Notes under the pieces: model-generated
Seen by the model: only the letters and a program-made list of their open reading frames with translations
Database searches by the model: none
What the model was told of the DNA's origin: nothing
Shown: piece after piece, positions 1-64,000 of the stretch
How positions within the stretch are numbered: the stretch's first letter is position 1
How the letters are laid out: every line of letters starts with the position of its first letter
Made by a program: the position numbers and the translations under genes
Assembly: GCA_963798915.1 (NCBI GenBank)
Contig: CAWCVB010000005.1
Location: 1-64,000, forward strand
DNA length: 64,000 nt
Direction: 5' to 3'
Source of the DNA: an uncultured Gemmatimonadales bacterium
GTDB taxonomy: Bacteria; Gemmatimonadota; Gemmatimonadetes; Gemmatimonadales; GWC2-71-9

Positions 1-67
1 TGCCGACGGCTCAAGCATGGGGCGGAGTTCCTGACGGTCGAGCTGCCGAAGATCCTGACAGATCAGG

Positions 68-162
68 GTGGACGTTTCGCTTGACAAGGCGGCTACATCC
101 TCGCTGGCAAGGTGGACCTTCTGCTAGGCCGAGACGGCAAGTTGGTGCTGCTGGACTTCGCT
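68..162 (+). pseudogene. Remnant of a PD-(D/E)XK nuclease domain
   Basis: Manual translation with one frameshift gives VDVSLDK/GYILAGKVDLLLGRDGKLVLLDF, resembling the G-x-[IV]-D...D-[FY]-K motif; no intact ORF. Confidence 0.4.
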
Positions 163-445
163 AGTTCTCCATGCCTCAGGAATAACGCAGCCCTCATGGC
201 GGCCCGGTAATTACAATGAGGACGGCAACCTCAAGGAGTTGCCGCGGGTAGCTCTGTCTTTCCAGGTCACGGTGGTGCAGCCTAGTTGGGCTTGCCAACA
301 CAAATTGCGCAATTCAGCAGGACAAATCAATCGCAGCAGTTTGCTTGCTCGCGAGATGCGCTCGGCCGGATGTGCTATCTAACAGGCGGAACTTGGGAGT
401 CGCCAACGCGCTCCGAGCACGCCGTATCTACATTTGTTCGCTGAG

Positions 446-940
446 GTGAGATTTCGCTGGTCCTGGGTGACATCACCACGCTCGCCCTTGATGCCATCGT
501 CAATGCCGCCAACGCTCGGCTCATGGCCGGTGGCGGAGTGGATGGCGCCATCCACCGCGCTGCGGGCCCAGAACTCCAGAAAGCGCTCAACGAGTTCCAT
601 GGCTGCCCCACCGGCAGCGCCGTGCTCACGCCAGGCTTTCGGCTCTCAGCCAGGTACGTGATCCACGCGGTGGGGCCAATCTGGCAGGGCGGCAACGCCG
701 GCGAAGCCGATCTGCTGGAAAGTGCCTACCGAAGTGCATTCCAGGTCGCGCTGGACCACGGTGATATCCGGACGATTGCGTTCCCGGCCATCTCGACCGG
801 CGTCTACGGTTATCCGGCGGACTAGGCGGCGCGTATCGCGCTCTCGGTGATGCGGGAATTCGAAGACAAGTTCGACCAGATCGTGGCGTGTGTATTCGAT
901 GAACGGATGCTGGAGGTGTATGAGACGGTTGGACGGTTAG
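446..940 (+). pseudogene. Macro domain (O-acetyl-ADP-ribose deacetylase, YmdB-like), disrupted
   Basis: [46 protein letters not shown]; frameshift just after GTG 446 and in-frame TAG at 823-825 (CAG in the second copy); 3' end approximate. Confidence 0.85.
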
Positions 941-968
941 ACGGCTGGTGGTCGCGGGTCTCGGTCGA

Positions 969-1075
969 CGCGTCATTGCGAGCCCGCAGGGCGAAGCAAT
1001 CGGGTCGCCCTGCATCGATACGCGGGCCACCCGGTTGCTTCGTCGGAGGCTGCGCCTCCTCCTCGCAATGACGCG
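969..1075. repeat. REP-like palindrome (CGTCATTGCGAG...CTCGCAATGACG family)
   Basis: 14-bp terminal inverted repeat plus inner GAAGCAA/TTGCTTC arms; related half element at ~50331-50397. Confidence 0.75.
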
Positions 1076-1091
1076 AACTGGCCGCGCTGGG

Positions 1092-1129
1092 TCCACAGAT
1101 TTCACAGATTAATCTGCGTAATCTGTGGA
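1092..1129. repeat. 9-mer-periodic palindrome TCCACAGATTTCACAGATT/AATCTGCGTAATCTGTGGA
   Basis: Imperfect inverted repeat; the right arm recurs at 3238-3267 and 25300-25327. Confidence 0.75.
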
Positions 1130-1158
1130 TTGTCACGTCCCCAACCGATTTTCCCACC

Positions 1159-1252
1159 ATGACCGCCCTCACCAAACTCCCCGACGTCCTCCCCCAGCTG
1201 GTGGGCAAGACCATCGCCCGGACCATGCTGGTCTTCCACCCTGATGGTCGGT
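1159..1252 (+). pseudogene. 5' fragment of a paralog of hypothetical gene 4627..4899
   Basis: MTALTKLPDVLPQLVGKTIARTMLVFHPDG vs MNPLVKLRDVLPKLAGKTIERTMLVIHADG; similarity stops where the heptamer array begins. Confidence 0.75.
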
Positions 1253-1470
1253 TGAAGGGTGAAGGCAGAAGGCTGAAGGCAGAAGGCAGCAGGCTGAAGG
1301 CTGGAGGCTGAAAGCTGAAAGCTGAAGGCTGGGCGCTGTGGAGCTGGGCGCTGTGAGCTGGGCGCTGTGAGCTATGCGCTGTGGCGAGCTTTGGGCGACC
1401 CTCGACCCTCGACCCTCGACCCTCGACCCTCGACCCTCGACCCTCGACCCTCGACCCTCGACCCTCGACC
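1253..1470. repeat. Composite heptamer array (GCTGAAG)n, (GCTGTGA/GCTGGGC)n, (CGACCCT)x~10
   Basis: Directly visible; near-identical cassette at 3405-3535. Confidence 0.95.
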
Positions 1471-1492
1471 GCATGCTCATTTAGCTTGCTTG

Positions 1493-2869
1493 ATGACCGA
1501 AGACTCTGCCACGGCACGTCTCTCAGCCCTGGGCGCGGAGCGGCTGGCCAGGGTTCTGCTCGACCTGGCCAGCGGAAACGATGATGCCGCCCGGATGGTT
1601 GCTCGGCTGGTGAACGCGCCGGAAGAGACTGTCCGACGTTTCAAGGCCGGTCTGGTCGCCCTGCGCCGCCGTCGGCTGGTTCGGTACCGCGAGTCCGGCG
1701 CCTACGCCAACCAGCTCCGAAGCATGCTCGAGGACCTCGAGGCCGGAGTCCGCGATCCCCGGACGGGTGTCGAGCTGGTGGCCAGGTTTTATCACGCGGA
1801 CGCCGGTGCATTCGAAACCTGCGACGATTCCGACGGGCTGGTGGGTGATGTCTTTCGGAGGGACGCCGCCGACCTCTTTGCCCGCTACGCATCCGCCTGC
1901 CGCGACAAGGAATGGCTTGCCAGCGTGGTGTTCGACCTGGTGCGGGAAGACGATTACGGTGTGCGAGACGCGGTGTTGCAAAGGAGCGCTCTCTACTTGC
2001 CAAGGGCGGCGCTCCGGGATTTGACCGATTGCATGTGGAAGGCCGCCGGCGCGGTGCCGCAACCGCGGGACCGAGCGGAACGGGACTGGCGCCAGGGCCA
2101 CTGGTTCCTGCTGATCGCGCTGCTTGCACGACAGCTCAACGACCCTGCTCTGCTTGAGCGCGCGCGGCGGGCCTTGTCCCCCGAGCTCGGTACCGCCGCC
2201 TGCCTCGACATCGCGGGTGCCTGGCTCGAGGCGGGCGACGCTGGTACCGCACTCGAATGGCTCAGGCGGATCGAGCCAGATGTTGCCTTCATGGCGTACG
2301 AACGCGACCGGCTCCTGCGTGCCGTCCACGAGCGGCTGGGGAACCGGGACGAAGTCGAACGTCTCGTATGGAAGGCATTCCGCGGCCACCGCAGTGTCGA
2401 TAGCCTGGAGGATCTGCTCGGTGTGATTGGCGAGGAGCGGCGAGAAAAGGTCGTTGCCGAAGCCTCCGCCATGATCCTCCGATCGGAAGTCTTCGCGCCC
2501 CATGACGCCCGCTTCCTGCTCGAGTGCGGTCGAGTGGACGATGCCGCGGCACACGTCGTCGAGCGCCGCGACCAGCTCGACGGTGATCAATGGCCCAGTC
2601 TCCTGCCGCTGGCGGAGGGTTTCGAGCAGGCGGATCGGCATCTCGCCGCCATCGTGCTGTACCGGGCGCTTCTGGATTCAATTCTTGGCCGCGGGCAGTC
2701 TCGCATCTATCACCACGGGCTCCGGTACCTGCGTTCGCTCGGCCAGTTGGCGCGGCAGGTGGTGGCGTGGCGGGAGATCACCCCGCATGCGGGGTACCTC
2801 GCGCAGCTGCGCCAACGCCACGGTCGGAAGCGGAGCTTCTGGACGCGATACGATGCAACAAGCTGCTGA
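1493..2869 (+). CDS. Conserved hypothetical helical protein, DUF6880-like
   Basis: Long ORF with DDSDGLVG and C-terminal HAGYLAQLRQRHGRKRSFW; ATG 1493 chosen because the upstream extension is translated repeat. Confidence 0.7.
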   Translation: MTEDSATARLSALGAERLARVLLDLASGNDDAARMVARLVNAPEETVRRFKAGLVALRRRRLVRYRESGAYANQLRSMLEDLEAGVRDPRTGVELVARFYHADAGAFETCDDSDGLVGDVFRRDAADLFARYASACRDKEWLASVVFDLVREDDYGVRDAVLQRSALYLPRAALRDLTDCMWKAAGAVPQPRDRAERDWRQGHWFLLIALLARQLNDPALLERARRALSPELGTAACLDIAGAWLEAGDAGTALEWLRRIEPDVAFMAYERDRLLRAVHERLGNRDEVERLVWKAFRGHRSVDSLEDLLGVIGEERREKVVAEASAMILRSEVFAPHDARFLLECGRVDDAAAHVVERRDQLDGDQWPSLLPLAEGFEQADRHLAAIVLYRALLDSILGRGQSRIYHHGLRYLRSLGQLARQVVAWREITPHAGYLAQLRQRHGRKRSFWTRYDATSC

Positions 2870-2884
2870 GGCATTCCCGCTCAG

Positions 2885-3227
2885 ACCATTCTCATCGCCG
2901 CCGCCCATTTCGCCGCCGGGAAGCACTGCATGCAGCGGCGGAAGGATGCTGACCGACGACAAGTGGCTCTCCAGGCAGGTGCGGAAGCGTCTGCAGGTGG
3001 AGCACGCACCGCATTGCTCGCGACGGGCCAGGCTGGTGAAGCTGGGCGACAAGATCATCAATATGGGCTGCGTGACCCATTACCCGCCGCTGTCCTGGAG
3101 TCTCGATCGCCGGCCGGCGTATCTCGACTGGACCGAGGAAGTGCTTGCCGGCTGCCGGGGCGTCAGTGCCAAGCTGGAGCGACGCCATGACCGGGCGCTC
3201 AGGGAAGCGCGGCGGAAGCTGGGATGA
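2885..3227 (+). pseudogene. Mesh1/SAH-like HD-domain (p)ppGpp hydrolase with internal deletion
   Basis: N-terminal AAHFAAGKHCMQRRKDAD joins out of frame to C-terminal TDDK..RKRLQVEHAPHCSRRARLVKLGDKIIN..PPLSWSLDRR..YLDW; the central PYxxH/HD-ED segment is absent. Confidence 0.75.
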
Positions 3228-3267
3228 CTCCGCCGATCAATCTGTGAAATCTGAGCAATCTGTGGAC

Positions 3268-3407
3268 TCCTACGATTCTACGGCCGCAACGATCTCAGCG
3301 GCGCCCGCCGCGTCGCGGGAACCGTGGTGGAGGACGTCTTCCGTGCGGTGAAACGGTCCCAGGTTGAGGTGCTGCTGGCGCCGGATCTGAGGAGGGTGAG
3401 TCGGGCT
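3268..3407 (+). pseudogene. 3' fragment of a paralog of hypothetical gene 4627..4899
   Basis: SY/FYGRNDLSGARRVAGTVVEDVFRAVKRSQVEVLLAPDLRRVSR vs SYEFYGRNDISGARTPDGTTVEQAYRSVRSAGVEVLLAPDRRKVSR. Confidence 0.75.
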
Positions 3408-3535
3408 GAAGGCTGAAGGGTGAAGGGTGAAAGCTGGGCGCTGTGAGCTGGGCGCTGTGAGCTATGCGCTGTGGCGAGCTTTGGGCGACCCTCGACCCTC
3501 GACCCTCGACCCTCGACCCTCGACCCTCGACCCTC
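3405..3535. repeat. Second copy of the composite heptamer cassette, (CGACCCT)x~7
   Basis: Shares the identical string AGCTGGGCGCTGTGAGCTGGGCGCTGTGAGCTATGCGCTGTGGCGAGCTTTGGGCGACCCTCG with 1342-1403. Confidence 0.95.
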
Positions 3536-3739
3536 AGTGCATTCCAGGTCGCCCTGGACCACGGCGATATCCGGACCATTGCGTTCCCGGCCATCTCGAC
3601 CGGCGTCTACGGCTATCCGGCCGACCAGGCGGCGCGTATCGCGCTTTCGGTGATGAGGGAATTCGAGGGCAGGTTTGAAGAGATCCTGGTCTGCTTATTT
3701 GATGACCGCATGCTTGAGGTATATCGGCGGGCTGGGTGA
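3536..3739 (+). pseudogene. 3' fragment of a second, diverged macro-domain gene
   Basis: [67 protein letters not shown]; starts right after the CGACCCT array, no 5' half. Confidence 0.85.
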
Positions 3740-3946
3740 ATGGGTCTCGGGTCGCCGGCTCAGCGACGACTGATGACCGACGACCGATGACCTCCCTGTC
3801 ACACCCCCTCCTCATCTTCTTGCCACGGGCCCTCTCACGAAATGCCCGACATCGGATGTGCCGGGAAGGGGCTTGGATAGCGCTCTTGTCGTCAAGGGAC
3901 CGCTTCTTCCTGGCGGGTGAACGCTTCCCCCTCATTGGAGGTGAGT

Positions 3947-4285
3947 GTGGATCCTTTTGACCTGACCCCCGAGCAGGATGCCCTGCCCGCCCTGACCAGC
4001 GAGGACGAGCCGCTGGAGCTGTGGCTCGAGACCAAGGCCTTGATTGCGCAGCTCCGGATGAACCTCGACTCCTTCCGGACTACCCGGAAGGAGCTGTCGG
4101 ACCTCGATGTCGAAGGCTTCCTGCACGCGGAGTCCGTCCTGGAACAGCGGCTGGAGTTCATCCGCTGGCTCGAGACCCGGCCGTTCAGCGCGGTCTACGT
4201 GAGTCTGGTGCCGATTTCCCTGCTCGCCCTGAAGCAGGAGGCCGAGGAAGATGCGCCTGACGACGGGGAGCCGTTTCAACGCTGA
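3947..4285 (+). CDS. Hypothetical acidic protein
   Basis: GGAGGT RBS before GTG 3947; GC3-biased codons. Confidence 0.6.
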   Translation: MDPFDLTPEQDALPALTSEDEPLELWLETKALIAQLRMNLDSFRTTRKELSDLDVEGFLHAESVLEQRLEFIRWLETRPFSAVYVSLVPISLLALKQEAEEDAPDDGEPFQR

Positions 4286-4626
4286 GCGGCGCCCTCAGGA
4301 GGGGCCCACCAAGCAGGACCAGCGACCAGTGGAGGGAGTCAATGGACCTCGTTGAACTGTTGCTCATGGTGATCATCGTGTCGCATTGGTTGCTGCGGCG
4401 GAGCCAGCGGGCCCGCCCCAAGCCTCTGTCCTGTCTCACGCGCTACGGGGAGCTCATGGACAACACCCGTGCGGCGGAACTGACGCTGTGGTTGAGGGCC
4501 AAGACCGGAAACCCGGTCGAGCCCTCGCGCATCAACCCGTGGGCGGGGATTCTGCTGCCGCCCACCGAGTCAGAACCTGCCCGTCCTGCCCGTCCTGCAG
4601 TGTCACCTTCAGCCCAGCTTCCCGCC

Positions 4627-4899
4627 ATGAACCCGCTCGTCAAGCTGCGCGACGTCCTGCCCAAACTGGCGGGGAAGACCATCGAGCGCACCATGCTGGT
4701 GATCCACGCCGATGGCGGCTTCCAGGTCTGGCTGTTCTTCACCGACGGAACGTCCTACGAGTTCTACGGGAGGAATGACATCAGCGGCGCCCGCACCCCC
4801 GACGGCACCACGGTGGAGCAGGCATACCGGTCGGTGCGCTCTGCCGGAGTCGAGGTGCTGCTGGCGCCGGATAGGAGGAAGGTGAGTCGGGGGTCGTAG
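4627..4899 (+). CDS. Small hypothetical protein (intact member of a locally duplicated family)
   Basis: Start supported by the paralogous fragment starting at the equivalent ATG 1159; the ORF is open upstream to 4342 through a CCTGCCCGT repeat and may include a separate small gene. Confidence 0.65.
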   Translation: MNPLVKLRDVLPKLAGKTIERTMLVIHADGGFQVWLFFTDGTSYEFYGRNDISGARTPDGTTVEQAYRSVRSAGVEVLLAPDRRKVSRGS

Positions 4900-4978
4900 G
4901 TGGAGGGTCGAGGGTCGAGGGTCGAGGGTCGAGGGTCGAGCGTCGAGCGTCGAGCGTCGAGGGTCGAGCCTCGACCCC
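4900..4978. repeat. (GGGTCGA/GCGTCGA)n array ending in inverted CCTCGACCC, between convergent genes; second copy ~8005-8052
   Basis: Directly visible; could fold into a terminator-like hairpin. Confidence 0.9.
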
Positions 4979-5537
4979 TTACTCCCCCCACACCCCCCTG
5001 AAGTACGCGGCCACATCAAGATCCAGCTCGATTCCGTCTGCCGGGCTCCAGCGAAGCCGCTCCGTAATAATCTCCGGCCGCGAGTCCTCGGGCCGCCAGC
5101 GCTCTACCACCCGGCCGTCCAGGTCCACGATCCAGTACTCCGGAACACCGGCTCGCTGATACCGCAGCCGCTTGAGCTGGCGGTCGTAGCGGGCGGTTGA
5201 GGGAGACAACACTTCAACCACCACCAGCAAAGCCGTGATGTCGCTCCAGTCCCCTAATTGGCGACCGGACGCCGTCGCATACACGAACAGGTCAGGCTGC
5301 AGGATCTCATCCTCGCCCAGCGTCACGTCGGCGGGAGAATGGAGTACGTGAAGCGAGGACCCCGCCAGCGCAACCCGGAAGTGCTGCTCCAATTCCGCGA
5401 CGGCCACCTGATGCCGCCCCTGTGGTGCGGGCGTCACCAGCAGCTCCCCATCAATGAGTTCGTAGCGCTGACCGTCATCCGGCAGGCGCCCACACCAGTT
5501 CGCGGGTCCAGCGCTCAGCAGCGTGCGGCATACCCAT
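4979..5537 (-). CDS. Uma2 (DUF820) family putative endonuclease, one frameshift near 5490
   Basis: MGMPHAAERWTRELVWA/LPDDGQRYELIDGELLVTPAP..H..QPDL..VVEVLSPSTARYDRQLKRLRYQRAGVPEYWIVD. Confidence 0.9.
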
Positions 5538-5668
5538 AAGGCTCGGCTCGGCGGCAGGAGTTGGCAAGGGGGCATGCCCGCATGATGGGGAGGGCGCAGG
5601 CAGGTGCGTCATCCAATCGATGCGCGGAGAATCATTTCCCGATCTCCCATCCGGCGCTATGATGCAGC

Positions 5669-6609
5669 ATGCGGCCGCCTGATCCTCCTCTCTTTCCAGC
5701 AGCCATCCTCGCCGAACTCGAGGCTGTGCTTCAGCACGGCGCGTCCACGGACGCCGAAATGCAACGGATCGCCGATGCCGTGGTCGCCCGGTACAACGCT
5801 GAGCCCCAAGCGGACCTCGGTGGCCTCTCGCCCAATCAGCTTGCGGCGCTCCTGAACACTGACTGGGTTGCTCCCGACGCCCCACTCCGGCTCAATCAGC
5901 GGCTCACCCCCGGCGATCTGCGCGACTCCCCGCTCTTCCACAACGCCCGTACCCTCCTGGCCACGCTCCGCGATGAAGGCCCCCTCGGGGCGACCGCCAA
6001 AGGGAACCTGAATCGCGCGGCGGTGGCCACGCTACTGCCCCGGCTGAAGCTGGATGCCGAAAGGCTCGACGATCTTCGAGCCGTATCGAAGGTCATCAAC
6101 GAGCCGGACGTCTTCGCGCTCCTCCAATTGAGGATCACTCTCCAGGGTCTCGGCCTGCTCTATCGGCGCAAGGGATTCCGCATCACGGCCAGAGGAAGGG
6201 AACTGCTCTCGGATCTCAAGGCCGGAACATTGTTCGGCATGCTGTTCATGGGAACGGTGGTCAATCCGCCGTTCGAACCGTCCTTTGCCCTGCGGGCGGA
6301 CGCCATGCTCATCGCGCTTCCATTTGCCATCCGGAACTTGCTGGCCAGTCAGGCGACTGGCGTCCCGCCCGGGAGATCGCCGAGTCGGTCTGGCCGCCCT
6401 TCGTGCGGGACGAACTGGCGCACGCGGTCGAATCGGGATTCTGGACCTTTGACTCGGCGCTCCTCCATCTTACCGCGGCCGTGCTCTTCAGGCCGCTGAT
6501 GGAAGCCGGTTTGCTCGAGCGTCGGACGCGTGATCCAACCTCATACAAGCTGGCTGACGAGGAGTGGCGCACGACGCCCTTGTTCGCGAAGGCAGTGCAA
6601 TTTGGATAG
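5669..6609 (+). CDS. Conserved hypothetical protein, frameshifted near 6350
   Basis: ORFs 5669..6499 and 6403..6609 join into one protein-like sequence (GGLSPNQL, ATAKGNL, TTPLFAKAVQF); TATGAT 5 nt before ATG. Confidence 0.6.
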
Positions 6610-6739
6610 CGGGCCCCGCGACCGGCGCTGGCCTGAAGGGCGGGACTCGGACATGGCGCCCACCCACGGGTGAGCCCTCATGGCTTCCAGCTTGCGCTGG
6701 AATGACGAATGGGCGACCCGCGACCCACCCTTGCCGCCG

Positions 6740-6775
6740 TTCCCAAAATGGGTATATTCGTTCCCGATATGGGAA
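6740..6775. promoter_or_regulatory. Putative autoregulatory operator: two TTCCC-N5-GGG(T/A)A boxes 21 bp apart
   Basis: TTCCCAAAATGGGTA (6740-6754) and TTCCCGATATGGGAA (6761-6775) overlap the start of an HTH-containing gene. Confidence 0.55.
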
Positions 6776-7374
6776 GATATCCAGCGCGGCGTTCCGGGCT
6801 CGCGAGCTCATTGTTCAGCCCCGTGCAGCAGCGGCTGCTCGGTCTCCTGTTCGGACAACCCGACCGCAGCTACCAGAGCGCTGAAATCATCCGGCTCGCC
6901 AACAGCGGTACGGGAGCCGTGCATCGCCAGTTGCAGCAGCTCGCCAGCGCCGGCTTGGTCACGACGCACCGGGTCGGCAACCAGCGGTTTTACCAGGCCA
7001 ACCCGGACTCACCCATCTTCGCCGAGCTTCACTCCATCGCCCTCAAGACGACCGGCATGGTAGGGCCGCTTCAGGATGCACTCGCGCCACTTGCCGATCA
7101 CATCCAGAGCGCATTCGTGTTCGGGTCCACGGTCAGCGGGCACGACCGGGCCACGAGTGACATTGACCTGCTGGTACTCTCCGAGACACTGACATATGGC
7201 GAGGTGTACGAGGCCATTCAAGGCGCCGAACAGCGGCTGCACCGAACGATCAATCCGACCGTGGTTGCTCCCGCCGACTGGAAGCGCAAGCGCGCGACGC
7301 CAGCCAGCTTCGCCGCCCGCGTGGCGGCCGGGCCGATGCTCCTGGTTCTCGGTAATGCCGATGCCAATACCTGA
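6769..7374 (+). CDS. Winged-HTH plus minimal nucleotidyltransferase (MNT), putative antitoxin
   Basis: N-terminal HTH (EIIRLANSGTGAVHRQLQQLASAGLV) and FVFGS..G..RATSDIDLLV motif; start could also be 6748. Confidence 0.85.
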   Translation: MGRYPARRSGLASSLFSPVQQRLLGLLFGQPDRSYQSAEIIRLANSGTGAVHRQLQQLASAGLVTTHRVGNQRFYQANPDSPIFAELHSIALKTTGMVGPLQDALAPLADHIQSAFVFGSTVSGHDRATSDIDLLVLSETLTYGEVYEAIQGAEQRLHRTINPTVVAPADWKRKRATPASFAARVAAGPMLLVLGNADANT

Positions 7375-7771
7375 ACTCGACAACCTGGCACGGATCGGCA
7401 AGCTGAAGGCGTTCCCAGCACCGAAGGAGGAGATCGAGAGCCTGCTGCGATCAGGTCGCCGCCGGCTCGCGGACGCTGAGAATGTGAACCTTTCGCTGGA
7501 AAGCCGATTCGACTTGGCGTACAATGCGGCCCGTGCCCTCGCGCTTGCCGCGCTGAGGCAGGCTGGCTATCGCTCGGACAATCGCTATGTCGTGTTTCAG
7601 GTGTTGCCCCACACGCTGGGCGTCTCCAATGCGGACTGGCGTATATTCGCCAAGGCGCACGATCAGCGGAATCTCTTCGAGTACGAAGGCGGGGGCGAGA
7701 TAGAGGAGCGGCTGCTTGCCGACCTGATCGAAGCTGCGCACAGGCTGGAGAGGGCACTGCGAGAGCGCTGA
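7361..7771 (+). CDS. HEPN-like protein, putative toxin partner of the MNT
   Basis: Overlaps the MNT stop; RFDLAYNAA..ALAALR..GYR and HDQRNLFEYEG resemble HEPN helical-bundle motifs. Confidence 0.7.
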   Translation: MPIPELDNLARIGKLKAFPAPKEEIESLLRSGRRRLADAENVNLSLESRFDLAYNAARALALAALRQAGYRSDNRYVVFQVLPHTLGVSNADWRIFAKAHDQRNLFEYEGGGEIEERLLADLIEAAHRLERALRER

Positions 7772-7808
7772 GGGACGCGATCGGTTCGGCGCCTTGGTCA
7801 TGGCTTGA

Positions 7809-7862
7809 TCGCAAAGGCGCGGAGTTCTCGGCGTCCCTCCGCGCCCTTTGCGTCTCCGCGTT
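7809..7862. repeat. CGCAAAGGCGCGGAG...CTCCGCGCCCTTTGCG palindromic element
   Basis: Inverted arms visible; similar CGCAGAG/CTCTGTG-type arms at 50145-50180 and 50278-50312. Confidence 0.6.
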
Positions 7863-8052
7863 GGCAGTTGCGGCATTTTCGTAATGACAACGTCGGGCTG
7901 CGAGGTCGCTTCGCCATGCCTGGGGCTCCACGCACGGTCTCGTCAAATTGCCCGAGGACCTGCTGGCGCCGGATAGGCGCCGGGTGGATCGGGGGTCGTA
8001 GGTCGTAGGTCGAGCGTCGAGCGTCGAGGGTCGAGGGTCGAGCCTCGACCCC

Positions 8053-8635
8053 TTACTCCCCCCACACCCCCCTGAAGTACGCGGCCACATCAAGATCCAG
8101 CTCCGACACCGTCTGCCGGGCTCCAGCGCAGCCGCTCCGTAATGATCTCCGGCCGCGAGTCCTCGGGCCGCCAGCGCTCCACCACCCGGCCGTCCAGGTC
8201 CACGATCCAGTACTCAGGGATGCCGGCGCGCTGATAGCGCGGCGCTTGTGGCGGCGGTCGTATTGCGCCGTGGATGGTGAGAGGATCTCCATGACCAGCA
8301 GAAGTTAGACGATATCGGTCCAGTCCCGAAGCGGTTTGCCCGCCACCGTGCGGTAGACAAAGAGATCGGGCTGGAGAATCTCGTCTTCACCGAGGGCGAT
8401 GTCGGCTGGAGAGTGCGAGAACCTTGCCCACATTCGATGCATCGACGAAAGGCATTGGCCAGAGCGTTCAGCGCCAGACGGCGACCTGGTGCACGCCGCG
8501 CGGGGCGGGCGTCACGATCAGCTTGCCATCGATGAGTTCGTAGCGATTGCCGTCATCCGGCAAGGCAAGCACCGCCTTCCGGCTCCAGCGTTTCGTGTCC
8601 CATGTCCCGTGTCCCGCAGTCTCTGGCATACCCAT
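8053..8635 (-). pseudogene. Second Uma2-family gene, degraded
   Basis: Same C-terminus (LDLDVAAYFRGVWGE) and upstream region as 4979..5537; several frameshifts, an in-frame stop and a (GGGACAC)x3-like insertion near the start. Confidence 0.85.
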
Positions 8636-8751
8636 AAGGTTCGGCTCGGCGGCAGGAGATGGCAAGGCTACATCCCCGCATGATGGGGAGGGCGCAGAGG
8701 CCCCTCAACGCGGAGATCACGGTACGCGGGGGTGACGACAGGGCGAGCTTC

Positions 8752-8830
8752 GGCCCGCCCATCCCGCCCATCCCGCCCATCCCGCCCCATCCCGCCCATC
8801 TTGCCCATCCTGTCGAACTCGCCCATCCTC
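8752..8830. repeat. 9-mer array (CCCGCCCAT/CTTGCCCAT)n
   Basis: Same family at 17950-17992, 20370-20410, 42967-42997, 45855-45890, 50029-50062, 52390-52428, 58450-58542. Confidence 0.9.
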
Positions 8831-8853
8831 CAAATGCAAAGGAGGATTGCCCC

Positions 8854-9282
8854 ATGAACCACTCATACGGAGCGGTGCTGTTCAATGACGCAGGCGAAGT
8901 GCTGCTCTGCCGCCCAGCCGCCGGCCCCGACCGGAATATCTGGACCTTCCCCGAACGCCAGCAGGGCCAGTACCTGACTCCGGAAGAAACTGCGCTGGAA
9001 GCCGCGATGGAGCAGGTGGGATATGCCGGCCGGATTCTCGGTACGGTGCGCGGCACCTTCACCAACACCGCCGGCACCGACTACACCGAGTTCTTTTTCA
9101 TGCTGCCGGGCGGCGAGCGTCAGCCGTTCGATCCCAACCTGACCAGCGATGTCAGCTGGCTCAGCCCGGAAGAAGCGTCCGCCAGGATCGAGCAGACCAG
9201 CGAGCCCCGGCGCCAGCGGGATCTCGACGTGCTGGCGGCCGCGGTGGCCGAATACCAGGCCCGGCTGGCTCGGCTCTGGTAG
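8854..9282 (+). CDS. NUDIX-fold protein with degenerate Nudix box
   Basis: AAGGAGG RBS; SYGAVLFNDAGEVLL..WTFP..TPEETALEAAMEQVGY..VSWLSPEEA. Confidence 0.75.
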   Translation: MNHSYGAVLFNDAGEVLLCRPAAGPDRNIWTFPERQQGQYLTPEETALEAAMEQVGYAGRILGTVRGTFTNTAGTDYTEFFFMLPGGERQPFDPNLTSDVSWLSPEEASARIEQTSEPRRQRDLDVLAAAVAEYQARLARLW

Positions 9283-9300
9283 AAATCAGACAACCAGGGG

Positions 9301-10542
9301 TCAGCGCTTCCGGCGCGTGGTCTTGGCCTCGCTCCGGGAACGCGCCTTGGCCCGCTGTTCCCGCACCACCTTGAGCCGCTCACCCAGCGGCACCTCCAGG
9401 CGCGCCGCCGGCTGCGCCTTGTAATCAAAGTCCGGCACCAGGACCCTCGGCAGCCGCTTGCCCAGCTCCCGCTCGATCCTTCTGAGCGACGATTCCTCGT
9501 CCGGCGCCACCAGGGTGAAGGCATCGCCCACGGCATCGGCCCGGCCGGTCCGGCCCACCCGGTGGATGTAGTCCTCCGCCACCTTGGGCACGTCGAAATT
9601 GATCACGTGGCCCAGCGACTCGATATCAATGCCCCGCGCCGCAATGTCGGTGGCCACCAGCACCCGGAACTCGCCGCTCTTGAACCCGGCCAGTGCCTTG
9701 GTGCGCTGCGCCTGCGACCGGTTGCCGTGGATGGCCTGCGCCGCAATGCGATGGGTATCGAGATATTTGGTGAGCCGGTTGGCGCGATGCTTGGTGCGGG
9801 TGAAGACCAGCGCTTCTTCCATGTCGCCGTTGCCCAGCAGGTGCAGCAGGAGCGCCGACTTGAGCTCCTGCGGCACCGGGTAGACGGCGTGCGTGATGCC
9901 CACCGCCGGCGCCGACTTCCGCTCCAGGTTGATGCTGACCGGGTCATGCAGCAGGGTGTGCGACAGCTTGAGGATCTCGGGCGGCATGGTCGCACTGAAG
10001 AAGAGGGTCTGCCTCGGCGCCGACGGAAGGTGCCGCAGGATCTTCCGGATCTCGGGCAGGAACCCCATGTCCAGCATCCGGTCGGCCTCGTCCAGCACCA
10101 GGACTTCGAGCCCGGCCAGCTTGGCGTAGGGGAAACGGAAGTGGTCCATCAGGCGGCCCGGCGTGGCGATGATGACGTCGGCGCCGCTCCGGAGCGCATG
10201 CTCCTGCGGTCCCATGCCCACGCCGCCGTAGACGGCCGCCGCGGTGATCGGGGTGTGGATGGCGAGGTCGTTCAGGTCCTCGAGGATCTGGGCCGCGAGT
10301 TCACGCGTGGGCGTGAGCACCAGCGCCCGGGTGGTGCCCCGGGGCCGCTCGATCAACCGGTTGAGCACCGGAAGAATGAAGGCCGCCGTCTTGCCGCTGC
10401 CAGTCATGGCGCAGGCCAGGACGTCCCGGCCCTCGAGGGCCGGCGGAATGGCGTCAGTCTGGATCGGGGTGGGTCGGATGAAGCCGAGTTCCTTGACGCC
10501 GCGAAGGAGGTTCGGATGCAGGTTCAGCGAGGCAAACGGCAC
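9301..10542 (-). CDS. rhlE: DEAD-box RNA helicase (RhlE-like)
   Basis: Q motif PTPIQ, AMTGSGKT, PTRELA, TPGRL, DEAD, SAT, ARGID, HRVGRTGRA; GTG start with AAGGA RBS. Confidence 0.9.
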   Translation of the reverse strand: MPFASLNLHPNLLRGVKELGFIRPTPIQTDAIPPALEGRDVLACAMTGSGKTAAFILPVLNRLIERPRGTTRALVLTPTRELAAQILEDLNDLAIHTPITAAAVYGGVGMGPQEHALRSGADVIIATPGRLMDHFRFPYAKLAGLEVLVLDEADRMLDMGFLPEIRKILRHLPSAPRQTLFFSATMPPEILKLSHTLLHDPVSINLERKSAPAVGITHAVYPVPQELKSALLLHLLGNGDMEEALVFTRTKHRANRLTKYLDTHRIAAQAIHGNRSQAQRTKALAGFKSGEFRVLVATDIAARGIDIESLGHVINFDVPKVAEDYIHRVGRTGRADAVGDAFTLVAPDEESSLRRIERELGKRLPRVLVPDFDYKAQPAARLEVPLGERLKVVREQRAKARSRSEAKTTRRKR

Positions 10543-10690
10543 TGGATTCCTTGAGTTGAGAGTGCTGAAGGCAAGGGCGACAGGGGACGGAAGGCAAGGG
10601 CCGGGGTTTCGCCCAGGCCCGCTGCGCTGCATCATTACCTCTAGCCGTCTAGCCGTCTCGCCGTCTCGCCATCTCGCCGTCTGAGGTCCC

Positions 10691-11837
10691 ATGCGCCGAC
10701 TGCTTCTGGCTGCCCTCTCGCTTGCCATCGCCTCGCCCGCCCGGGCGCAGACCCCGCCCGACCAGCTCGCCGCCCACCCGCCGATGGGCTGGAACAGCTG
10801 GAACAAGTTTGCCTGCGACATCAATGAGAAGCTGATCCGGGAGACGGCCGACTCGATGGTGGCGAGCGGAATGCGGGACGCCGGCTACATCTACGTGAAT
10901 ATCGACGACTGCTGGATGGCGCCCGAGCGCGATGCCCAGGGCCGTCTCCAGCCCGACCCCAAGCGCTTTCCCCACGGGATCAAGGCGCTGGCCGACTACG
11001 TCCATTCCCTCAACATGAAGCTGGGGATCTACTCTTCGGCGGGCGACCAGGACGTGCCAGGGGCTGCCGGCCAGTCTGGATCACGAGGCCGATGACGCCA
11101 GGTCGTTCGCCGAGTGGGGCGTGGACTACCTCAAGTACGACAACTGTAATAATGAAGGAAGGCCGGCCTTGGAGCGCTACACCGCCATGCGCGATGCGCT
11201 GGCTGCCACCGGCCGGCCCATCATCTTCAGTCTCTGCGAATGGGGCTCCAACCGGCCCTGGCTCTGGGGCCGCAAGGTGAACGGCTCGCTCTGGCGCACC
11301 ACCGGCGACATCGAAGATCGCTGGACCTCGGTCACCTGGATCCTGGACCAGCAGATCGGGCTCCAGGCCTTTGCCGGACCCGGCGGCTGGAACGATCCCG
11401 ACATGCTGGAGGTGGGGAACGGCGGCATGAACGCCCGCGAGTACCGGGCGCACTTCTCGATGTGGGCGCTCCTCAACGCGCCGCTCATTGCCGGCAACGA
11501 CATCCGCTCCATGAACGACACCACTGGCGGCATCCTGATGAACGCCGAGGTGATCGCGGTGGACCAGGACTGGGGCGGGTCGCAAGGTTACAAACTGAGG
11601 GATGATGGCGACCGGGAAGTCTGGGCCAAGCCCATGGCCGACGGCTCGGTGGCCGTGGTACTGCTCAACCGGGGCGAGACGTCGGGCGTGATCGGGGTGA
11701 CCCGCCAGGAACTCCGGCTCCCCCGCGGCACCTGGCGCGCGCGCGAGCTGTGGAGCCACGTGGATGAGCCGCTCAACGACGCATTGAGCGCGATGGTGCC
11801 ATCGCACGGGGCGATGATGTATGTGGTGGGGATGTAG
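10691..11837 (+). CDS. Secreted GH27 alpha-galactosidase, frameshift near 11050
   Basis: Signal peptide; PPMGWNSWN, VNIDDCW, DYLKYDNC, WRTTGDI, WNDPDMLEVGN. Confidence 0.92.
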
Positions 11838-11863
11838 GTCGCGGGTTCGCGGGTCGAGAAGGC

Positions 11864-11952
11864 TGTCATCCCGAGCGAGCCAGGCGAGCGAGGGATCTAC
11901 TTGTCCGGTCCCGACGCTGGCCAGCAGATCCCTCGCTGTGCTCGGGATGACA
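11864..11952. repeat. REP-like palindrome family TGTCATCC(C/T)GAG..GGATCT-N-AGATCC..CTC(A/G)GGATGACA
   Basis: Further copies at 15591-15660 (partial), 17736-17827, 33251-33489 (x3), 37365-37454, 52224-52313, 54595-54684, 60687-60771. Confidence 0.9.
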
Positions 11953-12042
11953 AACCGTTGGCTTCCCGGCGCGCCGTCTCGCCGTCTATGCCGTCTCGCC
12001 GTCTAGCCGTCTAGCCGTCTAACCATCTAACCGTCAAACTCC

Positions 12043-13796
12043 ATGCCCGTCGCCCATCTGAGCACCATCGACGTCATCGTCATGCTGGTGTACTTCGCCT
12101 TTGTCCTGGGCATGGGCTGGGCCCTCAGCCGCTACATGCGGACCAGCACCGATTTCTTCCTCTCCGGGCGCTCGATTCCGGCCTGGGTTGCCGGGCTCGC
12201 GTTCCTCTCCGCCAACCTGGGCGCGCAGGAAGTGATCGGCATGGCGCGCATCGGGCGCCAAGTACGGGATCGCCACCAGCCACTTCTACTGGGTCGGCGC
12301 CATCCCGGCGATGGTGTTCGTCGGCGGCTGTTCATGATGCCGTTCTACTACGGCTCCCGGGCCCGCTCGGTCCCCGAGTACCTCAAGCTGCGCTTCGACG
12401 AGAAGACCCGCGCGCTGAATGCCGTTTCCTTTGCGGTGATGACGGTGTTCTCCTCGGGCATCTCGATGTATGCCATGGCCAAGCTGCTGCTCACACCTGC
12501 TGCTGGGCTGGGACTTCAACCTCAGCATGCTGGTCGCTGCCTGCATCGTGCTGGCCTACATCTTCCTCGGTGGCCTGACCAGCGCGATCTACAACGAAGT
12601 GCTGCAGTTCTTCCTGATCGTGGTCGGGCTTGCGCCGCTGGTGTATGCTGGGGCTCGAAGAACGTGGGCGGCTGGAGCGGGCTCAAGGCCAAGCTCGCCA
12701 CCGAGGCGGTGTCGCAGGGCTTCCAGCCCGGCGCGTACACGCATGCCTGGCAGTACATGGATTCGGCCGCGCACAATCCCATCGGCGTGGAATGGTTCGG
12801 GCTGGTGATGGGGCTCGGCTTTGTGCTGTCGTTCGGCTACTGGTGTACGGATTTCCTGGTGGTCCAGCGGGCCATGGCTGCCGACTCGCTGCGGCCGCCC
12901 GCCGCACGCCTCTGATCGCGGCGTTTCCCAAGATGCTGTTTCCCTTCCTGGTGATCCTGCCCGGAGATGCTGGCGCTCGCCGCTCACGGCCGGCGGCCAC
13001 GGCATGATCCCGCCCAAGCTCGATGCACTCACCGGCATGCCCATGGTCTCAGCCGGCGGCGCGCCGGTGCTCGATTTTGATCTGGCGACGCCCATGATGC
13101 TGGTCCACTATTTCCCGTCGGGCCTGCTGGGTGTGGGCCTGATTGCGCTGCTGGCCTCCTTCATGTCCGGCATGGCCGGCAACGTGACCGCGTTCAACAC
13201 CGTCTGGACCTACGACATCTACCAGAGCTACATCCGGAAGGGCGCCAGCGACCGGCACTATCTCTGGATGGGTCGGGTCGCCACGGTGTTCGGCATCGCC
13301 TTCTCGGTGGCCGCGGCCTATGTGGCCGCCGCGCTTCAACAACGTGATGGATGTGCTGCAGCTGGTCTTTGCCTTCGTGAACGCGCCGCTCTTTGCCACC
13401 TTCCTGCTGGGGATGTTCTGGAAACGCACCACCGGCCACGGCGCCTTCACCGGGCTGGTGGCGGGTACGCTTGCCGCCGCCATCCACCATGGGCTCTCGC
13501 TTCCGGCCGGCGCCGTGGTCGGGGTGAAGGGCGGCTACCTCGGCGCGCTCACCACCTACCCCAGTGAGCTGGCGCAGACGTTCTGGACCGCGATCGCCGC
13601 CTGGACCACCTGCTTCGTGGTGACGATCCTGGTGAGCATGATGACCCGGCCCCGGCCGAGGGAGGAACTGGCCGGACTGGTCTATTCGGAAACGCCGAGG
13701 GAGGTGGATGGCGCTGCACGGTGGTGGCAGCGGCCGGCAGTGCTGGGCACCGGCATCCTGCTGCTCACCCTGGCACTCAACCTGATCTTCTTCTGA
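12043..13796 (+). CDS. Sodium:solute symporter (SSS/SLC5), probably sugar; several frameshifts
   Basis: DFFLSGRSIPAW..SANLGAQE, SVPEYLKLRFD, YWCTDFLVVQRAMAA, LLASFMSG..FNTVWTYDIY spread over alternating frames; next to GH27. Confidence 0.88.
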
Positions 13797-13808
13797 GCGG
13801 AGGATCGC

Positions 13809-14105
13809 ATGACTGAACCGCTTGGCCTGGACGTTCGCCTTCCCCTGGGTGGGCTGTTCAGCGTGCTCGGCGTGCTGCTGGTGGGCTTCGGTGCGGCCAC
13901 CCGGGGGTCAGAGCTGTACCAGCGCTCGCTGGGCGTGAACGTGAACCTCTGGTGGGGACTGGTGATGCTGGCCTTCGGCGTGCTGCTGCTGCTGATGGTC
14001 CGCCGCGGCCGGCGCGCCGCCGGGGTTCATCCGGCAGACCAGACGCCCGAGGGCCGGGAGACGGAAGCGCGCGAGCGGGGGACGGGGTTGGAGGAAGGCG
14101 TATAA
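13809..14105 (+). CDS. Small two-TM membrane protein associated with the SSS transporter
   Basis: GGAGG RBS; LDVRLPLGGLF..SLGVNVNLWWGLVMLAFG. Confidence 0.75.
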   Translation: MTEPLGLDVRLPLGGLFSVLGVLLVGFGAATRGSELYQRSLGVNVNLWWGLVMLAFGVLLLLMVRRGRRAAGVHPADQTPEGRETEARERGTGLEEGV

Positions 14106-14223
14106 GTCGGGAAGACGGGAGGGCGGGAAGACGGGAAGAGAGTCGGGAAGACGGGAAGAAAGACGGGAAGACGGGAAGCGCTATTCCGCCAGAACTTCCC
14201 GTCCTCCCGCCTTCCCGCCTCCT
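14106..14223. repeat. Inverted octamer arrays (GACGGGAA)n...(TTCCCGTC)n between convergent genes
   Basis: Directly visible; likely bidirectional terminator-like hairpin. Confidence 0.85.
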
Positions 14224-14887
14224 ACGCCTTCACAGCTTTCCGCTTCCTGATCAGGCCCGTGCCGCCGATGCCTACCAGACCAGTGGCAAGTAGTGCCATG
14301 GTCAGGGGTTCGGGCACTGCAGTCACGCCCTTGACGGCGAAGATGGCGTCATTGTAGTCCAGGTCGCCGCCACCCAGGATGTCTTCAAATCCCACGATAT
14401 AGGTGTACTCGGGGGGGAAGAGGGTAGTGTCGAGCGGCCCGAACTCGGCCTCGTAGTCGGCCCGGGTCCATACCCGCGCGTGAGCCAGGCCGTCGGCATT
14501 GCGGCTGCCGTCGCCGGTGTAGAAGACATCGTCCGCATTGCTGCAGTCCGGTCCGGGCGATTCGCTGGCGCGGTTGACGCAGATCCCGAAGATGGCCTCG
14601 TCGCCGACGTTGAGGCCGCTGTCATCGGGGTCACCCACGGTCCCCACTGGGGACGTGTGATTGTTGAACATGAAATTGGCGGTACTAAAGTCACCAATGC
14701 TCATGAAGTAGTAGACATCGTTGCTGTACAGCGCGTCAGCGCCAACGAACGCAACGACAATATCCCCGCTCTTGATCAGCGGGCCGCCCAGCACGCCGTC
14801 AGCGTGAGCCGGCGTCGAGGCGGTCAGCGCTGCGGCGACGAAGGCAAGGCCCAGCGCGAACTTGCTGTGTGTACTCATGTGTTCCAT
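14222..14887 (-). CDS. PEP-CTERM protein with DUF4114-like domain
   Basis: Signal peptide (AHA), GFEDILGGGDLDYNDAIF, C-terminal VPEP + TM helix + RKRK. Confidence 0.9.
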   Translation of the reverse strand: MEHMSTHSKFALGLAFVAAALTASTPAHADGVLGGPLIKSGDIVVAFVGADALYSNDVYYFMSIGDFSTANFMFNNHTSPVGTVGDPDDSGLNVGDEAIFGICVNRASESPGPDCSNADDVFYTGDGSRNADGLAHARVWTRADYEAEFGPLDTTLFPPEYTYIVGFEDILGGGDLDYNDAIFAVKGVTAVPEPLTMALLATGLVGIGGTGLIRKRKAVKA

Positions 14888-15065
14888 GACGACCTCTGGG
14901 GGTTTGGTCAAACACCTGCGAATGGGGCGGTTCACCGCCTCTGCCTGCGGGCGGATGCGCACACCGGCCATCCGGTTCCCCAATATCGCACTTGGCTCTC
15001 CACATACAAGGGTCTAAATCACACCGTTTGACGTGACGTTTCGCAACATTTTGACGCTCATCGTT

Positions 15066-15536
15066 TCAGTCATTGACGTCCTTGACGCAACGCACGAACT
15101 CCTCGCGGAATCCGAGGTGCTGATAGAACCCGCGGGCGCGCTGGTTGTTGGCAAACACACTTAGCTCCACCCGGTAGAAGCGCTTCTGTCGAGCCCAGTC
15201 TTCCACTGCCTGCATCAGCAGCCGGGCGACGCCCTTGCCCTGGGCTTCCTGCGCCACGGCCAGCACTTCGACATAGGCAGCGACGCGACCGGTGAAGTAG
15301 TCGGCGCGCGTGTTGGCGAACAGGGTGCCGATGACGCCAAGCTCGTCATCGTCCGCCACCAGGAAGAGCACCGAGTCGTCCGGGGTGGCCAGCCGGGCGT
15401 CGATCAGGTGCAGGTCGGCGACGGCGATCTCGTGCGCCGTACGGCCTGGCGGCAGCTCAAAATCGGCCAGGCGCTGGCAGAGCGTGATGATGCGGTCGCG
15501 ATCGGGGGGCGTGGCGCTGCGGAGTGCAATGGGCAT
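15066..15536 (-). CDS. GNAT family N-acetyltransferase
   Basis: LAVAQEAQGKGVARLLM, NQRARGFYQHLGF. Confidence 0.9.
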   Translation of the reverse strand: MPIALRSATPPDRDRIITLCQRLADFELPPGRTAHEIAVADLHLIDARLATPDDSVLFLVADDDELGVIGTLFANTRADYFTGRVAAYVEVLAVAQEAQGKGVARLLMQAVEDWARQKRFYRVELSVFANNQRARGFYQHLGFREEFVRCVKDVND

Positions 15537-15669
15537 GGAGTATGATAGGCGCGTCGAGGGCGGCCCGCGGGCCGGCCGCACGAGGGTTGGGCAGCGAGGG
15601 ATCTTGCCGGCCGTGCTCCGGAGCCGGGTGAGCAGATCCTTCGCTTCGCTCAGGATGACACCTCTCGCG

Positions 15670-15771
15670 AACCGACGACCGGCGACCGGCGACCGACGAC
15701 CGACGACCGACGACCGACCACCGACGACCGGCGACCGGCGACCGACGACCGATGACCGACGACCGACGACT
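15670..15771. repeat. Heptamer array (GACCGAC/GACCGGC)n
   Basis: Same family at 3766-3790, 24183-24210, 33501-33572, 37275-37352 (inverted), 37465-37495, 52324-52386, 54710-54742. Confidence 0.9.
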
Positions 15772-15783
15772 ATCTTTCCCCCC

Positions 15784-17587
15784 ATGCCTGATCGAACCCA
15801 AACGCAAAATCAACACTGCCGCCGCCTGGCGCGAAGCCCGCGCGCTCATCTGGACCTACCGCCGCCGCTTGGCGCTGGGTCTGGTGCTGATGCTGATCAA
15901 CCGGCTGGCCGGCTTTGTCCTGCCGGGCAGCTCCAAGATGCTGATCGACAAGGTGCTGGGGCAGGGACGCGGTGATCTGCTCATGCCGCTGGCCCTTGCG
16001 GCCGCCGGCGCCACGCTGGTTCAGGCCACCACCGGTTTTGGCCTCGCGATCGTGATGAGCGTGGCGGCGCAGCGGGCCATTACCGAGATGCGGAAGCGGG
16101 TCGAGGCCCATGTGCTGCGGCTTCCGATCGGCTATTTCGACTCCACCAAGAGCGGCATCCTGATTTCCCGGATCATGACCGACGCCGAAGGGGTGCGAAA
16201 CCTGGTCGGCACCGGCCTGGTGCAGCTGGTGGGTGGTGTCTTCACCGCTGCGCTGGCGCTGGGGGTGCTGTTCTGGCTCAACTGGCAGCTCACCAGCGCG
16301 ACGCTGGTGGTGATCGCCATCTTCGGTGCGGTGATGTTCGTGGCCTTCCGCCGGCTGCGCCCCATCTTCCGGGAGCGGGGCGAAATCAACGCCGACGTCA
16401 CCGGCCGCCTGGCCGAAACGGTGGGCGGCATCCGGCTGATCAAGACGTACACGGCGGAACGCCGGGAGAAGCTGGTCTTTGCGCGCGGGGTGCACCGGCT
16501 CTTCCGCAACATTGCCAGGAGTATCACCGGCGTGAACCTGGTGGGCAGCTTCACCACCGTGCTGATCGGGGTGGTGGGCGTGCTGCTGATCGTCTTCGGC
16601 GGCCGAGCCATGCTGAACCAGACCATGACGCTGGGCGACTTCGTCATGTACGTCTTCTTCATCGGCCTGGTGGCGGCGCCGCTGGTGGGTGTGGCGTCGA
16701 TCGGGACCCAGATCAGCGAGGCCTTTGCCGGCCTGGACCGGATCCGGGAAATCCGCGAGCTGGAAACCGAAGACGCCGATGACGCCAACCGCCACGCCGT
16801 GCCGGAGCTGCAGGGCGAGGTGGAATTTCGGGACGTCTCCTTCGAGTATGAGGCGGGAGTGCCGGTGCTCCGGCACGTGACCTTCCGCGCCCCGGCCGGC
16901 TGCACCACTGCACTGGTGGGCGCCAGCGGCTCGGGCAAGAGCACGCTCATCTCGCTGGTGATGGCCTTCAACCGGCCCACCTCCGGCCAGGTGCTGGTCG
17001 ACGGTATTGACCTGGGTGAGCTTCGGCTTCGCGACTACCGCTCCAACCTGGGTGTGGTGCTGCAGGACAACTTCCTCTTTGACGGTACCATCGCCGAGAA
17101 CATCGAGTTCTCCAAGCCGGGCGCGAGCCGGATCGAGGTGGAGGCAGCGGGGCGGGTGGCGCACTGTGACGAGTTCGTATCGCGGATGGAACTGGGGTAT
17201 GACACCGTCGTGGGCGAGCGCGGGGTCAAGCTTTCGGGCGGCCAGCGCCAGCGCGTGGCCATTGCCCGCGCCATCCTGGCCGACCCGCGGATCCTCCTGC
17301 TGGACGAGGCCACCTCGTCGCTCGATTCCGAGAGCGAGGCGATGATCCGTGATGGGCTCCGGAAGCTGCGCGAGGGCCGCACCACCTTTGTCATTGCCCA
17401 CCGGCTCAGCACCATCGCCAGCGCCGACCAGATCCTGGTGCTCGAGGGCGGCGAGATCGTGGAGCGGGGCAGCCAGCCCGAATTGCTGGCACTGCACGGC
17501 CGCTACCGGCAGCTGTACGAGAAGCAGTACGGGGTGGAGCTGGACCGGTTCGTGAATGAGGGCGAGGAACTGCCGACGGAGGCTTGA
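15784..17587 (+). CDS. ABC exporter, fused TMD-NBD (MsbA/Sav1866-like)
   Basis: TM domain, GASGSGKS, LSGGQRQR, LLLDEATSSLD, IAHRLST; ATG 15784 requires a 1-nt indel. Confidence 0.92.
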
Positions 17588-17589
17588 GG

Positions 17590-17992
17590 GGGCGGTGGGC
17601 GGGACGAGACGGACGGGGCCGACGGGGCCGACGAGACGGAGGGGGCCGACGGGGCCGACGAGACGGACGGGGCCGAAGAGACGGACGGGGCCGAAGAGAC
17701 GACGGGGCCGACGGGGCGAGCGAGGCGAGCATCGCGTGTCATCCTGAGCGCAGCGAAGGATCTGCTGGCCCAGTTCCGGGAGCAAGCAAGTAGATCCTTC
17801 GGTCGCTACGCTCCCTCAGGATGACACCGAACTGACTTCGGTCCGCCCTGACTACCCTGACTGCCCTGACTACTCTGACTACCCTGACTGCCCTGACTGC
17901 CCTGACTACCCTGACTACTCTGACTACCCTGACTGCCCTGACTGCCCTGCCCGCCCATCCTGCCCATCCTGCCCATCCTGCCCATCTTGCCC
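17590..17992. repeat. Nested intergenic block: (GACGGGGCC)n, REP, (GACTACCCT/GACTGCCCT)n, (CCTGCCCAT)n
   Basis: Directly visible 9-mer arrays around a REP palindrome between convergent genes. Confidence 0.9.
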
Positions 17993-17993
17993 C

Positions 17994-20333
17994 TCAATCT
18001 CCCAGACTGAATTCCCGCGGCGCCCCTGTCCCCAGCAGGTTCCGCACGAAGTAGTCCCACCGGCGGCGGATGACATACGGCTCGTTCCCGAACCCGTGCC
18101 GGCGGTTGGGCAGGATGATGAGGTCGAAGTCCTTGTTGGCGTCGATCAGCTGGTTCACCACCAGCAGCGTGTTATAGAACGGCACGTTGTCGTCCATGGA
18201 GCCGTGCATCAGCAGCAGCTTGCCCTTGAGGTTCCGGGCCACGTTCTGGTTGGCCTGGTTGTCGTAATTGGTGGAATCCTTTCCGTAGCGTACCAGCAGC
18301 CCCTGCCACTTCTCGGCCCAGTCGTCCTCGTAATTGCGGTTGTCGTGGTTGCCGGCTTCCGAGATGCCCACCTTGAAGAAATCAGGGTAGCGGAACATGG
18401 CGTCCGCCGTGGCGTAGCCGCCGCCCGAGTGGCCGTAGATGCCGGCACGGTTGATGTCGATCCAGTGATAGCGTTCCGCCAGCTGCTTCATGCCCGCCAC
18501 CTGGTCGGGCAGCCCGTTGTCCCCCATGTCGCCGAAATAGGCGTCGTGAAATGACTTGGACCGCATCGGCGTGCCCATCGCGTCCAGCGCCACGACGATG
18601 AAGCCCAGTTCGGCCAGCGCCTGGTTGTCGCCCCTGGCCGGCGAGAAGGAGCGCGAGCCCACGCTTCCGGTCTGCGGGCCGGGATAGATGTGGTTGACGA
18701 TCGGATAGCTGCGGCTCGAATCGAGCGTGGTTGGCACGAACATCAGGCCGTAAATATCGGTCTTGCCGTCACGGGCCTTGACGGTGAAGGGCACCGGCGG
18801 CTTCCACCCGGTGGCCAGGAGCTTCGAGATGTCGGCCTTCTCGATGGTCTGCCTGAGCTTACCCTGCTTGTTCCGCACCACGGTGACCGGCGGAGTGTCG
18901 GGCGTTGAATAGCTGTCCACGAACCAGGCGCCGTCAGGCGCAAAGCTCACTGTATGGTCGGCATTCTCCGGTGTCAGCAGCTTCTCGCCGCTCCCGTCCA
19001 GCTTCACACTGTAGAGGTGAGTGAAGTAGGGATCCCGTCCCGCTTCGCGACCGGCGCCGGTGAAGTAGATGATGCCGGCGGACTCGTCCACCCGCAGGAC
19101 GTCCAGCACCGGACCGGGGCCCTTGGTGACCTGATTCTTGAGCTTGCCGCTGGCCAGGTCGTAGCGGTAGAGGTTGCCCCAGTCATCGCGCTCCGAATAC
19201 CACAGCACTTCGCCGCGCTTCCAGAGCACCCGCCAGCTGATGCCGTCCACGCCACTTTCGTAATAAGTGTCCTGGTGCTCGTGCAGCACGGTGCGCACCT
19301 CGCCCGTGGCGGCGTCGGCCACCCGCAGCGTCGCGTCCTTGTGGTCGCGCGAGCTGGACACGAAGGCGAGCTGGCTGCCGTCCGGCTTCCATTGCACGTC
19401 GGAAAAGGTGTCGCCACTGCAGGCCACATGGTCGCAGATGGTGGAGCGGTGCGGATCGGCCGGCATCTTGAGCCGCACCATGCCGCTGCCGTCGGCGTTG
19501 ATGATGACCCGGCTGATGCGGAAGATCAGCGAGTCGCCCGGCAGGGGATACTTCCACTCCTTGAGCACCGGATGGCCCACTTTGGTGCTCGCCAGGTACA
19601 TCTCGCCCACACCCCGGCCGTCGTGCTGGAAGGTCGCGATCTTCTTCGAATCGGGCGACCAGAGCAGCACCGGCCGATCACTCATGGTCCAGCCGGCGTT
19701 GTTGGTGGCGTAACCGTAGTCCTCGATGCCGTCGGTGGTGAGCTGGGTCTCCTTGCCCGTGGCGACGTCGCGCACCCAGAGATTGTTGTCGCGCCGGAAC
19801 GCGGCCAGCTTCCCGTCGGGCGAGACGATGGCATCCCGGCTCATCTGGCTCTGGACCTCAGCGGCCGGCGCGCAGGTGGTGCCGTCCGCGGTGCAGGTCC
19901 AGCGCTTGTCCTTCACCGAGAAGGTGATGGATCGGCCGTCCTCGGTGTACTCGAAGGTGGCAAAGGGAAGGCTGTCGGCGCTGTAGCTTGCCGCTGCCGC
20001 CTTGGACAGCGCCTCGGCGACCTTGGCCTGATTGAAGGCGTCGTTCCGGCTCTTCCGGGCCGGGTCCACCACGACGAACCGGGTTCCGGATGGCGTGTTG
20101 ACGCGATACCAGAACCGGTCGCCCGAAAGCCAGCTGGGCCGGACGCCGCTGTTGTAGACCAGCGGGAAGGTGCTCCTGGCCAGGAACTTCTCGGCCCGGG
20201 CATAATCGGCCGAGGTGACCGAGTCCGGGCGCCAGGGCGACTGCGCTGACAGGACGGGCGAGATGGGCAGGGCGGGCAGGACGGACAGGCCCAGGGCGGT
20301 CACGGAGATCAGCCGGACGTGCTTCCAGCGCAT
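17994..20333 (-). CDS. S9 family dipeptidyl-peptidase IV-like protein, secreted
   Basis: Signal peptide, DPP-IV beta-propeller region, GHSGGG nucleophile, DDNV and RRHGF. Confidence 0.92.
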   Translation of the reverse strand: MRWKHVRLISVTALGLSVLPALPISPVLSAQSPWRPDSVTSADYARAEKFLARSTFPLVYNSGVRPSWLSGDRFWYRVNTPSGTRFVVVDPARKSRNDAFNQAKVAEALSKAAAASYSADSLPFATFEYTEDGRSITFSVKDKRWTCTADGTTCAPAAEVQSQMSRDAIVSPDGKLAAFRRDNNLWVRDVATGKETQLTTDGIEDYGYATNNAGWTMSDRPVLLWSPDSKKIATFQHDGRGVGEMYLASTKVGHPVLKEWKYPLPGDSLIFRISRVIINADGSGMVRLKMPADPHRSTICDHVACSGDTFSDVQWKPDGSQLAFVSSSRDHKDATLRVADAATGEVRTVLHEHQDTYYESGVDGISWRVLWKRGEVLWYSERDDWGNLYRYDLASGKLKNQVTKGPGPVLDVLRVDESAGIIYFTGAGREAGRDPYFTHLYSVKLDGSGEKLLTPENADHTVSFAPDGAWFVDSYSTPDTPPVTVVRNKQGKLRQTIEKADISKLLATGWKPPVPFTVKARDGKTDIYGLMFVPTTLDSSRSYPIVNHIYPGPQTGSVGSRSFSPARGDNQALAELGFIVVALDAMGTPMRSKSFHDAYFGDMGDNGLPDQVAGMKQLAERYHWIDINRAGIYGHSGGGYATADAMFRYPDFFKVGISEAGNHDNRNYEDDWAEKWQGLLVRYGKDSTNYDNQANQNVARNLKGKLLLMHGSMDDNVPFYNTLLVVNQLIDANKDFDLIILPNRRHGFGNEPYVIRRRWDYFVRNLLGTGAPREFSLGD

Positions 20334-20506
20334 GGTACTGCTCCTTGGTGAAGAATGGAGGCAGGTACCAAGATGGGCGGGATGGGCTGGATGGGCCAGA
20401 TGGGCAGGTCGGCAAGACGGCAAGACGGCAAGTTTTCTCGCCAACTAGCCGTCTAGCCGTCCGGCCGTCTATAATTCGCCCCTACTCGCTCACGGGAGTC
20501 GCTCGA

Positions 20507-20707
20507 ATGCGGTTGCTGGCCTGGTTGCTGGTGCTGATCGGTGCCATCGGTGTGGTTTGGGGTGTCCTCATGATGATCGGTGGGATGACCGGCCCTCACG
20601 CGCTTGCCTTCCAGTTCGAGTCGGCCGGTGGCCCCGGGCCGCTGATCGGTGGGATGCTGCTGATTGCCGCCGGGCTGACCTTCGCCAGGGAGTGGGCGAA
20701 AAAGTAG
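20507..20707 (+). CDS. Small two-TM membrane protein
   Basis: TATAAT at 20470-20475, GGGAG RBS, two hydrophobic stretches. Confidence 0.6.
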   Translation: MRLLAWLLVLIGAIGVVWGVLMMIGGMTGPHALAFQFESAGGPGPLIGGMLLIAAGLTFAREWAKK

Positions 20708-20747
20708 GGGACCGGCTTGCCGGGCCCGGCAAGCCGGTCCCCTACTT
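20702..20747. repeat. Perfect 46-bp palindrome with GTAG/CTAC ends, followed by (CTTCCCA)n
   Basis: AAGTAGGGGACCGGCTTGCCGGG|CCCGGCAAGCCGGTCCCCTACTT; resembles GTAG-type REP. Confidence 0.85.
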
Positions 20748-20772
20748 CCCACTTCCCACTTCCCACTTCTAA

Positions 20773-22699
20773 ATGATTTCCGTCTCCAATCTCGCCAAAG
20801 CATTCGGCGACCGGACGCTCTTTGCCGGCGCCGCCTTCCAGCTCCAGCCCGGCGAGCGCTACGGGCTGGTGGGCGCCAACGGCTCCGGCAAGACGACGCT
20901 GCTCCGCATCCTGACCGGCGACGAGCCGGCCACTGACGGCACCGTCTCCATGCCCAACCGCACCAGTCTCGGCGTGCTGCGGCAGGACCAGTTCCTCTAC
21001 GAGAACGAAGAAGTGCTGGCGGTCGCCATGCGCGGCAATGCCGAGCTGTGGCAGGCCATCGTCGAGAAGGAGCAGGTGCTGGCGCGCGCCGCCGAGCATT
21101 TCGATGCCGACCGCTACGCCCGGCTGGAAGACACGATCCTGCGGCACGACGGGTACGCCGCCGAGGCCCGCGCCGCCGAGATTCTCGAGGGACTGGGGCT
21201 GCCGGAGCCGGTGCACCGCCGGCCCATGTCCACCCTGTCCGGCGGCTTCAAGCTCAGGGTACTGCTGGCGCAGGCGCTCGCGGGCGGCCCCGACGCGCTG
21301 CTGCTGGACGAGCCCACCAACCACCTCGACATTCTCTCTATTCGATGGCTGGAAAAGTTCCTCCGCAACTTTGCCGGTCCGGTGGTGGTGATTTCGCATG
21401 ATCATCGCTTCCTGGATAACGTCGCCACCCACATCCTCGACGTGGATTACCAGACGGTCACGCTCTATCACGGCAACTACACCCGATTCCTGGAGACTCG
21501 GCGGGAGGAACGCGAGCGCCGGGAAAAGGCGATCGAGGCGCAGGAAAAGGAAATTGCGCATCATCAGCTGTTCGTGGACCGGTTCAAGGCCAAGGCCAGC
21601 AAGGCGCGCCAGGCCCAGAGCAAGCTGCGGCTGATCGAGAAGAAGACGGCGGAAATGGATTCACTGGCGCCGTCCTCCCGCCGCTGGCCCAACTTTCGAT
21701 TTACGCCCAGGCGTTCGAGCGGCCGCGAGGTGCTGGAACTCAAGGGCATACGGAAGTCCTACGGCGGGAACGAAGTGCTGCACGGCGTGGACCTGACGTT
21801 GATCCGGGGCGACCGGATGGCCATCCTGGGCCCCAACGGCATCGGGAAGTCCACCCTGCTCAAGATCGCCATGGGTGCGGCCGATGCCGACGCAGGCACG
21901 GTCACCTGGGGTTACGAGGCCCAGCCCGGCTACTTCGCGCAGGACCACAAGGACCAGTTCCGGAACGAGGCACTGACGGCGCTCCAGTGGATTGCCGAAG
22001 CGGCGCCGTCGGCGACGCCCGGAACGGTGCGCTCGGAGCTGGGACGGGTGCTCTTCAGCGGCGACGAAGCGGAAAAGCGGCTCGATGCGCTGTCGGGCGG
22101 GGAAGCAGCGAGGCTGGTCTTCTGCCGGCTTGCCGTGGAGCGGCCCAACGTGCTGGTCCTGGATGAGCCCACCAATCACCTGGATCTCGAATCAATCGAG
22201 GCGCTGGTCGAAACGCTCCAGTCCTACGAGGGAACCTTGGTCTTTGTGAGTCATGATCGCTGGTTCGTGGGACAGCTCGCCACGCGGATCGTCGAGATCA
22301 GGGCGCAGGGCATCCGCGATTACCAGGGCGGCTGGGACGATTATCTCGCCCAGTGTGGCGACGATCATCTCGATGCGGAGCGGGTGGTACTGGCGGCCAA
22401 GGTCGCCAGGACGGGCAAGGCGGGCAGGATGGGCAAGGCGGGCGGGGGAGACGGTGAAACCGCGTGCCGTGCCGTCAAACGAAAAGCAGCTGGCGGCCCA
22501 GCGCGATGCCATCACGGCGAAGATCGAGGCGGCCGAGCAGCGGCTGGGAGAAATTGACGCCAGGCTGAGCGATGTGGCGGGCTATCAGGCCTCGCGCGCG
22601 TCGGAATTCCATGAGCTCGGACGGGAACGCGCGTCGGTTGCCGGCGCGATCGAGCAGCTGATGGCGGAGTGGGAATCGGTGGAGCGGGAGATCGGGTAG
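20773..22699 (+). CDS. ABC-F family ATPase, frameshift near 22450
   Basis: Two NBDs (GANGSGKT/LSGG/DEPTNHLD; GPNGIGKS/LSGG/DEPTNHLD), no TM; C-terminal coiled coil LMAEWE continues in ORF 22253..22699. Confidence 0.9.
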
Positions 22700-22723
22700 G
22701 AGGCCCTCACGGGGCACGCCATA

Positions 22724-22901
22724 CCAGCATCGGGACGTGTGCCGGCGGTGGGGCCGGTCTGAGACCGGCCCCTACGGGCTTCGCCCTTTCCTCCCGCCTT
22801 GCCCGTCTCCCGTCTTCCCAGCATCGGGACGTGTGCCGGCGGTGGGGCCGGTCTGAGACCGGCCCCTACGGGCTTCGCCCTTTCCTCCCGCCTTGCCCGT
22901 C
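22724..22901. repeat. Two identical 84-bp direct repeats, each with a GGGGCCGGTCT-G-AGACCGGCCCCTAC hairpin
   Basis: 22724-22807 equals 22818-22901; period 94. Confidence 0.9.
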
Positions 22902-22934
22902 CTGTTGTCACTGCCCTATCCTACCATTATACCC

Positions 22935-24221
22935 ATGTCATCATCATCGCTCATTGCCGCCCTGGCCCTCCCGCTCGGCGTCCTCATCGGCTGGCTGCTT
23001 GCCCGGAGTGAGGCCAGTGGTCTCAAGGCCACCCTGGAATCGGAGCGGAAGGCCGCCGCCGCCCAGGCCACATTGCTCGACACCGCCGAGGCGCGCCTCC
23101 GCGAGGCCTTCTCGGCGCTATCAGCGGACGCGCTCAAGTCCAATAACCAGCAGTTCCTCGATTTGGCCACCGTTTCGCTCACCCGGTTCCAGGACAACGC
23201 CTCACAGGGACTTGAAGCCCGCGAGAAGGCGGTCGCTGCGCTGGTGAAGCCGCTGGAGGACAGTCTCAAGCGGATGGACGACAAACTGGGGCTGGTCGAG
23301 AAGGACCGCACCTCTGCGTACGCGGAACTCCGCACCCACATGGAACAGATGACGCTCAACCAGGTCAATCTCCAGACCGAGACCCGCCACCTGGTCTCGG
23401 CGCTGCGGACGCCACACATCCGCGGGAGCTGGGGCGAGATCCAGCTCCGCCGTGTGGTCGAGATGGCCGGCATGGTGGATCACTGCGATTTTGACGAACA
23501 GGTCTCCGCCTCTGACGGCGACGGCGGCCGGCTCCGGCCCGACATGATCATCCGGCTCCCGGGCGGCAAGTCCATCGTCGTTGATTCCAAAGCGCCCCTG
23601 GATGCGTACTTGCGGGCGATGGACGCGCCCGACGAAGACGCTCGCGCACGCTGTCTGGAGCAGCACGCGCGACAAGTGAAGACCCACATCAATCAGCTCG
23701 CCGCCAAGCGCTACTGGGACCAGTTTCCTGACGCGCCTGATTTCGTGGTGATGTTCCTGCCGGGAGAATCCTTCTTCAGCGCCGCGTGCCAGTGCGACCC
23801 AACCCTGGTGGACACTGCCGTGAGTGAATCGGTGATTCCGGCGAGCCCGACGACGCTGATCACGTTGCTGCGGACCATCCAGTTCGGCTGGCGGCAGGAA
23901 CGCATCGCCGAGAGCGCCGAGGAGATCAGCAAGCTGGGCCGCGAGCTGCACGAGCGGCTGCGCAGCTTCAGTCATCACCTCGCCGACTGCGGCAAGGGCA
24001 TCCAGCGCGCCATCACGTCGTACAACAATGCCATCGGTTCGTTCGAGAGCCGGGTGATGGTGTCGGCCCGCCGATTCCGCGAGCTGGGCGCGGGGACCGG
24101 GGAAGAAGTGGAGATGCTGGAACCGGTGCAGGAGACGCCCCGGGAGTGCAACGGGTCATCGGCCATCGGTCTTCAGTCGTCTGACGACCGACGACTGACG
24201 ACTGACGACTCTTCATGCTAG
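22935..24221 (+). CDS. rmuC: DNA recombination protein RmuC
   Basis: N-terminal TM, coiled coil, RGSWGEIQL, RPDMIIRLPGGKSIVVDSKAPL, DFVVMFLPGE, SPTTLI. Confidence 0.93.
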   Translation: MSSSSLIAALALPLGVLIGWLLARSEASGLKATLESERKAAAAQATLLDTAEARLREAFSALSADALKSNNQQFLDLATVSLTRFQDNASQGLEAREKAVAALVKPLEDSLKRMDDKLGLVEKDRTSAYAELRTHMEQMTLNQVNLQTETRHLVSALRTPHIRGSWGEIQLRRVVEMAGMVDHCDFDEQVSASDGDGGRLRPDMIIRLPGGKSIVVDSKAPLDAYLRAMDAPDEDARARCLEQHARQVKTHINQLAAKRYWDQFPDAPDFVVMFLPGESFFSAACQCDPTLVDTAVSESVIPASPTTLITLLRTIQFGWRQERIAESAEEISKLGRELHERLRSFSHHLADCGKGIQRAITSYNNAIGSFESRVMVSARRFRELGAGTGEEVEMLEPVQETPRECNGSSAIGLQSSDDRRLTTDDSSC

Positions 24222-27200
24222 CATCGCTCTCCACCCTCGACACCACCCACCCGCTCGCACGCAAGCTGCTGGTTGCGCCCGACATTGCCTGGGGCTGGGA
24301 GACGATCGTCGCGCTGGCGCGTCAGCGCCGGGGCCTCGTCGGGCTGGGAGGCCACCACGCTCCTGGGTCTCGCCGAAGATCTTGCGTTCACCGAGATGGG
24401 ACAGCACAGTCTCCGCCGCGCGAGCGATGTCGAGCTCACCATGCTGGTGGACCGGGCCCTCATGGAGCGCTGCACGGCAAAGGCCGTTGGCTCCGGCTTT
24501 GCCGCCCTGGCCACCGGCCTCGGCTTTCGCCGGGCCGTGAAGGATGCCGTGCTCACCCTGCGTACGGCGGGCGTGAGCGCGCAGCAGGTGCAATCGTCAG
24601 TCGAGCGGCATACGCCGGCGTGGGATGCCGCGGCAGTGCTCGCCGCATATGAGAATCTGCTCGCCCAATCCACACTGCTGGATCCCGCCGCGCTCCTCCG
24701 TCTCGCGATCGATCGGTTCGACGAGGAGGCGCGCCATGTGATGGTCGGCCACACCCTGCTTGCTGCTGAGCTGGCGCCGCACGGACTGGCACGGGCGCTC
24801 ATGGAGAAGCTGATTGCCGCCGGCGCCTCCGTACTGCCGGAGCCGCTCCCGCGTCACTCCACCGAGCCCGCTCGCAGCGGCGCCTCCGATCTCGATTTCT
24901 TCGTGGCTTCATCCCCATCAGCCGAACTTCTCGAGGTGCTGCGCCGGGTCGTCGAGGAAGGGCGACGGTGGGATGAAGTGGAAATCGTCGCCACCGACCG
25001 CGACACCTACGGGATTGCGCTCGATGCACTCTGCCAGCATAAGGCAATTCTCTGCACCCTGTTCGATGGCGTACCGCTGACGCGCACGCGCGTGGGCCGC
25101 GCGGCCGAGCGCTGGCTTGCGTGGATGGCGGACGGATTGCCGGCGGAGCTGGTTCGAGAAGCGCTGGAAGCCGGCGACGTCTCCATGTCCGCATCCCCAG
25201 AGCGATCCCCAGATTCCGCGGAGTACGCGGATGGATCCATGAAGAGCGCTGAGGCCGTGGTGTCGTTGCAGGCTCAACAACCTGCGGATGGCGCCGGGCA
25301 ATCTGTGCAATCCGTGAAATCTGTGGACCCGTTCAGGCGGCTGAAGATCGGTTGGGGCCGGCGTCGCTATGAGGAGGCCTGCGAACGGCTGCGCGGCGAT
25401 CATTTCACCAAGCGGATGTCCCGATGGGAGGATGAGGCGGACGCGGAGTACGCCGAGCGGCAGGCACGCCGCCGTACGGAGCTTGCACCGCTCTTGCCGT
25501 TTCTCGAGTGGCTCCTTTCGGTCACGCCACCCGTGCCTGAACTTGGTGCGCACGGCGAGGTTCCCTGCTCATGCGCGCGGCTTGCGAGGGCATTGCGCGC
25601 GCTGCTGGCGAGGATGCCGCTGCATGGTGACGCGGACCGGCGAGCCGCCAGGCGGCTGCGCGACCGGCTGTCCGAACTGGCGGAGGGCGACGACACTGAT
25701 GTCCGGTTCGCCATGGCCATGGCGGAACTGCGCGACGGCATCAGCGAGCTCCGCGCCTGGACCGAAGCGAGCCCGGCTGAGCGGCCGCGCTTCTCCTCCG
25801 GCGGCGCCCTTCACCTGACCGACGTTGCGCATGGCGGCACCACCGGCCGCCCCCGCGTCTTTGTGGTGGGGCTCGATGCCGATCGCACCGGCGGCAGCCG
25901 GGTGCAGGATCCGATCCTGTCCGACAGCGCTCGCCGCCTGATCGGTGCCGATCGCCTGCCCCTGAGCAGCGATCGGCGCGAGGAGGGTCGCTGGCAGCTC
26001 TCGGCGATGCTGGCCCGCATCACAGGGCGGCTCACGCTCTCGCTATCGACCGCCGATGACGGAGCGGGGGACACGGTGAACCCGGCGCATGTGGTGCTCG
26101 AACTCTTCCGCCAGCAGCAAGGCGATGAGTCGCTGGGATACGAGAAGCTCCACCAATCGCTGGGCGAACCGTGCTGCGCGGTCCCGCGCAACGGGTCCGC
26201 CTTTGACACGCGCGGCATCTGGCTCTCCGCCATTGCCGGCGGCTCAAGCGACTATCGCGATGGCACCGCGCTGGTGCGCGCGGCGTGGCCCCTGCTCGAC
26301 GCCGGGCTCACGGCGGCGGCTGCCCGGGCCGGCAGCGCCTTCTCCGCCTGGCAGGGCCTGGTTCCTGCCGCCGCGGGGCGGCTCGATCCACGCCAGAGCA
26401 CGGCGCCCATTTCGGCGACTTCGCTTGAACTGCTCTCGTCCTGTCCGCTGGCCTGGTTCTATCACTACGGCCTTGGCCTGCGGCCGCCCGAAGTCCAGGA
26501 GTATGACAGTGAATGCTGGCTGAGCCCGCTCGATCGCGGCTCGCTGCTGCACAGCGTCTACGAGCAGCTTGCCCGTGCCTATCAGGGTCGCCAGCCGGAG
26601 CTTCTCGACGATGCCGCACGCAGGGCGGCGCTGGCCATTGCTGACGCGCTCCTTCTGCAATACCGCGAGAACCTGGTTCCACCCAGTACGGCGGTATACG
26701 AGACGGAAGCGCGGGAAATTCGTGCCTCGACGCTCGCCTTCCTCGAGGGCGAACGCGACAATGCGTTGAGCGGGCGCACCACGTGGGAAGGTTTCGAGCT
26801 GGCCTTCCCGCGGAAGTCCCAGGCGCGGTTTCCGGTGGGCCAGGGCTCCATCCCGGTCCGGGGATTCATCGACCGGGTGGACCGCACCCGTGACGGCAAG
26901 CTCGTCGTCATCGACTACAAGACCGGCAGGCCTGACAGGTACCGGAAGGACAAGCATGACGGACCGTTCCGGGGCGGGCGGCACCTGCAGCCCGCCATCT
27001 ACGCCGCGGCCGCGCATCAGGAACTGAACGCCGAGGTGGCGCGCTTCGAGTATCGCTTTCCCACCGAGCGCGGCGAGAACAATGACGTCGCGTACGACGC
27101 CGCTGAACTTGGCGGCGCGAGTGCCATCGTGGCCGGCCTCATGCGGCACGTGGAGCTGGGGGAGTTTCCGCCCACCAACGACGCGGATGACTGCGCCTAT

Positions 27201-27335
27201 TGCGATTACGCGCCAGTGTGCCGGGCCTCGAACGACGGTCGTCGCACCACATCGCCACGCGCGGCGTGGGCCGAGCGCCAAGCGGAATCGCTGGAGCAAT
27301 ACCGCGACATGCTGGCGCGCCGAGCGGCCGAATGA
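24215..27335 (+). CDS. AddB-like protein: inactive helicase-like region plus Fe-S PD-(D/E)XK nuclease; frameshift near 24335
   Basis: SATSLE..CPLAWF, RGSLLH, GFIDRVD..VIDYKTG, LQPAIY, CAYCDYAPVC; start MLASL.. lies in another frame. Confidence 0.85.
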
Positions 27336-30300
27336 GCAGCAGCGTAACAGCCGACCAGCCCGATCGCGATCGCATCGAAACCGATCTGGAGACGAATCTC
27401 CTCGTCGAAGCGGGTGCGGGGTCCGGCAAGACCAGGGGATTGGTGGACCGCATGCTCGCGCTCATTGCCCGCGGCACGCCGGCCGACCAGATCGCCGCGG
27501 TCACCTTCACCCGGAAGGCCGCCGCCGAGCTGCGCGAGCGGTTCGAGGAGAAGCTCGAGCAACGCGGGCTGCCCGGCCGGGACCAGGCCTTCATCGGCAC
27601 CATCCACGCCTTCTGCGGGCGGTTGTTGCGTGAGCATCCGTTGGAGGCCGGCCTCGATCCGGGGTTCGAAGAGGTGGACGAGGAGGGCTGGCCGGTGCTG
27701 GTGCAGCATTTCTGGCGGCGCTGGCTCGAGCGGCTGCGCAGCGAGGACGATGCCGGGCTCCGCTCGGTCATCGAACTGGGGATTGATCCGCGCGACCTGG
27801 CGGCTGGCTTTGCCACGCTGGTCACATATCCCGATGTCACCTTCCCGTCCCCAGCGGTTGCGGCGCCGGATCCCGCGCATTGCCGGGAGCGGCTGCTGGC
27901 GCTGCTGGCAAGGACACGCGCGATGCTGCCCGGTGAGGAGCCGGACAACGGGTACGACTCCCTCCAGCGCACCTGTCGCCGGCTGGGCTTCTGGCAGCGG
28001 ACCCAGGACTGGAGTCACCTGCCGACCCTGGCTGCAGCCCTGGCATCACTGAGCGGCAAGAACTGCAGCGTCACCCAGAATCGCTGGGCCGACAAGACGC
28101 TGGCCAAGGCGCTGGGCGAGGAGTGGGCGGATTTCCTCACCGCTGAGGCCGACGTACTGCTCACGCAATGGCGCGAGCACTGCTACCACCCGGTCATGGC
28201 GCTCCTCACCCACGCCGCCGAAGCATTCAGCCGGGAGCGGATGCGAGCCGGCACCCTCGGCTTCGGCGACCTCCTGGTCGGAGCATCTCATCTCTTGCGT
28301 GGCAGCGCCCGCGCCCGTCGCGTGCTGGGGGAGCGCTTCCGTCACCTGCTGGTGGACGAGTTCCAGGATACCGATCCAATCCAGGCGGAAATCTGCTTCC
28401 TGCTGGCGTCCGATCCTTCCGAGGGCGTGGATTGGCGGCAGGTCACGCTGCGTCCCGGCGCCCTCTTCGTTGTGGGTGACCCGAAGCAGAGCATCTACCG
28501 GTTCCGGCGCGCCGACATCCAGACCTACGAGATGGTGAAGCGACGGATGGCCGAGCAAGGTGCGGTGCTCCGGCTCACCAGCAACTGGCGCTCGGTGCAC
28601 CCGATCGCGACGATGGTGGATGGCCACTTCGTGCGTCACTTCCCGGCGGATGGCTCGCCGGTGCAGGCGCCGTTTGCGCCACTCGCCACGGTGAATCCGC
28701 CTGCGGATGCCGACGGAGTTTTCTGCTATGGCGTGACACCGGCCGGGAACAACAAGGACGATATCCACGCCGAAGACGCCGCGCGCGTGGCATCGCTCCT
28801 CGCCGAACGCATCCGCAGCGGCAGGTACGTACCCTCGGATTTCCTGCTGCTCGCCATGAACCTCAAGTCCCTCGCACCCTACGCCAGGGAGCTTTCGGCG
28901 CGCAATGTTCCGGTCAGCGTTACCGGCGCGCCGCTGCCGCAGGAGGAGGAACTGGGCGAACTGCTCATCGTCCTCCGCGCGCTGGCTGATCCATCCAACC
29001 CGGTGCTGGTCGCGGCAGCGCTCGAAGGGCTCTGTTTCGGCCTCTCGCCCGCCGACCTCGACGCCGGCCGCTCGGCCGGGCTCGCGTTCACCGGGTGCGA
29101 GCCGCCGACGGAGGCGAACACCAGGTGTGGCCAGGCACTCGGGGTTCTGCATGAATGGTGGCAGGCGTCGCGGCGGATGCCGCCTGACCTTCTGCTGGAG
29201 CACCTGCTCGATGCCACCGGGCTGCTGCCGTACGCGGCGGGCCTCGCGCTTGGTGACGCTCGTGCCGGCGCGCTGCTGCATCTCGTCGAGCTGCTGCGGC
29301 GGGAAAGCGGAGCATCGGGTCTGTCGCTGCCGGGCGGGGTCGAGCTGATCGAGACGGCGTTGGACGCGTCGCGAGCCGAGACACCGCTCCGGCCCGGGCG
29401 GCGTGAATCGGTGCGGGTCATGAACCTGCACAAGGCCAAGGGACTCGAGGCGAGGGTCGTGATCCTGGTGGCGCCGGTGGCGCAGTCGGAGCACGCGCCA
29501 TCGGTACACGTGCGTCGGGACGGCGATGGTGCGGCGAGCGGCGGCATGCTCATCGCCGGAGACAGGACGGTCCTGGCCCAACCGGCAGGATGGCAGGAGA
29601 TGGCGGCGCGCGAAGCCGAATTTGCGGTGGCGGAACGGCAGCGCCTGCTCTATGTGGCTGCCACCCGGGCCAGAAGGGAGCTGATCGTCTCGCAGCTGGC
29701 CCTGCAACTGAAGACAAAGATGGCGGACGACAAGTCCTTCTGGGCGCCGTTTGCGGACGCCCTCACGGCGCACGCTGTGCGCCTGACGCTGCCAATGGAT
29801 GAGCCGGCCGGACGCGAGCAGCCGGTTGAGACGTCGGAACAGATCCGTGCGCGCTGTGCTGAGGCGAGGACGGCTCGCTCTCGCGCGGGAGTGACCGGTG
29901 TTCGGCTGACCTCGGTCACGCGCACCTTGCGTGAGGAGCGCGAGGATGGGCGGATGGATGGCAGTGCGCGCCGGGGTGCTGGGGCGGCATGGGGGCGGCT
30001 GGTGCACCGTGCCCTGGAGGCGATGGGGCGGGGGCGTGAGGGCTTGTCGCTCGAGCGCTACGTGCGCGCACTCGCGCGCGAGGAGCAGCCACTCTCAGCG
30101 CCACAGGAAGTCGAGGCGACGGTCGCCCGGGTGCTGGCTCAGGTGCGACGCATGCATGAGGACGCCTCTTGGCAGCGCCTCGCCGCTGCCACCGACCGCG
30201 CGTTCGAGCTGCCGATTCTGACGGTGGAGCGCGAGGGGGACATGGATGTCATCACCCAGGGCATTGCCGATGCGGCGGCCCTGGTGGAGGGTGAGTGGCT

Positions 30301-30454
30301 GATCTTCGACTGGAAGACCGACCATGCGGACGACACCACATGGAGGCATCGGGAAGCAGAATACCGCCGGCAGGTGGATGCGTACGCGCGCATGATCGAG
30401 CTGCGCTCGGGTGTATCGGCGCGGGGCGAGGTCGTTCGAGTGCAGGAGACCTGA
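27332..30454 (+). CDS. AddA-like UvrD/SF1A helicase with C-terminal nuclease
   Basis: EAGAGSGKT, TFTRKAA, TIHAFC, VDEFQDT, VGDPKQSIYRFR, HKAKGLE, LLYVAATRA, GIAD..IFDWKTD; ATGA overlap with the upstream gene. Confidence 0.92.
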   Translation: MSSSVTADQPDRDRIETDLETNLLVEAGAGSGKTRGLVDRMLALIARGTPADQIAAVTFTRKAAAELRERFEEKLEQRGLPGRDQAFIGTIHAFCGRLLREHPLEAGLDPGFEEVDEEGWPVLVQHFWRRWLERLRSEDDAGLRSVIELGIDPRDLAAGFATLVTYPDVTFPSPAVAAPDPAHCRERLLALLARTRAMLPGEEPDNGYDSLQRTCRRLGFWQRTQDWSHLPTLAAALASLSGKNCSVTQNRWADKTLAKALGEEWADFLTAEADVLLTQWREHCYHPVMALLTHAAEAFSRERMRAGTLGFGDLLVGASHLLRGSARARRVLGERFRHLLVDEFQDTDPIQAEICFLLASDPSEGVDWRQVTLRPGALFVVGDPKQSIYRFRRADIQTYEMVKRRMAEQGAVLRLTSNWRSVHPIATMVDGHFVRHFPADGSPVQAPFAPLATVNPPADADGVFCYGVTPAGNNKDDIHAEDAARVASLLAERIRSGRYVPSDFLLLAMNLKSLAPYARELSARNVPVSVTGAPLPQEEELGELLIVLRALADPSNPVLVAAALEGLCFGLSPADLDAGRSAGLAFTGCEPPTEANTRCGQALGVLHEWWQASRRMPPDLLLEHLLDATGLLPYAAGLALGDARAGALLHLVELLRRESGASGLSLPGGVELIETALDASRAETPLRPGRRESVRVMNLHKAKGLEARVVILVAPVAQSEHAPSVHVRRDGDGAASGGMLIAGDRTVLAQPAGWQEMAAREAEFAVAERQRLLYVAATRARRELIVSQLALQLKTKMADDKSFWAPFADALTAHAVRLTLPMDEPAGREQPVETSEQIRARCAEARTARSRAGVTGVRLTSVTRTLREEREDGRMDGSARRGAGAAWGRLVHRALEAMGRGREGLSLERYVRALAREEQPLSAPQEVEATVARVLAQVRRMHEDASWQRLAAATDRAFELPILTVEREGDMDVITQGIADAAALVEGEWLIFDWKTDHADDTTWRHREAEYRRQVDAYARMIELRSGVSARGEVVRVQET

Positions 30455-31524
30455 TGGCGGGCACCAGACTGCAGCGATGGATGGATCTCCTGGCGGCACT
30501 GCTGCGGCGCCGCTATCCCGTCACGTTTGATGAATTGCGACAGGATGTTCCCGCCTACAGTGGCACGCCGGAGAGCGTCCGGCGGATGTTTGAGCGCGAC
30601 AAGGACGACCTGCGCCAGTTTGGCATTCCGATCGAGACGGTGAGGGAAGACGGCGACGTGCTGGGCTACCGGCTCCGCGCACGCGATTTCTACATGCCCT
30701 ACCTGGCGGTGGTCGACGCGGAACGACGCACCGAGCCGGCTCGCGTCAACCGGGATGGCTTTCGTGGGCTGGAACTGCTCGCCTTCACCGCCGATGAGCT
30801 CGCGGCGATCGCCGAAGGCGCGCGGCAGGTGCTGCACCTGGGAGACGACGATCTCGCCGGCGACGCGGGCTCGGCGCTCCGAAAACTGGCCGTGGACCTG
30901 CCGATGGATGGCGTGGAGCACGCGTCCAGCCGGGAGCGTGTCGTGCCGGCGACGGCACGCCACGACGAGGCCGTGCTCGACGAACTGGCGGACGCGATGG
31001 AGCGCCGGAAGCGGGTGAGCTTTGACTATGCCTCGGTGGCCACGGCCGCCATGACCCACCGCACAGTCGAGCCGCTGGGTCTCTTCTACCTCAGCCATCA
31101 TTGGTATCTCGCCGCCCGGGAACCGGGCGAGGAACTGGTCAAGAATTTCCGGGTGAGCCGCATGACGAGCGCGCACGCCAATGGCCACCGGCCCGGAAGT
31201 CCCGATTTCGATCGACCGCAGGGATTCGATCTTCGCATGCACGCGCGCCAGCGGAACACCTGGGAGCTGGGCGATGGCAACTGGCTGGAGGCCGTGGTCG
31301 CCATCACCAGCCGCTCCGGTGCGGCGGACGCCGCCGCGCAGCTCGGCGCCGAGGTGCCTGGCGAGGCGGCGCAGCGGACCTATCAGGTGCGCCGCTTGGA
31401 CGCGTTCGTCCGGTGGATGCTGCCGCTCGCCGGGCAGGTGACACCGATTTCGCCACCGGAACTCATCGAGGCATGGCACGACGCCGTGCGGGACACGCTC
31501 GCACTCTACCAGGGCACCGCATGA
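30454..31524 (+). CDS. HTH-WYL-WCX regulator, PafB-like
   Basis: RRMFERDKDDLRQFGIPIE (PafB-type), RTVEPLGL..HWYL..NFRVSRM; TGATG overlap. Confidence 0.88.
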   Translation: MAGTRLQRWMDLLAALLRRRYPVTFDELRQDVPAYSGTPESVRRMFERDKDDLRQFGIPIETVREDGDVLGYRLRARDFYMPYLAVVDAERRTEPARVNRDGFRGLELLAFTADELAAIAEGARQVLHLGDDDLAGDAGSALRKLAVDLPMDGVEHASSRERVVPATARHDEAVLDELADAMERRKRVSFDYASVATAAMTHRTVEPLGLFYLSHHWYLAAREPGEELVKNFRVSRMTSAHANGHRPGSPDFDRPQGFDLRMHARQRNTWELGDGNWLEAVVAITSRSGAADAAAQLGAEVPGEAAQRTYQVRRLDAFVRWMLPLAGQVTPISPPELIEAWHDAVRDTLALYQGTA

Positions 31525-32501
31525 GTGACACCGCAGCAGACCAGCTCCGGCGCGTCCTGCTCCTCATTCCCAAGCTGGCCGACGACGAAAATCACGACAT
31601 CAACGAGGTCGCGGCGTTGCTTGGTGTGGATCGCGCCACTCTGCTGCGGGATGTGCGTTCACTGGCCAGCAGGTTCGACGATCCCGGCGGCTTCGTGGAG
31701 GGAGTCACTATTACCTATGACGACGAGGTCGTGTCGGTGCATGCCAGCCACTTCCTGCGTCCGATGCGGCTCACCGTGAGCGAGCTGGCCGCGCTGGAGC
31801 TGGGACTGGCGATGCTGCGCGGTCTCCGTCCGCCCGAGGACCAGGCCGTGGTGGAGAGCGCACGGGAGCGGCTGCGCAAGGTGCTGGCAGAGCTGCCCGA
31901 CAGCTCCGATCATCTGGCGCTGCGTACCGCAAGTCTGGGCGCGCTGACGCCGGCCCTTCGTGCCATGCGGGAGACCCTGCGTCTGGCGTCGCGCGACCGG
32001 CACAAGGTCCGGTTCGGGTACCAGAAGGCGGACGCCGCCTCGGCGAGCGAACGGGTCATCTGTCCCTATGGCCTGCTCTTTTCGCGGGGCACCTGGTACC
32101 TGGTGGCGCACTGCGAATCGAGTGCTGGCCTGCGGGTGTTCCGGCTCGATCGCGTCACCGCGGTAGAACGGTTGGACGAGCGCTTCGACGGGCCCGAGGA
32201 GGCTGTGCTCGCGAGCGTGGTGCGCGACGGCCATGTGTTTCATACGGAGGATCCGGTGGCCAGCGTCAGCATCCGGTATGCACCGGCCGTGGCGGGATGG
32301 ATCGCGGAGCGGGAAGGCGTGGAACTGGCGGAGGATGGCTCGCTCACACGCGACTACCCGCTGGCAGACACCGACTGGGCAGTGCGGCATGTACTGCAGT
32401 ACGGCCCCGACGCGGAAGTGCTGGCGCCGGAGGAAGTGCGGGTGATGCTGCGGGAGCGATTGACGGGGGCCGGACGTCGAGCGTCAAGCGTCAAGCGCTG
32501 A
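31521..32501 (+). CDS. HTH-WYL-WCX regulator, PafC-like
   Basis: QLRRVLLLIP, RPMRLTVSELAAL, WYLVAHC..RVFRLDR, WAVRHVLQYGPDAEVLAP; ATGA overlap. Confidence 0.88.
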   Translation: MSDTAADQLRRVLLLIPKLADDENHDINEVAALLGVDRATLLRDVRSLASRFDDPGGFVEGVTITYDDEVVSVHASHFLRPMRLTVSELAALELGLAMLRGLRPPEDQAVVESARERLRKVLAELPDSSDHLALRTASLGALTPALRAMRETLRLASRDRHKVRFGYQKADAASASERVICPYGLLFSRGTWYLVAHCESSAGLRVFRLDRVTAVERLDERFDGPEEAVLASVVRDGHVFHTEDPVASVSIRYAPAVAGWIAEREGVELAEDGSLTRDYPLADTDWAVRHVLQYGPDAEVLAPEEVRVMLRERLTGAGRRASSVKR

Positions 32502-32536
32502 GGTTATCGGCGCGCTCGACGCTCAGCGCTCGACAG

Positions 32537-33121
32537 TCAGCCTTCGGCCGCCACGCCATTCCATGCGACTTCCACATCCGCCGCCGCCTGCTTCAGGATC
32601 TCGGCCACCCGGGCAAGGGCCGGATCTTCCGGACCCCGGCGCCAGGCGGTGCCGAAGGTGGTCCTTGCCAGGCGGGCAAAGTTGCGGTGGACGTCACCCA
32701 TCGCGCCGCCGGCCACGTCGCGTACCGTCTCGCGCACCCGGTCCACGATCTCGTCGATCACGTCACGGTTTTCCTTGAGATACGCTTCGCCCTCGGCGGT
32801 AACGTGGTACACCTTCTTGCCGTCAGTTTCCTCCACCCGGACGTACCCTTCGTCCTCCAGCAGCTGCAGGGTGGGGTACACCGTGCCGGGTGAGGCCGAA
32901 TAGCAGCCGGAGAGCTTTTCTTCCAGCGCTTTCATTACCTCGTAGCCATGCATCGGCTTTTCCTTGAGCAGGCGCAGGATGATGAACTTCACCTCACCCG
33001 ACTCGAACATCTGCCGGCGGCGCCGGCCCCGGCCGCCACGCGGGCCACCCCAGCCGCCGAAATTGAAGGGAAACTCTCCGGCAAAGCCGCCGAAGCCCCA
33101 GTCACCACGTGCGTTACCCAT
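32537..33121 (-). CDS. PadR family transcriptional regulator
   Basis: ILRLLKEKPMHGYEVM..SPGTVYPTLQLLEDEG..KKVYHVTAEG; GAGGTG RBS. Confidence 0.92.
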   Translation of the reverse strand: MGNARGDWGFGGFAGEFPFNFGGWGGPRGGRGRRRRQMFESGEVKFIILRLLKEKPMHGYEVMKALEEKLSGCYSASPGTVYPTLQLLEDEGYVRVEETDGKKVYHVTAEGEAYLKENRDVIDEIVDRVRETVRDVAGGAMGDVHRNFARLARTTFGTAWRRGPEDPALARVAEILKQAAADVEVAWNGVAAEG

Positions 33122-33133
33122 GTTGTCACCTCA

Positions 33134-33166
33134 GTATATCGTACGTTGTTACGGACGATATATCGT
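33134..33166. promoter_or_regulatory. Putative PadR operator ACGATATATCGT plus a half site
   Basis: Perfect 12-bp palindrome at 33155-33166 and TATATCGT 24 bp away, upstream of padR. Confidence 0.6.
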
Positions 33167-33250
33167 AATGAGTCGAGGGTCAAGGGTCAAGGGTCGCGGG
33201 TCGGAGCTGCGCCATGGCTCTGTCCGTACAAGGCTCGGGGTGGCTCCGGA

Positions 33251-33489
33251 GCTGTCATCCCGAGCGCAGCGAGGGATCTTGCCCGCCGTGCTTCGGAGCC
33301 GGTTGAGTAGATCCTTCGCTTCGCTCAGCTGTCATCCCGAGCGCAGCGAGGGATCTTGCCCGCCGTGCTTCGGAGCCGGTTGAGTAGATCCTTCGCTTCG
33401 CTCAGCTGTCATCCCGAGCGCAGCGAGGGATCTTGCCCGCCGTGCTTCGGAGCCGGTTGAGTAGATCCTTCGCTTCGCTCAGGATGACA
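33251..33489. repeat. Three identical tandem 77-bp REP-like units
   Basis: Units start at 33251, 33328 and 33405; only the last has the complete GGATGACA end. Confidence 0.95.
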
Positions 33490-33640
33490 GATATTGTCTC
33501 CGACGACCGACGACCGACGACCGACGACCGCACGACCGCCGACCGACGACCGACGACCGACGACCGACGACCGCCGAGCCGCCGAGCCAACGAGCCGCCG
33601 CAACCCTACATTGAACCTTTCCTTCTTCCGGAGACCCGCC

Positions 33641-34864
33641 ATGACCGCAGACGCACGCTTCTTGTTGCTGCTGCTCGCCCTTGTCGCCGCCGCTTGCAGC
33701 GAGGGCAGCGGGGCCACCTCGATCGTGACCGATAGCGCGGGTGTCGAGATCGTGACCAGTTCGGCGCCAGCGTGGACGTCCGGAGAGGCATGGACCGTCG
33801 ACACCGCGCCGCTGCTCGATATCGGCGGCAGCGGCACCGATCCGCACTTCGATCTCGTCGAGGTGGTCGACGCGGTACGGCTCAGCGGCGGTCGCATTGC
33901 GGTCATGAACAACAGCATTCCCGACCTCCGGTTCTACGATTCCAGTGGCGCCTACCTGAGTACCACGGGCCGAGCCGGCGAGGCACCCGGAGAATTCCGT
34001 CGTATCGCATCCATCCTGGCTGGTCCGGGCGACACCCTCTATCTCTATGACTACCAGCTCCGGCGGATGAATCGCATCGCGCCGGATGGGCGTTTTCTCT
34101 CCTCCGTACCGATGCCGCCATCGGGAGGGAAACTTGGCGTCGAGCCATTTGCCCGCCTTCCCGATGGCTCGTGGGCGGCCACGGTGGAGGAGTTCTCGGT
34201 TCAGACTGGCGGCGGTGCACAGCGCGATAGTGTGGCGGTGCTGCACCTGCCCGCCTCGCTGCAAGCCGTGGCGGACACGGTCGGCAGCTTTCCGGCCAGT
34301 GAGCTGTTCATCCAGACGAGCGGCGAGGGCGAGAACCGCTCCGTCAGGGTGATGCCACTCCCGCTGGGTTTGTCGACGACCTTTGCGCTGCAGGACTCAT
34401 CCATCCTCGTCGGGAATCCTGAGCGCTATGAAATTCGAGCCTACCGGTCCGACGGCACGCTGACCCGAATCATTCGCCGGCCAGTTGATCGTGAGCCGCT
34501 TAGCCACGGCGAACTCGATCGGTGGAAAGAGGACGAACTCGCCAGCGTGGATGCCAGAGGGAAGGAGCGGCTGGAGGCCGCATGGAAGGTTGCGCCGCTT
34601 ACCTCACTCAAACCGGCCTACGGGAGCATCCACGTTGACCAGGACGGCGATCTCTGGGTGGAGCACGTCAAGCTGGTGCGGTCCGACTCCGGAACGGCGG
34701 ACGTCTTTGATTCCCTGGGACGCCTGCTCGGTACTGTGGCGCTCCCTCCCGGACTCCAGATCGCCCGGATCGGGCCGGACTATATCCTGGGAATCTGGCG
34801 TGATGAGATGGACTTGGAGCACGTCAGGATGTATCGCTTGAGAAAGCCGGCTGGACGGGACTAG
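33641..34864 (+). CDS. Lipoprotein, 6-bladed beta-propeller-like
   Basis: Lipobox AAAC, TDSAGVEIV, GRAGEAPGEF, DQDGDLWV. Confidence 0.75.
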   Translation: MTADARFLLLLLALVAAACSEGSGATSIVTDSAGVEIVTSSAPAWTSGEAWTVDTAPLLDIGGSGTDPHFDLVEVVDAVRLSGGRIAVMNNSIPDLRFYDSSGAYLSTTGRAGEAPGEFRRIASILAGPGDTLYLYDYQLRRMNRIAPDGRFLSSVPMPPSGGKLGVEPFARLPDGSWAATVEEFSVQTGGGAQRDSVAVLHLPASLQAVADTVGSFPASELFIQTSGEGENRSVRVMPLPLGLSTTFALQDSSILVGNPERYEIRAYRSDGTLTRIIRRPVDREPLSHGELDRWKEDELASVDARGKERLEAAWKVAPLTSLKPAYGSIHVDQDGDLWVEHVKLVRSDSGTADVFDSLGRLLGTVALPPGLQIARIGPDYILGIWRDEMDLEHVRMYRLRKPAGRD

Positions 34865-34930
34865 CGGCCCTGCGCGTTCGACCAGACGACCATCGCTGCG
34901 CAGACAAATCTCCAACACCGAGGGCCCTCC

Positions 34931-36148
34931 ATGTCAGGCGACTCCCGCCCGATCCTGTTCCTGCTCGCCTTCGTCGCGGCTTGTGGTGAAGGTGCGCGCG
35001 GCCCCACCGCCGTCGTCACCGACAGCGCCGGTGTCGAGATCGTGACCAGCTCGGCGCCAGCGTGGAAGCCAGGAGAGGCGTGGACCATCGACACCACGCC
35101 ACTGCTCGACATCGGCGGCAGTGCGACCGACCCGCATTTTGACCTGCTGCAGGTGGCTGGTGCGACCCGGCTCAATGACGGTCGCGTGGCGGTACTCAAT
35201 TCCGGGACATCGGATGTGAGGTACTACGACTCGACCGGCACGTGGCTCTCATCGAGCGGCCGAAAGGGACAGGGTCCCGGTGAATTTGAGATGGCGGGAG
35301 CACTCTTCCATCTGCCCGGCGACTCGCTCGTTGTCTATGACTACCAGCTTCGGCGCATGAGTCGTCTGGCGCCGGATGGTTCGTTCCTGCCTTCCGTTTC
35401 AGTGGCGGAGGGCAGGGGAGGTCCGATGGTTATCCCCATGGGCCGGCTCGCGGACGGATCGTGGGCAGCCACCATTGGCAACGTCTTTACCATGGAGACC
35501 CGGGCTGGGGTGGCGCGACCGCGCCTGGTGCTGCTGCACGTCGCCCCCGACATGATCCAGGTGACCGATACCATCACGGTCCTGTTGGACAACGAGGCAT
35601 GGGTGGAGACCGGTGGGAGCGGTGAACAGCGGTTCATGTCCGTGCGGAGCCTGCCGCTGGGGCTCTCGTCCCCCAGCACGGTGGGTGATTCGCTCATTTT
35701 CGCAGGTGACGCAGCACAATACGTCATCGGAGTCTACCGGCCTGACGGGACACTGGTCCGGAGCATCCGCTACCAGGGACCGAGAACGCCGGTGACCGAC
35801 GACATCCTGGAACGGGTCAAGGCCAGCGAGCTGGAAGGGGTGTCGGATCACGACCGGGCCGAAGCCGAGGCGCGCTGGGCCAAGATGCCGAAGCCGAAGG
35901 AACTGCCCGCGTTCGATGCATTTCTCGTGGATGCCGACGGCAATCTCTGGGTGAGCGAGGGACGCGCGCTGCCGACGGATCCTGCCGATGCCGATGTGTT
36001 CGATCCCGCGGGGAAACTGCTAGGTCGTGTTCCATTGCCGGCCGGTTTTGCTCTCTCCGAAGTTGGCCACGACTATATGCTGGGTGTCTGGAAGGACGAC
36101 GATGGGCTGGAGCACGTCAGGATGTATGGGATTGTGAAAGGCGGCTAG
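34931..36148 (+). CDS. Lipoprotein, 6-bladed beta-propeller-like (tandem paralog)
   Basis: Lipobox VAAC, GRKGQGPGEF; collinear with the upstream gene. Confidence 0.75.
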   Translation: MSGDSRPILFLLAFVAACGEGARGPTAVVTDSAGVEIVTSSAPAWKPGEAWTIDTTPLLDIGGSATDPHFDLLQVAGATRLNDGRVAVLNSGTSDVRYYDSTGTWLSSSGRKGQGPGEFEMAGALFHLPGDSLVVYDYQLRRMSRLAPDGSFLPSVSVAEGRGGPMVIPMGRLADGSWAATIGNVFTMETRAGVARPRLVLLHVAPDMIQVTDTITVLLDNEAWVETGGSGEQRFMSVRSLPLGLSSPSTVGDSLIFAGDAAQYVIGVYRPDGTLVRSIRYQGPRTPVTDDILERVKASELEGVSDHDRAEAEARWAKMPKPKELPAFDAFLVDADGNLWVSEGRALPTDPADADVFDPAGKLLGRVPLPAGFALSEVGHDYMLGVWKDDDGLEHVRMYGIVKGG

Positions 36149-36267
36149 CGGGAGGGGTCGCTAGTCGTCAGTCGTCGGTCGTCCGTTGAGTTTCCGAGCC
36201 CCTATTCAATGCCGGGCCAGGAGATCCTGCCCGTCCCGCCCGTTCCGTCCGTCCCGCCCGTCCTGTG

Positions 36268-37257
36268 CTATCTCATCGCCGTCTTCATGCCCGACGGCGC
36301 ATAGCGCTCGCCGGCGCCGGCACCCACCGGCGCCGCCTCGTCCAGATGAGCCATGTCGGCCTCGCTCAGCTCGATGTTGGCGGCGGCGGCATTCTCGTCC
36401 AGGCGCGACGGCTTCCGGGTGCCGGGAATGGGCACGATATCGTCGCCACGGTGGAGCAGCCAGGCGAGCGCGAGCTGGGCCGGCGTCACGCCCTTGTCGG
36501 ACGCCAGACCGGTGACTCGAGACACGAGGCCAAGATTCTGCTGCAGGTTTGCACCCTGGAATCTCGGATGGCGGCGGCGGGTATCGTCTTCCGCGAGCGC
36601 ATCAGGGTTGGTGATGCTGCCGGTGAGCAGCCCTCGGCCCAGCGGACTGTAGGCCACGAATCCGATGCCGAGTTCCCGGCAGGTGTCGAGCCCGCTGGAC
36701 TCGATCTCGCGCGTCCACAGCGAATACTCCCCCTGCAGCGCCGTGATCGGATGCACCGCATGTGCCCGGCGAATGGTCTCGGGCCTGGCTTCCGAGAGTC
36801 CCAGGTGGCGCACCTTGCCCGCCTCTATCAGGCGGGCCATCGCGCCGACCGTCTCCTCGATCGGCGTCTCCAGGTCCACCCGATGCTGATAATACAGGTC
36901 GATGTGATCGACGCGGAGCCGCCGGAGCGAGGCGTCGCACGCGGCGCGGACATACTCGGGGCGACCACTCACGCTGAACTTGCTCCGGTCGTTCGGGTCC
37001 CGGACGTTGCCGAACTTGGTGGCCAGCACGACCTCGTTTCGCCGTTTCGCGATGGCCCGCCCGACCAGCTCCTCGTTCTCGCCCACGCCGTACATGTCCG
37101 CGGTGTCGAGGAAGGTGATACCGATATCGAGCGCGTGGTGAATCGTGGCGATCGATTCCCGCTCGTCAGATGGTCCGTAGAACTCCGACATTCCCATGCA
37201 TCCAAGCCCGAGGGCCGAGACGATCAGGCCCGGTGAGCCGAGTGTGCGTGTGTGCAT
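36268..37257 (-). CDS. Aldo/keto reductase
   Basis: [42 protein letters not shown]. Confidence 0.95.
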
Positions 37258-37501
37258 GCTGTGACTCCTGCGTTCAGTCGTCGGTCGTCGGTCGTCGGTC
37301 GAGGGTCGAGGGTCGTGGGTCGCAGGCTGCGGGTCGTCAGTCGTCAGTCGTCAACAATGAAGTTTGTCATCCCGAGGCCGCGTAGCGGCCGAAGGATCTA
37401 CTGGTCCGGGTCCCGACGCTGGTGAGTAGATCCTTCGCTTCGCTCAGGATGACAGATCTCGCGGACCGACGACCGACGACCGACGACCGACGACCATCCC
37501 G

Positions 37502-39052
37502 TCACTCCGACTCCACGTCCAGCATTTCCGCATCGAGGTCCGGCAGCAGCGAATCATAGGTCTCCCGCGCAATGCTGCCGGTTCGCACTGCATCGAGCGC
37601 AAAGTCCTTGGTGTGAAGCGCCAGGTGGCGGCGTGCCCGGCGCAGTTCCTCTTCCGCCAGTTCGTGGCGCTTGACATGCAGCGACTTCAAGCGCCGCTCC
37701 CCCTCTTCCATCTGCTCGGTGTACTCCTCCCGCAGGCGCTTGAGGACGCCGGCATGGGTAAACCGAGTGGCTTCCATGCGATCGATTTCCGCCAGGGCCT
37801 CGCGCGCCACCTGGGTGCGCGCCCGCTCGCGCCGGTAGCTGGCCCATTCTTCACTCGAGTGTCCGATGCCCAGCCGGCGCATCAGCGGACCCATGGTGAG
37901 CCCATTCAGCAGGATCGAGAGCACCACCACGCCAAAGGTGACCGTGATCAGCTCGGACCGGGCGCCGAGTGCTGCGGGAAGGCCGAGCACCAGCACCATC
38001 GAGATCGCGCCGCGGAGGCCGCCCCAGGTCAGCACCAGGGCCCATGCCTTGGGAATGCGGTGCCGGGAGCGGGCGAGCACCAGCGTGATGGCGCCGATCA
38101 CCAGCGCGCGTGCCATGGTGACGGCCAGGAAGCCAAGCAGGATGGGGCGCCATGCCGCCACCAGCGCCGGCAGGCTCACTTCGAAGCCGATCAGCAGAAA
38201 GACCAGCGAATTGAGCGCAAAGGCCACGTATTCCCAGAAGGTCTCGACTGCCAGGCGGGTGGACGGCGCCATCCCGGTCTGCGCGGCATAGTTGCCGACG
38301 ATCAGGCCGGCGACTACGGTGGCGATCACACCCGAGTAGTGAAGCTGTTCCGCGAGCAGGAAGGAACCATACGCGGCGATGGTAGTGAGCGTGGTCTCGA
38401 TCATCGGATCGTTGATCCGCTGGATCACGTGCGCCGCGGAGGTGCCCATGAGCCCGCCGATCAGCGCACCCATCCCGACCACGGTGAGAAACTCGAGCAC
38501 CAGCGAGCTGGTATCGGTGTGGTTGCCCAGGACCGCGCCCAGGATGAGCGAGAAGACCACGATGGCCGTGCCGTCATTCAGCAGGCTCTCGCCTTCCATC
38601 AGGGTCGAGAGGCGCCTGGGTGCGCCCATGCTGCGGAACAGCCCGACGACGGCGATCGGGTCGGTGGCCGCGATCAGCGAGCCGAAGATCAGGGCCACGG
38701 GCCAGGTGAACTCACCGCCGGCGGGCAGCAGCCGGGCGGAGGCCACCAGTAGCGCGGCCGTGAGGCCCAGCGACACCAGCACGCCCGGCACGGCGAGCGA
38801 CGCGATGACCAGCCGGTCGCGCCAGAAGGACCGGAACTCCAGGTGAAATGCCGCCTCGAAGATCAGCCCCGGGAGGAAGATGGCGAATAGCATCTCCTCG
38901 GTGAGGTGCGGAGGGTCAAGCACGTGCAGCGCGCCCAGCACCAGGCCGGTCGCCACCAGCGCCGCGGTGTAGGGAACACCCAGCCGACGCGCGGCGATCG
39001 CCACCGCGGTGGCCACCACAAACAGCAGGATGATGAGGATTTCAAGGCTCAT
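37502..39052 (-). CDS. CPA1 family Na+/H+ antiporter
   Basis: ATDPIAV, EGESLLNDG, WGGLRGAIS, many TM helices. Confidence 0.92.
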   Translation of the reverse strand: MSLEILIILLFVVATAVAIAARRLGVPYTAALVATGLVLGALHVLDPPHLTEEMLFAIFLPGLIFEAAFHLEFRSFWRDRLVIASLAVPGVLVSLGLTAALLVASARLLPAGGEFTWPVALIFGSLIAATDPIAVVGLFRSMGAPRRLSTLMEGESLLNDGTAIVVFSLILGAVLGNHTDTSSLVLEFLTVVGMGALIGGLMGTSAAHVIQRINDPMIETTLTTIAAYGSFLLAEQLHYSGVIATVVAGLIVGNYAAQTGMAPSTRLAVETFWEYVAFALNSLVFLLIGFEVSLPALVAAWRPILLGFLAVTMARALVIGAITLVLARSRHRIPKAWALVLTWGGLRGAISMVLVLGLPAALGARSELITVTFGVVVLSILLNGLTMGPLMRRLGIGHSSEEWASYRRERARTQVAREALAEIDRMEATRFTHAGVLKRLREEYTEQMEEGERRLKSLHVKRHELAEEELRRARRHLALHTKDFALDAVRTGSIARETYDSLLPDLDAEMLDVESE

Positions 39053-39200
39053 GGGTGGTCAGCCGACGTCGGGTGAGATCATGCACGCACGCGGCCGGAC
39101 GCCGGCCGAGCATGGGAGGCACCCTGCGCCGTGCCTCTCATGCTCGCAATGATAGCAGTATCAGGATGTGGGCGGGGACCCCCGCGGGCTGGCGGGCCCC

Positions 39201-40175
39201 TCAGTCGTGCGCGAGCGCGGTTGCGTCGCTGCGGGCGTACCCCATCGCCGTGCCTGCCATTGCCCGGCTGCGCCAGGCCAGGATCGGCACCTGCGAATGG
39301 CGCAGCAGGTAGTCGGTGACACTGCCGAGGAAGACGCGGTTGGGGGCGCTCCGGTGATGCGCTGCGATGGTCACGAGGTCCACCGATTCATCCAGGATCA
39401 CCTGCAGCAGCGCCTTGGCCGGCTGGTCGTGCATGATGACCCGGCTGGTATGGGCAATGCCGGCGGCTTCCGCGCGGCTTCCGACGCGATGGAGGTGCGC
39501 TTCCAGCATGGCGACCTGGTCCGTGAGCGGCCCGTCGTCCAGCCCGGCACCCTTGTACTGCGCCAGCACGGCGACCAGCGAGAGCGTCGTGACGCCGGGT
39601 CGTGCGCTGGCCAGCGCGAATTCCATGGCCAGCTCCGCCTCGGACGAGCCGTCCAGCGGAACCAGAATGCGATGCGGATTGATCGGGATGAGCTTCTGCC
39701 TCGTCGCGTTGCCGGCCGGTCCTCGCAGCAGGAGACAGGGAATACCACTCCGGTGGAGCAGGGCGTCGGCCACGCTGCCGAGCCACATCTTGCCGACCAC
39801 GTTGCGAGCGTGGGTATGCATCACGATCAGGTTGATCCGGTGCCGATCGCAATACGCCAGCAACTGGTCGCCCACCGGCTCGGTCCCGTCCAGGAGCGTC
39901 GGGCGAATCACCAGGTTGTCGGTCTGCCCCACATTCGTGGCCCATCGGGACAGGTAGTTTTCCAGCTCGGTCCGGGTGATGCGATCGATATCACGGAGGT
40001 CGGTGAGCGGCACTTCCGGCGAGAGGCCGATCCCGCTCAGCCAGCCACTGGCGGGAATGCTGACTGCCACGAAATGCAGCCGCGCGCCATGCCGTTCGGC
40101 GATCGCTGCTGCGATGGGAATCGCGTCCTCCGCCAGGCGGCCACCGTCGAGTGGGACCAGGATTTCGGTGAACAT
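39201..40175 (-). CDS. Universal stress protein, two USP domains
   Basis: ILVPLDG twice; LGSVADALL and LGSVTDYLL. Confidence 0.9.
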   Translation of the reverse strand: MFTEILVPLDGGRLAEDAIPIAAAIAERHGARLHFVAVSIPASGWLSGIGLSPEVPLTDLRDIDRITRTELENYLSRWATNVGQTDNLVIRPTLLDGTEPVGDQLLAYCDRHRINLIVMHTHARNVVGKMWLGSVADALLHRSGIPCLLLRGPAGNATRQKLIPINPHRILVPLDGSSEAELAMEFALASARPGVTTLSLVAVLAQYKGAGLDDGPLTDQVAMLEAHLHRVGSRAEAAGIAHTSRVIMHDQPAKALLQVILDESVDLVTIAAHHRSAPNRVFLGSVTDYLLRHSQVPILAWRSRAMAGTAMGYARSDATALAHD

Positions 40176-40359
40176 GACGCCTCCCGGGTCGGATAGCCGG
40201 GACTCGCTGGGGAACCTGGGTCTCCCGGCTCTCCCAAATGTGCCCCGCGCCGACACTCGGAATCGTGAAGGAACGGGGAAATTTTCCTCACGAATTCCAC
40301 TGGATCGCCTTCATGCGGATCCGGTCGTTTCATTCACCCGGTGGAAGTATCATCCAGTC

Positions 40360-42291
40360 ATGACAACCCCACCGATCGAGGCATTGCGATCCTGGTTCCT
40401 GGGTCCACGGGCCGAGAATGCCGCGCTGCTGGAACAGCTGGTGACCGAGGCCTTGCGCGACCACGTCTTCTGGCGCCGCAACTTTCATCCGGAAGATGGC
40501 CTCACCATCCGCGAGTCCGACAAGCGGAGCCCCGGCTACGAGCAGGCAGTGGGCACCCTGACCCAGGAACTCATGGGCCTGCTGGCCGCACTCAAGCGCG
40601 ATGTGCCCTTCTTCAGCGGACGATACAAGGGCCACATGATCTACGAGCCCACCCTGGCGGCGCAGGTGGGTTACATCGCCGCCATGCTCTACAATCCCAA
40701 CAACATTGCGGCAGAAGCGGCCCCGGTCACCACCGGCCTGGAACTGGAAGTTGCGGCTGACCTGGTGCGGATGATCGGCTATGAAGCGGGGCCGGCCTGG
40801 GGCCACCTGACCTCCGGTGGCACGGTGGCCAACTTCGAGGCTCTCTGGATCGCACGCAACATCCATTACCTGCCCATTGCCATTACCGGCGCGGCCCGGA
40901 GCCTGGGCGTCGCGCTCGATGTCACCTTGCCGGATGGAAGCACCGCTCCGCTCGAGTCGCTGCCGCTCTGGGCCCTGCTCAACATCACGGGCGCGAGCGC
41001 GCTCGACCTGCTCGAAGCGCTGCAACGCTCTGCGCCGCCCAAGGACGTGCGCACCGCGCTTGACGCCCACTCGCTGGCATCGGTCGGCTATCAGGAGTAC
41101 GGCGTGCGGCTGGGACACTGGTACGGCGATTCGCTGCCGCCTGCGGTCGTGCTGGTTGCGGCGACGGCGCACTATTCGTGGGAGAAGATCGTCCGTGCGC
41201 TGGGCATCGGTGGCTCGCAACTCGTCTTCGTGCCGGTGGATCGGTGCTGCCGGCTCGATTGTGACGCGCTCTGGAGCCAGTTGCAGGGCCTCGCGGCCCG
41301 GCGCACGCCGGTGCTTGCCTGTATCAGCGTCTGCGGCACCACGGAAGAAAGTGCGGTGGATCGCCTGGACGAGGTGGTGGAGGTGCGGCGGCGAGCCCAG
41401 GCGGAGCTGGGGCTCGCGTTTCACCTGCACGCCGACGCCTGCTACGGCGGCTACGCCGCGGCGATCACACGGCGAGCCGACGGCAGTCGCCGGCCGGCGC
41501 AGGAAGCACGCGCGCGCACCGGCCTGGACTGGCCCGATGACGGTCTGGTGCGCGCGCTTGGGGCGCTGGCGCAGACGGATTCCGTCTCCATCGACCCTCA
41601 CAAGCTGGGGTACATCCCCTATCCCGCCGGCGCGTTCCTGCTCCGCGACCGGCGCGGCCGCGACCTCGTCGCGGTCGACCCGCCCTATCTCACCGAGGCG
41701 GCCGGTACGCCCGCGAACGACGCCACCTTCCTGGGGCGATACATCTTCGAGGGCTCCAAGCCGGGCGCTGCGGCGGCGTCGGTCTGGCTGAGCCACAAGG
41801 TGCTTCCGCTCGATGAGCGCGGCTATGGCTACCTGATCGAACGCACCGCCATGGGTGCGCGCCGGCTCCATGCCGCGCTGGCCAACGCCGATCTTGGCGC
41901 GTTCCGCACCGTGATGCTGCCGGAGCCCGACATCAACATCGTCTGCTTCCTCCTTACCGCCGGCACTCTCACGTCGCTGGCCGCGGTGAACGCGCTCAAT
42001 GAGGGAATCTTTTCCCGGATGAGCATGCGGGGCGACCAGCAGCCGGAGTACATGATTACCCGGACGCGATTCCAGACGCCCATGTATGACGGGGCGATTG
42101 CCCCGCTGCTGGCGGAACTTGGCGCCGGATCAGTGGAGGAATGGAAGGCGGGAGGTGCTGAGGGGCTGGTGGTCCTGCGCGCGACGGTGATGGATCCCTT
42201 CATGGCCGATGAGCACGGCACCGATCACGTCGCCGGCTTCATTTCGGCACTGGGCCGGGCGGCGATCGCCACAGCCATACCCCGCCCGTGA
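40360..42291 (+). CDS. Group II PLP-dependent decarboxylase, tyrosine decarboxylase-like
   Basis: FLGPRAEN, AMLYNPNN, TSGGTVANFEALW, HYSW, GTTEESAVD, HADACYGGY, DPHKLGYIPY, EGSKPGA. Confidence 0.85.
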   Translation: MTTPPIEALRSWFLGPRAENAALLEQLVTEALRDHVFWRRNFHPEDGLTIRESDKRSPGYEQAVGTLTQELMGLLAALKRDVPFFSGRYKGHMIYEPTLAAQVGYIAAMLYNPNNIAAEAAPVTTGLELEVAADLVRMIGYEAGPAWGHLTSGGTVANFEALWIARNIHYLPIAITGAARSLGVALDVTLPDGSTAPLESLPLWALLNITGASALDLLEALQRSAPPKDVRTALDAHSLASVGYQEYGVRLGHWYGDSLPPAVVLVAATAHYSWEKIVRALGIGGSQLVFVPVDRCCRLDCDALWSQLQGLAARRTPVLACISVCGTTEESAVDRLDEVVEVRRRAQAELGLAFHLHADACYGGYAAAITRRADGSRRPAQEARARTGLDWPDDGLVRALGALAQTDSVSIDPHKLGYIPYPAGAFLLRDRRGRDLVAVDPPYLTEAAGTPANDATFLGRYIFEGSKPGAAAASVWLSHKVLPLDERGYGYLIERTAMGARRLHAALANADLGAFRTVMLPEPDINIVCFLLTAGTLTSLAAVNALNEGIFSRMSMRGDQQPEYMITRTRFQTPMYDGAIAPLLAELGAGSVEEWKAGGAEGLVVLRATVMDPFMADEHGTDHVAGFISALGRAAIATAIPRP

Positions 42292-42955
42292 GGCCGTCGG
42301 TGTTGGGCACGATGCCGACATCGGCCGGCAGCTCCCGGGGATCCAGCAGTCGGGCATTGCCACCGCCGATGTAGAGGCGGTCGAACGCCGTGAGCGAGCG
42401 CAATTGCTCGATGGCGCGCGCCAGGTTGTCCCGCCACGCCGGCTCACCCGATTGCTTGAGTGCACGGTCGCCCAGGGCCTCCTCGTACGTCCGCCCGTTC
42501 CGGAACGGGTGGTGTGCCAGCTCGATGTGCGGCCCCAGCACGCCATCCAGGAACATCGCCGTGCCGAAACCGGTCCCCAGCGTGACCACCATCTCCATCC
42601 CGTGACCCGAAATGGCCCCGAGCCCCTGGACATCGGCATCGTTGGCCACGCGCACCGGCTTGCCCAGCGCATTCTCCAGCGCTTCTCTCAGGTCAAAGCC
42701 GGCAAAGGCCGGGGTGCCCAGGTTGGGGGCGGTGCGGATGACACCATGCCGGATCATGCCCGGAAATCCGGCCGAGATCCGGTCAAAGGGCGCGAGCTGG
42801 CGGCCCATGTCGGTGAGACCCGCCAGCAACGCGACTGGTGTCGCCGGCCTGGGCGTCGCCATCGAGAGCCGCTGGCTCAGGAAGGATTCGTCCGGGCCGA
42901 CCAGCGCGGCCTTGAGATGGCTGCCACCGATGTCGAAGCAGAGGGTGGTGAGCAT
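42239..42955 (-). CDS. ROK family kinase (polyphosphate glucokinase-like)
   Basis: DIGGSHLK, GFPG, ANDADVQG, TLGTGFG, ELAHHP, IGGGN. Confidence 0.85.
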   Translation of the reverse strand: MLTTLCFDIGGSHLKAALVGPDESFLSQRLSMATPRPATPVALLAGLTDMGRQLAPFDRISAGFPGMIRHGVIRTAPNLGTPAFAGFDLREALENALGKPVRVANDADVQGLGAISGHGMEMVVTLGTGFGTAMFLDGVLGPHIELAHHPFRNGRTYEEALGDRALKQSGEPAWRDNLARAIEQLRSLTAFDRLYIGGGNARLLDPRELPADVGIVPNTDGLTGGVWLWRSPPGPVPK

Positions 42956-43097
42956 GATGCAACATAAGATGGGCGGGATGGGCAGGATGGGCAGGACACA
43001 ACCGGGTGGCCCGCGAGGCTTCCCGCCATGAGACTCCAGAAAGCTCGTAGCGCGCAGCCCACAATTCTCGATCCTCAGCCCTCCACTATCATTCCCC

Positions 43098-44118
43098 ATG
43101 CCTCATGAATCTGCCATCATCGCTGGTGCAGGCCCGATTGGCCTGGCCTGCGCCATCTCGGCGCGCCGACGGGGCATCGATCCCCTGGTCATCGATACCG
43201 GCGCCATCGCCAACTCGATTTTCCATTACCCGATCGGGATGACCTTCTTCACGACGCCCGAGCGGCTGGAGATCGGGGGGCATCCGATCGTGAGCGCGGG
43301 CGCCAAGCCCACGCGCGAAGACGCGCTCAAGTATTACCGGGGCGTGGCGCGGGCCGAGGGTCTCCGTCGTCCGCACTTTCACGCGTCTCAGCGCTGCCCA
43401 TCGAGAGGACGGCGTGGTGCGCTGTACGCTGGAGAGCCGGGCCGGGAGCGAAACCGTCACCTGTGACCGCCTGGTGCTCGCCACCGGGTATTTCGAGCAG
43501 ACCAACCGCCTGGGCGTGCCAGGTGAGGAGCTGCCGCATGTGCGGCCCTACTTCGACGAAGCGCATGTGGGGGCGGGACTGAACGTGGTGGTGATCGGCG
43601 GCAAGAATTCGGCGGTCGAAGCGGCGCTGCAACTCTTTCGCGCGGGTGCGCACGTCACCCTGGTCTACCGCGGCGCCGCGCTCAAGCCCAGCGTCAAGTA
43701 CTGGCTCAGGCCCGATCTCGAGAACCGGATCAAGGCGGGTGAAATCGCGGCCCGTTTCGGCTCGGAGGTGATGGCGATCGAGCAGGATGCCGTGGTGATT
43801 CGTACCGCGGGCGGCGGCATCGAGCGGATCCCCGCCGATCGGGTCTATCCGCTCATCGGGTTTCATCCGGACTTTGCGCTCTTCCGCGACATGGGCATCG
43901 AACTGGACGACGCGGGCCGGCCCGCGATCAATCCTGACACGCTCGAAACCAACGTACCGGGAATCTACATGGCGGGCAGCATCGTCTCGGGCCGCGCCAT
44001 CTCGGAAGTGTTCATCGAGAACGGCCGCTACGACGGCGAGAAAATCTTTGGCAATCCGGAGGAACGGGCGGAGGCCCAGGCGCGCTACGAGGCCACGCCC
44101 AGGCCGGTGGGGGAGTAG
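43098..44118 (+). CDS. YpdA-like FAD-dependent disulfide reductase, frameshift near 43370-43400
   Basis: GAGPIG, NSIFHYP..FFTT..LEIG..KPTREDALKYY, IGGKNSAVE, SVKYWLRPD, FIENGR. Confidence 0.85.
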
Positions 44119-44166
44119 GGGCGGCCCGCGAAGACACGCCCGCCCTGATCGGGACTCTCGAGGAAT

Positions 44167-45648
44167 TCAGCTTCCCGGCAACCGCAGCACAAGCAGCTGA
44201 CCGCCATCCTCGCTCAACCCTGCGGATGGCACCGCCAGCGTGTGGGCCTGTACATCAAAGATCCAGGTCCCAGCGCCCAGCCATTCCGAAGCGTCGATGA
44301 TGCCGCTGGACTCCCAGCAGGTACCATCGGCATCGACACAGTCATCATTGGTGAGTTTGGCCACGGCACGCGCCGCACCCAGCGAGCCATTTCCCTGACG
44401 GACAAAGTTCCAGATGCGCGGCGCGCGATTGAACTCGCTGTACGCGGGATCTTCCTGCAGCATGAGACTGGTGGTGCTGGTCGCGATGTTGTCGGGTGAC
44501 GCCCAGTCGCCGGCGGCGACGCCACGCGAGCGGGCCAGCAGCGTGAGACGTGCGTGCTGGGTCGGATCGGCCTGGTCGAACTCCATCCGGTAGATCGAGC
44601 CGTAGTGGTCGCATACTCCACCGCATGAAGCATTCACCCGCCCGGCGACGCGCCCGGTGGTGCTCCCGCTTCCCGTATCCACGAAATAGAGTGCCGGCGC
44701 CGTGCCGCTCCGGTAGGCAGCCCGATCGTAGTCGGCATCCTCCAGCCGCACAAACGGGAAGGCGCCGTGATCGCCCACATTGTCCGCGGCATCCTGAAGC
44801 TCGCTGGCCGAGATGTCGGAGGGCGAGATCGGCAGGAACCGCCCGTCGATGGTCTGTCCGGGTGCGAGATTGCCCGAGTGCGTTGCCCCGTCGGACGCGA
44901 AGACATAGAGCGTACCGTTGCCAGCCAGCAGATCGGCCGTCGAGCTGGCCACATACATGTACAGTTCCGATTTGCCATTCGAATCATCCATGCCCATGGT
45001 GACGATCGTGCCGCCCTCGAACCCGGGGACCACCACGGTGTTTTCGTGGTTGAATCGACCAAGAGCCCCAAGCGGCGTGATCGATCCGTCGCCGCCGACG
45101 GCCAGGCTGGTGCCGCCATTGGCGCCACTGGTGGTTTCCTCGCCGGTGAAGAAGTAACCGCTGGCGAGGCCCTCCTGACCGTCGGCCCAGGTGGCGGAGC
45201 AGAGGCGTTCGAGCAGCAGCGAGCCGGTCACCGGGTAGGAGCCGTTCAGGACAGATCGGGTGGCTGGATCGAGTTCAAGCCGGGACACGCGAGAATAGGT
45301 GAAGCGGCCGTCAACGCCGCCGGCCGTCAGCTCATGATTGGCGTAGAGAATGAGGCGTCCGTTCGCGAGATAGGCGCCGAGACCGTCTGGTGCGGGGGCC
45401 CAGACGCGAAGATCGGGATCAGCGTTCTGCTCCATGCCGGGGATGGGATCGCCAACGCTGATGATTGGGGTCAGCTCGGCCTGGGGCAGGAGTGCGATCG
45501 CCTGGGCCGGGGCACTGGTAATGAAGCCGGCAGCTCCCGCCTGCGGGGCGGCGGCATGCGAGGCAGCAGGACCGGTCGGGTTGGACGTTCCACTGCAGGC
45601 CGCAACGGTGATCGCCGCCGCCAGCAGGCTCATCGAACAACGTATCAT
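44167..45648 (-). CDS. PhoX-like (DUF839) alkaline phosphatase lipoprotein
   Basis: Lipobox VAAC; PDGLG, NHE, RLCSA, GRFNHEN, RLED, SPDNI, QED, WESSG, DVQAH. Confidence 0.75.
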   Translation of the reverse strand: MIRCSMSLLAAAITVAACSGTSNPTGPAASHAAAPQAGAAGFITSAPAQAIALLPQAELTPIISVGDPIPGMEQNADPDLRVWAPAPDGLGAYLANGRLILYANHELTAGGVDGRFTYSRVSRLELDPATRSVLNGSYPVTGSLLLERLCSATWADGQEGLASGYFFTGEETTSGANGGTSLAVGGDGSITPLGALGRFNHENTVVVPGFEGGTIVTMGMDDSNGKSELYMYVASSTADLLAGNGTLYVFASDGATHSGNLAPGQTIDGRFLPISPSDISASELQDAADNVGDHGAFPFVRLEDADYDRAAYRSGTAPALYFVDTGSGSTTGRVAGRVNASCGGVCDHYGSIYRMEFDQADPTQHARLTLLARSRGVAAGDWASPDNIATSTTSLMLQEDPAYSEFNRAPRIWNFVRQGNGSLGAARAVAKLTNDDCVDADGTCWESSGIIDASEWLGAGTWIFDVQAHTLAVPSAGLSEDGGQLLVLRLPGS

Positions 45649-45921
45649 GCGAAATCTCCAGGATTGAAGGGACGCGGGACAAGATCGTGCGTCCCTGTCA
45701 CTACTGAAGTGGTCTCGGGGTCTCCATCCAGCGACGGCTTTGCAACGAACTCTTGACAGGCGACGGTCGAGGAATCCCATCCCAGGGGTGTCTTGGCGAG
45801 CGTCGTCTCGGCGTCTCGCCGTCTCGGCGTCTCATCTTCCAGCCGTCGGTCCGACCCGCCCATCCTGCCCATCCCGCCCGTCCCGCCCTATCTTTATGGC
45901 CATCTCCCACCCAGGCCCCAC

Positions 45922-48900
45922 ATGGCTGAGCTCCTCGAGCGGCTTCAGGCAGCACTCGGCGACAGCTTCCGCATAGAGCGGGAGCTGGGCGGCGGGGGCA
46001 TGAGCCGTGTCTTCCTGGCGGAAGAGTCGCGGCTGGGCCGCCGGGTGGTGATCAAGCTGCTCCCGCCCGAGGCTGCCGAAGGGATCCCGGCCGACCGGTT
46101 CGAACGTGAGGTCAAGGTCGCCGCCTCGCTGCAGCATCCCCACGTCGTGCCGGTGCTGAGCGCCGGCGTCTCCGATGGGCTCCTGTATTACATCATGCCC
46201 TACATCGACGGCGAGTCGCTCGCCGCCCGGCTCGCCCGGGTGGGCGCGCTGCCGGTGGGCGAGGCCATCCGCATCATCCGCGACATCGCAGACGCCCTGG
46301 CCTACGCCCATGGTCGCGGCGTGGTGCACCGCGATATCAAGCCCGACAACATCATGCTGGCCGGGCGCCATGCACTGGTCACCGACTTCGGCGTCGCCAA
46401 GGCGGTGAGTGCATCGGTCAACCGGAGCATGGGGCTCACCACCGGCGGCGTGACCATCGGCACGCCCACCTACATGGCGCCGGAGCAGGCGGCGGCCGAT
46501 CCCAACCTGGATCATCGCGCCGATATCTATGCGCTGGGTGTGGTGGCGTACGAAATGCTCAGCGGGCGGCCGCCCTTCATGGCGCCCACGGCGCAGGGCA
46601 TGCTCGCAGCCCATGTGACCCAGACCCCCGATCCGGTGAGCGCGCACCGCCAGACCATTCCGCCGGACGTGTCGCAGATCGTGATGCGCTGCCTGGAAAA
46701 ACATCCGGCCGATCGCTGGCAGAGCGCGGCGGAGCTGGGCGAGAAGCTGGAGATCGCAACCACGCCTTCGGGTGGCATACCCTCCGTCCCCACCGAACCG
46801 GTGCAGGCAGTGCGGGCCCAGGCGGAGCGCTCGGTGCGACGGGCGCATCCCATGCGGGTGCTGGCGCTGTTTGCCTTGGCCACCGCGGCCGTCACCGCCG
46901 GCGCCTTCGGGCTCACCCGGCTCTTTGGATTGGCCGACTGGGTCTGGATCGGCGCGCTTGGCTGCATGCTGCTGGGCCTGCCGGTGCTGCTCTATACCGG
47001 CCGCCTGGAGCGCCAGCGCGCCATCCTCAAGGCCACCGGCGCGTTTCGCTACGAGCCGGAGCCGGCGCACCAGCAGTTCTTCACCTGGCGCCGGGCCCTG
47101 TGGGGCGGCGCATTCGCACTGGGCGCCCTGCTCCTTGCTACGGTGGCGTTCGGCGTCTCCCGGCATTTCGGCGTCGGCCCAGGCGCGACGCTGCTGAGCG
47201 CGGGCACGCTTGGCAGCCAGGACCGGCTCGTGCTCGCCGACTTTTCCAACCACACGTCCGACTCGACGCTGTCCGCATCGCTGGCGGAAGCGCTGCGGGT
47301 GGACCTGGGGCAGTCGAACGTCGTGCGATTGGTGAATCAGCAGGAGATCAATGCGACGCTGCAGCGGATGGGACAGGAGCCGGGCGGCCCGCTATCCGAA
47401 ACAGTAGCGCGTGACGTGGCTCGGCGCGCCAATGCCAAGGCCATTGTCTCGGGTGATGTCTCGCCGCTGGGCACGGGGTACGTGCTCACGGCCCGGCTGG
47501 TGTCGGTCGATGGAGCGACCCTGGCGCCGGTGCGTGAAACGGCGGAGAGCGACGCCGAGCTGATTCCGGCGCTCAACCGGCTCTCGAAATCGCTGCGGGA
47601 AAAGATCGGCGAATCGCTGCGAACCATTCGCCGCAGTGATGCGCTGGAGCAGGTGACGACGGCATCGCTGCCGGCGCTCGAGCTGTATTCCCGGGCGGAG
47701 CGCGCCTTCGAGAGCAACGACTACACGACCGCGCGCGACCTGCTGACACGCGCGGTACAGACCGACAGCAGCTTTGCGATGGCATGGCGGAAGCTGGCCG
47801 TGGTGATCAACAACATGGCCGGCAGCTCGTCGCAGCAGCGCGCCGCGGCGACGGCGGCATTCAATCACCGCGACCGGCTGCCGCCGCTGGAGCGCGCGCT
47901 GTCGGAGGCGTATTTCTACACCAACGTCCAGTTCAAGCCGGAACAGGCGACGCGTGCCTATCAGCGGGCACTGGACGTGGACTCGCTGAACCCCGTGGCC
48001 ATCAACAACCTGGGATTGCTGTACAACAGGCTGGGCGACTTCGCCAGTGCGGAGACGATCCTGCGGCGCGGGATGCGGCACGAGCCCGCCCTCACCATGT
48101 TCGACAACATGAATCAGGCGCTGCTCTCACAGGCCAAGTATGCCGCGGCCGACAGCGTGCTGGAGCAGCTTCGGGCCCGGGCGCCCGATGCACCGCTTAC
48201 GGTCATTAACCTTGCCTACGCAGCATCGGTCAAGCGTGACTATGAGACCGTTGATTCCGTCCTCCGGCCGTTGTCGACCGGAGCCAACCCAGACCGGATT
48301 GCGCAGCTCGTCCGGTCCAATGTCTTCGAGGTGCACGGGGAACTGCGCACCATTGACACGCTCTTCGCCACGATGGCCGGCAAACTGCTGGCCGAAGGAG
48401 ACTCGTCGCTCGCCGCCGGCGTGTTGCTGGCCGAGCCGAGCCACGATCTGGTGCAGCGCGGGCAACCTGAGCGTGGGCTCGCAAGCCTAGATTCGCTGGA
48501 GCACTCGCCGCTCTTCACCTCGCTGCGGAGCGTCGACCGCCCGCTCCTCGGTCTGGCGGAACTTGAGGTGCTGCTCGGCCGTGCCCAGGAGGTCCGGAAA
48601 CTGCGCGCGGAATGGGAACGCGCCGTTCCGCCCGAAGAGCGCACGCCCTGGCAGGCGCCGCGATGGGATGCCCTGGTGGCCGGGGCGGAAGGGCGCTGGA
48701 AGGATGCGGCGGCCGCGCAGACTCGCGCGGTGGCCACAGCCCACTGCGCGCCCTGCGGCCGCCACTTCATTGCGCAGGCGTGGGACCGCGCCGGCGTCAG
48801 CGACTCGGCGCTCAAGTACTATGACCTGGCCGCCAACCTGCCGAACACCGACAATGAAGGCGTGGAAGACGCAATCTGGCAGCCCTCCGCCCTGCGCCGC

Positions 48901-49056
48901 CTCGGCGAGCTGTACGAAGCCAGAGGTGAACGTCAGAAGGCGCTGGATTACTACGGCAAGTTCGTGGCGTTATGGAAAAATGCCGATGCCGACTTGCAGC
49001 CGCAGGTGACGGAGGTGAAGGCGGCGATGGCGAAGCTGGCGGGGGAGGGGAGGTAG
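45922..49056 (+). CDS. Hanks-type Ser/Thr protein kinase with TM segments and TPR-like C-terminus
   Basis: LGGGGMSRV, VIK, HRDIKPDN, DFG, GTPTYMAPE, DIYALG. Confidence 0.93.
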   Translation: MAELLERLQAALGDSFRIERELGGGGMSRVFLAEESRLGRRVVIKLLPPEAAEGIPADRFEREVKVAASLQHPHVVPVLSAGVSDGLLYYIMPYIDGESLAARLARVGALPVGEAIRIIRDIADALAYAHGRGVVHRDIKPDNIMLAGRHALVTDFGVAKAVSASVNRSMGLTTGGVTIGTPTYMAPEQAAADPNLDHRADIYALGVVAYEMLSGRPPFMAPTAQGMLAAHVTQTPDPVSAHRQTIPPDVSQIVMRCLEKHPADRWQSAAELGEKLEIATTPSGGIPSVPTEPVQAVRAQAERSVRRAHPMRVLALFALATAAVTAGAFGLTRLFGLADWVWIGALGCMLLGLPVLLYTGRLERQRAILKATGAFRYEPEPAHQQFFTWRRALWGGAFALGALLLATVAFGVSRHFGVGPGATLLSAGTLGSQDRLVLADFSNHTSDSTLSASLAEALRVDLGQSNVVRLVNQQEINATLQRMGQEPGGPLSETVARDVARRANAKAIVSGDVSPLGTGYVLTARLVSVDGATLAPVRETAESDAELIPALNRLSKSLREKIGESLRTIRRSDALEQVTTASLPALELYSRAERAFESNDYTTARDLLTRAVQTDSSFAMAWRKLAVVINNMAGSSSQQRAAATAAFNHRDRLPPLERALSEAYFYTNVQFKPEQATRAYQRALDVDSLNPVAINNLGLLYNRLGDFASAETILRRGMRHEPALTMFDNMNQALLSQAKYAAADSVLEQLRARAPDAPLTVINLAYAASVKRDYETVDSVLRPLSTGANPDRIAQLVRSNVFEVHGELRTIDTLFATMAGKLLAEGDSSLAAGVLLAEPSHDLVQRGQPERGLASLDSLEHSPLFTSLRSVDRPLLGLAELEVLLGRAQEVRKLRAEWERAVPPEERTPWQAPRWDALVAGAEGRWKDAAAAQTRAVATAHCAPCGRHFIAQAWDRAGVSDSALKYYDLAANLPNTDNEGVEDAIWQPSALRRLGELYEARGERQKALDYYGKFVALWKNADADLQPQVTEVKAAMAKLAGEGR

Positions 49057-49058
49057 GG

Positions 49059-49161
49059 GACGGCGAGACGGCGAGGCGGCAAGACGGCGAGGCGGCGAGT
49101 TGGCTAGTTGGCTAGTTGGCTAGTCGGCGAGAGGGCGAGTTGGCAAGACGGCAAGTTGGCG
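49059..49161. repeat. Octamer array (GACGGCGA/GTTGGCTA)n, left arm
   Basis: About 13 degenerate units. Confidence 0.9.
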
Positions 49162-49172
49162 GCGCTGGTCCA

Positions 49173-49529
49173 TCATGGCGCACTCCGGATGCTTCGGTGA
49201 AGGCCCCAGAGCAGGCGGCCGACTTCGTCGCACTCATTGAGCAGGCTACCGTCGCTCATTCGGGCATATTCGAGATCGCTCGCCAGCCTGAGCATGTACT
49301 CCACTTCCGCGTGCGACCCCGCAGCGATGTCGAGATAACGACGGAATTCCTTTGACCCTCTCTTGGCCGAGCCCTCGGCCACATTTGCTGCAATGGAGAC
49401 CGCGGCGCGCCGAATCTGCGATGTGAGCCCAAATCGCTCGTCAGGAGGCCAGGCCTTCGAGACGGCGTAAATGCGCAGTACCAGCTGATGCGCCTTCTGC
49501 CACACGAGGAGGTCGAGATACGAAGCCAT
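49173..49529 (-). CDS. Four helix bundle protein (23S rRNA IVP / Avd-like fold family)
   Basis: YLDLLVWQKAH..ERFGLTSQIRRAAVSIAANVAEGS..FRRYLDIAAGSHAE. Confidence 0.93.
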   Translation of the reverse strand: MASYLDLLVWQKAHQLVLRIYAVSKAWPPDERFGLTSQIRRAAVSIAANVAEGSAKRGSKEFRRYLDIAAGSHAEVEYMLRLASDLEYARMSDGSLLNECDEVGRLLWGLHRSIRSAP

Positions 49530-49608
49530 CCCCTAAGATGCCGTCTGCCGCGGTGACCTGGGTATCATTCTCGTGCAGGCCATACCCATGTCGCGCATTG
49601 CCTGGCCG

Positions 49609-49736
49609 CTCGCCGACTTGCCAACTCGCCGTCTTGCCGTCTCGCCGTCTCGCCGTCTCGCCGTCTTGCCGTCTTGCCGTCTCGCCGTCTCGCCGTCTCG
49701 CCGTCTCGCCGTCTCGCCAACTAGCCGCCTAGCTCC
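49609..49736. repeat. Octamer array (CTCGCCGT/CTTGCCGT/CTAGCC..)n, right arm inverted relative to 49059-49161
   Basis: About 16 units; same family at 10640-10682, 11970-12035, 20410-20470, 45805-45832, 50413-50540. Confidence 0.9.
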
Positions 49737-50020
49737 CCTCCCGCCCTCCTCAAAAACCGCTCCGCCAACTGCTCCAGCCGTTCGTCGTGTCTTTCCCGTG
49801 CGTCCGCCAGGATGATTTCCACTTGAGGTATGAGTTCCGGCGTGCCGAAGGCATAGCCGGTCGCAGCTTCGGCGCCGAGCGAGTCGCCGACGTTGGCGCC
49901 ATCGAGCAGCGCACGCGCGGCGGCGAGCGGAAAGGCAGGGTCGTCCCGCTGGGGCAGGGGATAGCGATGTTCGGGCTGGGCTTCCCCCGCCGCGTCGTCG
50001 TTTACGAATGCTCGGGACAT
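49721..50020 (-). CDS. Small hypothetical protein
   Basis: MSRAFVNDDA..; protein-like composition; 3' end runs into the octamer array. Confidence 0.55.
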   Translation of the reverse strand: MSRAFVNDDAAGEAQPEHRYPLPQRDDPAFPLAAARALLDGANVGDSLGAEAATGYAFGTPELIPQVEIILADARERHDERLEQLAERFLRRAGGELGG

Positions 50021-50613
50021 GAGAAAAAGATGGGCAGGATAGGCGGGATGGGCCAGATGGGCGGGGGGCGAGACGGCTGGTTGGCTCAAGCCGTCATCGC
50101 GGCATTCTCACGCGGCTAACCGCCATCACCGGAGAACTGCTTCAACATAGAGACGCAGAGGACGCGGAGGCACACAGAGGGCTCCTGGTGCCGAGCTTCT
50201 CCGCTTGCCGGGCTCAGTTCACAAAGGTTTTTGTGGGTGCCCGGCTGAGACCCGGATTCTAAGGCCTCTCACGGAGCACTCCGCGTCCTCTGTGCCTCCG
50301 TTCCTCTGTGTTAAACCATTGGCGCGACCCGATTGCTTCGTCGGGCCCTTCAGGGCGCACCGCCGTGCCCCCCTGCGGACCCTCCTCGCAATGACAGCGC
50401 CTGGCGAGCTTTCGTCTCGCCAACTCGCCAACTCGCCAACTCGCCAACTCGCCAACTCGCCAACTCGCCAACTCGCCAACTCGCCCTCTCGCCGTCTTGC
50501 CGTCTCGCCGTCTCGCCGTCTCGCCGCTTGCCGCTTGCCGCGGCGGGTGGATCGCGCTTCTATCGTAGGAGGCCCACGCCCTGGGTGCCCGAGCTTCAGC
50601 GACGGAGTGCGAG

Positions 50614-52284
50614 ATGGCGAGCGGCGCGGATGACGTGACTGGCCCTGACCTGGCCAGTGGCATTGACGAAGCAGACCTGCCCGACGGCGCCATGCTGTCG
50701 GGAACGGTCGAAGGCGAGGCGGTACTCCTGGTGCGGCGTGGGCCGAACGTCCATGCCGTCGGCGCCACCTGCACCCACTATGGCGGCCCGCTCGCCGAGG
50801 GGCTGGTGGTCGGCGAAACACTGCATTGTCCCTGGCACCACGCCTGCTTCGACCTCGTCACCGGACGCGCGGTCGGCGCGCCGGCGCTCAATCCGGTGAG
50901 CTGCTGGAAGGTGGAGTTGGCCGGCGGCCGTATCCGCGTCACCGGCCGCCGCAGTGCGCCGGCGCCGCCCCCGCCGCCGACCGGCGCCCCCGCGCGCATG
51001 GTCATCATCGGTGCTGGCGCGGCCGGCAATGCGGCTGCGGAGGAGCTGCGGAACCAGGGTTTTGACGGCGCCATCACGATGATCGGGATGGAGAACGAGA
51101 TTCCCTATGACCGTCCCAATCTTTCCAAGGACTATCTCGCCGGCAACGCGCCGGAAGAATGGATTCCGCTCCGCACCAGCGCGTTCTACGCCGAGCGCAA
51201 CATCACCCTTCGGCTCGGCGCCGTCGTCGATCGGATCGAACCCGAGAGCAGGCAGCTCGTGTTCCAGGATGGCGAGACCCTGGACTATGACCGGCTCCTG
51301 CTCGCGACCGGCGCCGAGCCGGTGCGGATGCCGGTACCGACGGAAGAGGGCGCGCCGGTGCACTACCTGCGTTCGCTCGACGACTGTCGCGCGATCATCC
51401 GGGCGGCCGCCAGCGCGACTCGTGTGGTAGTGATTGGCGCCAGCTTTATCGGCCTGGAAGTCGCGGCCGCGCTGAGGATGCGGAAGCTGGCGGTCGCGGT
51501 GGTTGCCCCCGAAGAGGTGCCCTTCGAGAAGGTGCTGGGCGCTGAGCTGGGCCAGTTCCTCCGTGGCGTTCATGAGGGACAGGGCGTGGAATTTCACCTT
51601 GGCACCAAGGTCGAACGCATCAACCGCATCGGCGTGCACCTGGATAATGGCGCCGATCTCGCGGCGGACCTGATCGTGATCGGTATCGGTGTGCGGCCGC
51701 GCACCGCATTGGCCGAAGCGGCTGGTGCCAGGATGGACAAGGGCGTGGTGGTGGATGAACGGTTGGAGACCAGTCTTCCGGGCATCTACGCCGCGGGCGA
51801 CATCGCGCGGGTTCCCGATGCTCGCGCCGACGGGACCATGCGGGTGGAGCACTGGGTGGTGGCGGAACGCCAAGGCCAGGCCGCCGCGCGCAACATGCTG
51901 GGGCTGGGCGCACCGTTTCGCGACGTGCCCTTCTTCTGGACCACGCACTACGACACCACGATCAGCTACATCGGCCACGCCGATGAGTGGGACGAGGCCG
52001 AACTGGATGGCAGCCTGAAAGCGGGCTCAGCGACGATGCGCTATCGCCGCGAAGGGAAGCTCCTGGCAGTCGCGACACTGGGACGGGACATGGATGGACT
52101 GCGCGCCGAGCAAGAGCTGGAGTCGTGGCTGAAGGCCTCGTCGGCACATGTCACGCGGCTGAAAGCCGCTGCTCGGCAAATGTCGCCTGCGGCGACACTC
52201 CCTGGGGCGGATTTCACAGCAGGTGTCATCCAGAGGCCGCGAAGCGGCCGAAGGATCTACTGGTCCGGGTCCCGACGCTGGTGA
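50614..52284 (+). CDS. Rieske [2Fe-2S] domain fused to FAD/NAD(P)H-dependent reductase
   Basis: CTHYG..CPWHH Rieske motif, GAGAAG, YDRPNLSKDYL, GASFIG, AAGD, RVEHW, PFFW; last ~45 aa are translated repeat. Confidence 0.92.
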   Translation: MASGADDVTGPDLASGIDEADLPDGAMLSGTVEGEAVLLVRRGPNVHAVGATCTHYGGPLAEGLVVGETLHCPWHHACFDLVTGRAVGAPALNPVSCWKVELAGGRIRVTGRRSAPAPPPPPTGAPARMVIIGAGAAGNAAAEELRNQGFDGAITMIGMENEIPYDRPNLSKDYLAGNAPEEWIPLRTSAFYAERNITLRLGAVVDRIEPESRQLVFQDGETLDYDRLLLATGAEPVRMPVPTEEGAPVHYLRSLDDCRAIIRAAASATRVVVIGASFIGLEVAAALRMRKLAVAVVAPEEVPFEKVLGAELGQFLRGVHEGQGVEFHLGTKVERINRIGVHLDNGADLAADLIVIGIGVRPRTALAEAAGARMDKGVVVDERLETSLPGIYAAGDIARVPDARADGTMRVEHWVVAERQGQAAARNMLGLGAPFRDVPFFWTTHYDTTISYIGHADEWDEAELDGSLKAGSATMRYRREGKLLAVATLGRDMDGLRAEQELESWLKASSAHVTRLKAAARQMSPAATLPGADFTAGVIQRPRSGRRIYWSGSRRW

Positions 52285-52432
52285 GTAGATCCTTCGCTTC
52301 GCTCAGGATGACAGATCTCGCACACCGACGACCGACGACCGACAACTGACGACTGACGACCGACGACCGACAACTGACACTGACGACCACCTGCCCGCCT
52401 CGCCCGTCCTGCCCGCCTTGCCCGTCCTGTCA

Positions 52433-53533
52433 TCATGCCGACGTCATGTCCGGCAAAGCGGGCGGGTTGACGCCCGGCGACACCGGCGTCCGCTCCAGTG
52501 CCAGTTCCACGATGGTCGCCAGCATTTCGCCGAAGGTGTGGCCGGCCGCCTCGGCGCTTTCCATGAAGGAGACCCCTTCGGTCAGGTCGGGATTGGGGTT
52601 GATCTCCAGCACGTAAGGATGGTTGTCCTTGGAGATGCGGATGTCGAGCCGGGCGTAATCGCGGCACCCCATCGACCGGTAGGCCTGGATGCAGACATCA
52701 CGCACCCGCTTTTCCAGGCGCTTGGTGAGGGGCGCCGGACAGTGGGTGCCCACGCGATGGAACACCTCCGCCAGCGGATCCCACTTGGCGGCAAAGCTGA
52801 TGATCGACGGCTCACCGGCAGGCAATTCCGAGAAATCGTATTCCAGGGCTGGCAGCACTTCGGGCGGGTCGTTGCCCAGCACGCCAATGTGCAGCTCGCG
52901 GCCCTCGATGAATTCCTCCACCAGGATCGGCGGCTGGAATTCGGTGAACATGTGCTCCAGGCGCGAGAGCAGCTGGGCCCGGTCCGTCACCACGGAGGCC
53001 GCGTCCACCCCGGCACTGGCATCTTCCCGCGCCGGTTTCACGATCAGCGGATACTTGAGCCCGTGTCGCACTGCGATCCGGGGTTTCCAGAGGCTCAGGA
53101 ACTTGGGGGTCGGCACGTCGTGCGACTGCAGGATCCGCTTGGTCAGTCCCTTCCGCCGGCACATGGACAGCGCCATCGGCGGAGCGCCGGTGTAGGGAAT
53201 GCCGTAGAGTTCGAGAAAGGCGGGTATGGCGCTTTCCAGCTCGGCGTCGTCCCGGAACGATTCCACCAGGTTGAAGATCACGTCGGGCCGGTTGCGGCGG
53301 ACCACCCGCTCCAGCTGCTTCACGTCGTCCAGCAGGTTGAGCGCGCGGACCCGGAACCCTTCGCCCTTGAGCGCCTTGACGATGGCCTCGTACTCCTCGC
53401 TGACCGTGGGCACGACGATGTCGTACTCCGGCTCGAAACCCAGCGTCGCGGGATCGACGTGCTTGAGCTGGTCGTAGCCTTCCTCGCTCAGCGCATTGTA
53501 CAGCACCATCACGTTGGCTCGTGTCCTGGCCAA
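52433..53533 (-). CDS. D-Ala-D-Ala ligase-like ATP-grasp enzyme
   Basis: VIFNLVE, IPYTG, PLIVKPAREDASAGV, VEEFIEGRE, DYARLDIR, LEINPNPDL; TTG start after AGGAG. Confidence 0.85.
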   Translation of the reverse strand: MARTRANVMVLYNALSEEGYDQLKHVDPATLGFEPEYDIVVPTVSEEYEAIVKALKGEGFRVRALNLLDDVKQLERVVRRNRPDVIFNLVESFRDDAELESAIPAFLELYGIPYTGAPPMALSMCRRKGLTKRILQSHDVPTPKFLSLWKPRIAVRHGLKYPLIVKPAREDASAGVDAASVVTDRAQLLSRLEHMFTEFQPPILVEEFIEGRELHIGVLGNDPPEVLPALEYDFSELPAGEPSIISFAAKWDPLAEVFHRVGTHCPAPLTKRLEKRVRDVCIQAYRSMGCRDYARLDIRISKDNHPYVLEINPNPDLTEGVSFMESAEAAGHTFGEMLATIVELALERTPVSPGVNPPALPDMTSA

Positions 53534-53606
53534 GGCACTCTCCTGGGCGCCGGTTGGCAAGCGCCCGGTTCCGTATACTTTCCCAAGGTCTCCGGCCGGG
53601 ATGTCC

Positions 53607-54491
53607 ATGGGAATATACCCCCAACCGAACCTCTGGCAGTGCGGGCCGTTCGCCCTCAAGCATGCGTTGGTGGTTCTGGGCATCCTGCGCGACGAGCGCG
53701 AGATCTCCCGGATCGCCGGCACGCACTGGTGGACCGGCACCGACGAGATCCAGTTGGGGCGAGCCGCGCGCAAGTACGATTGCGACCTGCTGCAGGTACG
53801 GCGCAACGATCCTGAGCGCGCGCGCAAAGCGCTGGTCGCCTACCTCAGGCGCGGCATTCCGGTGCTGCTCTGCGTGGACGAGTGGAGTCACTGGCTCACC
53901 GCGGTGAAGGCGGAATCGGGCAAGTTCATCCTGCTCGACAGCCGGGTGAAGCGCGTGGTGGAGATCGCTTCATGGGCTCAGCTTCGGCGCATGTGGGTCT
54001 TCCACGAGGAAGACGAAGATGATGAGGATGCCTACCTCACCCGCTTCGACCTGCATCCCGTGGTGCCTCGCTTCAAGCCGCGAACCCACGCCCAGTTCTC
54101 GCTGGCCCGGGCCCGCACGCTGCAGCGCGAAACCAATCGCCGGCTGGCACAGCGCTGGGACGAGTATGTCGAGGACCTGCTCGCCATCTGCCGGCCCCGC
54201 TCTTCCCGCGCGTCCAAGGTGTTCTCCCTCGGCGAGTTCATCCGCCGCCACGGCGCCATGATCCTGGAGACCGTGGACTACTGGCATGGCTCGGTCGAAC
54301 GCCAGGCTGCCCGCCAGATCCTCAACAACCTGCACTTCGTGGCCGACACCTATGGCCTGGTGATCCACGACGAGGACGAGAAACGCGCCATCGCCGGGAT
54401 CTCGACGCTGCTCACGCTCTGGGCCGCCGGTGAATTCGGCGCCACGCCGGTCTATGGGCCGAGGCTGGTGCAGAAGAAGAGGCGGCGGTAA
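53607..54491 (+). CDS. Papain-fold C39-like cysteine peptidase domain protein
   Basis: Q-x5-CG (QPNLWQCGP), GT, PVLL..SHW, LLDS give a Cys/His/Asp arrangement; start 53601 or 53607. Confidence 0.65.
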   Translation: MGIYPQPNLWQCGPFALKHALVVLGILRDEREISRIAGTHWWTGTDEIQLGRAARKYDCDLLQVRRNDPERARKALVAYLRRGIPVLLCVDEWSHWLTAVKAESGKFILLDSRVKRVVEIASWAQLRRMWVFHEEDEDDEDAYLTRFDLHPVVPRFKPRTHAQFSLARARTLQRETNRRLAQRWDEYVEDLLAICRPRSSRASKVFSLGEFIRRHGAMILETVDYWHGSVERQAARQILNNLHFVADTYGLVIHDEDEKRAIAGISTLLTLWAAGEFGATPVYGPRLVQKKRRR

Positions 54492-54846
54492 CTCGGCGGC
54501 TCGAGGGAGGCTTCGCGCGTTCTCACGCGGCTGTAGCCGCTGCTCAGCCCGTGTCGCCTGCGGCGACAACGCCTGAGGTGGAGCTCACAGCAGGTGTCAT
54601 CCAGAGGCCGCGAAGCGGCCGAAGGATCTGCCGGTCCGGGTCCCGACGCTGGTGAGAAGATCCTTCGCTTCGCTCAGGATGACAGATCGGCGGCGGAGAC
54701 CGAGACCCGCCGACCGACGACCGACGACCGACGCCGACGACCACCCACCCGCCTTGCCCGTCCTTGCCCGTCCTGCAAAGCGACCCTCACGCCACCTCAT
54801 GCATCCCTCTACCGGAACCCCTTTTACCGACCGGAGATGGAGACCC

Positions 54847-55731
54847 ATGCGAATGCAACTCACCACCGCTCTCACGGCGCTGCTGGCGCTGGCGCCGGCA
54901 GCGGTCCTGGCGCAGGACGCACCCAAGACCCCGGCACCGCGGGCGGAAGCGCGCACCCGCGTCCGAACCATGGAAATGCCCGGGATGTCCCGACTCACCA
55001 TGATGATGGGCCAGCCCCGCCTGGGCCTCACGCTCACCAACGATTCCACGGCCAAGGGCGCCGTGGTCCAGGACGTGATGGACGACAGCCCGGCCGAGAA
55101 GGCCGGTCTCAAGCAGGGTGACATCGTCACCCGGATGAACGGCACGGCGCTCACCGGCGAGGATCCGGCCGGCACCATGGCCGACATGGCCCACAAGCTC
55201 GAGCCGGGCGACACGGTGAAGCTCGATTACCGCCGGAATGGTTCGTCGCACTCCGCCACCATCGTGGCCGCGGACCTGGCCCGCGGCACGTACGCCATGG
55301 CGATGCCGGACATGCGAGGCCTCGATCGGATGCAGGCCGAGCTGCCGCGCGAGTGGGTCGCGCAGGGCGGAGCCATGCCGCACGGGTTCAGCGTGGTCAT
55401 GGGCCGGCCGATGGGTCTCCAGCTGGTGGAGATGAATGCCGGACTGGGCGACTACTTCGGTACTGCCAAGGGACTGCTGGTGACCGACACCCCGCGTGAC
55501 TCGACCATGCCGCTCCGCGCCGGCGACGTCATCCTCACCATCGGTGGCCGCACTCCCAATAGCGAGGGGCACGCACAGCGCATTCTCGGCTCCTACGCCC
55601 CGGGCGAGACGGTGCAGTTCGAGATCATGCGCAAGAAGAGCAAGCAATCGGTGTCGTGGACCGTGCCGGAACATGGCGAGATGAAATGGATGCAGCCGAT
55701 GCGACGGGAAGTGCGGGTGGAGAAGAGCTGA
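54847..55731 (+). CDS. Secreted tandem PDZ-domain protein
   Basis: Signal peptide; RLGL..SPAEKAGLKQGDIV and MGLQL..LRAGDVILTIGG; no protease domain. Confidence 0.85.
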   Translation: MRMQLTTALTALLALAPAAVLAQDAPKTPAPRAEARTRVRTMEMPGMSRLTMMMGQPRLGLTLTNDSTAKGAVVQDVMDDSPAEKAGLKQGDIVTRMNGTALTGEDPAGTMADMAHKLEPGDTVKLDYRRNGSSHSATIVAADLARGTYAMAMPDMRGLDRMQAELPREWVAQGGAMPHGFSVVMGRPMGLQLVEMNAGLGDYFGTAKGLLVTDTPRDSTMPLRAGDVILTIGGRTPNSEGHAQRILGSYAPGETVQFEIMRKKSKQSVSWTVPEHGEMKWMQPMRREVRVEKS

Positions 55732-55732
55732 G

Positions 55733-55919
55733 GCTGCGCTGTGCGCTGTGCGCTGTGAGCTATGCGCCGTGAGCTGCGAGCTGCGAGCTCGTGTGAATGA
55801 ACGGACACCTATGTGAACCAAGGGTCGGAACTGCGATAGCTCCGACCCTTGTTCACATAAGTGATGCCTTCAGCTCACAGCGCGCTCGCAGCTCGCAGCT
55901 AGCTCACAGCGCATAGCTT
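55733..55919. repeat. Inverted heptamer arrays (GCTGTGC/GCTGCGA)n...(GCTCACA/GCTCGCA)n around a 58-bp hairpin
   Basis: Inner inverted repeat CACCTATGTGAACCAAGGGTCGGA...TCCGACCCTTGTTCACATAAGTG at 55806-55863. Confidence 0.85.
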
Positions 55920-55931
55920 ATGTCGCCTCGC

Positions 55932-56030
55932 TCACCGCGCCCTCACGATCAGCGAGATCAAGGTCGCCAGCAATGCCACGATCACGACGATCTCGATAAA
56001 CGCAGGCCCCCGTCGTGCTCGTCGTGACAT
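55932..56030 (-). CDS. 32-aa prepilin-leader-like membrane peptide
   Basis: GGAGG RBS; MSRRARRG-PAFIEIVVIVALLATLISLIVRAR. Confidence 0.5.
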   Translation of the reverse strand: MSRRARRGPAFIEIVVIVALLATLISLIVRAR

Positions 56031-56058
56031 CACCCTTCCTCCGATCAGGTGTTCGGGC

Positions 56059-56364
56059 TCAATGGCCCAGCGCTGACTCGAACAGGTGCGAGGCCGTCGT
56101 GTCCGCGGCAATGGCGTAGAGCGCTGCCTCGAACCGATCCACCGTGAATCCATTGGCGGCGAGGATGCTGTCGGCCTTGTCCGGCATGGCCTGGACCGCG
56201 AGCGTGACCGCCGCCGCCGGAATGACCCGGGCCATCATCGAATCAACTTCTCCCGCACGCACGGTGGCCGCCGTGTCGCTGGAGGCCGACGCGGGTGCAG
56301 CGCGGTGCTCGCCGCCACACGCCAGCAGCAGCATCGCCATGGGCACCATCAGGCGCCGCATCAT
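56059..56364 (-). CDS. Hypothetical lipoprotein
   Basis: Lipobox LLAC; overlaps the stop of the upstream gene. Confidence 0.7.
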   Translation of the reverse strand: MMRRLMVPMAMLLLACGGEHRAAPASASSDTAATVRAGEVDSMMARVIPAAAVTLAVQAMPDKADSILAANGFTVDRFEAALYAIAADTTASHLFESALGH

Positions 56365-56795
56365 CGATCGGGCCTCGGCCTGACGCGTGGCTTCCCCTTG
56401 GGCGGGTGCGCCGCATTCCGCTTCCCGGCACGTGCCGCGGTGATGGCCTGCGCCAGGGCGCGGCCGCGCAAGCCCCGATCGAGGCTCTCCTGAACAACCG
56501 ACCCGAACTCCTGCTCCGGAACCCGGTCCTCGACCCGCGCCTGATACTCCGACCGCAAGACCTGCATGGCGTCATCGGCGGGGACCCGGGCACTGTGCAT
56601 GGCCTCGAGGGCCGTCCTGACTTCGGCTTGGGGCACGCCGAGGTCACGCAGGTCCGAGGCGAGACGCGGCAGCGAACTGGCATTCAGGACACGTGCGCTG
56701 AGGGTCGCCTGCGCGCGGGCCAGGCCGGGCGCGAAGGCCACGCCAAGGGCTGCCGCCATGGCGGCGGCCCGGAGACTCCATCTGATGGGGATCAT
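56361..56795 (-). CDS. Hypothetical secreted protein
   Basis: Signal peptide ending ARA-Q; TATCTT 6 nt before ATG. Confidence 0.65.
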   Translation of the reverse strand: MIPIRWSLRAAAMAAALGVAFAPGLARAQATLSARVLNASSLPRLASDLRDLGVPQAEVRTALEAMHSARVPADDAMQVLRSEYQARVEDRVPEQEFGSVVQESLDRGLRGRALAQAITAARAGKRNAAHPPKGKPRVRPRPDR

Positions 56796-56833
56796 GGCAC
56801 CAAGATAGCGAAAGTCCCGACCTGCGCGAGGCG

Positions 56834-57730
56834 CTACCGCCGGCTCATGGGAATATCGTTGCTGGTTCGGGCGCCCAGGCCGAGAATCAGGCGGCGCGGC
56901 CGGAAGCCATCCTTGGACACCTGGACGTACTGGGTACGGCACGCATCGACCAGACTCTGGTCGAACGACAGCCGATACCAGCCATCATCGTCGGCAAAAG
57001 TGCTGTACGACGTCCCCAGGATCTGCAGGAAGGCGCCGCCCAGCGGGACATGCGTTCCCTCCCGGAAGACCCGCCCCGTCACTTCGCCCAGCACCACGGG
57101 CGCGCCTGGGTCGACACGGGGCCGCTGACTCGGCCGGCAGTCATTGTCCCGGTCATCAGCGAGCTCCCGGAGCCAGCGGGCAGTCGGTTGCGGTCCTGTC
57201 GCGTTGGTGACGCCATGCTGTTGGCGGCCAAACAGTCGTTGGGCCTCCTCGGTCATGGCGAGCTCATCAGGGGTTGAGCGACGGGAATTCAGGGTCGATC
57301 GATCGGGCTGCGGTGCTGGGCGCTCGACGCTCGACGACGGTGGCGCCTCAGCCAACGGCCCGGTTTCGGGCGGTGGCTGCGGCGAGACAGTGACTTCCTC
57401 GGGCAGGTGCTCGCCCCGCTTCACCTGCGGGCGCGGCATCCGGTCTGGGGGCGGCTGGGGGACCGGGCGGCTCGGCGCCACGGGAGCGCTTGTGACCGGC
57501 TTGGGAGCGGCCGGAGGTCGATAGGGTGGCAGCGTCGCCAGCTCGACCCGGCGCTCGGGCTGGGCCGCGGTCGCCTCAGTCCTGGGGTCCCGCTTCGCCT
57601 CGCTGCGGGTCCACACCAAGGCCGCCACCAGCAGCGCGACATGCAGGACCGCACTCAGTGTCAGGCCGAGCCAGGGCTGGCGCGGCGGCGCCAGTTCGGT
57701 ATCGAGGAAGAGGTGAGGCGTGCTGGACAT
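56834..57730 (-). CDS. TonB-like membrane-anchored proline-rich protein with carboxypeptidase-regulatory-like C-terminal domain
   Basis: SAVLHVALL TM (SxxxH), Pro-rich linker, VTGRV..PLGGA..ADDDGWYRL..VSKDGF. Confidence 0.65.
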   Translation of the reverse strand: MSSTPHLFLDTELAPPRQPWLGLTLSAVLHVALLVAALVWTRSEAKRDPRTEATAAQPERRVELATLPPYRPPAAPKPVTSAPVAPSRPVPQPPPDRMPRPQVKRGEHLPEEVTVSPQPPPETGPLAEAPPSSSVERPAPQPDRSTLNSRRSTPDELAMTEEAQRLFGRQQHGVTNATGPQPTARWLRELADDRDNDCRPSQRPRVDPGAPVVLGEVTGRVFREGTHVPLGGAFLQILGTSYSTFADDDGWYRLSFDQSLVDACRTQYVQVSKDGFRPRRLILGLGARTSNDIPMSRR

Positions 57731-57855
57731 GACCCGCGAAAGTTAGATACCTGTGCGCCTGGACGGGTGAAAGACCTTCCGGCGGGCAACCAGAAGAAGG
57801 CGGCCTTCAAGCCCGAGAGCTGACGGGGCGCAGATCCCCAAAGCACGCGCAATGC

Positions 57856-57884
57856 TTGACTAGTTAATTATTCGTATGCAGCTT
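57856..57884 (+). promoter_or_regulatory. Putative sigma70 promoter of marR (leaderless)
   Basis: TTGACT-N17-CAGCTT, 5 nt before ATG 57890; AT-rich spacer. Confidence 0.5.
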
Positions 57885-57889
57885 GCCTT

Positions 57890-58312
57890 ATGCAAACCAG
57901 CCAAGAGGAAGTGCTCATGGCGCTGTGGCAGGCCGGTGAGGCCGCCCGCGCCCGCCTCAGTGCCATTGCCACCAGCCTCGGTGTGACCTTCCAGCAGTAC
58001 ATGATACTCCGGATTCTCCTCGAGCATCCTGATCACGGGCTTCCGACGCTCGAGATTGCCAGGCGCGTGGTGGAACGCGCTCCCGGCATTACCGGCCTGA
58101 TCGATCGCCTGGAACGCCGGGGGCTGGTTCGACGGGAGCGGGACAAGTCCGATCGCCGGCAGATACGATGCGTCCTGACTGATGAAGGTCGCGCCCTGGC
58201 GGGCCAGCTCGAGCAACAGTCCGCATCAGCCAGAAGCGAGGCGGTATCAATGCTTACGAGCCACGAAGTCGCGGCGTTGCGGCACCTGCTGCTGCGAATG
58301 GCGAGAAAATAG
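57890..58312 (+). CDS. MarR family transcriptional regulator
   Basis: GVTFQQYMILRIL, ITGLIDRLERRGLVRR..DRR..LTDEG. Confidence 0.92.
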   Translation: MQTSQEEVLMALWQAGEAARARLSAIATSLGVTFQQYMILRILLEHPDHGLPTLEIARRVVERAPGITGLIDRLERRGLVRRERDKSDRRQIRCVLTDEGRALAGQLEQQSASARSEAVSMLTSHEVAALRHLLLRMARK

Positions 58313-58348
58313 GCTGTAAATGAATAGTTGACAATTGAATATTACTGC

Positions 58349-58542
58349 CGGGTCGCGGGTCGCGGGTCGCGGGTCGCGGGTCGCGGGTCGCGGGTCGTGG
58401 GTCGTGGGTCGTGGGTCGTGGGCCGATGACGGCGAGTGATGAGCTTTGGCCTGCCCATCCTGCCCATCCTGCCCATCCTGCCCATCCCGCCCATCCCGCC
58501 CATCCCGCCCGTCTTGCCCGTCCTGCCCGTCCTGCCCGTCCT
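58349..58542. repeat. (GGGTCGC/GGGTCGT)n followed by (CCTGCCCAT/CCTGCCCGT)n
   Basis: Directly visible. Confidence 0.9.
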
Positions 58543-58597
58543 GTGATAGCAAGCACCCACTTGCATCCCGGCCGGAGCGTGCTACGTTCCGCCCGCT

Positions 58598-59170
58598 ATG
58601 GACGTACGTGAACGCATTCTCGAGGCGGCGGCCGCCCTGTACGCAACCTCAGGATTCCGGGGCACGACCACCCGGCGCATCGCCGCGGAGGCCGGGGTCA
58701 ACGAGATCACGGTCTTCCGCCATTTCGGGTCCAAGGAAGCGCTGCTGCGCGAAGTGATCGGCCTGGGCTGGAGCCGTTTCGAACTGCCGGCACTGCCGGA
58801 GGAACCCGCACACCCCGCCGACGAGCTGAAGGCGTGGGCCATCCAGTATCACACACTGCACAGCGATTGCGCCGCCTTCATTCGCACCCGCCTCGGCGAA
58901 TTCCAGGACCATCCGGAGATCATTCCGCGCGAGGGATCGCCGCCGGCGCGGACAGCGGCACTGCTGGCGGGTTACCTGTCGCGGCTCAAGGCCCGCGGCC
59001 AGATGCATGCTGACGTGGACCCCAGGCGGGCTGCGGCCATGCTGATCGGGACGCTCTTTGCCGACGCCATCACCCGCGAGGGCGTGGCGGAGATGTTCAC
59101 CGAGAGCTGCGGCGATGACGTGGCGGAATACGTCCGGATCTTTCTGCGCGGCATCGGGGTGACTGCATGA
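58598..59170 (+). CDS. TetR/AcrR family regulator
   Basis: RERILEAA..GFRGTTTRRIAAEAGVNEITVFRHFGSKEALL. Confidence 0.93.
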   Translation: MDVRERILEAAAALYATSGFRGTTTRRIAAEAGVNEITVFRHFGSKEALLREVIGLGWSRFELPALPEEPAHPADELKAWAIQYHTLHSDCAAFIRTRLGEFQDHPEIIPREGSPPARTAALLAGYLSRLKARGQMHADVDPRRAAAMLIGTLFADAITREGVAEMFTESCGDDVAEYVRIFLRGIGVTA

Positions 59171-60633
59171 GACTGCTGCGTCATCTCGCGTGGGCGCCAT
59201 TGCTGCTCGTCGCTCTGCGTCCGGCCGTGGCGCAGGTCCCCGCGGTGCGTTCACTCTCACTGCAGGAAGCACTGACGCAGGGTCAGCAGGCGAGCGAACG
59301 CACCGGAATCGCGCGTGCCGGCGTGCTGCGCGCCCGCGGGCAGCTCAAGCAGGCGCGCAGCGCGTTCTTTCCGCAGCTCAGTGGCAGCGCCAGCTACACC
59401 CGGACGCTTGCCTCGCAGTTTTCGCGGGCGGCAGAGGCCGACACGACCAGCGAGCCAGCACCGGAGTGCCGCCGCTTCACCGCGGATCCCACCTTGCCGA
59501 TCGGCGACCGGGTCGATTCGCTCGAAAGCGCGCTCGAATGCCAATCGCGGCAGAACCCCCTCGCACTCTTCAAGGACCTGCCCTTCGGCCGGGCCAACCA
59601 GTACAACCTCGGGCTGCAGGCCTCCCAGACGCTCTTTGCCGGTGGCCGCGTGGCTGGCCGGGCCGATGCTGCGCGGGCTGGCCTGCGCTCGGCGGAGATC
59701 GCCCTCTCGAGCGCCCAAGCACAGACGGCGCTCGACGTGACGCAGGCCTACTACGACGCCGTTCTGGCGGACCGGCTGCTCGCCATTGCCGACTCGACCC
59801 TGCGACAGGCCGAACGGACCTACGAGAACACTCGCCTCGGCTACCAGGTTGGCAACGTGGCCGAATTCGACCTGCTGCGGGCGCAGGTGGCCCGCGACAA
59901 CGCACGGCCCGCCGTGATCACGCGTCGCTCGCAACGTGACGTCGCCTATCTCCGTCTCAAGCAGTTGCTGGAGATTCCGCTGGCCGATACGATCGCGCTC
60001 GAAACGCCACTGGGCGATTCCAGCGACTCGCTGCCGCCACCGCCACTCGGCGCGATGTCGGCCGATACCGGCGTCGAGTCGCGCGCCAGCGTTCGCCAGG
60101 CGGTGGAAGCGGTGCGCGCTGCGGAGGGGACCGAGAAGTCCGTGCGGGGCGGGGCGCTGCCACAGGTGCAGGTCACGTCCAGCTACGCCCGGCTGGGCTA
60201 TCCTGACGATGTGTTCCCTTCGTGGAGCGACTTTGTCACCGACTGGACCGTCTCGCTGGCGGTATCGGTGCCGCTCTTTACCGGCGGCCGCATTGCCGGC
60301 GAGAAGCAGGTAGCGCAAGCCAACGTGGACGAAGCCCGGCTGCAGCTGCGGCAGGCGCGGGAACTGGCGGCGCTCGACAACAGGAGCGCGGACGCCAACC
60401 TCGCCGCCGCCGAGGCGGGCTGGCAGGCGAGCAGCGGCGTGGTGGCGCAGGCGCAGCGGGCCTATCACATCGCCGAGATCCGATTTCGTGAGGGCCTCTC
60501 GACCCAGACAGAACTGGGTGATGCCCGGGTGCAGCTGCAGCAGGCCATGGCCAACCGGGCGCAAAGTGCGCGCGATCTCCAGGTGGCGCGGGTGCGGACG
60601 GCGCTATTGGGAAATTTGCCGACGTCACCATGA
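59167..60633 (+). CDS. TolC family outer membrane efflux protein
   Basis: Signal peptide, LSLQEAL, ARSAFFPQLS, VSVPLFTGG; ATGA overlap with tetR. Confidence 0.9.
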   Translation: MRLLRHLAWAPLLLVALRPAVAQVPAVRSLSLQEALTQGQQASERTGIARAGVLRARGQLKQARSAFFPQLSGSASYTRTLASQFSRAAEADTTSEPAPECRRFTADPTLPIGDRVDSLESALECQSRQNPLALFKDLPFGRANQYNLGLQASQTLFAGGRVAGRADAARAGLRSAEIALSSAQAQTALDVTQAYYDAVLADRLLAIADSTLRQAERTYENTRLGYQVGNVAEFDLLRAQVARDNARPAVITRRSQRDVAYLRLKQLLEIPLADTIALETPLGDSSDSLPPPPLGAMSADTGVESRASVRQAVEAVRAAEGTEKSVRGGALPQVQVTSSYARLGYPDDVFPSWSDFVTDWTVSLAVSVPLFTGGRIAGEKQVAQANVDEARLQLRQARELAALDNRSADANLAAAEAGWQASSGVVAQAQRAYHIAEIRFREGLSTQTELGDARVQLQQAMANRAQSARDLQVARVRTALLGNLPTSP

Positions 60634-60920
60634 CGGACAGGATGGGCAGGGCAGACAGGACGGGACCGAACGTCGCGCATGGCCCCTGTCATCCCGAGCG
60701 AGGGATCTGGCGGCCAGCGTCGGGACGGGGGCAGGTAGATCCTTCGGCCGCTGCGCGGCCTCTGGATGACACCTGCCATGAGATCGCCTCGAGCAGAGTC
60801 GCCGCAGGCGACACGAGCCGAGCCGCCGCTTTCGCGGAGGTGACGATATGCTCGACCCGCGCACGGGCAGAGCCATGGCTCTGCACCGACGCGTAGCTCA
60901 ATGACCGACGACGATACACC

Positions 60921-62051
60921 ATGAAAGCAGCACACATCGCCCTCGCCGCATTCCTCATTCTTGCCGGCTGCAAGAGCAAGGCAGAGGAGACGCCGGCCGC
61001 ACCACCGCCCGCGCTGCTGGGCCCGGAGAACATCGCCGTGGCGGACACGGCGACCCTGGTGGCGGGCCCGGTAATCTCGGGGACGCTCACGCCTGAGCTG
61101 GGGGCTACGGTGCGAGCCGAGATTGGCGGATCGCTGGTGGAGGTGGACGCCGACCAGGGGATGACGGTGAAGAAGGGCCAGGTGCTGGGGCGGATTGACG
61201 ACACCTCGCTGCGCGATGCATTTCTGAGCGCGCGCGCTGGCCTGCGCACCGCCGAGAGCAACCTCGAGCTGCAGCGCCGCAACCTGGAGCGCACCCAGCG
61301 ACTGCATGCAGCGGGCGCGGTGGCGGAGCGCGACCTCGAGACGGCAGCGCTCAGCGTCAAGAACGCCGAAGGCGCCGCAGCCGACGCCCGGGCGCGCCTC
61401 ACATCAGCACAGCGCCAGCTCGACAAGACCACCCTGCGTGCTCCGTTCAGCGGCATCGTGAGCGAGGCGGGCGTGAGCGAGGGAGACGTGGTCACCACCG
61501 GCACGGCGCTCTTTTCCGTGGTGGATCCTTCCACCATGCGGCTGGAGGGATCGGTGCCGGTGCAGCAGCTCTCGGAGGTGAAGCAGGACATGGCGGTGCG
61601 GTTCTCGGTGAGCGGATACCCCGATCGCGTGTTCGAGGGGCGGATCGAACGGGTCAACCCGGTGGTCGATCCCACGACCCGCCAGGTGCGGGTGATCGTG
61701 ACGGTGCCGAATGCGTCGCGCTCGCTGGTGGGTGGCCTCTATGCCGAGGGCCGTGTGGCGACGGAAATGCGCCACGCCGTGGTGGTCCCGACGGCCGCCG
61801 TGAACCGGCGGGGCATCCGCCCTGAAGTGGTGCGCCTCAAGCGCGGCCGGGTCGAGAAGGTGCGGGTGGGGCTGGGGATCGAGGATGCGGTGAACGAGCG
61901 TGCCGAGGTGACCTCGGGCCTGGCAGCCGGCGACACGGTGCTCATCGGCGCGGCGCAGGGGCTGACACCGGGCACCGTGGCGCGGGTGCGGGCGCCTCGC
62001 GAGACTGAGACCGAGGCGGCGACGCCGGGTGATACCAATGTTCATCAGTGA
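60921..62051 (+). CDS. RND efflux periplasmic adaptor lipoprotein
   Basis: Lipobox LAGC, VKKGQVL, LRAPFSG, VDPTTR, GLAAGD. Confidence 0.92.
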   Translation: MKAAHIALAAFLILAGCKSKAEETPAAPPPALLGPENIAVADTATLVAGPVISGTLTPELGATVRAEIGGSLVEVDADQGMTVKKGQVLGRIDDTSLRDAFLSARAGLRTAESNLELQRRNLERTQRLHAAGAVAERDLETAALSVKNAEGAAADARARLTSAQRQLDKTTLRAPFSGIVSEAGVSEGDVVTTGTALFSVVDPSTMRLEGSVPVQQLSEVKQDMAVRFSVSGYPDRVFEGRIERVNPVVDPTTRQVRVIVTVPNASRSLVGGLYAEGRVATEMRHAVVVPTAAVNRRGIRPEVVRLKRGRVEKVRVGLGIEDAVNERAEVTSGLAAGDTVLIGAAQGLTPGTVARVRAPRETETEAATPGDTNVHQ

Positions 62052-64000
62052 TTTTGCGATCAGGCGGCCCATCGTCACCATCGTGACGATGCTGGCGCTG
62101 GTTGTCTTTGGCCTGTTCTCGCTGCTGCGCCTCCAGACCGATGAGTTTCCCGAGGTCGCGCCGCCCTACGTCTCCGTCAGCCTGGTCTATCCGGGCGGAT
62201 CGCCCGAAGGGGTGGAGAACGAAGTACTGGATCCAGTGGAAGAAGCCATCTCCTCCATCAGCGGCGTGAAGAAGATCATGGGAACGGCCGAGGACAACTA
62301 CGGCCTGATCCTCATCGAGTTCGTGTTCGACAAGCCGCTGCCCGAGGCGACCCAGGACATCCGCGACGCCATCTCGGAGATCCGCTCCGACCTGCCGGAC
62401 GAGCTGGAAGAGCCCATCATCAAGAAGATGAACGACACCGACCAGCCGATTGTCTCGCTGGCGCTGACGTTCATCGTCGCTGTCGCCGGCGGAACTCACG
62501 CGGCTGGCCGATCCTGGCATCACCCGTGAATTACGCTCGATTCCGGGCGTGGCCGAGGTGAATGTGGTGGGCGAACTGGAGCGTGAACTCACGGTCGAGT
62601 TGCGGCCGGACGCACTCCAGGCCGCGGGCGTGAGCGTGGCGCAGGTGGTCCAGGCACTCAACCAGCAGAACCTCGCTGCGCCGGTGGGACGGGTGACCGG
62701 CAACCTGCAGGAACGCTCCATCCGGCTGGTGGGGCGGTTGCAGGGGCCAGCCGAGTTCGAGCAGCTGGTGGTGAGCGAGCGGGATGGGAACATCATCCGG
62801 CTGGGACAGGTCGCGACGGTGCACGACGGGACCGAGGAACAGCGCAGCCTGGCGCTGTTCAACCAGAAGGAAGCGGTCGGCATCGACATCAAGAAGTCGC
62901 GCGGCTACAGCACCACCGACGTGAGCTCCCGGATCCTGACGCGGGTTCGCCAGCTCGAGTCCACGCTGCCGGAGGACGCCAAGCTCGAGGTGGTGGTGGA
63001 CGCGGGCACGCGAGTCCACGCGGCGGTGCGCAACGTGCAGGAGGCGCTGGTCGAAGGCGCCATCCTCACGGTGTTCGTGGTCTTCCTGTTTCTGAACTCC
63101 TGGCGCAGTACCGTCATCACCGGTCTCGCCCTGCCCGTCTCGGTGCTGGCGTCGTTCGTGGCGGTGTGGGCCTTCGGGTTCACGCTCAACACCATGTCGC
63201 TGCTGGGACTCTCGCTCGCCATCGGGATCCTGATCGACGATGCCATCGTGGTGCGCGAGAACATCGTGCGCCACGTGGAGATGGGAAAGGATCACTACAC
63301 GGCGGCGCGTGAGGGCACCGACGAGATCGGGCTCGCGGTGGCGGCGACCACCTTCTCGATCCTCGCCGTCTTCGCGCCGATCGCTTTCATGTCGGGTGTC
63401 GGCGGGCAGTGGTTCAAGCCCTTCGCGCTGACCATCGCCTGTTCGGTGCTGGTCTCGCTCTTTGTCTCCTTCTCGCTCGACCCGATGCTCTCGGCCTACT
63501 GGCCTGACCCTCAGCTCGAAGAGGGCGAGAAGAACTGGATTACCCGGAAGCTCGACCGCTTCAATGACTGGTTCGGTCGGCTGGCGGACGGGTACCGGCA
63601 TGTGATCGGATGGGCGCTCGACCATCGCCTGGCCGTGGTGGTCGTGGCGCTGGGCGCCTTCTTCGGCTCATTCACCCTGCCCATGAAGGGCCTGAGCGGC
63701 CTGGGCGCCGTGGCGGTCGGCATCGTGGTCATGGTCTGGGGCCTGACGCATTTCCACGACAAGCGCTGGCTGCGGCTCCTGTTCATCCCGCTGGGCCTGC
63801 TGGTAGCTGGGGGGATCTACTCGCGGATGGGCGAGTGGGGGAAGGTGGGCGTCGGTTTCTTCCCGGAAGAAGATCGGTCGGAGTTCTACATCAAGATCGA
63901 GACGCCGCCCGGGTCGAATCTCGAGTACACCCGGCTCAAGGCCGCCGAAGCGGTGCGACTGGTCGCAGCGCACCCCGAAGTGCGCTACACCTACACCACG
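62038..64000 (+). CDS. RND efflux permease (AcrB/MdtC-like), frameshift near 62470, runs off the window
   Basis: MFISDFAIRRP, YPGGSPE, LNTMSLLGLSLAIGILIDDAIVVRENI, VSFSLDPMLSA. Confidence 0.92.

Follow-up and report, generated by a model that had tools for sequence, protein, structure and literature searches.

The locus described here raises the question of why two regulators with WYL domains are encoded together with DNA-processing enzymes, and what they control. In the window, by which we mean the whole stretch of 64,000 nucleotides that was analysed, five co-oriented genes on the + strand (22935-32501) encode RmuC, the AddB-like and AddA-like subunits of a helicase-nuclease, and two different WYL regulators, WYL1 and WYL2 (Table 1). 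The DNA comes from a Gemmatimonadales bacterium of the phylum Gemmatimonadota, a soil-type organism far from the mycobacteria, which bears out the first-pass annotation in its view that the genome is not actinobacterial.

Table 1. Positions of the operon genes and of the upstream and promoter elements in the window.
Feature	Position	Strand	Description
rmuC	22935..24221	+	RmuC-family DNA recombination protein, 428 aa; Pfam RmuC 1.6e-101
addB-like nuclease subunit	24215..27335	+	Pfam PDDEXK_1 5.4e-37; frame-broken
addA-like helicase-nuclease	27332..30454	+	Pfam UvrD-helicase 1.1e-53, UvrD_C, PDDEXK_1
pafB orthologue (WYL1)	30454..31524	+	356 aa; WYL 4.3e-18; contains RMFERDK
pafC orthologue (WYL2)	31521..32501	+	326 aa; Pfam HTH_PafC 4.2e-14, WYL, WCX
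Tandem duplication	22724..22901	+	between ABC-F gene and promoter box; perfect, 94 bp, 1.9 copies
Putative PafBC-dependent hybrid promoter	22906..22927	+	-26 TGTCAC 22906-22911; -10 TACCAT 22922-22927
Second PafBC-like box TGTCACACCCCCTCCTCATCTT	3797..3818	+	cA-N3-T variant of the -10; top matrix match

The genes had been said to overlap at every junction, and all of these overlaps were found. The reading frame that opens with the ATG at 24215 begins before rmuC has ended (TAG, 24219-24221), giving an overlap of 7 nt, and the following junctions are ATGA (27332-27335), TGATG (30452-30456) and ATGA (31521-31524). A scan for terminator-like sites found none on the + strand at any junction; the sole + strand site lies at 32052, within pafC, and the total number of sites was that of shuffled sequences. 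The 7-nt overlap sits in heptamer-repeat DNA (CTGACGA, 4.3 copies, 24181-24210), which the last 20 codons of rmuC traverse. They extend RmuC past the end of its homology to the protein of the nearest relative, locus L001 (75% identity for RmuC, 82% for PafB), where an in-frame ATG at 2616 would likewise overlap the rmuC stop codon at 2627-2629.

In searches against solved structures, the top match of WYL1 was the PafB chain of M. smegmatis (7p5x_AY, 1.1e-24), followed by the PafB half of 6sj9, and WYL2 in turn matched best to the PafC half of 6sj9 (2.9e-30) and to PafC of M. smegmatis (7p5x_AX, 1.3e-16). DriD-like, CapW and BrxR chains matched WYL2 at 1e-6 or weaker; chains labelled only 'WYL domain-containing protein', which we take to include DriD, did so at roughly 1e-6 to 1e-7, well short of PafC. 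A tree of 42 pairs, from loci retrieved via the RMFERDK motif and with no other WYL regulators as outgroup, contained one branch (SH-aLRT 100) splitting all 42 PafB-type from all 42 PafC-type proteins, with WYL1 in the PafB clade and WYL2 in the PafC clade. Gemmatimonadota came out as a single clade on either side of this branch (support 99 and 95), and their three subclades of 2, 7 and 14 members recurred in both. Judged by structure matches and tree, WYL1 and WYL2 are the orthologues of PafB and PafC, as the earlier assignment of one PafB-type and one PafC-type protein had it.

The residues with which PafBC reads DNA and binds single-stranded DNA (ssDNA) are largely shared with the Actinomycetota. 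According to excerpts of PMC8635444, R46 and R50 of M. smegmatis PafB read both guanines of a GTC element; the corresponding R44 and R48 in the RMFERDK recognition helix of WYL1 are invariant in 39 sequences. The ssDNA-binding residues defined in PMC11804915 are R181, Y196, R204, R208, R211 and R214 in PafB, and R201 and R204 in PafC. In our alignments, WYL1 retains R181, Y196, R211 and R214, and WYL2 retains both PafC arginines; at two of the six PafB positions WYL1 deviates (R204 to E, R208 to K). Gemmatimonadota PafB further has a lineage-specific insertion of about 25-35 residues after the wing-helix, which is missing from actinobacterial PafB. Natural PafB-PafC fusions of 685-763 aa with two matched stretches, which fit the orthology, made up 9 of 150 among the representatives listed; the one fusion checked (P0121) shares 49% identity with WYL2 over its residues 382-690.

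As in the PafBC systems of Actinomycetota (6sj9, 7p5x, 9fnd), the genes are tandem paralogues, pafB followed by pafC. The neighbourhoods differ with the phylum: of 49 actinobacterial loci, 46 encode PafA ahead of the pair, whereas pupylation genes were found in none of 25 Gemmatimonadota-type loci. The window, for which their absence had already been noted, yielded none in Pfam and NCBIfam scans of its approximately 45 large ORFs, and tblastn searches against it found no match for PafA or for 32 ORFs located ahead of pafB in actinobacteria.

Upstream of rmuC lies the sequence TGTCAC-N10-TACCAT, which fits the PafBC promoter motif tGTCgg(N10)tA(N3)T as given in the excerpted text of PMC8635444, with the GTC element at an equal distance to the TAnnnT -10 and with AC after GTC instead of the mycobacterial gg. 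A gap of 7 nt separates the end of its -10 from the rmuC ATG, so that the mRNA would be leaderless or nearly so; a search of the region ahead of rmuC turned up no sigma-70 -35/-10 pair. The pattern TTGTCR-N11-TANNNT has a single match on both strands of the 64 kb, this box (0.08 expected), and the looser TGTC-N12-TANNNT has three in the window (1.0 expected). With a matrix from 16 sites of other loci, the rmuC box was the second-best match in the window, with a score that 2 of 20 block-shuffled windows also reached, so that the matrix control is weak. The best match was the second box in Table 1 (score 18.5, compared to 9.6 for the third-best); the ORFs downstream of it (3881-4285 and 4261-4899) had no Pfam match. 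The box of the operon is retained in L001, although the remaining intergenic region has diverged. This PafBC-type box upstream of rmuC, kept in the nearest relative, is what is new here.

Across the window and the 25 Gemmatimonadota-type loci (397 kb), TGTC-N12-TANNNT occurred 21 times, in 16 cases no further than 60 nt ahead of a supported ORF, whereas control spacings of 9-11 and 13-15 gave 1-8 matches with 0-1 in promoter position. Near the pafBC genes of Gemmatimonadota, the motif thus shows a strong enrichment at promoter positions, with the consensus TGTCA(C/G)ACCCC in place of tGTCgg. Boxes stand upstream of addB-addA in L016 and L042 and of ybjN-like-addB-addA in L007, and also ahead of VWA, DUF2779, ARPP-1 and pafB genes.

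The enzyme encoded with the pair resembles AddAB, AdnAB and RecBCD and here has two subunits. AddA combines a UvrD-type motor with a PD-(D/E)XK nuclease (Walker A GAGSGKT, VDEFQD, C-terminal nuclease motif FDWKT), and its solved relatives are UvrD, PcrA, AddA and RecB. AddB has a C-terminal PD-(D/E)XK domain (IDYKT) and the cysteine motif CAYCDYAPVC (Cx2Cx5C). The differences are that both subunits score far below the NCBIfam equivalog cut-offs (AddA 220.8 vs 860.75, AddB 35.1 vs 486.5; the AddA match to addA_alphas, 4.1e-65, is under the family cut-off), that a sequence search found no relative of AddB among solved structures and motif inspection no Walker A in it, and that the genes follow rmuC and precede their presumed regulator.

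The explanation we lean towards, on sequence grounds, is a self-activating, ssDNA-activated PafBC repair operon, a Gemmatimonadota counterpart to the PafBC DNA-damage response of actinobacteria. As the operon promoter resembles a PafBC target site, the switch probably activates itself together with the repair enzymes. DNA damage, above all double-strand breaks, would generate ssDNA, which would bind the WYL domains of the PafB/PafC pair, most likely a heterodimer. PafB would then use its wing-helix to read GTC within the -26 element (TGTCAC), and the complex would bring the housekeeping RNA polymerase to this promoter, whose -10 (TACCAT) is not accompanied by a -35 ('sigma adaptation'). A near-leaderless transcript would cover all five genes. 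Resection of DNA ends by AddAB would serve repair and yield more ssDNA, and PafBC levels would rise as well, a positive feedback that would end once no ssDNA is left. In mycobacteria, too, a double-strand-break helicase-nuclease is among the apparent targets, adnA depending exclusively on PafBC according to the excerpted text of PMC8682763. Because mycobacterial pafBC is not damage-induced (PMC7617703), the proposed autoregulation, with the pair in one operon with its targets, departs from the mycobacterial model. Against the repair-operon reading we count the AC after GTC, the two deviating ssDNA-binding residues, the PafB insertion, the frame-broken addB, the weak matrix control, the three loose-pattern matches against 1.0, the RMFERDK-based retrieval of loci and the tree without a WYL outgroup.

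A different view would be that the neighbourhood is accidental, pafBC being a general regulator with an unseen promoter of its own and no special tie to AddAB. The exact five-gene order is indeed confined to the window and L001 among the 26 loci, 19 of these have no addAB beside pafBC, including at least five in which it is absent from flanks of 8-10 kb on both sides (L002, L010, L014, L020, L021), and ATP synthase genes are found close to the pair in Acidobacteriota loci. Yet 7 of the 26 loci, window included, have an AddB/AddA-like pair no more than 3 kb from pafBC, for which a rough estimate puts chance at well below 1%, taking a single-copy gene pair and a several-Mb genome. The adjoining pairs show four arrangements and fall into three sequence groups, and boxes directly precede addB or its operon in the window, L001, L007, L016 and L042. 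In the window, searches showed neither a box nor a sigma-70-like promoter that would separate pafB from addA, and the genes overlap at the addA/pafB and pafB/pafC junctions. We therefore regard an accident as unlikely. Linkage of the WYL pair to addAB, whose absence in relatives would have told against the first-pass annotation, is seen in these seven loci; of the relatives, L001 alone has the exact operon. The sensor and the resection enzyme could plausibly be co-expressed in the window, L001, L005 and L017. The idea of a self-contained module fared worse, given the boxes before other genes and the loci without addAB. With boxes at these other genes too, the pair appears to control a dispersed regulon that often includes addAB. 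The operon could also be decaying, with addB a true pseudogene and no working resection enzyme made. The ATG at 24215 is not in the frame of the 3.1-kb addB ORF: the first 43 codons (24215-24343) use one frame, the other 994 another. In L001 and L007 a single frame covers both the equivalent 43 residues and the remainder of AddB, so that the window has one extra base near 24342-24344. Three more genes in the same 64 kb are split similarly (the ABC-F gene, alpha-galactosidase and AcrB), for which reason the break is probably an indel of an indel-prone assembly. With the 994 codons open and 74% identical to L001, and nuclease and cysteine motifs retained, decay seems very improbable. The first-pass annotation mentioned neither this break nor the promoter box.

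It had also proposed an anti-foreign-DNA role, in which the pair would be a BrxR/CapW-like regulator of an anti-phage module with RmuC and the AddAB-like enzyme as effector nucleases. BrxR (BREX) and CapW (CBASS) share the HTH-WYL-WCX architecture and are encoded beside the genes they control; they act as repressors. They are homodimeric regulators of defence islands, and matched WYL2 at only 0.0056 and 0.00047 (PafC 1e-16 to 1e-30) and WYL1 not at all at E ≤ 1. The PADLOC matches (a retron/DRT-associated RmuC model at 3e-52 for RmuC, GajB-type helicases for AddA, CRISPR-associated WYL models for both WYL proteins) are to generic domains, and it identified no complete defence system at the operon. 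In the Shield defence system an RmuC domain is the effector, according to PMC10270631. Some related loci have defence-like neighbours: L014 has Schlafen/AlbA_2, AAA_22 and an Eco57I-like gene, PIN occurs with HNH in L002 and with Fic in L067, and both L022 and L024 have NYN. The flanks of the operon, however, are housekeeping genes (ABC-F ATPase, S9 peptidase, PadR), with the ABC-F gene also upstream in L001, and no integrase or tRNA was found nearby. Further, the PafB and PafC trees mirror one another, consistent with vertical descent, and the AddA and AddB motifs are of the ordinary repair type. A defence role finds no specific support in these data, and we give it little credence.

For the preferred repair-operon reading, the nearest parallels outside Actinomycetota are other transcription activators with WYL domains. 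DriD of Caulobacter crescentus is an ssDNA-activated WYL activator of an SOS-independent damage response, and DdaA of Moraxellaceae a WYL activator running an SOS-independent damage regulon; the DriD authors considered it likely, though untested, that AddAB resection supplies the ligand. Both differ from the pair described here in being single-gene homodimers with their own operator motifs that are not encoded with addAB.

The tandem duplication upstream of the promoter box, which a tandem repeat finder reported with 100% matches, has a strong hairpin in each unit (fold energy -47.3 kcal/mol, z = -3.3) and may be a terminator, a REP-like element or an assembly duplication.

The two WYL-domain proteins at the end of the operon, WYL1 and WYL2, had been read as a PafB/PafC-like pair in the first-pass annotation, and each found its own counterpart among solved structures. 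Searching WYL1 against all of these at E ≤ 1 returned three sequences only, namely two forms of M. smegmatis PafB (1.1e-24 and 2.6e-24) and the PafB half of the Arthrobacter PafBC fusion (6sj9). WYL2 matched the PafC half of 6sj9 (2.9e-30) and M. smegmatis PafC (1.3e-16), with other WYL chains, CapW and BrxR at 4e-7 to 0.06. The two proteins are indeed distinct, tandem paralogues with PafB first, and both the matches to sequences of solved structures and the phylogeny placed them with PafB and PafC, matches to BrxR and CapW being weak or absent. In WYL1 only the WYL domain was called, and WCX was found in many of its homologues. The close homologues are from Gemmatimonadales; some of them are already named 'proteasome accessory factor B' by JGI automatic annotation.

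An exhaustive search of 50%-identity representatives (E ≤ 1e-30) yielded 153 clusters, and 9 of the 150 representatives listed were proteins of 685-763 aa matched in two stretches. One of these, P0121, is a true PafB-PafC fusion, with residues 382-690 being 49% identical to WYL2. An apparent fusion in the related locus L007 was set aside as a probable frameshift artefact, as in the alignment of PafB-type sequences its C-terminus appears to be read in another frame, and tblastn gives two pieces. Natural fusions, mirrored trees and an overlapping ATGA junction are in line with a 1:1 heterodimer of WYL1 and WYL2, for which they provide indirect support.

For a wider comparison, species-representative genomes were scanned once with an alignment of 44 PafB-type proteins, which gave 598 stretches, 594 of them confirmed; the comparison used the best 80. 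Of these 80 loci, 23 are titled Gemmatimonad* or Longimicrobiales and two 'uncultured bacterium' records group with Gemmatimonadota, L016 on the basis of the tree, L015 on that of identity alone; the rest comprise 49 loci from Actinomycetota, four from Acidobacteriota, one from a 'delta proteobacterium' (L080), and L079, which carries PafA and groups with actinobacteria. The loci are biased towards PafB-like proteins, because they were retrieved via the RMFERDK motif, and nearly all Gemmatimonadota records are metagenome bins. Their neighbouring genes were annotated from hand-picked ORFs and by tblastn, as GC3-based gene calling misread some of them (e.g. antisense ORFs in L001).

Both halves were present in 72 loci, the other eight being dropped because one half was missing or short. 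The tree (84 rows, LG+G4, quick search, no other WYL regulators as outgroup) was built from 42 pairs: 22 Gemmatimonadota-type pairs and that of the window, the four from Acidobacteriota, L079, L080, and 13 of the 44 actinobacterial pairs, 31 being left out. A single branch with SH-aLRT 100 splits the 42 PafB-type from the 42 PafC-type sequences. On either side of it the Gemmatimonadota sequences group in a single clade (support 99 and 95), which divides into the same subclades, of 2, 7 and 14 members. The split and the mirrored clades imply that the B/C duplication predates these phyla, or that the two genes were passed between them jointly; judged from the tree, pafB and pafC have evolved together since. 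The four acidobacterial loci (L050, L053, L058, L063) hold PafB/PafC orthologue pairs too, and L080 has a fused ORF. Neither pafA nor addAB was found near the pair in these five loci; ATP synthase genes lie close to it in L050 and L058.

Among the best 80 of the 594 loci, 46 of the 49 actinobacterial ones and L079 encode PafA upstream of the pair; no PafA was found in the 25 Gemmatimonadota-type loci, the four from Acidobacteriota, L080 or the window. Two of the three actinobacterial loci lacking it, L070 and L075, have <1.3 kb of upstream sequence. In three actinobacterial loci, 32 ORFs were taken from the 10 kb that precede pafB; a family scan identified only PafA among them, and none had a match in the window or in the PafA-less groups, which bears out the earlier statement that the window holds no pupylation gene. 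The absence of pafA concerns genomic context rather than protein family.

The residues by which PafB reads DNA are retained. R44 and R48 of WYL1 (RRMFERDK) correspond to M. smegmatis R46 and R50, which read the GTC triplet (PMC8635444), and do not vary among the 39 PafB-type sequences aligned, which come from three phyla. Of the six PafB residues that matter for ssDNA binding, as given in PMC11804915, WYL1 keeps R181, Y196, R211 and R214 in the alignment, with K for R208 and E for R204; WYL2 keeps PafC R201 and R204. These ssDNA-binding residues do not discriminate between families, since many WYL domains share them. In Gemmatimonadota, PafB has roughly 25-35 additional residues behind the wing-helix (alignment columns about 113-170, WYL1 residues about 84-115; consensus around YLPYL...GYRxL), absent from actinobacterial and acidobacterial PafB.

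The operon lies in a window of 63-70% G+C (2-kb steps), between a co-oriented ABC-F ATPase gene upstream and a convergent PadR gene downstream. All four junctions read in the first pass are as described, a 7-nt overlap of the ATG at 24215 with the rmuC stop, ATGA at 27332, TGATG at 30452 and ATGA at 31521. The first overlap lies within an array of CTGACGA heptamers, by which RmuC becomes 20 codons longer than in L001, the nearest relative with the same gene order, where an in-frame ATG would likewise overlap the rmuC stop. No terminator-like site on the + strand was found at any junction, the sole + site (32052) being within pafC, and such sites are as numerous as expected from shuffling. Scanning the window for Rfam families and tRNAs gave no matches.

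Coordinates of the operon, of related gene sets and of repeats (positions in the window unless a locus is named)
Feature	Location	Strand	Remarks
Putative PafBC box	22906-22927	+	TGTCAC-TGCCCTATCC-TACCAT, end 7 nt before rmuC ATG
rmuC	from 22935	+	Pfam RmuC PF02646, 1.6e-101, profile positions 3-289 of 291 (whole domain length)
AddB-like nuclease gene	from 24215	+	PDDEXK_1, 5.4e-37
AddA-like helicase-nuclease gene	from 27332	+	UvrD-helicase 1.1e-53, UvrD_C, PDDEXK_1
WYL1	fourth gene of operon	+	WYL domain; carries RMFERDK
WYL2	last gene, operon end 32501	+	HTH_PafC, WYL, WCX
AddAB-like pairs	L005 12271-18635; L016 5611-11938; L017 7250-13679; L042 118-3273; L007 52-5807
VWA protein genes	L002 16565-17821; L003 2803-4053; L007 7064-8353(-); L011 about 3438-4208; L012 8480-9775; L018 8970-10214(-); L024 3499-4770; L067 7450-8715		N-terminal VWA
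Tandem arrays (examples)	8756-8836, 15655-15788, 17579-18013, 24181-24210, 33497-33596, 49569-49782, 50376-50581, 58352-58558
REP-like copies	11907-11962, 15615-15670, 33444-33499, 37409-37464, 52268-52323, 54639-54694

For addB, the junction stood and the reading frame did not: ATG 24215 is out of frame with the long addB ORF. The 43 codons of 24215-24343 form a plausible protein start, after which the homologous reading resumes one base over; in L001 and L007 the corresponding 43 residues are in frame with the remainder of AddB, and DNA alignment to L001 locates a single additional base of the window at about 24342-24344. The rest of the gene is open for 994 codons, is 74% identical to L001 and keeps IDYKT and CAYCDYAPVC. 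Similar breaks occur in three other genes, the ABC-F gene (frame change near 22448-22482), an alpha-galactosidase (split into 10685-11092 and 11019-11834) and AcrB (61966-62526 and 62468-64000), so that programmed frameshifting in addB was set aside. Four mid-gene breaks in 64 kb point to an assembly prone to single-base indels rather than to gene decay with four pseudogenes.

The published in-vivo PafBC motif (PMC8635444) is tGTCgg(N10)tA(N3)T, in which tA(N3)T is the -10 element and no -35 is present; the GTC of PafBC promoters belongs to a -26 element. A stricter pattern, TTGTCR-N11-TANNNT, has a single match on the two strands of the window, where 0.08 would be expected. The loose form TGTC-N12-TANNNT occurs three times against 1.0 expected, the two further matches being antisense within coding regions. 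In L001 the box reads TGTCAG-CCCCCTATCC-TACCTT and ends 8 nt before the ATG, the remaining spacer having diverged. No sigma-70-type promoter was found upstream of rmuC.

We counted a match as promoter-positioned if it lay ≤60 nt upstream of a start codon opening an ORF of ≥80 codons with GC3 excess. In the 25 Gemmatimonadota-type loci among the best 80 of 594 and the window (397 kb), TGTC-N12-TANNNT had 21 matches, 16 of them in promoter position. At spacings of 9, 10, 11, 13, 14 and 15 the same 397 kb gave 2, 1, 1, 5, 8 and 4 matches, with 1, 0, 1, 1, 0 and 1 in promoter position, and scrambled cores at N12 gave 2-6 matches. The 49 actinobacterial loci among the best 80 had 17 N12 matches, nine promoter-positioned (other spacings 3-10 and 0-4). 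None of four matches in the four acidobacterial loci was promoter-positioned, and a box in this phylum, if any, may therefore differ. The consensus in Gemmatimonadota is cTGTCA(C/G)ACCCC-N5-TAnnnT. Its -10 element stands either 4-10 nt (leaderless) or 20-31 nt ahead of the start codon, and in the longer class a Shine-Dalgarno-like GGAG is present. Reading the motif as an ECF-sigma or LexA box was set aside, as it is not palindromic and has a TAnnnT -10.

A matrix built from 16 sites, with the window and L001 excluded, ranked a site at 3793 (18.5) and the rmuC site (17.8) highest in the window, with the third-best at 9.6. Two of 20 block shuffles reached 17.8, which makes this a weak control, so that we rely on the exact-pattern and spacing controls. 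Two further PafBC-like boxes in the window, 3797-3818 and 1131-1152, have a base other than T at the first -10 position. The former is the top matrix match, with downstream ORFs lacking a family match; the latter precedes a 50-codon ORF, the start of which resembles an internal stretch (MNPLVKLRDVLPKLAGKTIERTML...) of ORF 4261-4899.

In the window and L001 the box precedes the entire rmuC-addB-addA-pafB-pafC set; elsewhere it stands before addB-addA (L016), before an addB divergent from pafB (L042), before a ybjN-like gene followed by addB-addA (L007), and before pafB or its upstream ORF (L005, L007, L009, L011, L014, L018, L022, L067). Further boxes precede DUF2779 (L024), ARPP-1 (L021, L022) and an SF1 helicase with an RNase_H_2 domain (L015). 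A 416-431-aa VWA protein looks like a recurrent candidate member of the regulon: its gene lies near pafBC in eight of the 25 Gemmatimonadota-type loci among the best 80 of 594, with a PafBC-like box ahead in seven of the eight (L002, L003, L007, L012, L018, L024, L067), and none was found in the window. In some actinobacterial loci boxes stand 3-10 nt ahead of pafA (L025 3422-3443, L045 2346-2367) or of a helicase gene of the DSHCT (HelY-like) type that follows pafC (L032 13294, L060 15076, L071 14189), which suggests that these neighbours are PafBC targets in those loci; one precedes an RNase_H_2 protein gene (L034).

The linkage of pafBC to addAB, noted in the first pass for the window, recurs in relatives: an AddB/AddA-like pair lies ≤3 kb from pafBC in seven of 26 loci (the Gemmatimonadota-type loci among the best 80 of 594, and the window). 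In the window and L001 the pair precedes pafBC as part of one operon; in L005 and L017 it follows pafBC directly and on its strand, in L016 it follows with a box of its own, and in L007 and L042 it is divergent. L012 has a UvrD_C ORF 8 kb upstream; no addAB-like genes were found within 8-10 kb on either side in L002, L010, L014, L020 and L021, and L004, L009, L013, L019 and L042 are too short for judgement, L042 being positive anyway. The pairs form three sequence groups, window/L001/L007, L005/L042 and L016/L017, with 24-33% identity between groups as compared to 34-47% for PafB of the same loci. From this divergence, the association arose, or was kept, with different helicase-nucleases, and the groups may be distinct families. 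AddA of the window has GAGSGKT, VDEFQD and FDWKT, i.e. motor and C-terminal nuclease motifs, and scores below the NCBIfam equivalog cut-off. The CAYCDYAPVC motif of AddB we take to be an iron-sulfur cluster motif; by regular expression, Cx2Cx5C is absent from the second and third groups, and in L016 and L017 AddA lacks a strict Walker A pattern and AddB a strict nuclease pattern.

On sequence evidence, the locus best fits an ssDNA-triggered PafBC-type activator that would drive its own repair-enzyme operon from a hybrid promoter, and thereby the expression of two kinds of DNA-end enzymes and of the activator itself. The first-pass annotation had also entertained an anti-foreign-DNA module. PADLOC returned generic domain matches and other loci have scattered defence-like neighbours, but no complete PADLOC system was found and the matches to BrxR and CapW chains were weak or absent; moreover, these are single homodimeric WYL regulators beside defence systems, whereas the window has two different paralogues. 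We consider a defence role very unlikely. DriD and DdaA, already known as WYL damage-response activators outside Actinomycetota, differ from the pair as single-gene homodimers and are not PafBC orthologues. In comparison with mycobacterial PafBC, the PafBC-type activator of the window belongs to another phylum, its operon has no proteasome link, and its box differs beyond GTC. It is also probably autoregulated, which is a difference because mycobacterial pafBC is not damage-induced (PMC7617703). In mycobacteria, adnA expression is exclusively PafBC-dependent (PMC8682763).

To our knowledge, PafBC has been studied in Actinomycetota only, where it sits in the Pup-proteasome locus. In the library searched, subscription-only papers being outside its scope, we found no paper mentioning PafBC or 'proteasome accessory factor' along with Gemmatimonad*. 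The unusual reprogramming of RNA polymerase by PafBC has been proposed as a principle valid for actinobacteria, mycobacteria among them (PMC8635444), and a review counts the extent to which PafBC and DriD are conserved among the open questions (PMC7617703). We tentatively propose, at somewhat less than even chances, that PafBC 'sigma adaptation' is an older, portable switch rather than a proteasome-tied actinobacterial speciality, one that also runs the damage response of Gemmatimonadota and perhaps Acidobacteriota, and that forms a positive-feedback loop in Gemmatimonadota, where the ssDNA sensor is co-transcribed with, or lies beside, the AddAB-type enzyme making its ligand. Orthologues in a distant phylum and a matching box at the same spacing would mean that the mechanism travels without pupylation and mycobacterial accessory factors, and the loop would act as a switch that amplifies itself and responds specifically to double-strand breaks. 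The DriD authors list a contribution of AddAB to the ssDNA signal as untested (PMC9186387); a sensor and a resection enzyme in one operon offer a natural system for testing AddAB as the ssDNA source.

The window is rich in repeats. Arrays of 7-9 nt (CTGCCCATC, GCCGTCTC, CGACGAC, GGGTCGA) fill intergenic regions and some gene ends, and L001 has similar arrays ahead of rmuC. A 94-bp unit is perfectly duplicated in tandem at 22724-22901 (1.9 copies), up to 4 nt from the promoter box, with a strong GC hairpin per unit (z = -3.3); L001 has CTGCCCATC-type repeats at this position instead. A dispersed REP-like element with GATCCTTCGCTTCGCTCAGGATGACA is present in six copies, and a 77-nt unit containing it forms a tandem array of three copies with 100% identity at 33250-33482. 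A 289-nt stretch occurs twice with 72% identity (33708-33996, 34998-35286) inside the adjacent ORFs 33494-34864 and 34931-36148, which have no Pfam or NCBIfam match and are probably tandem paralogues.
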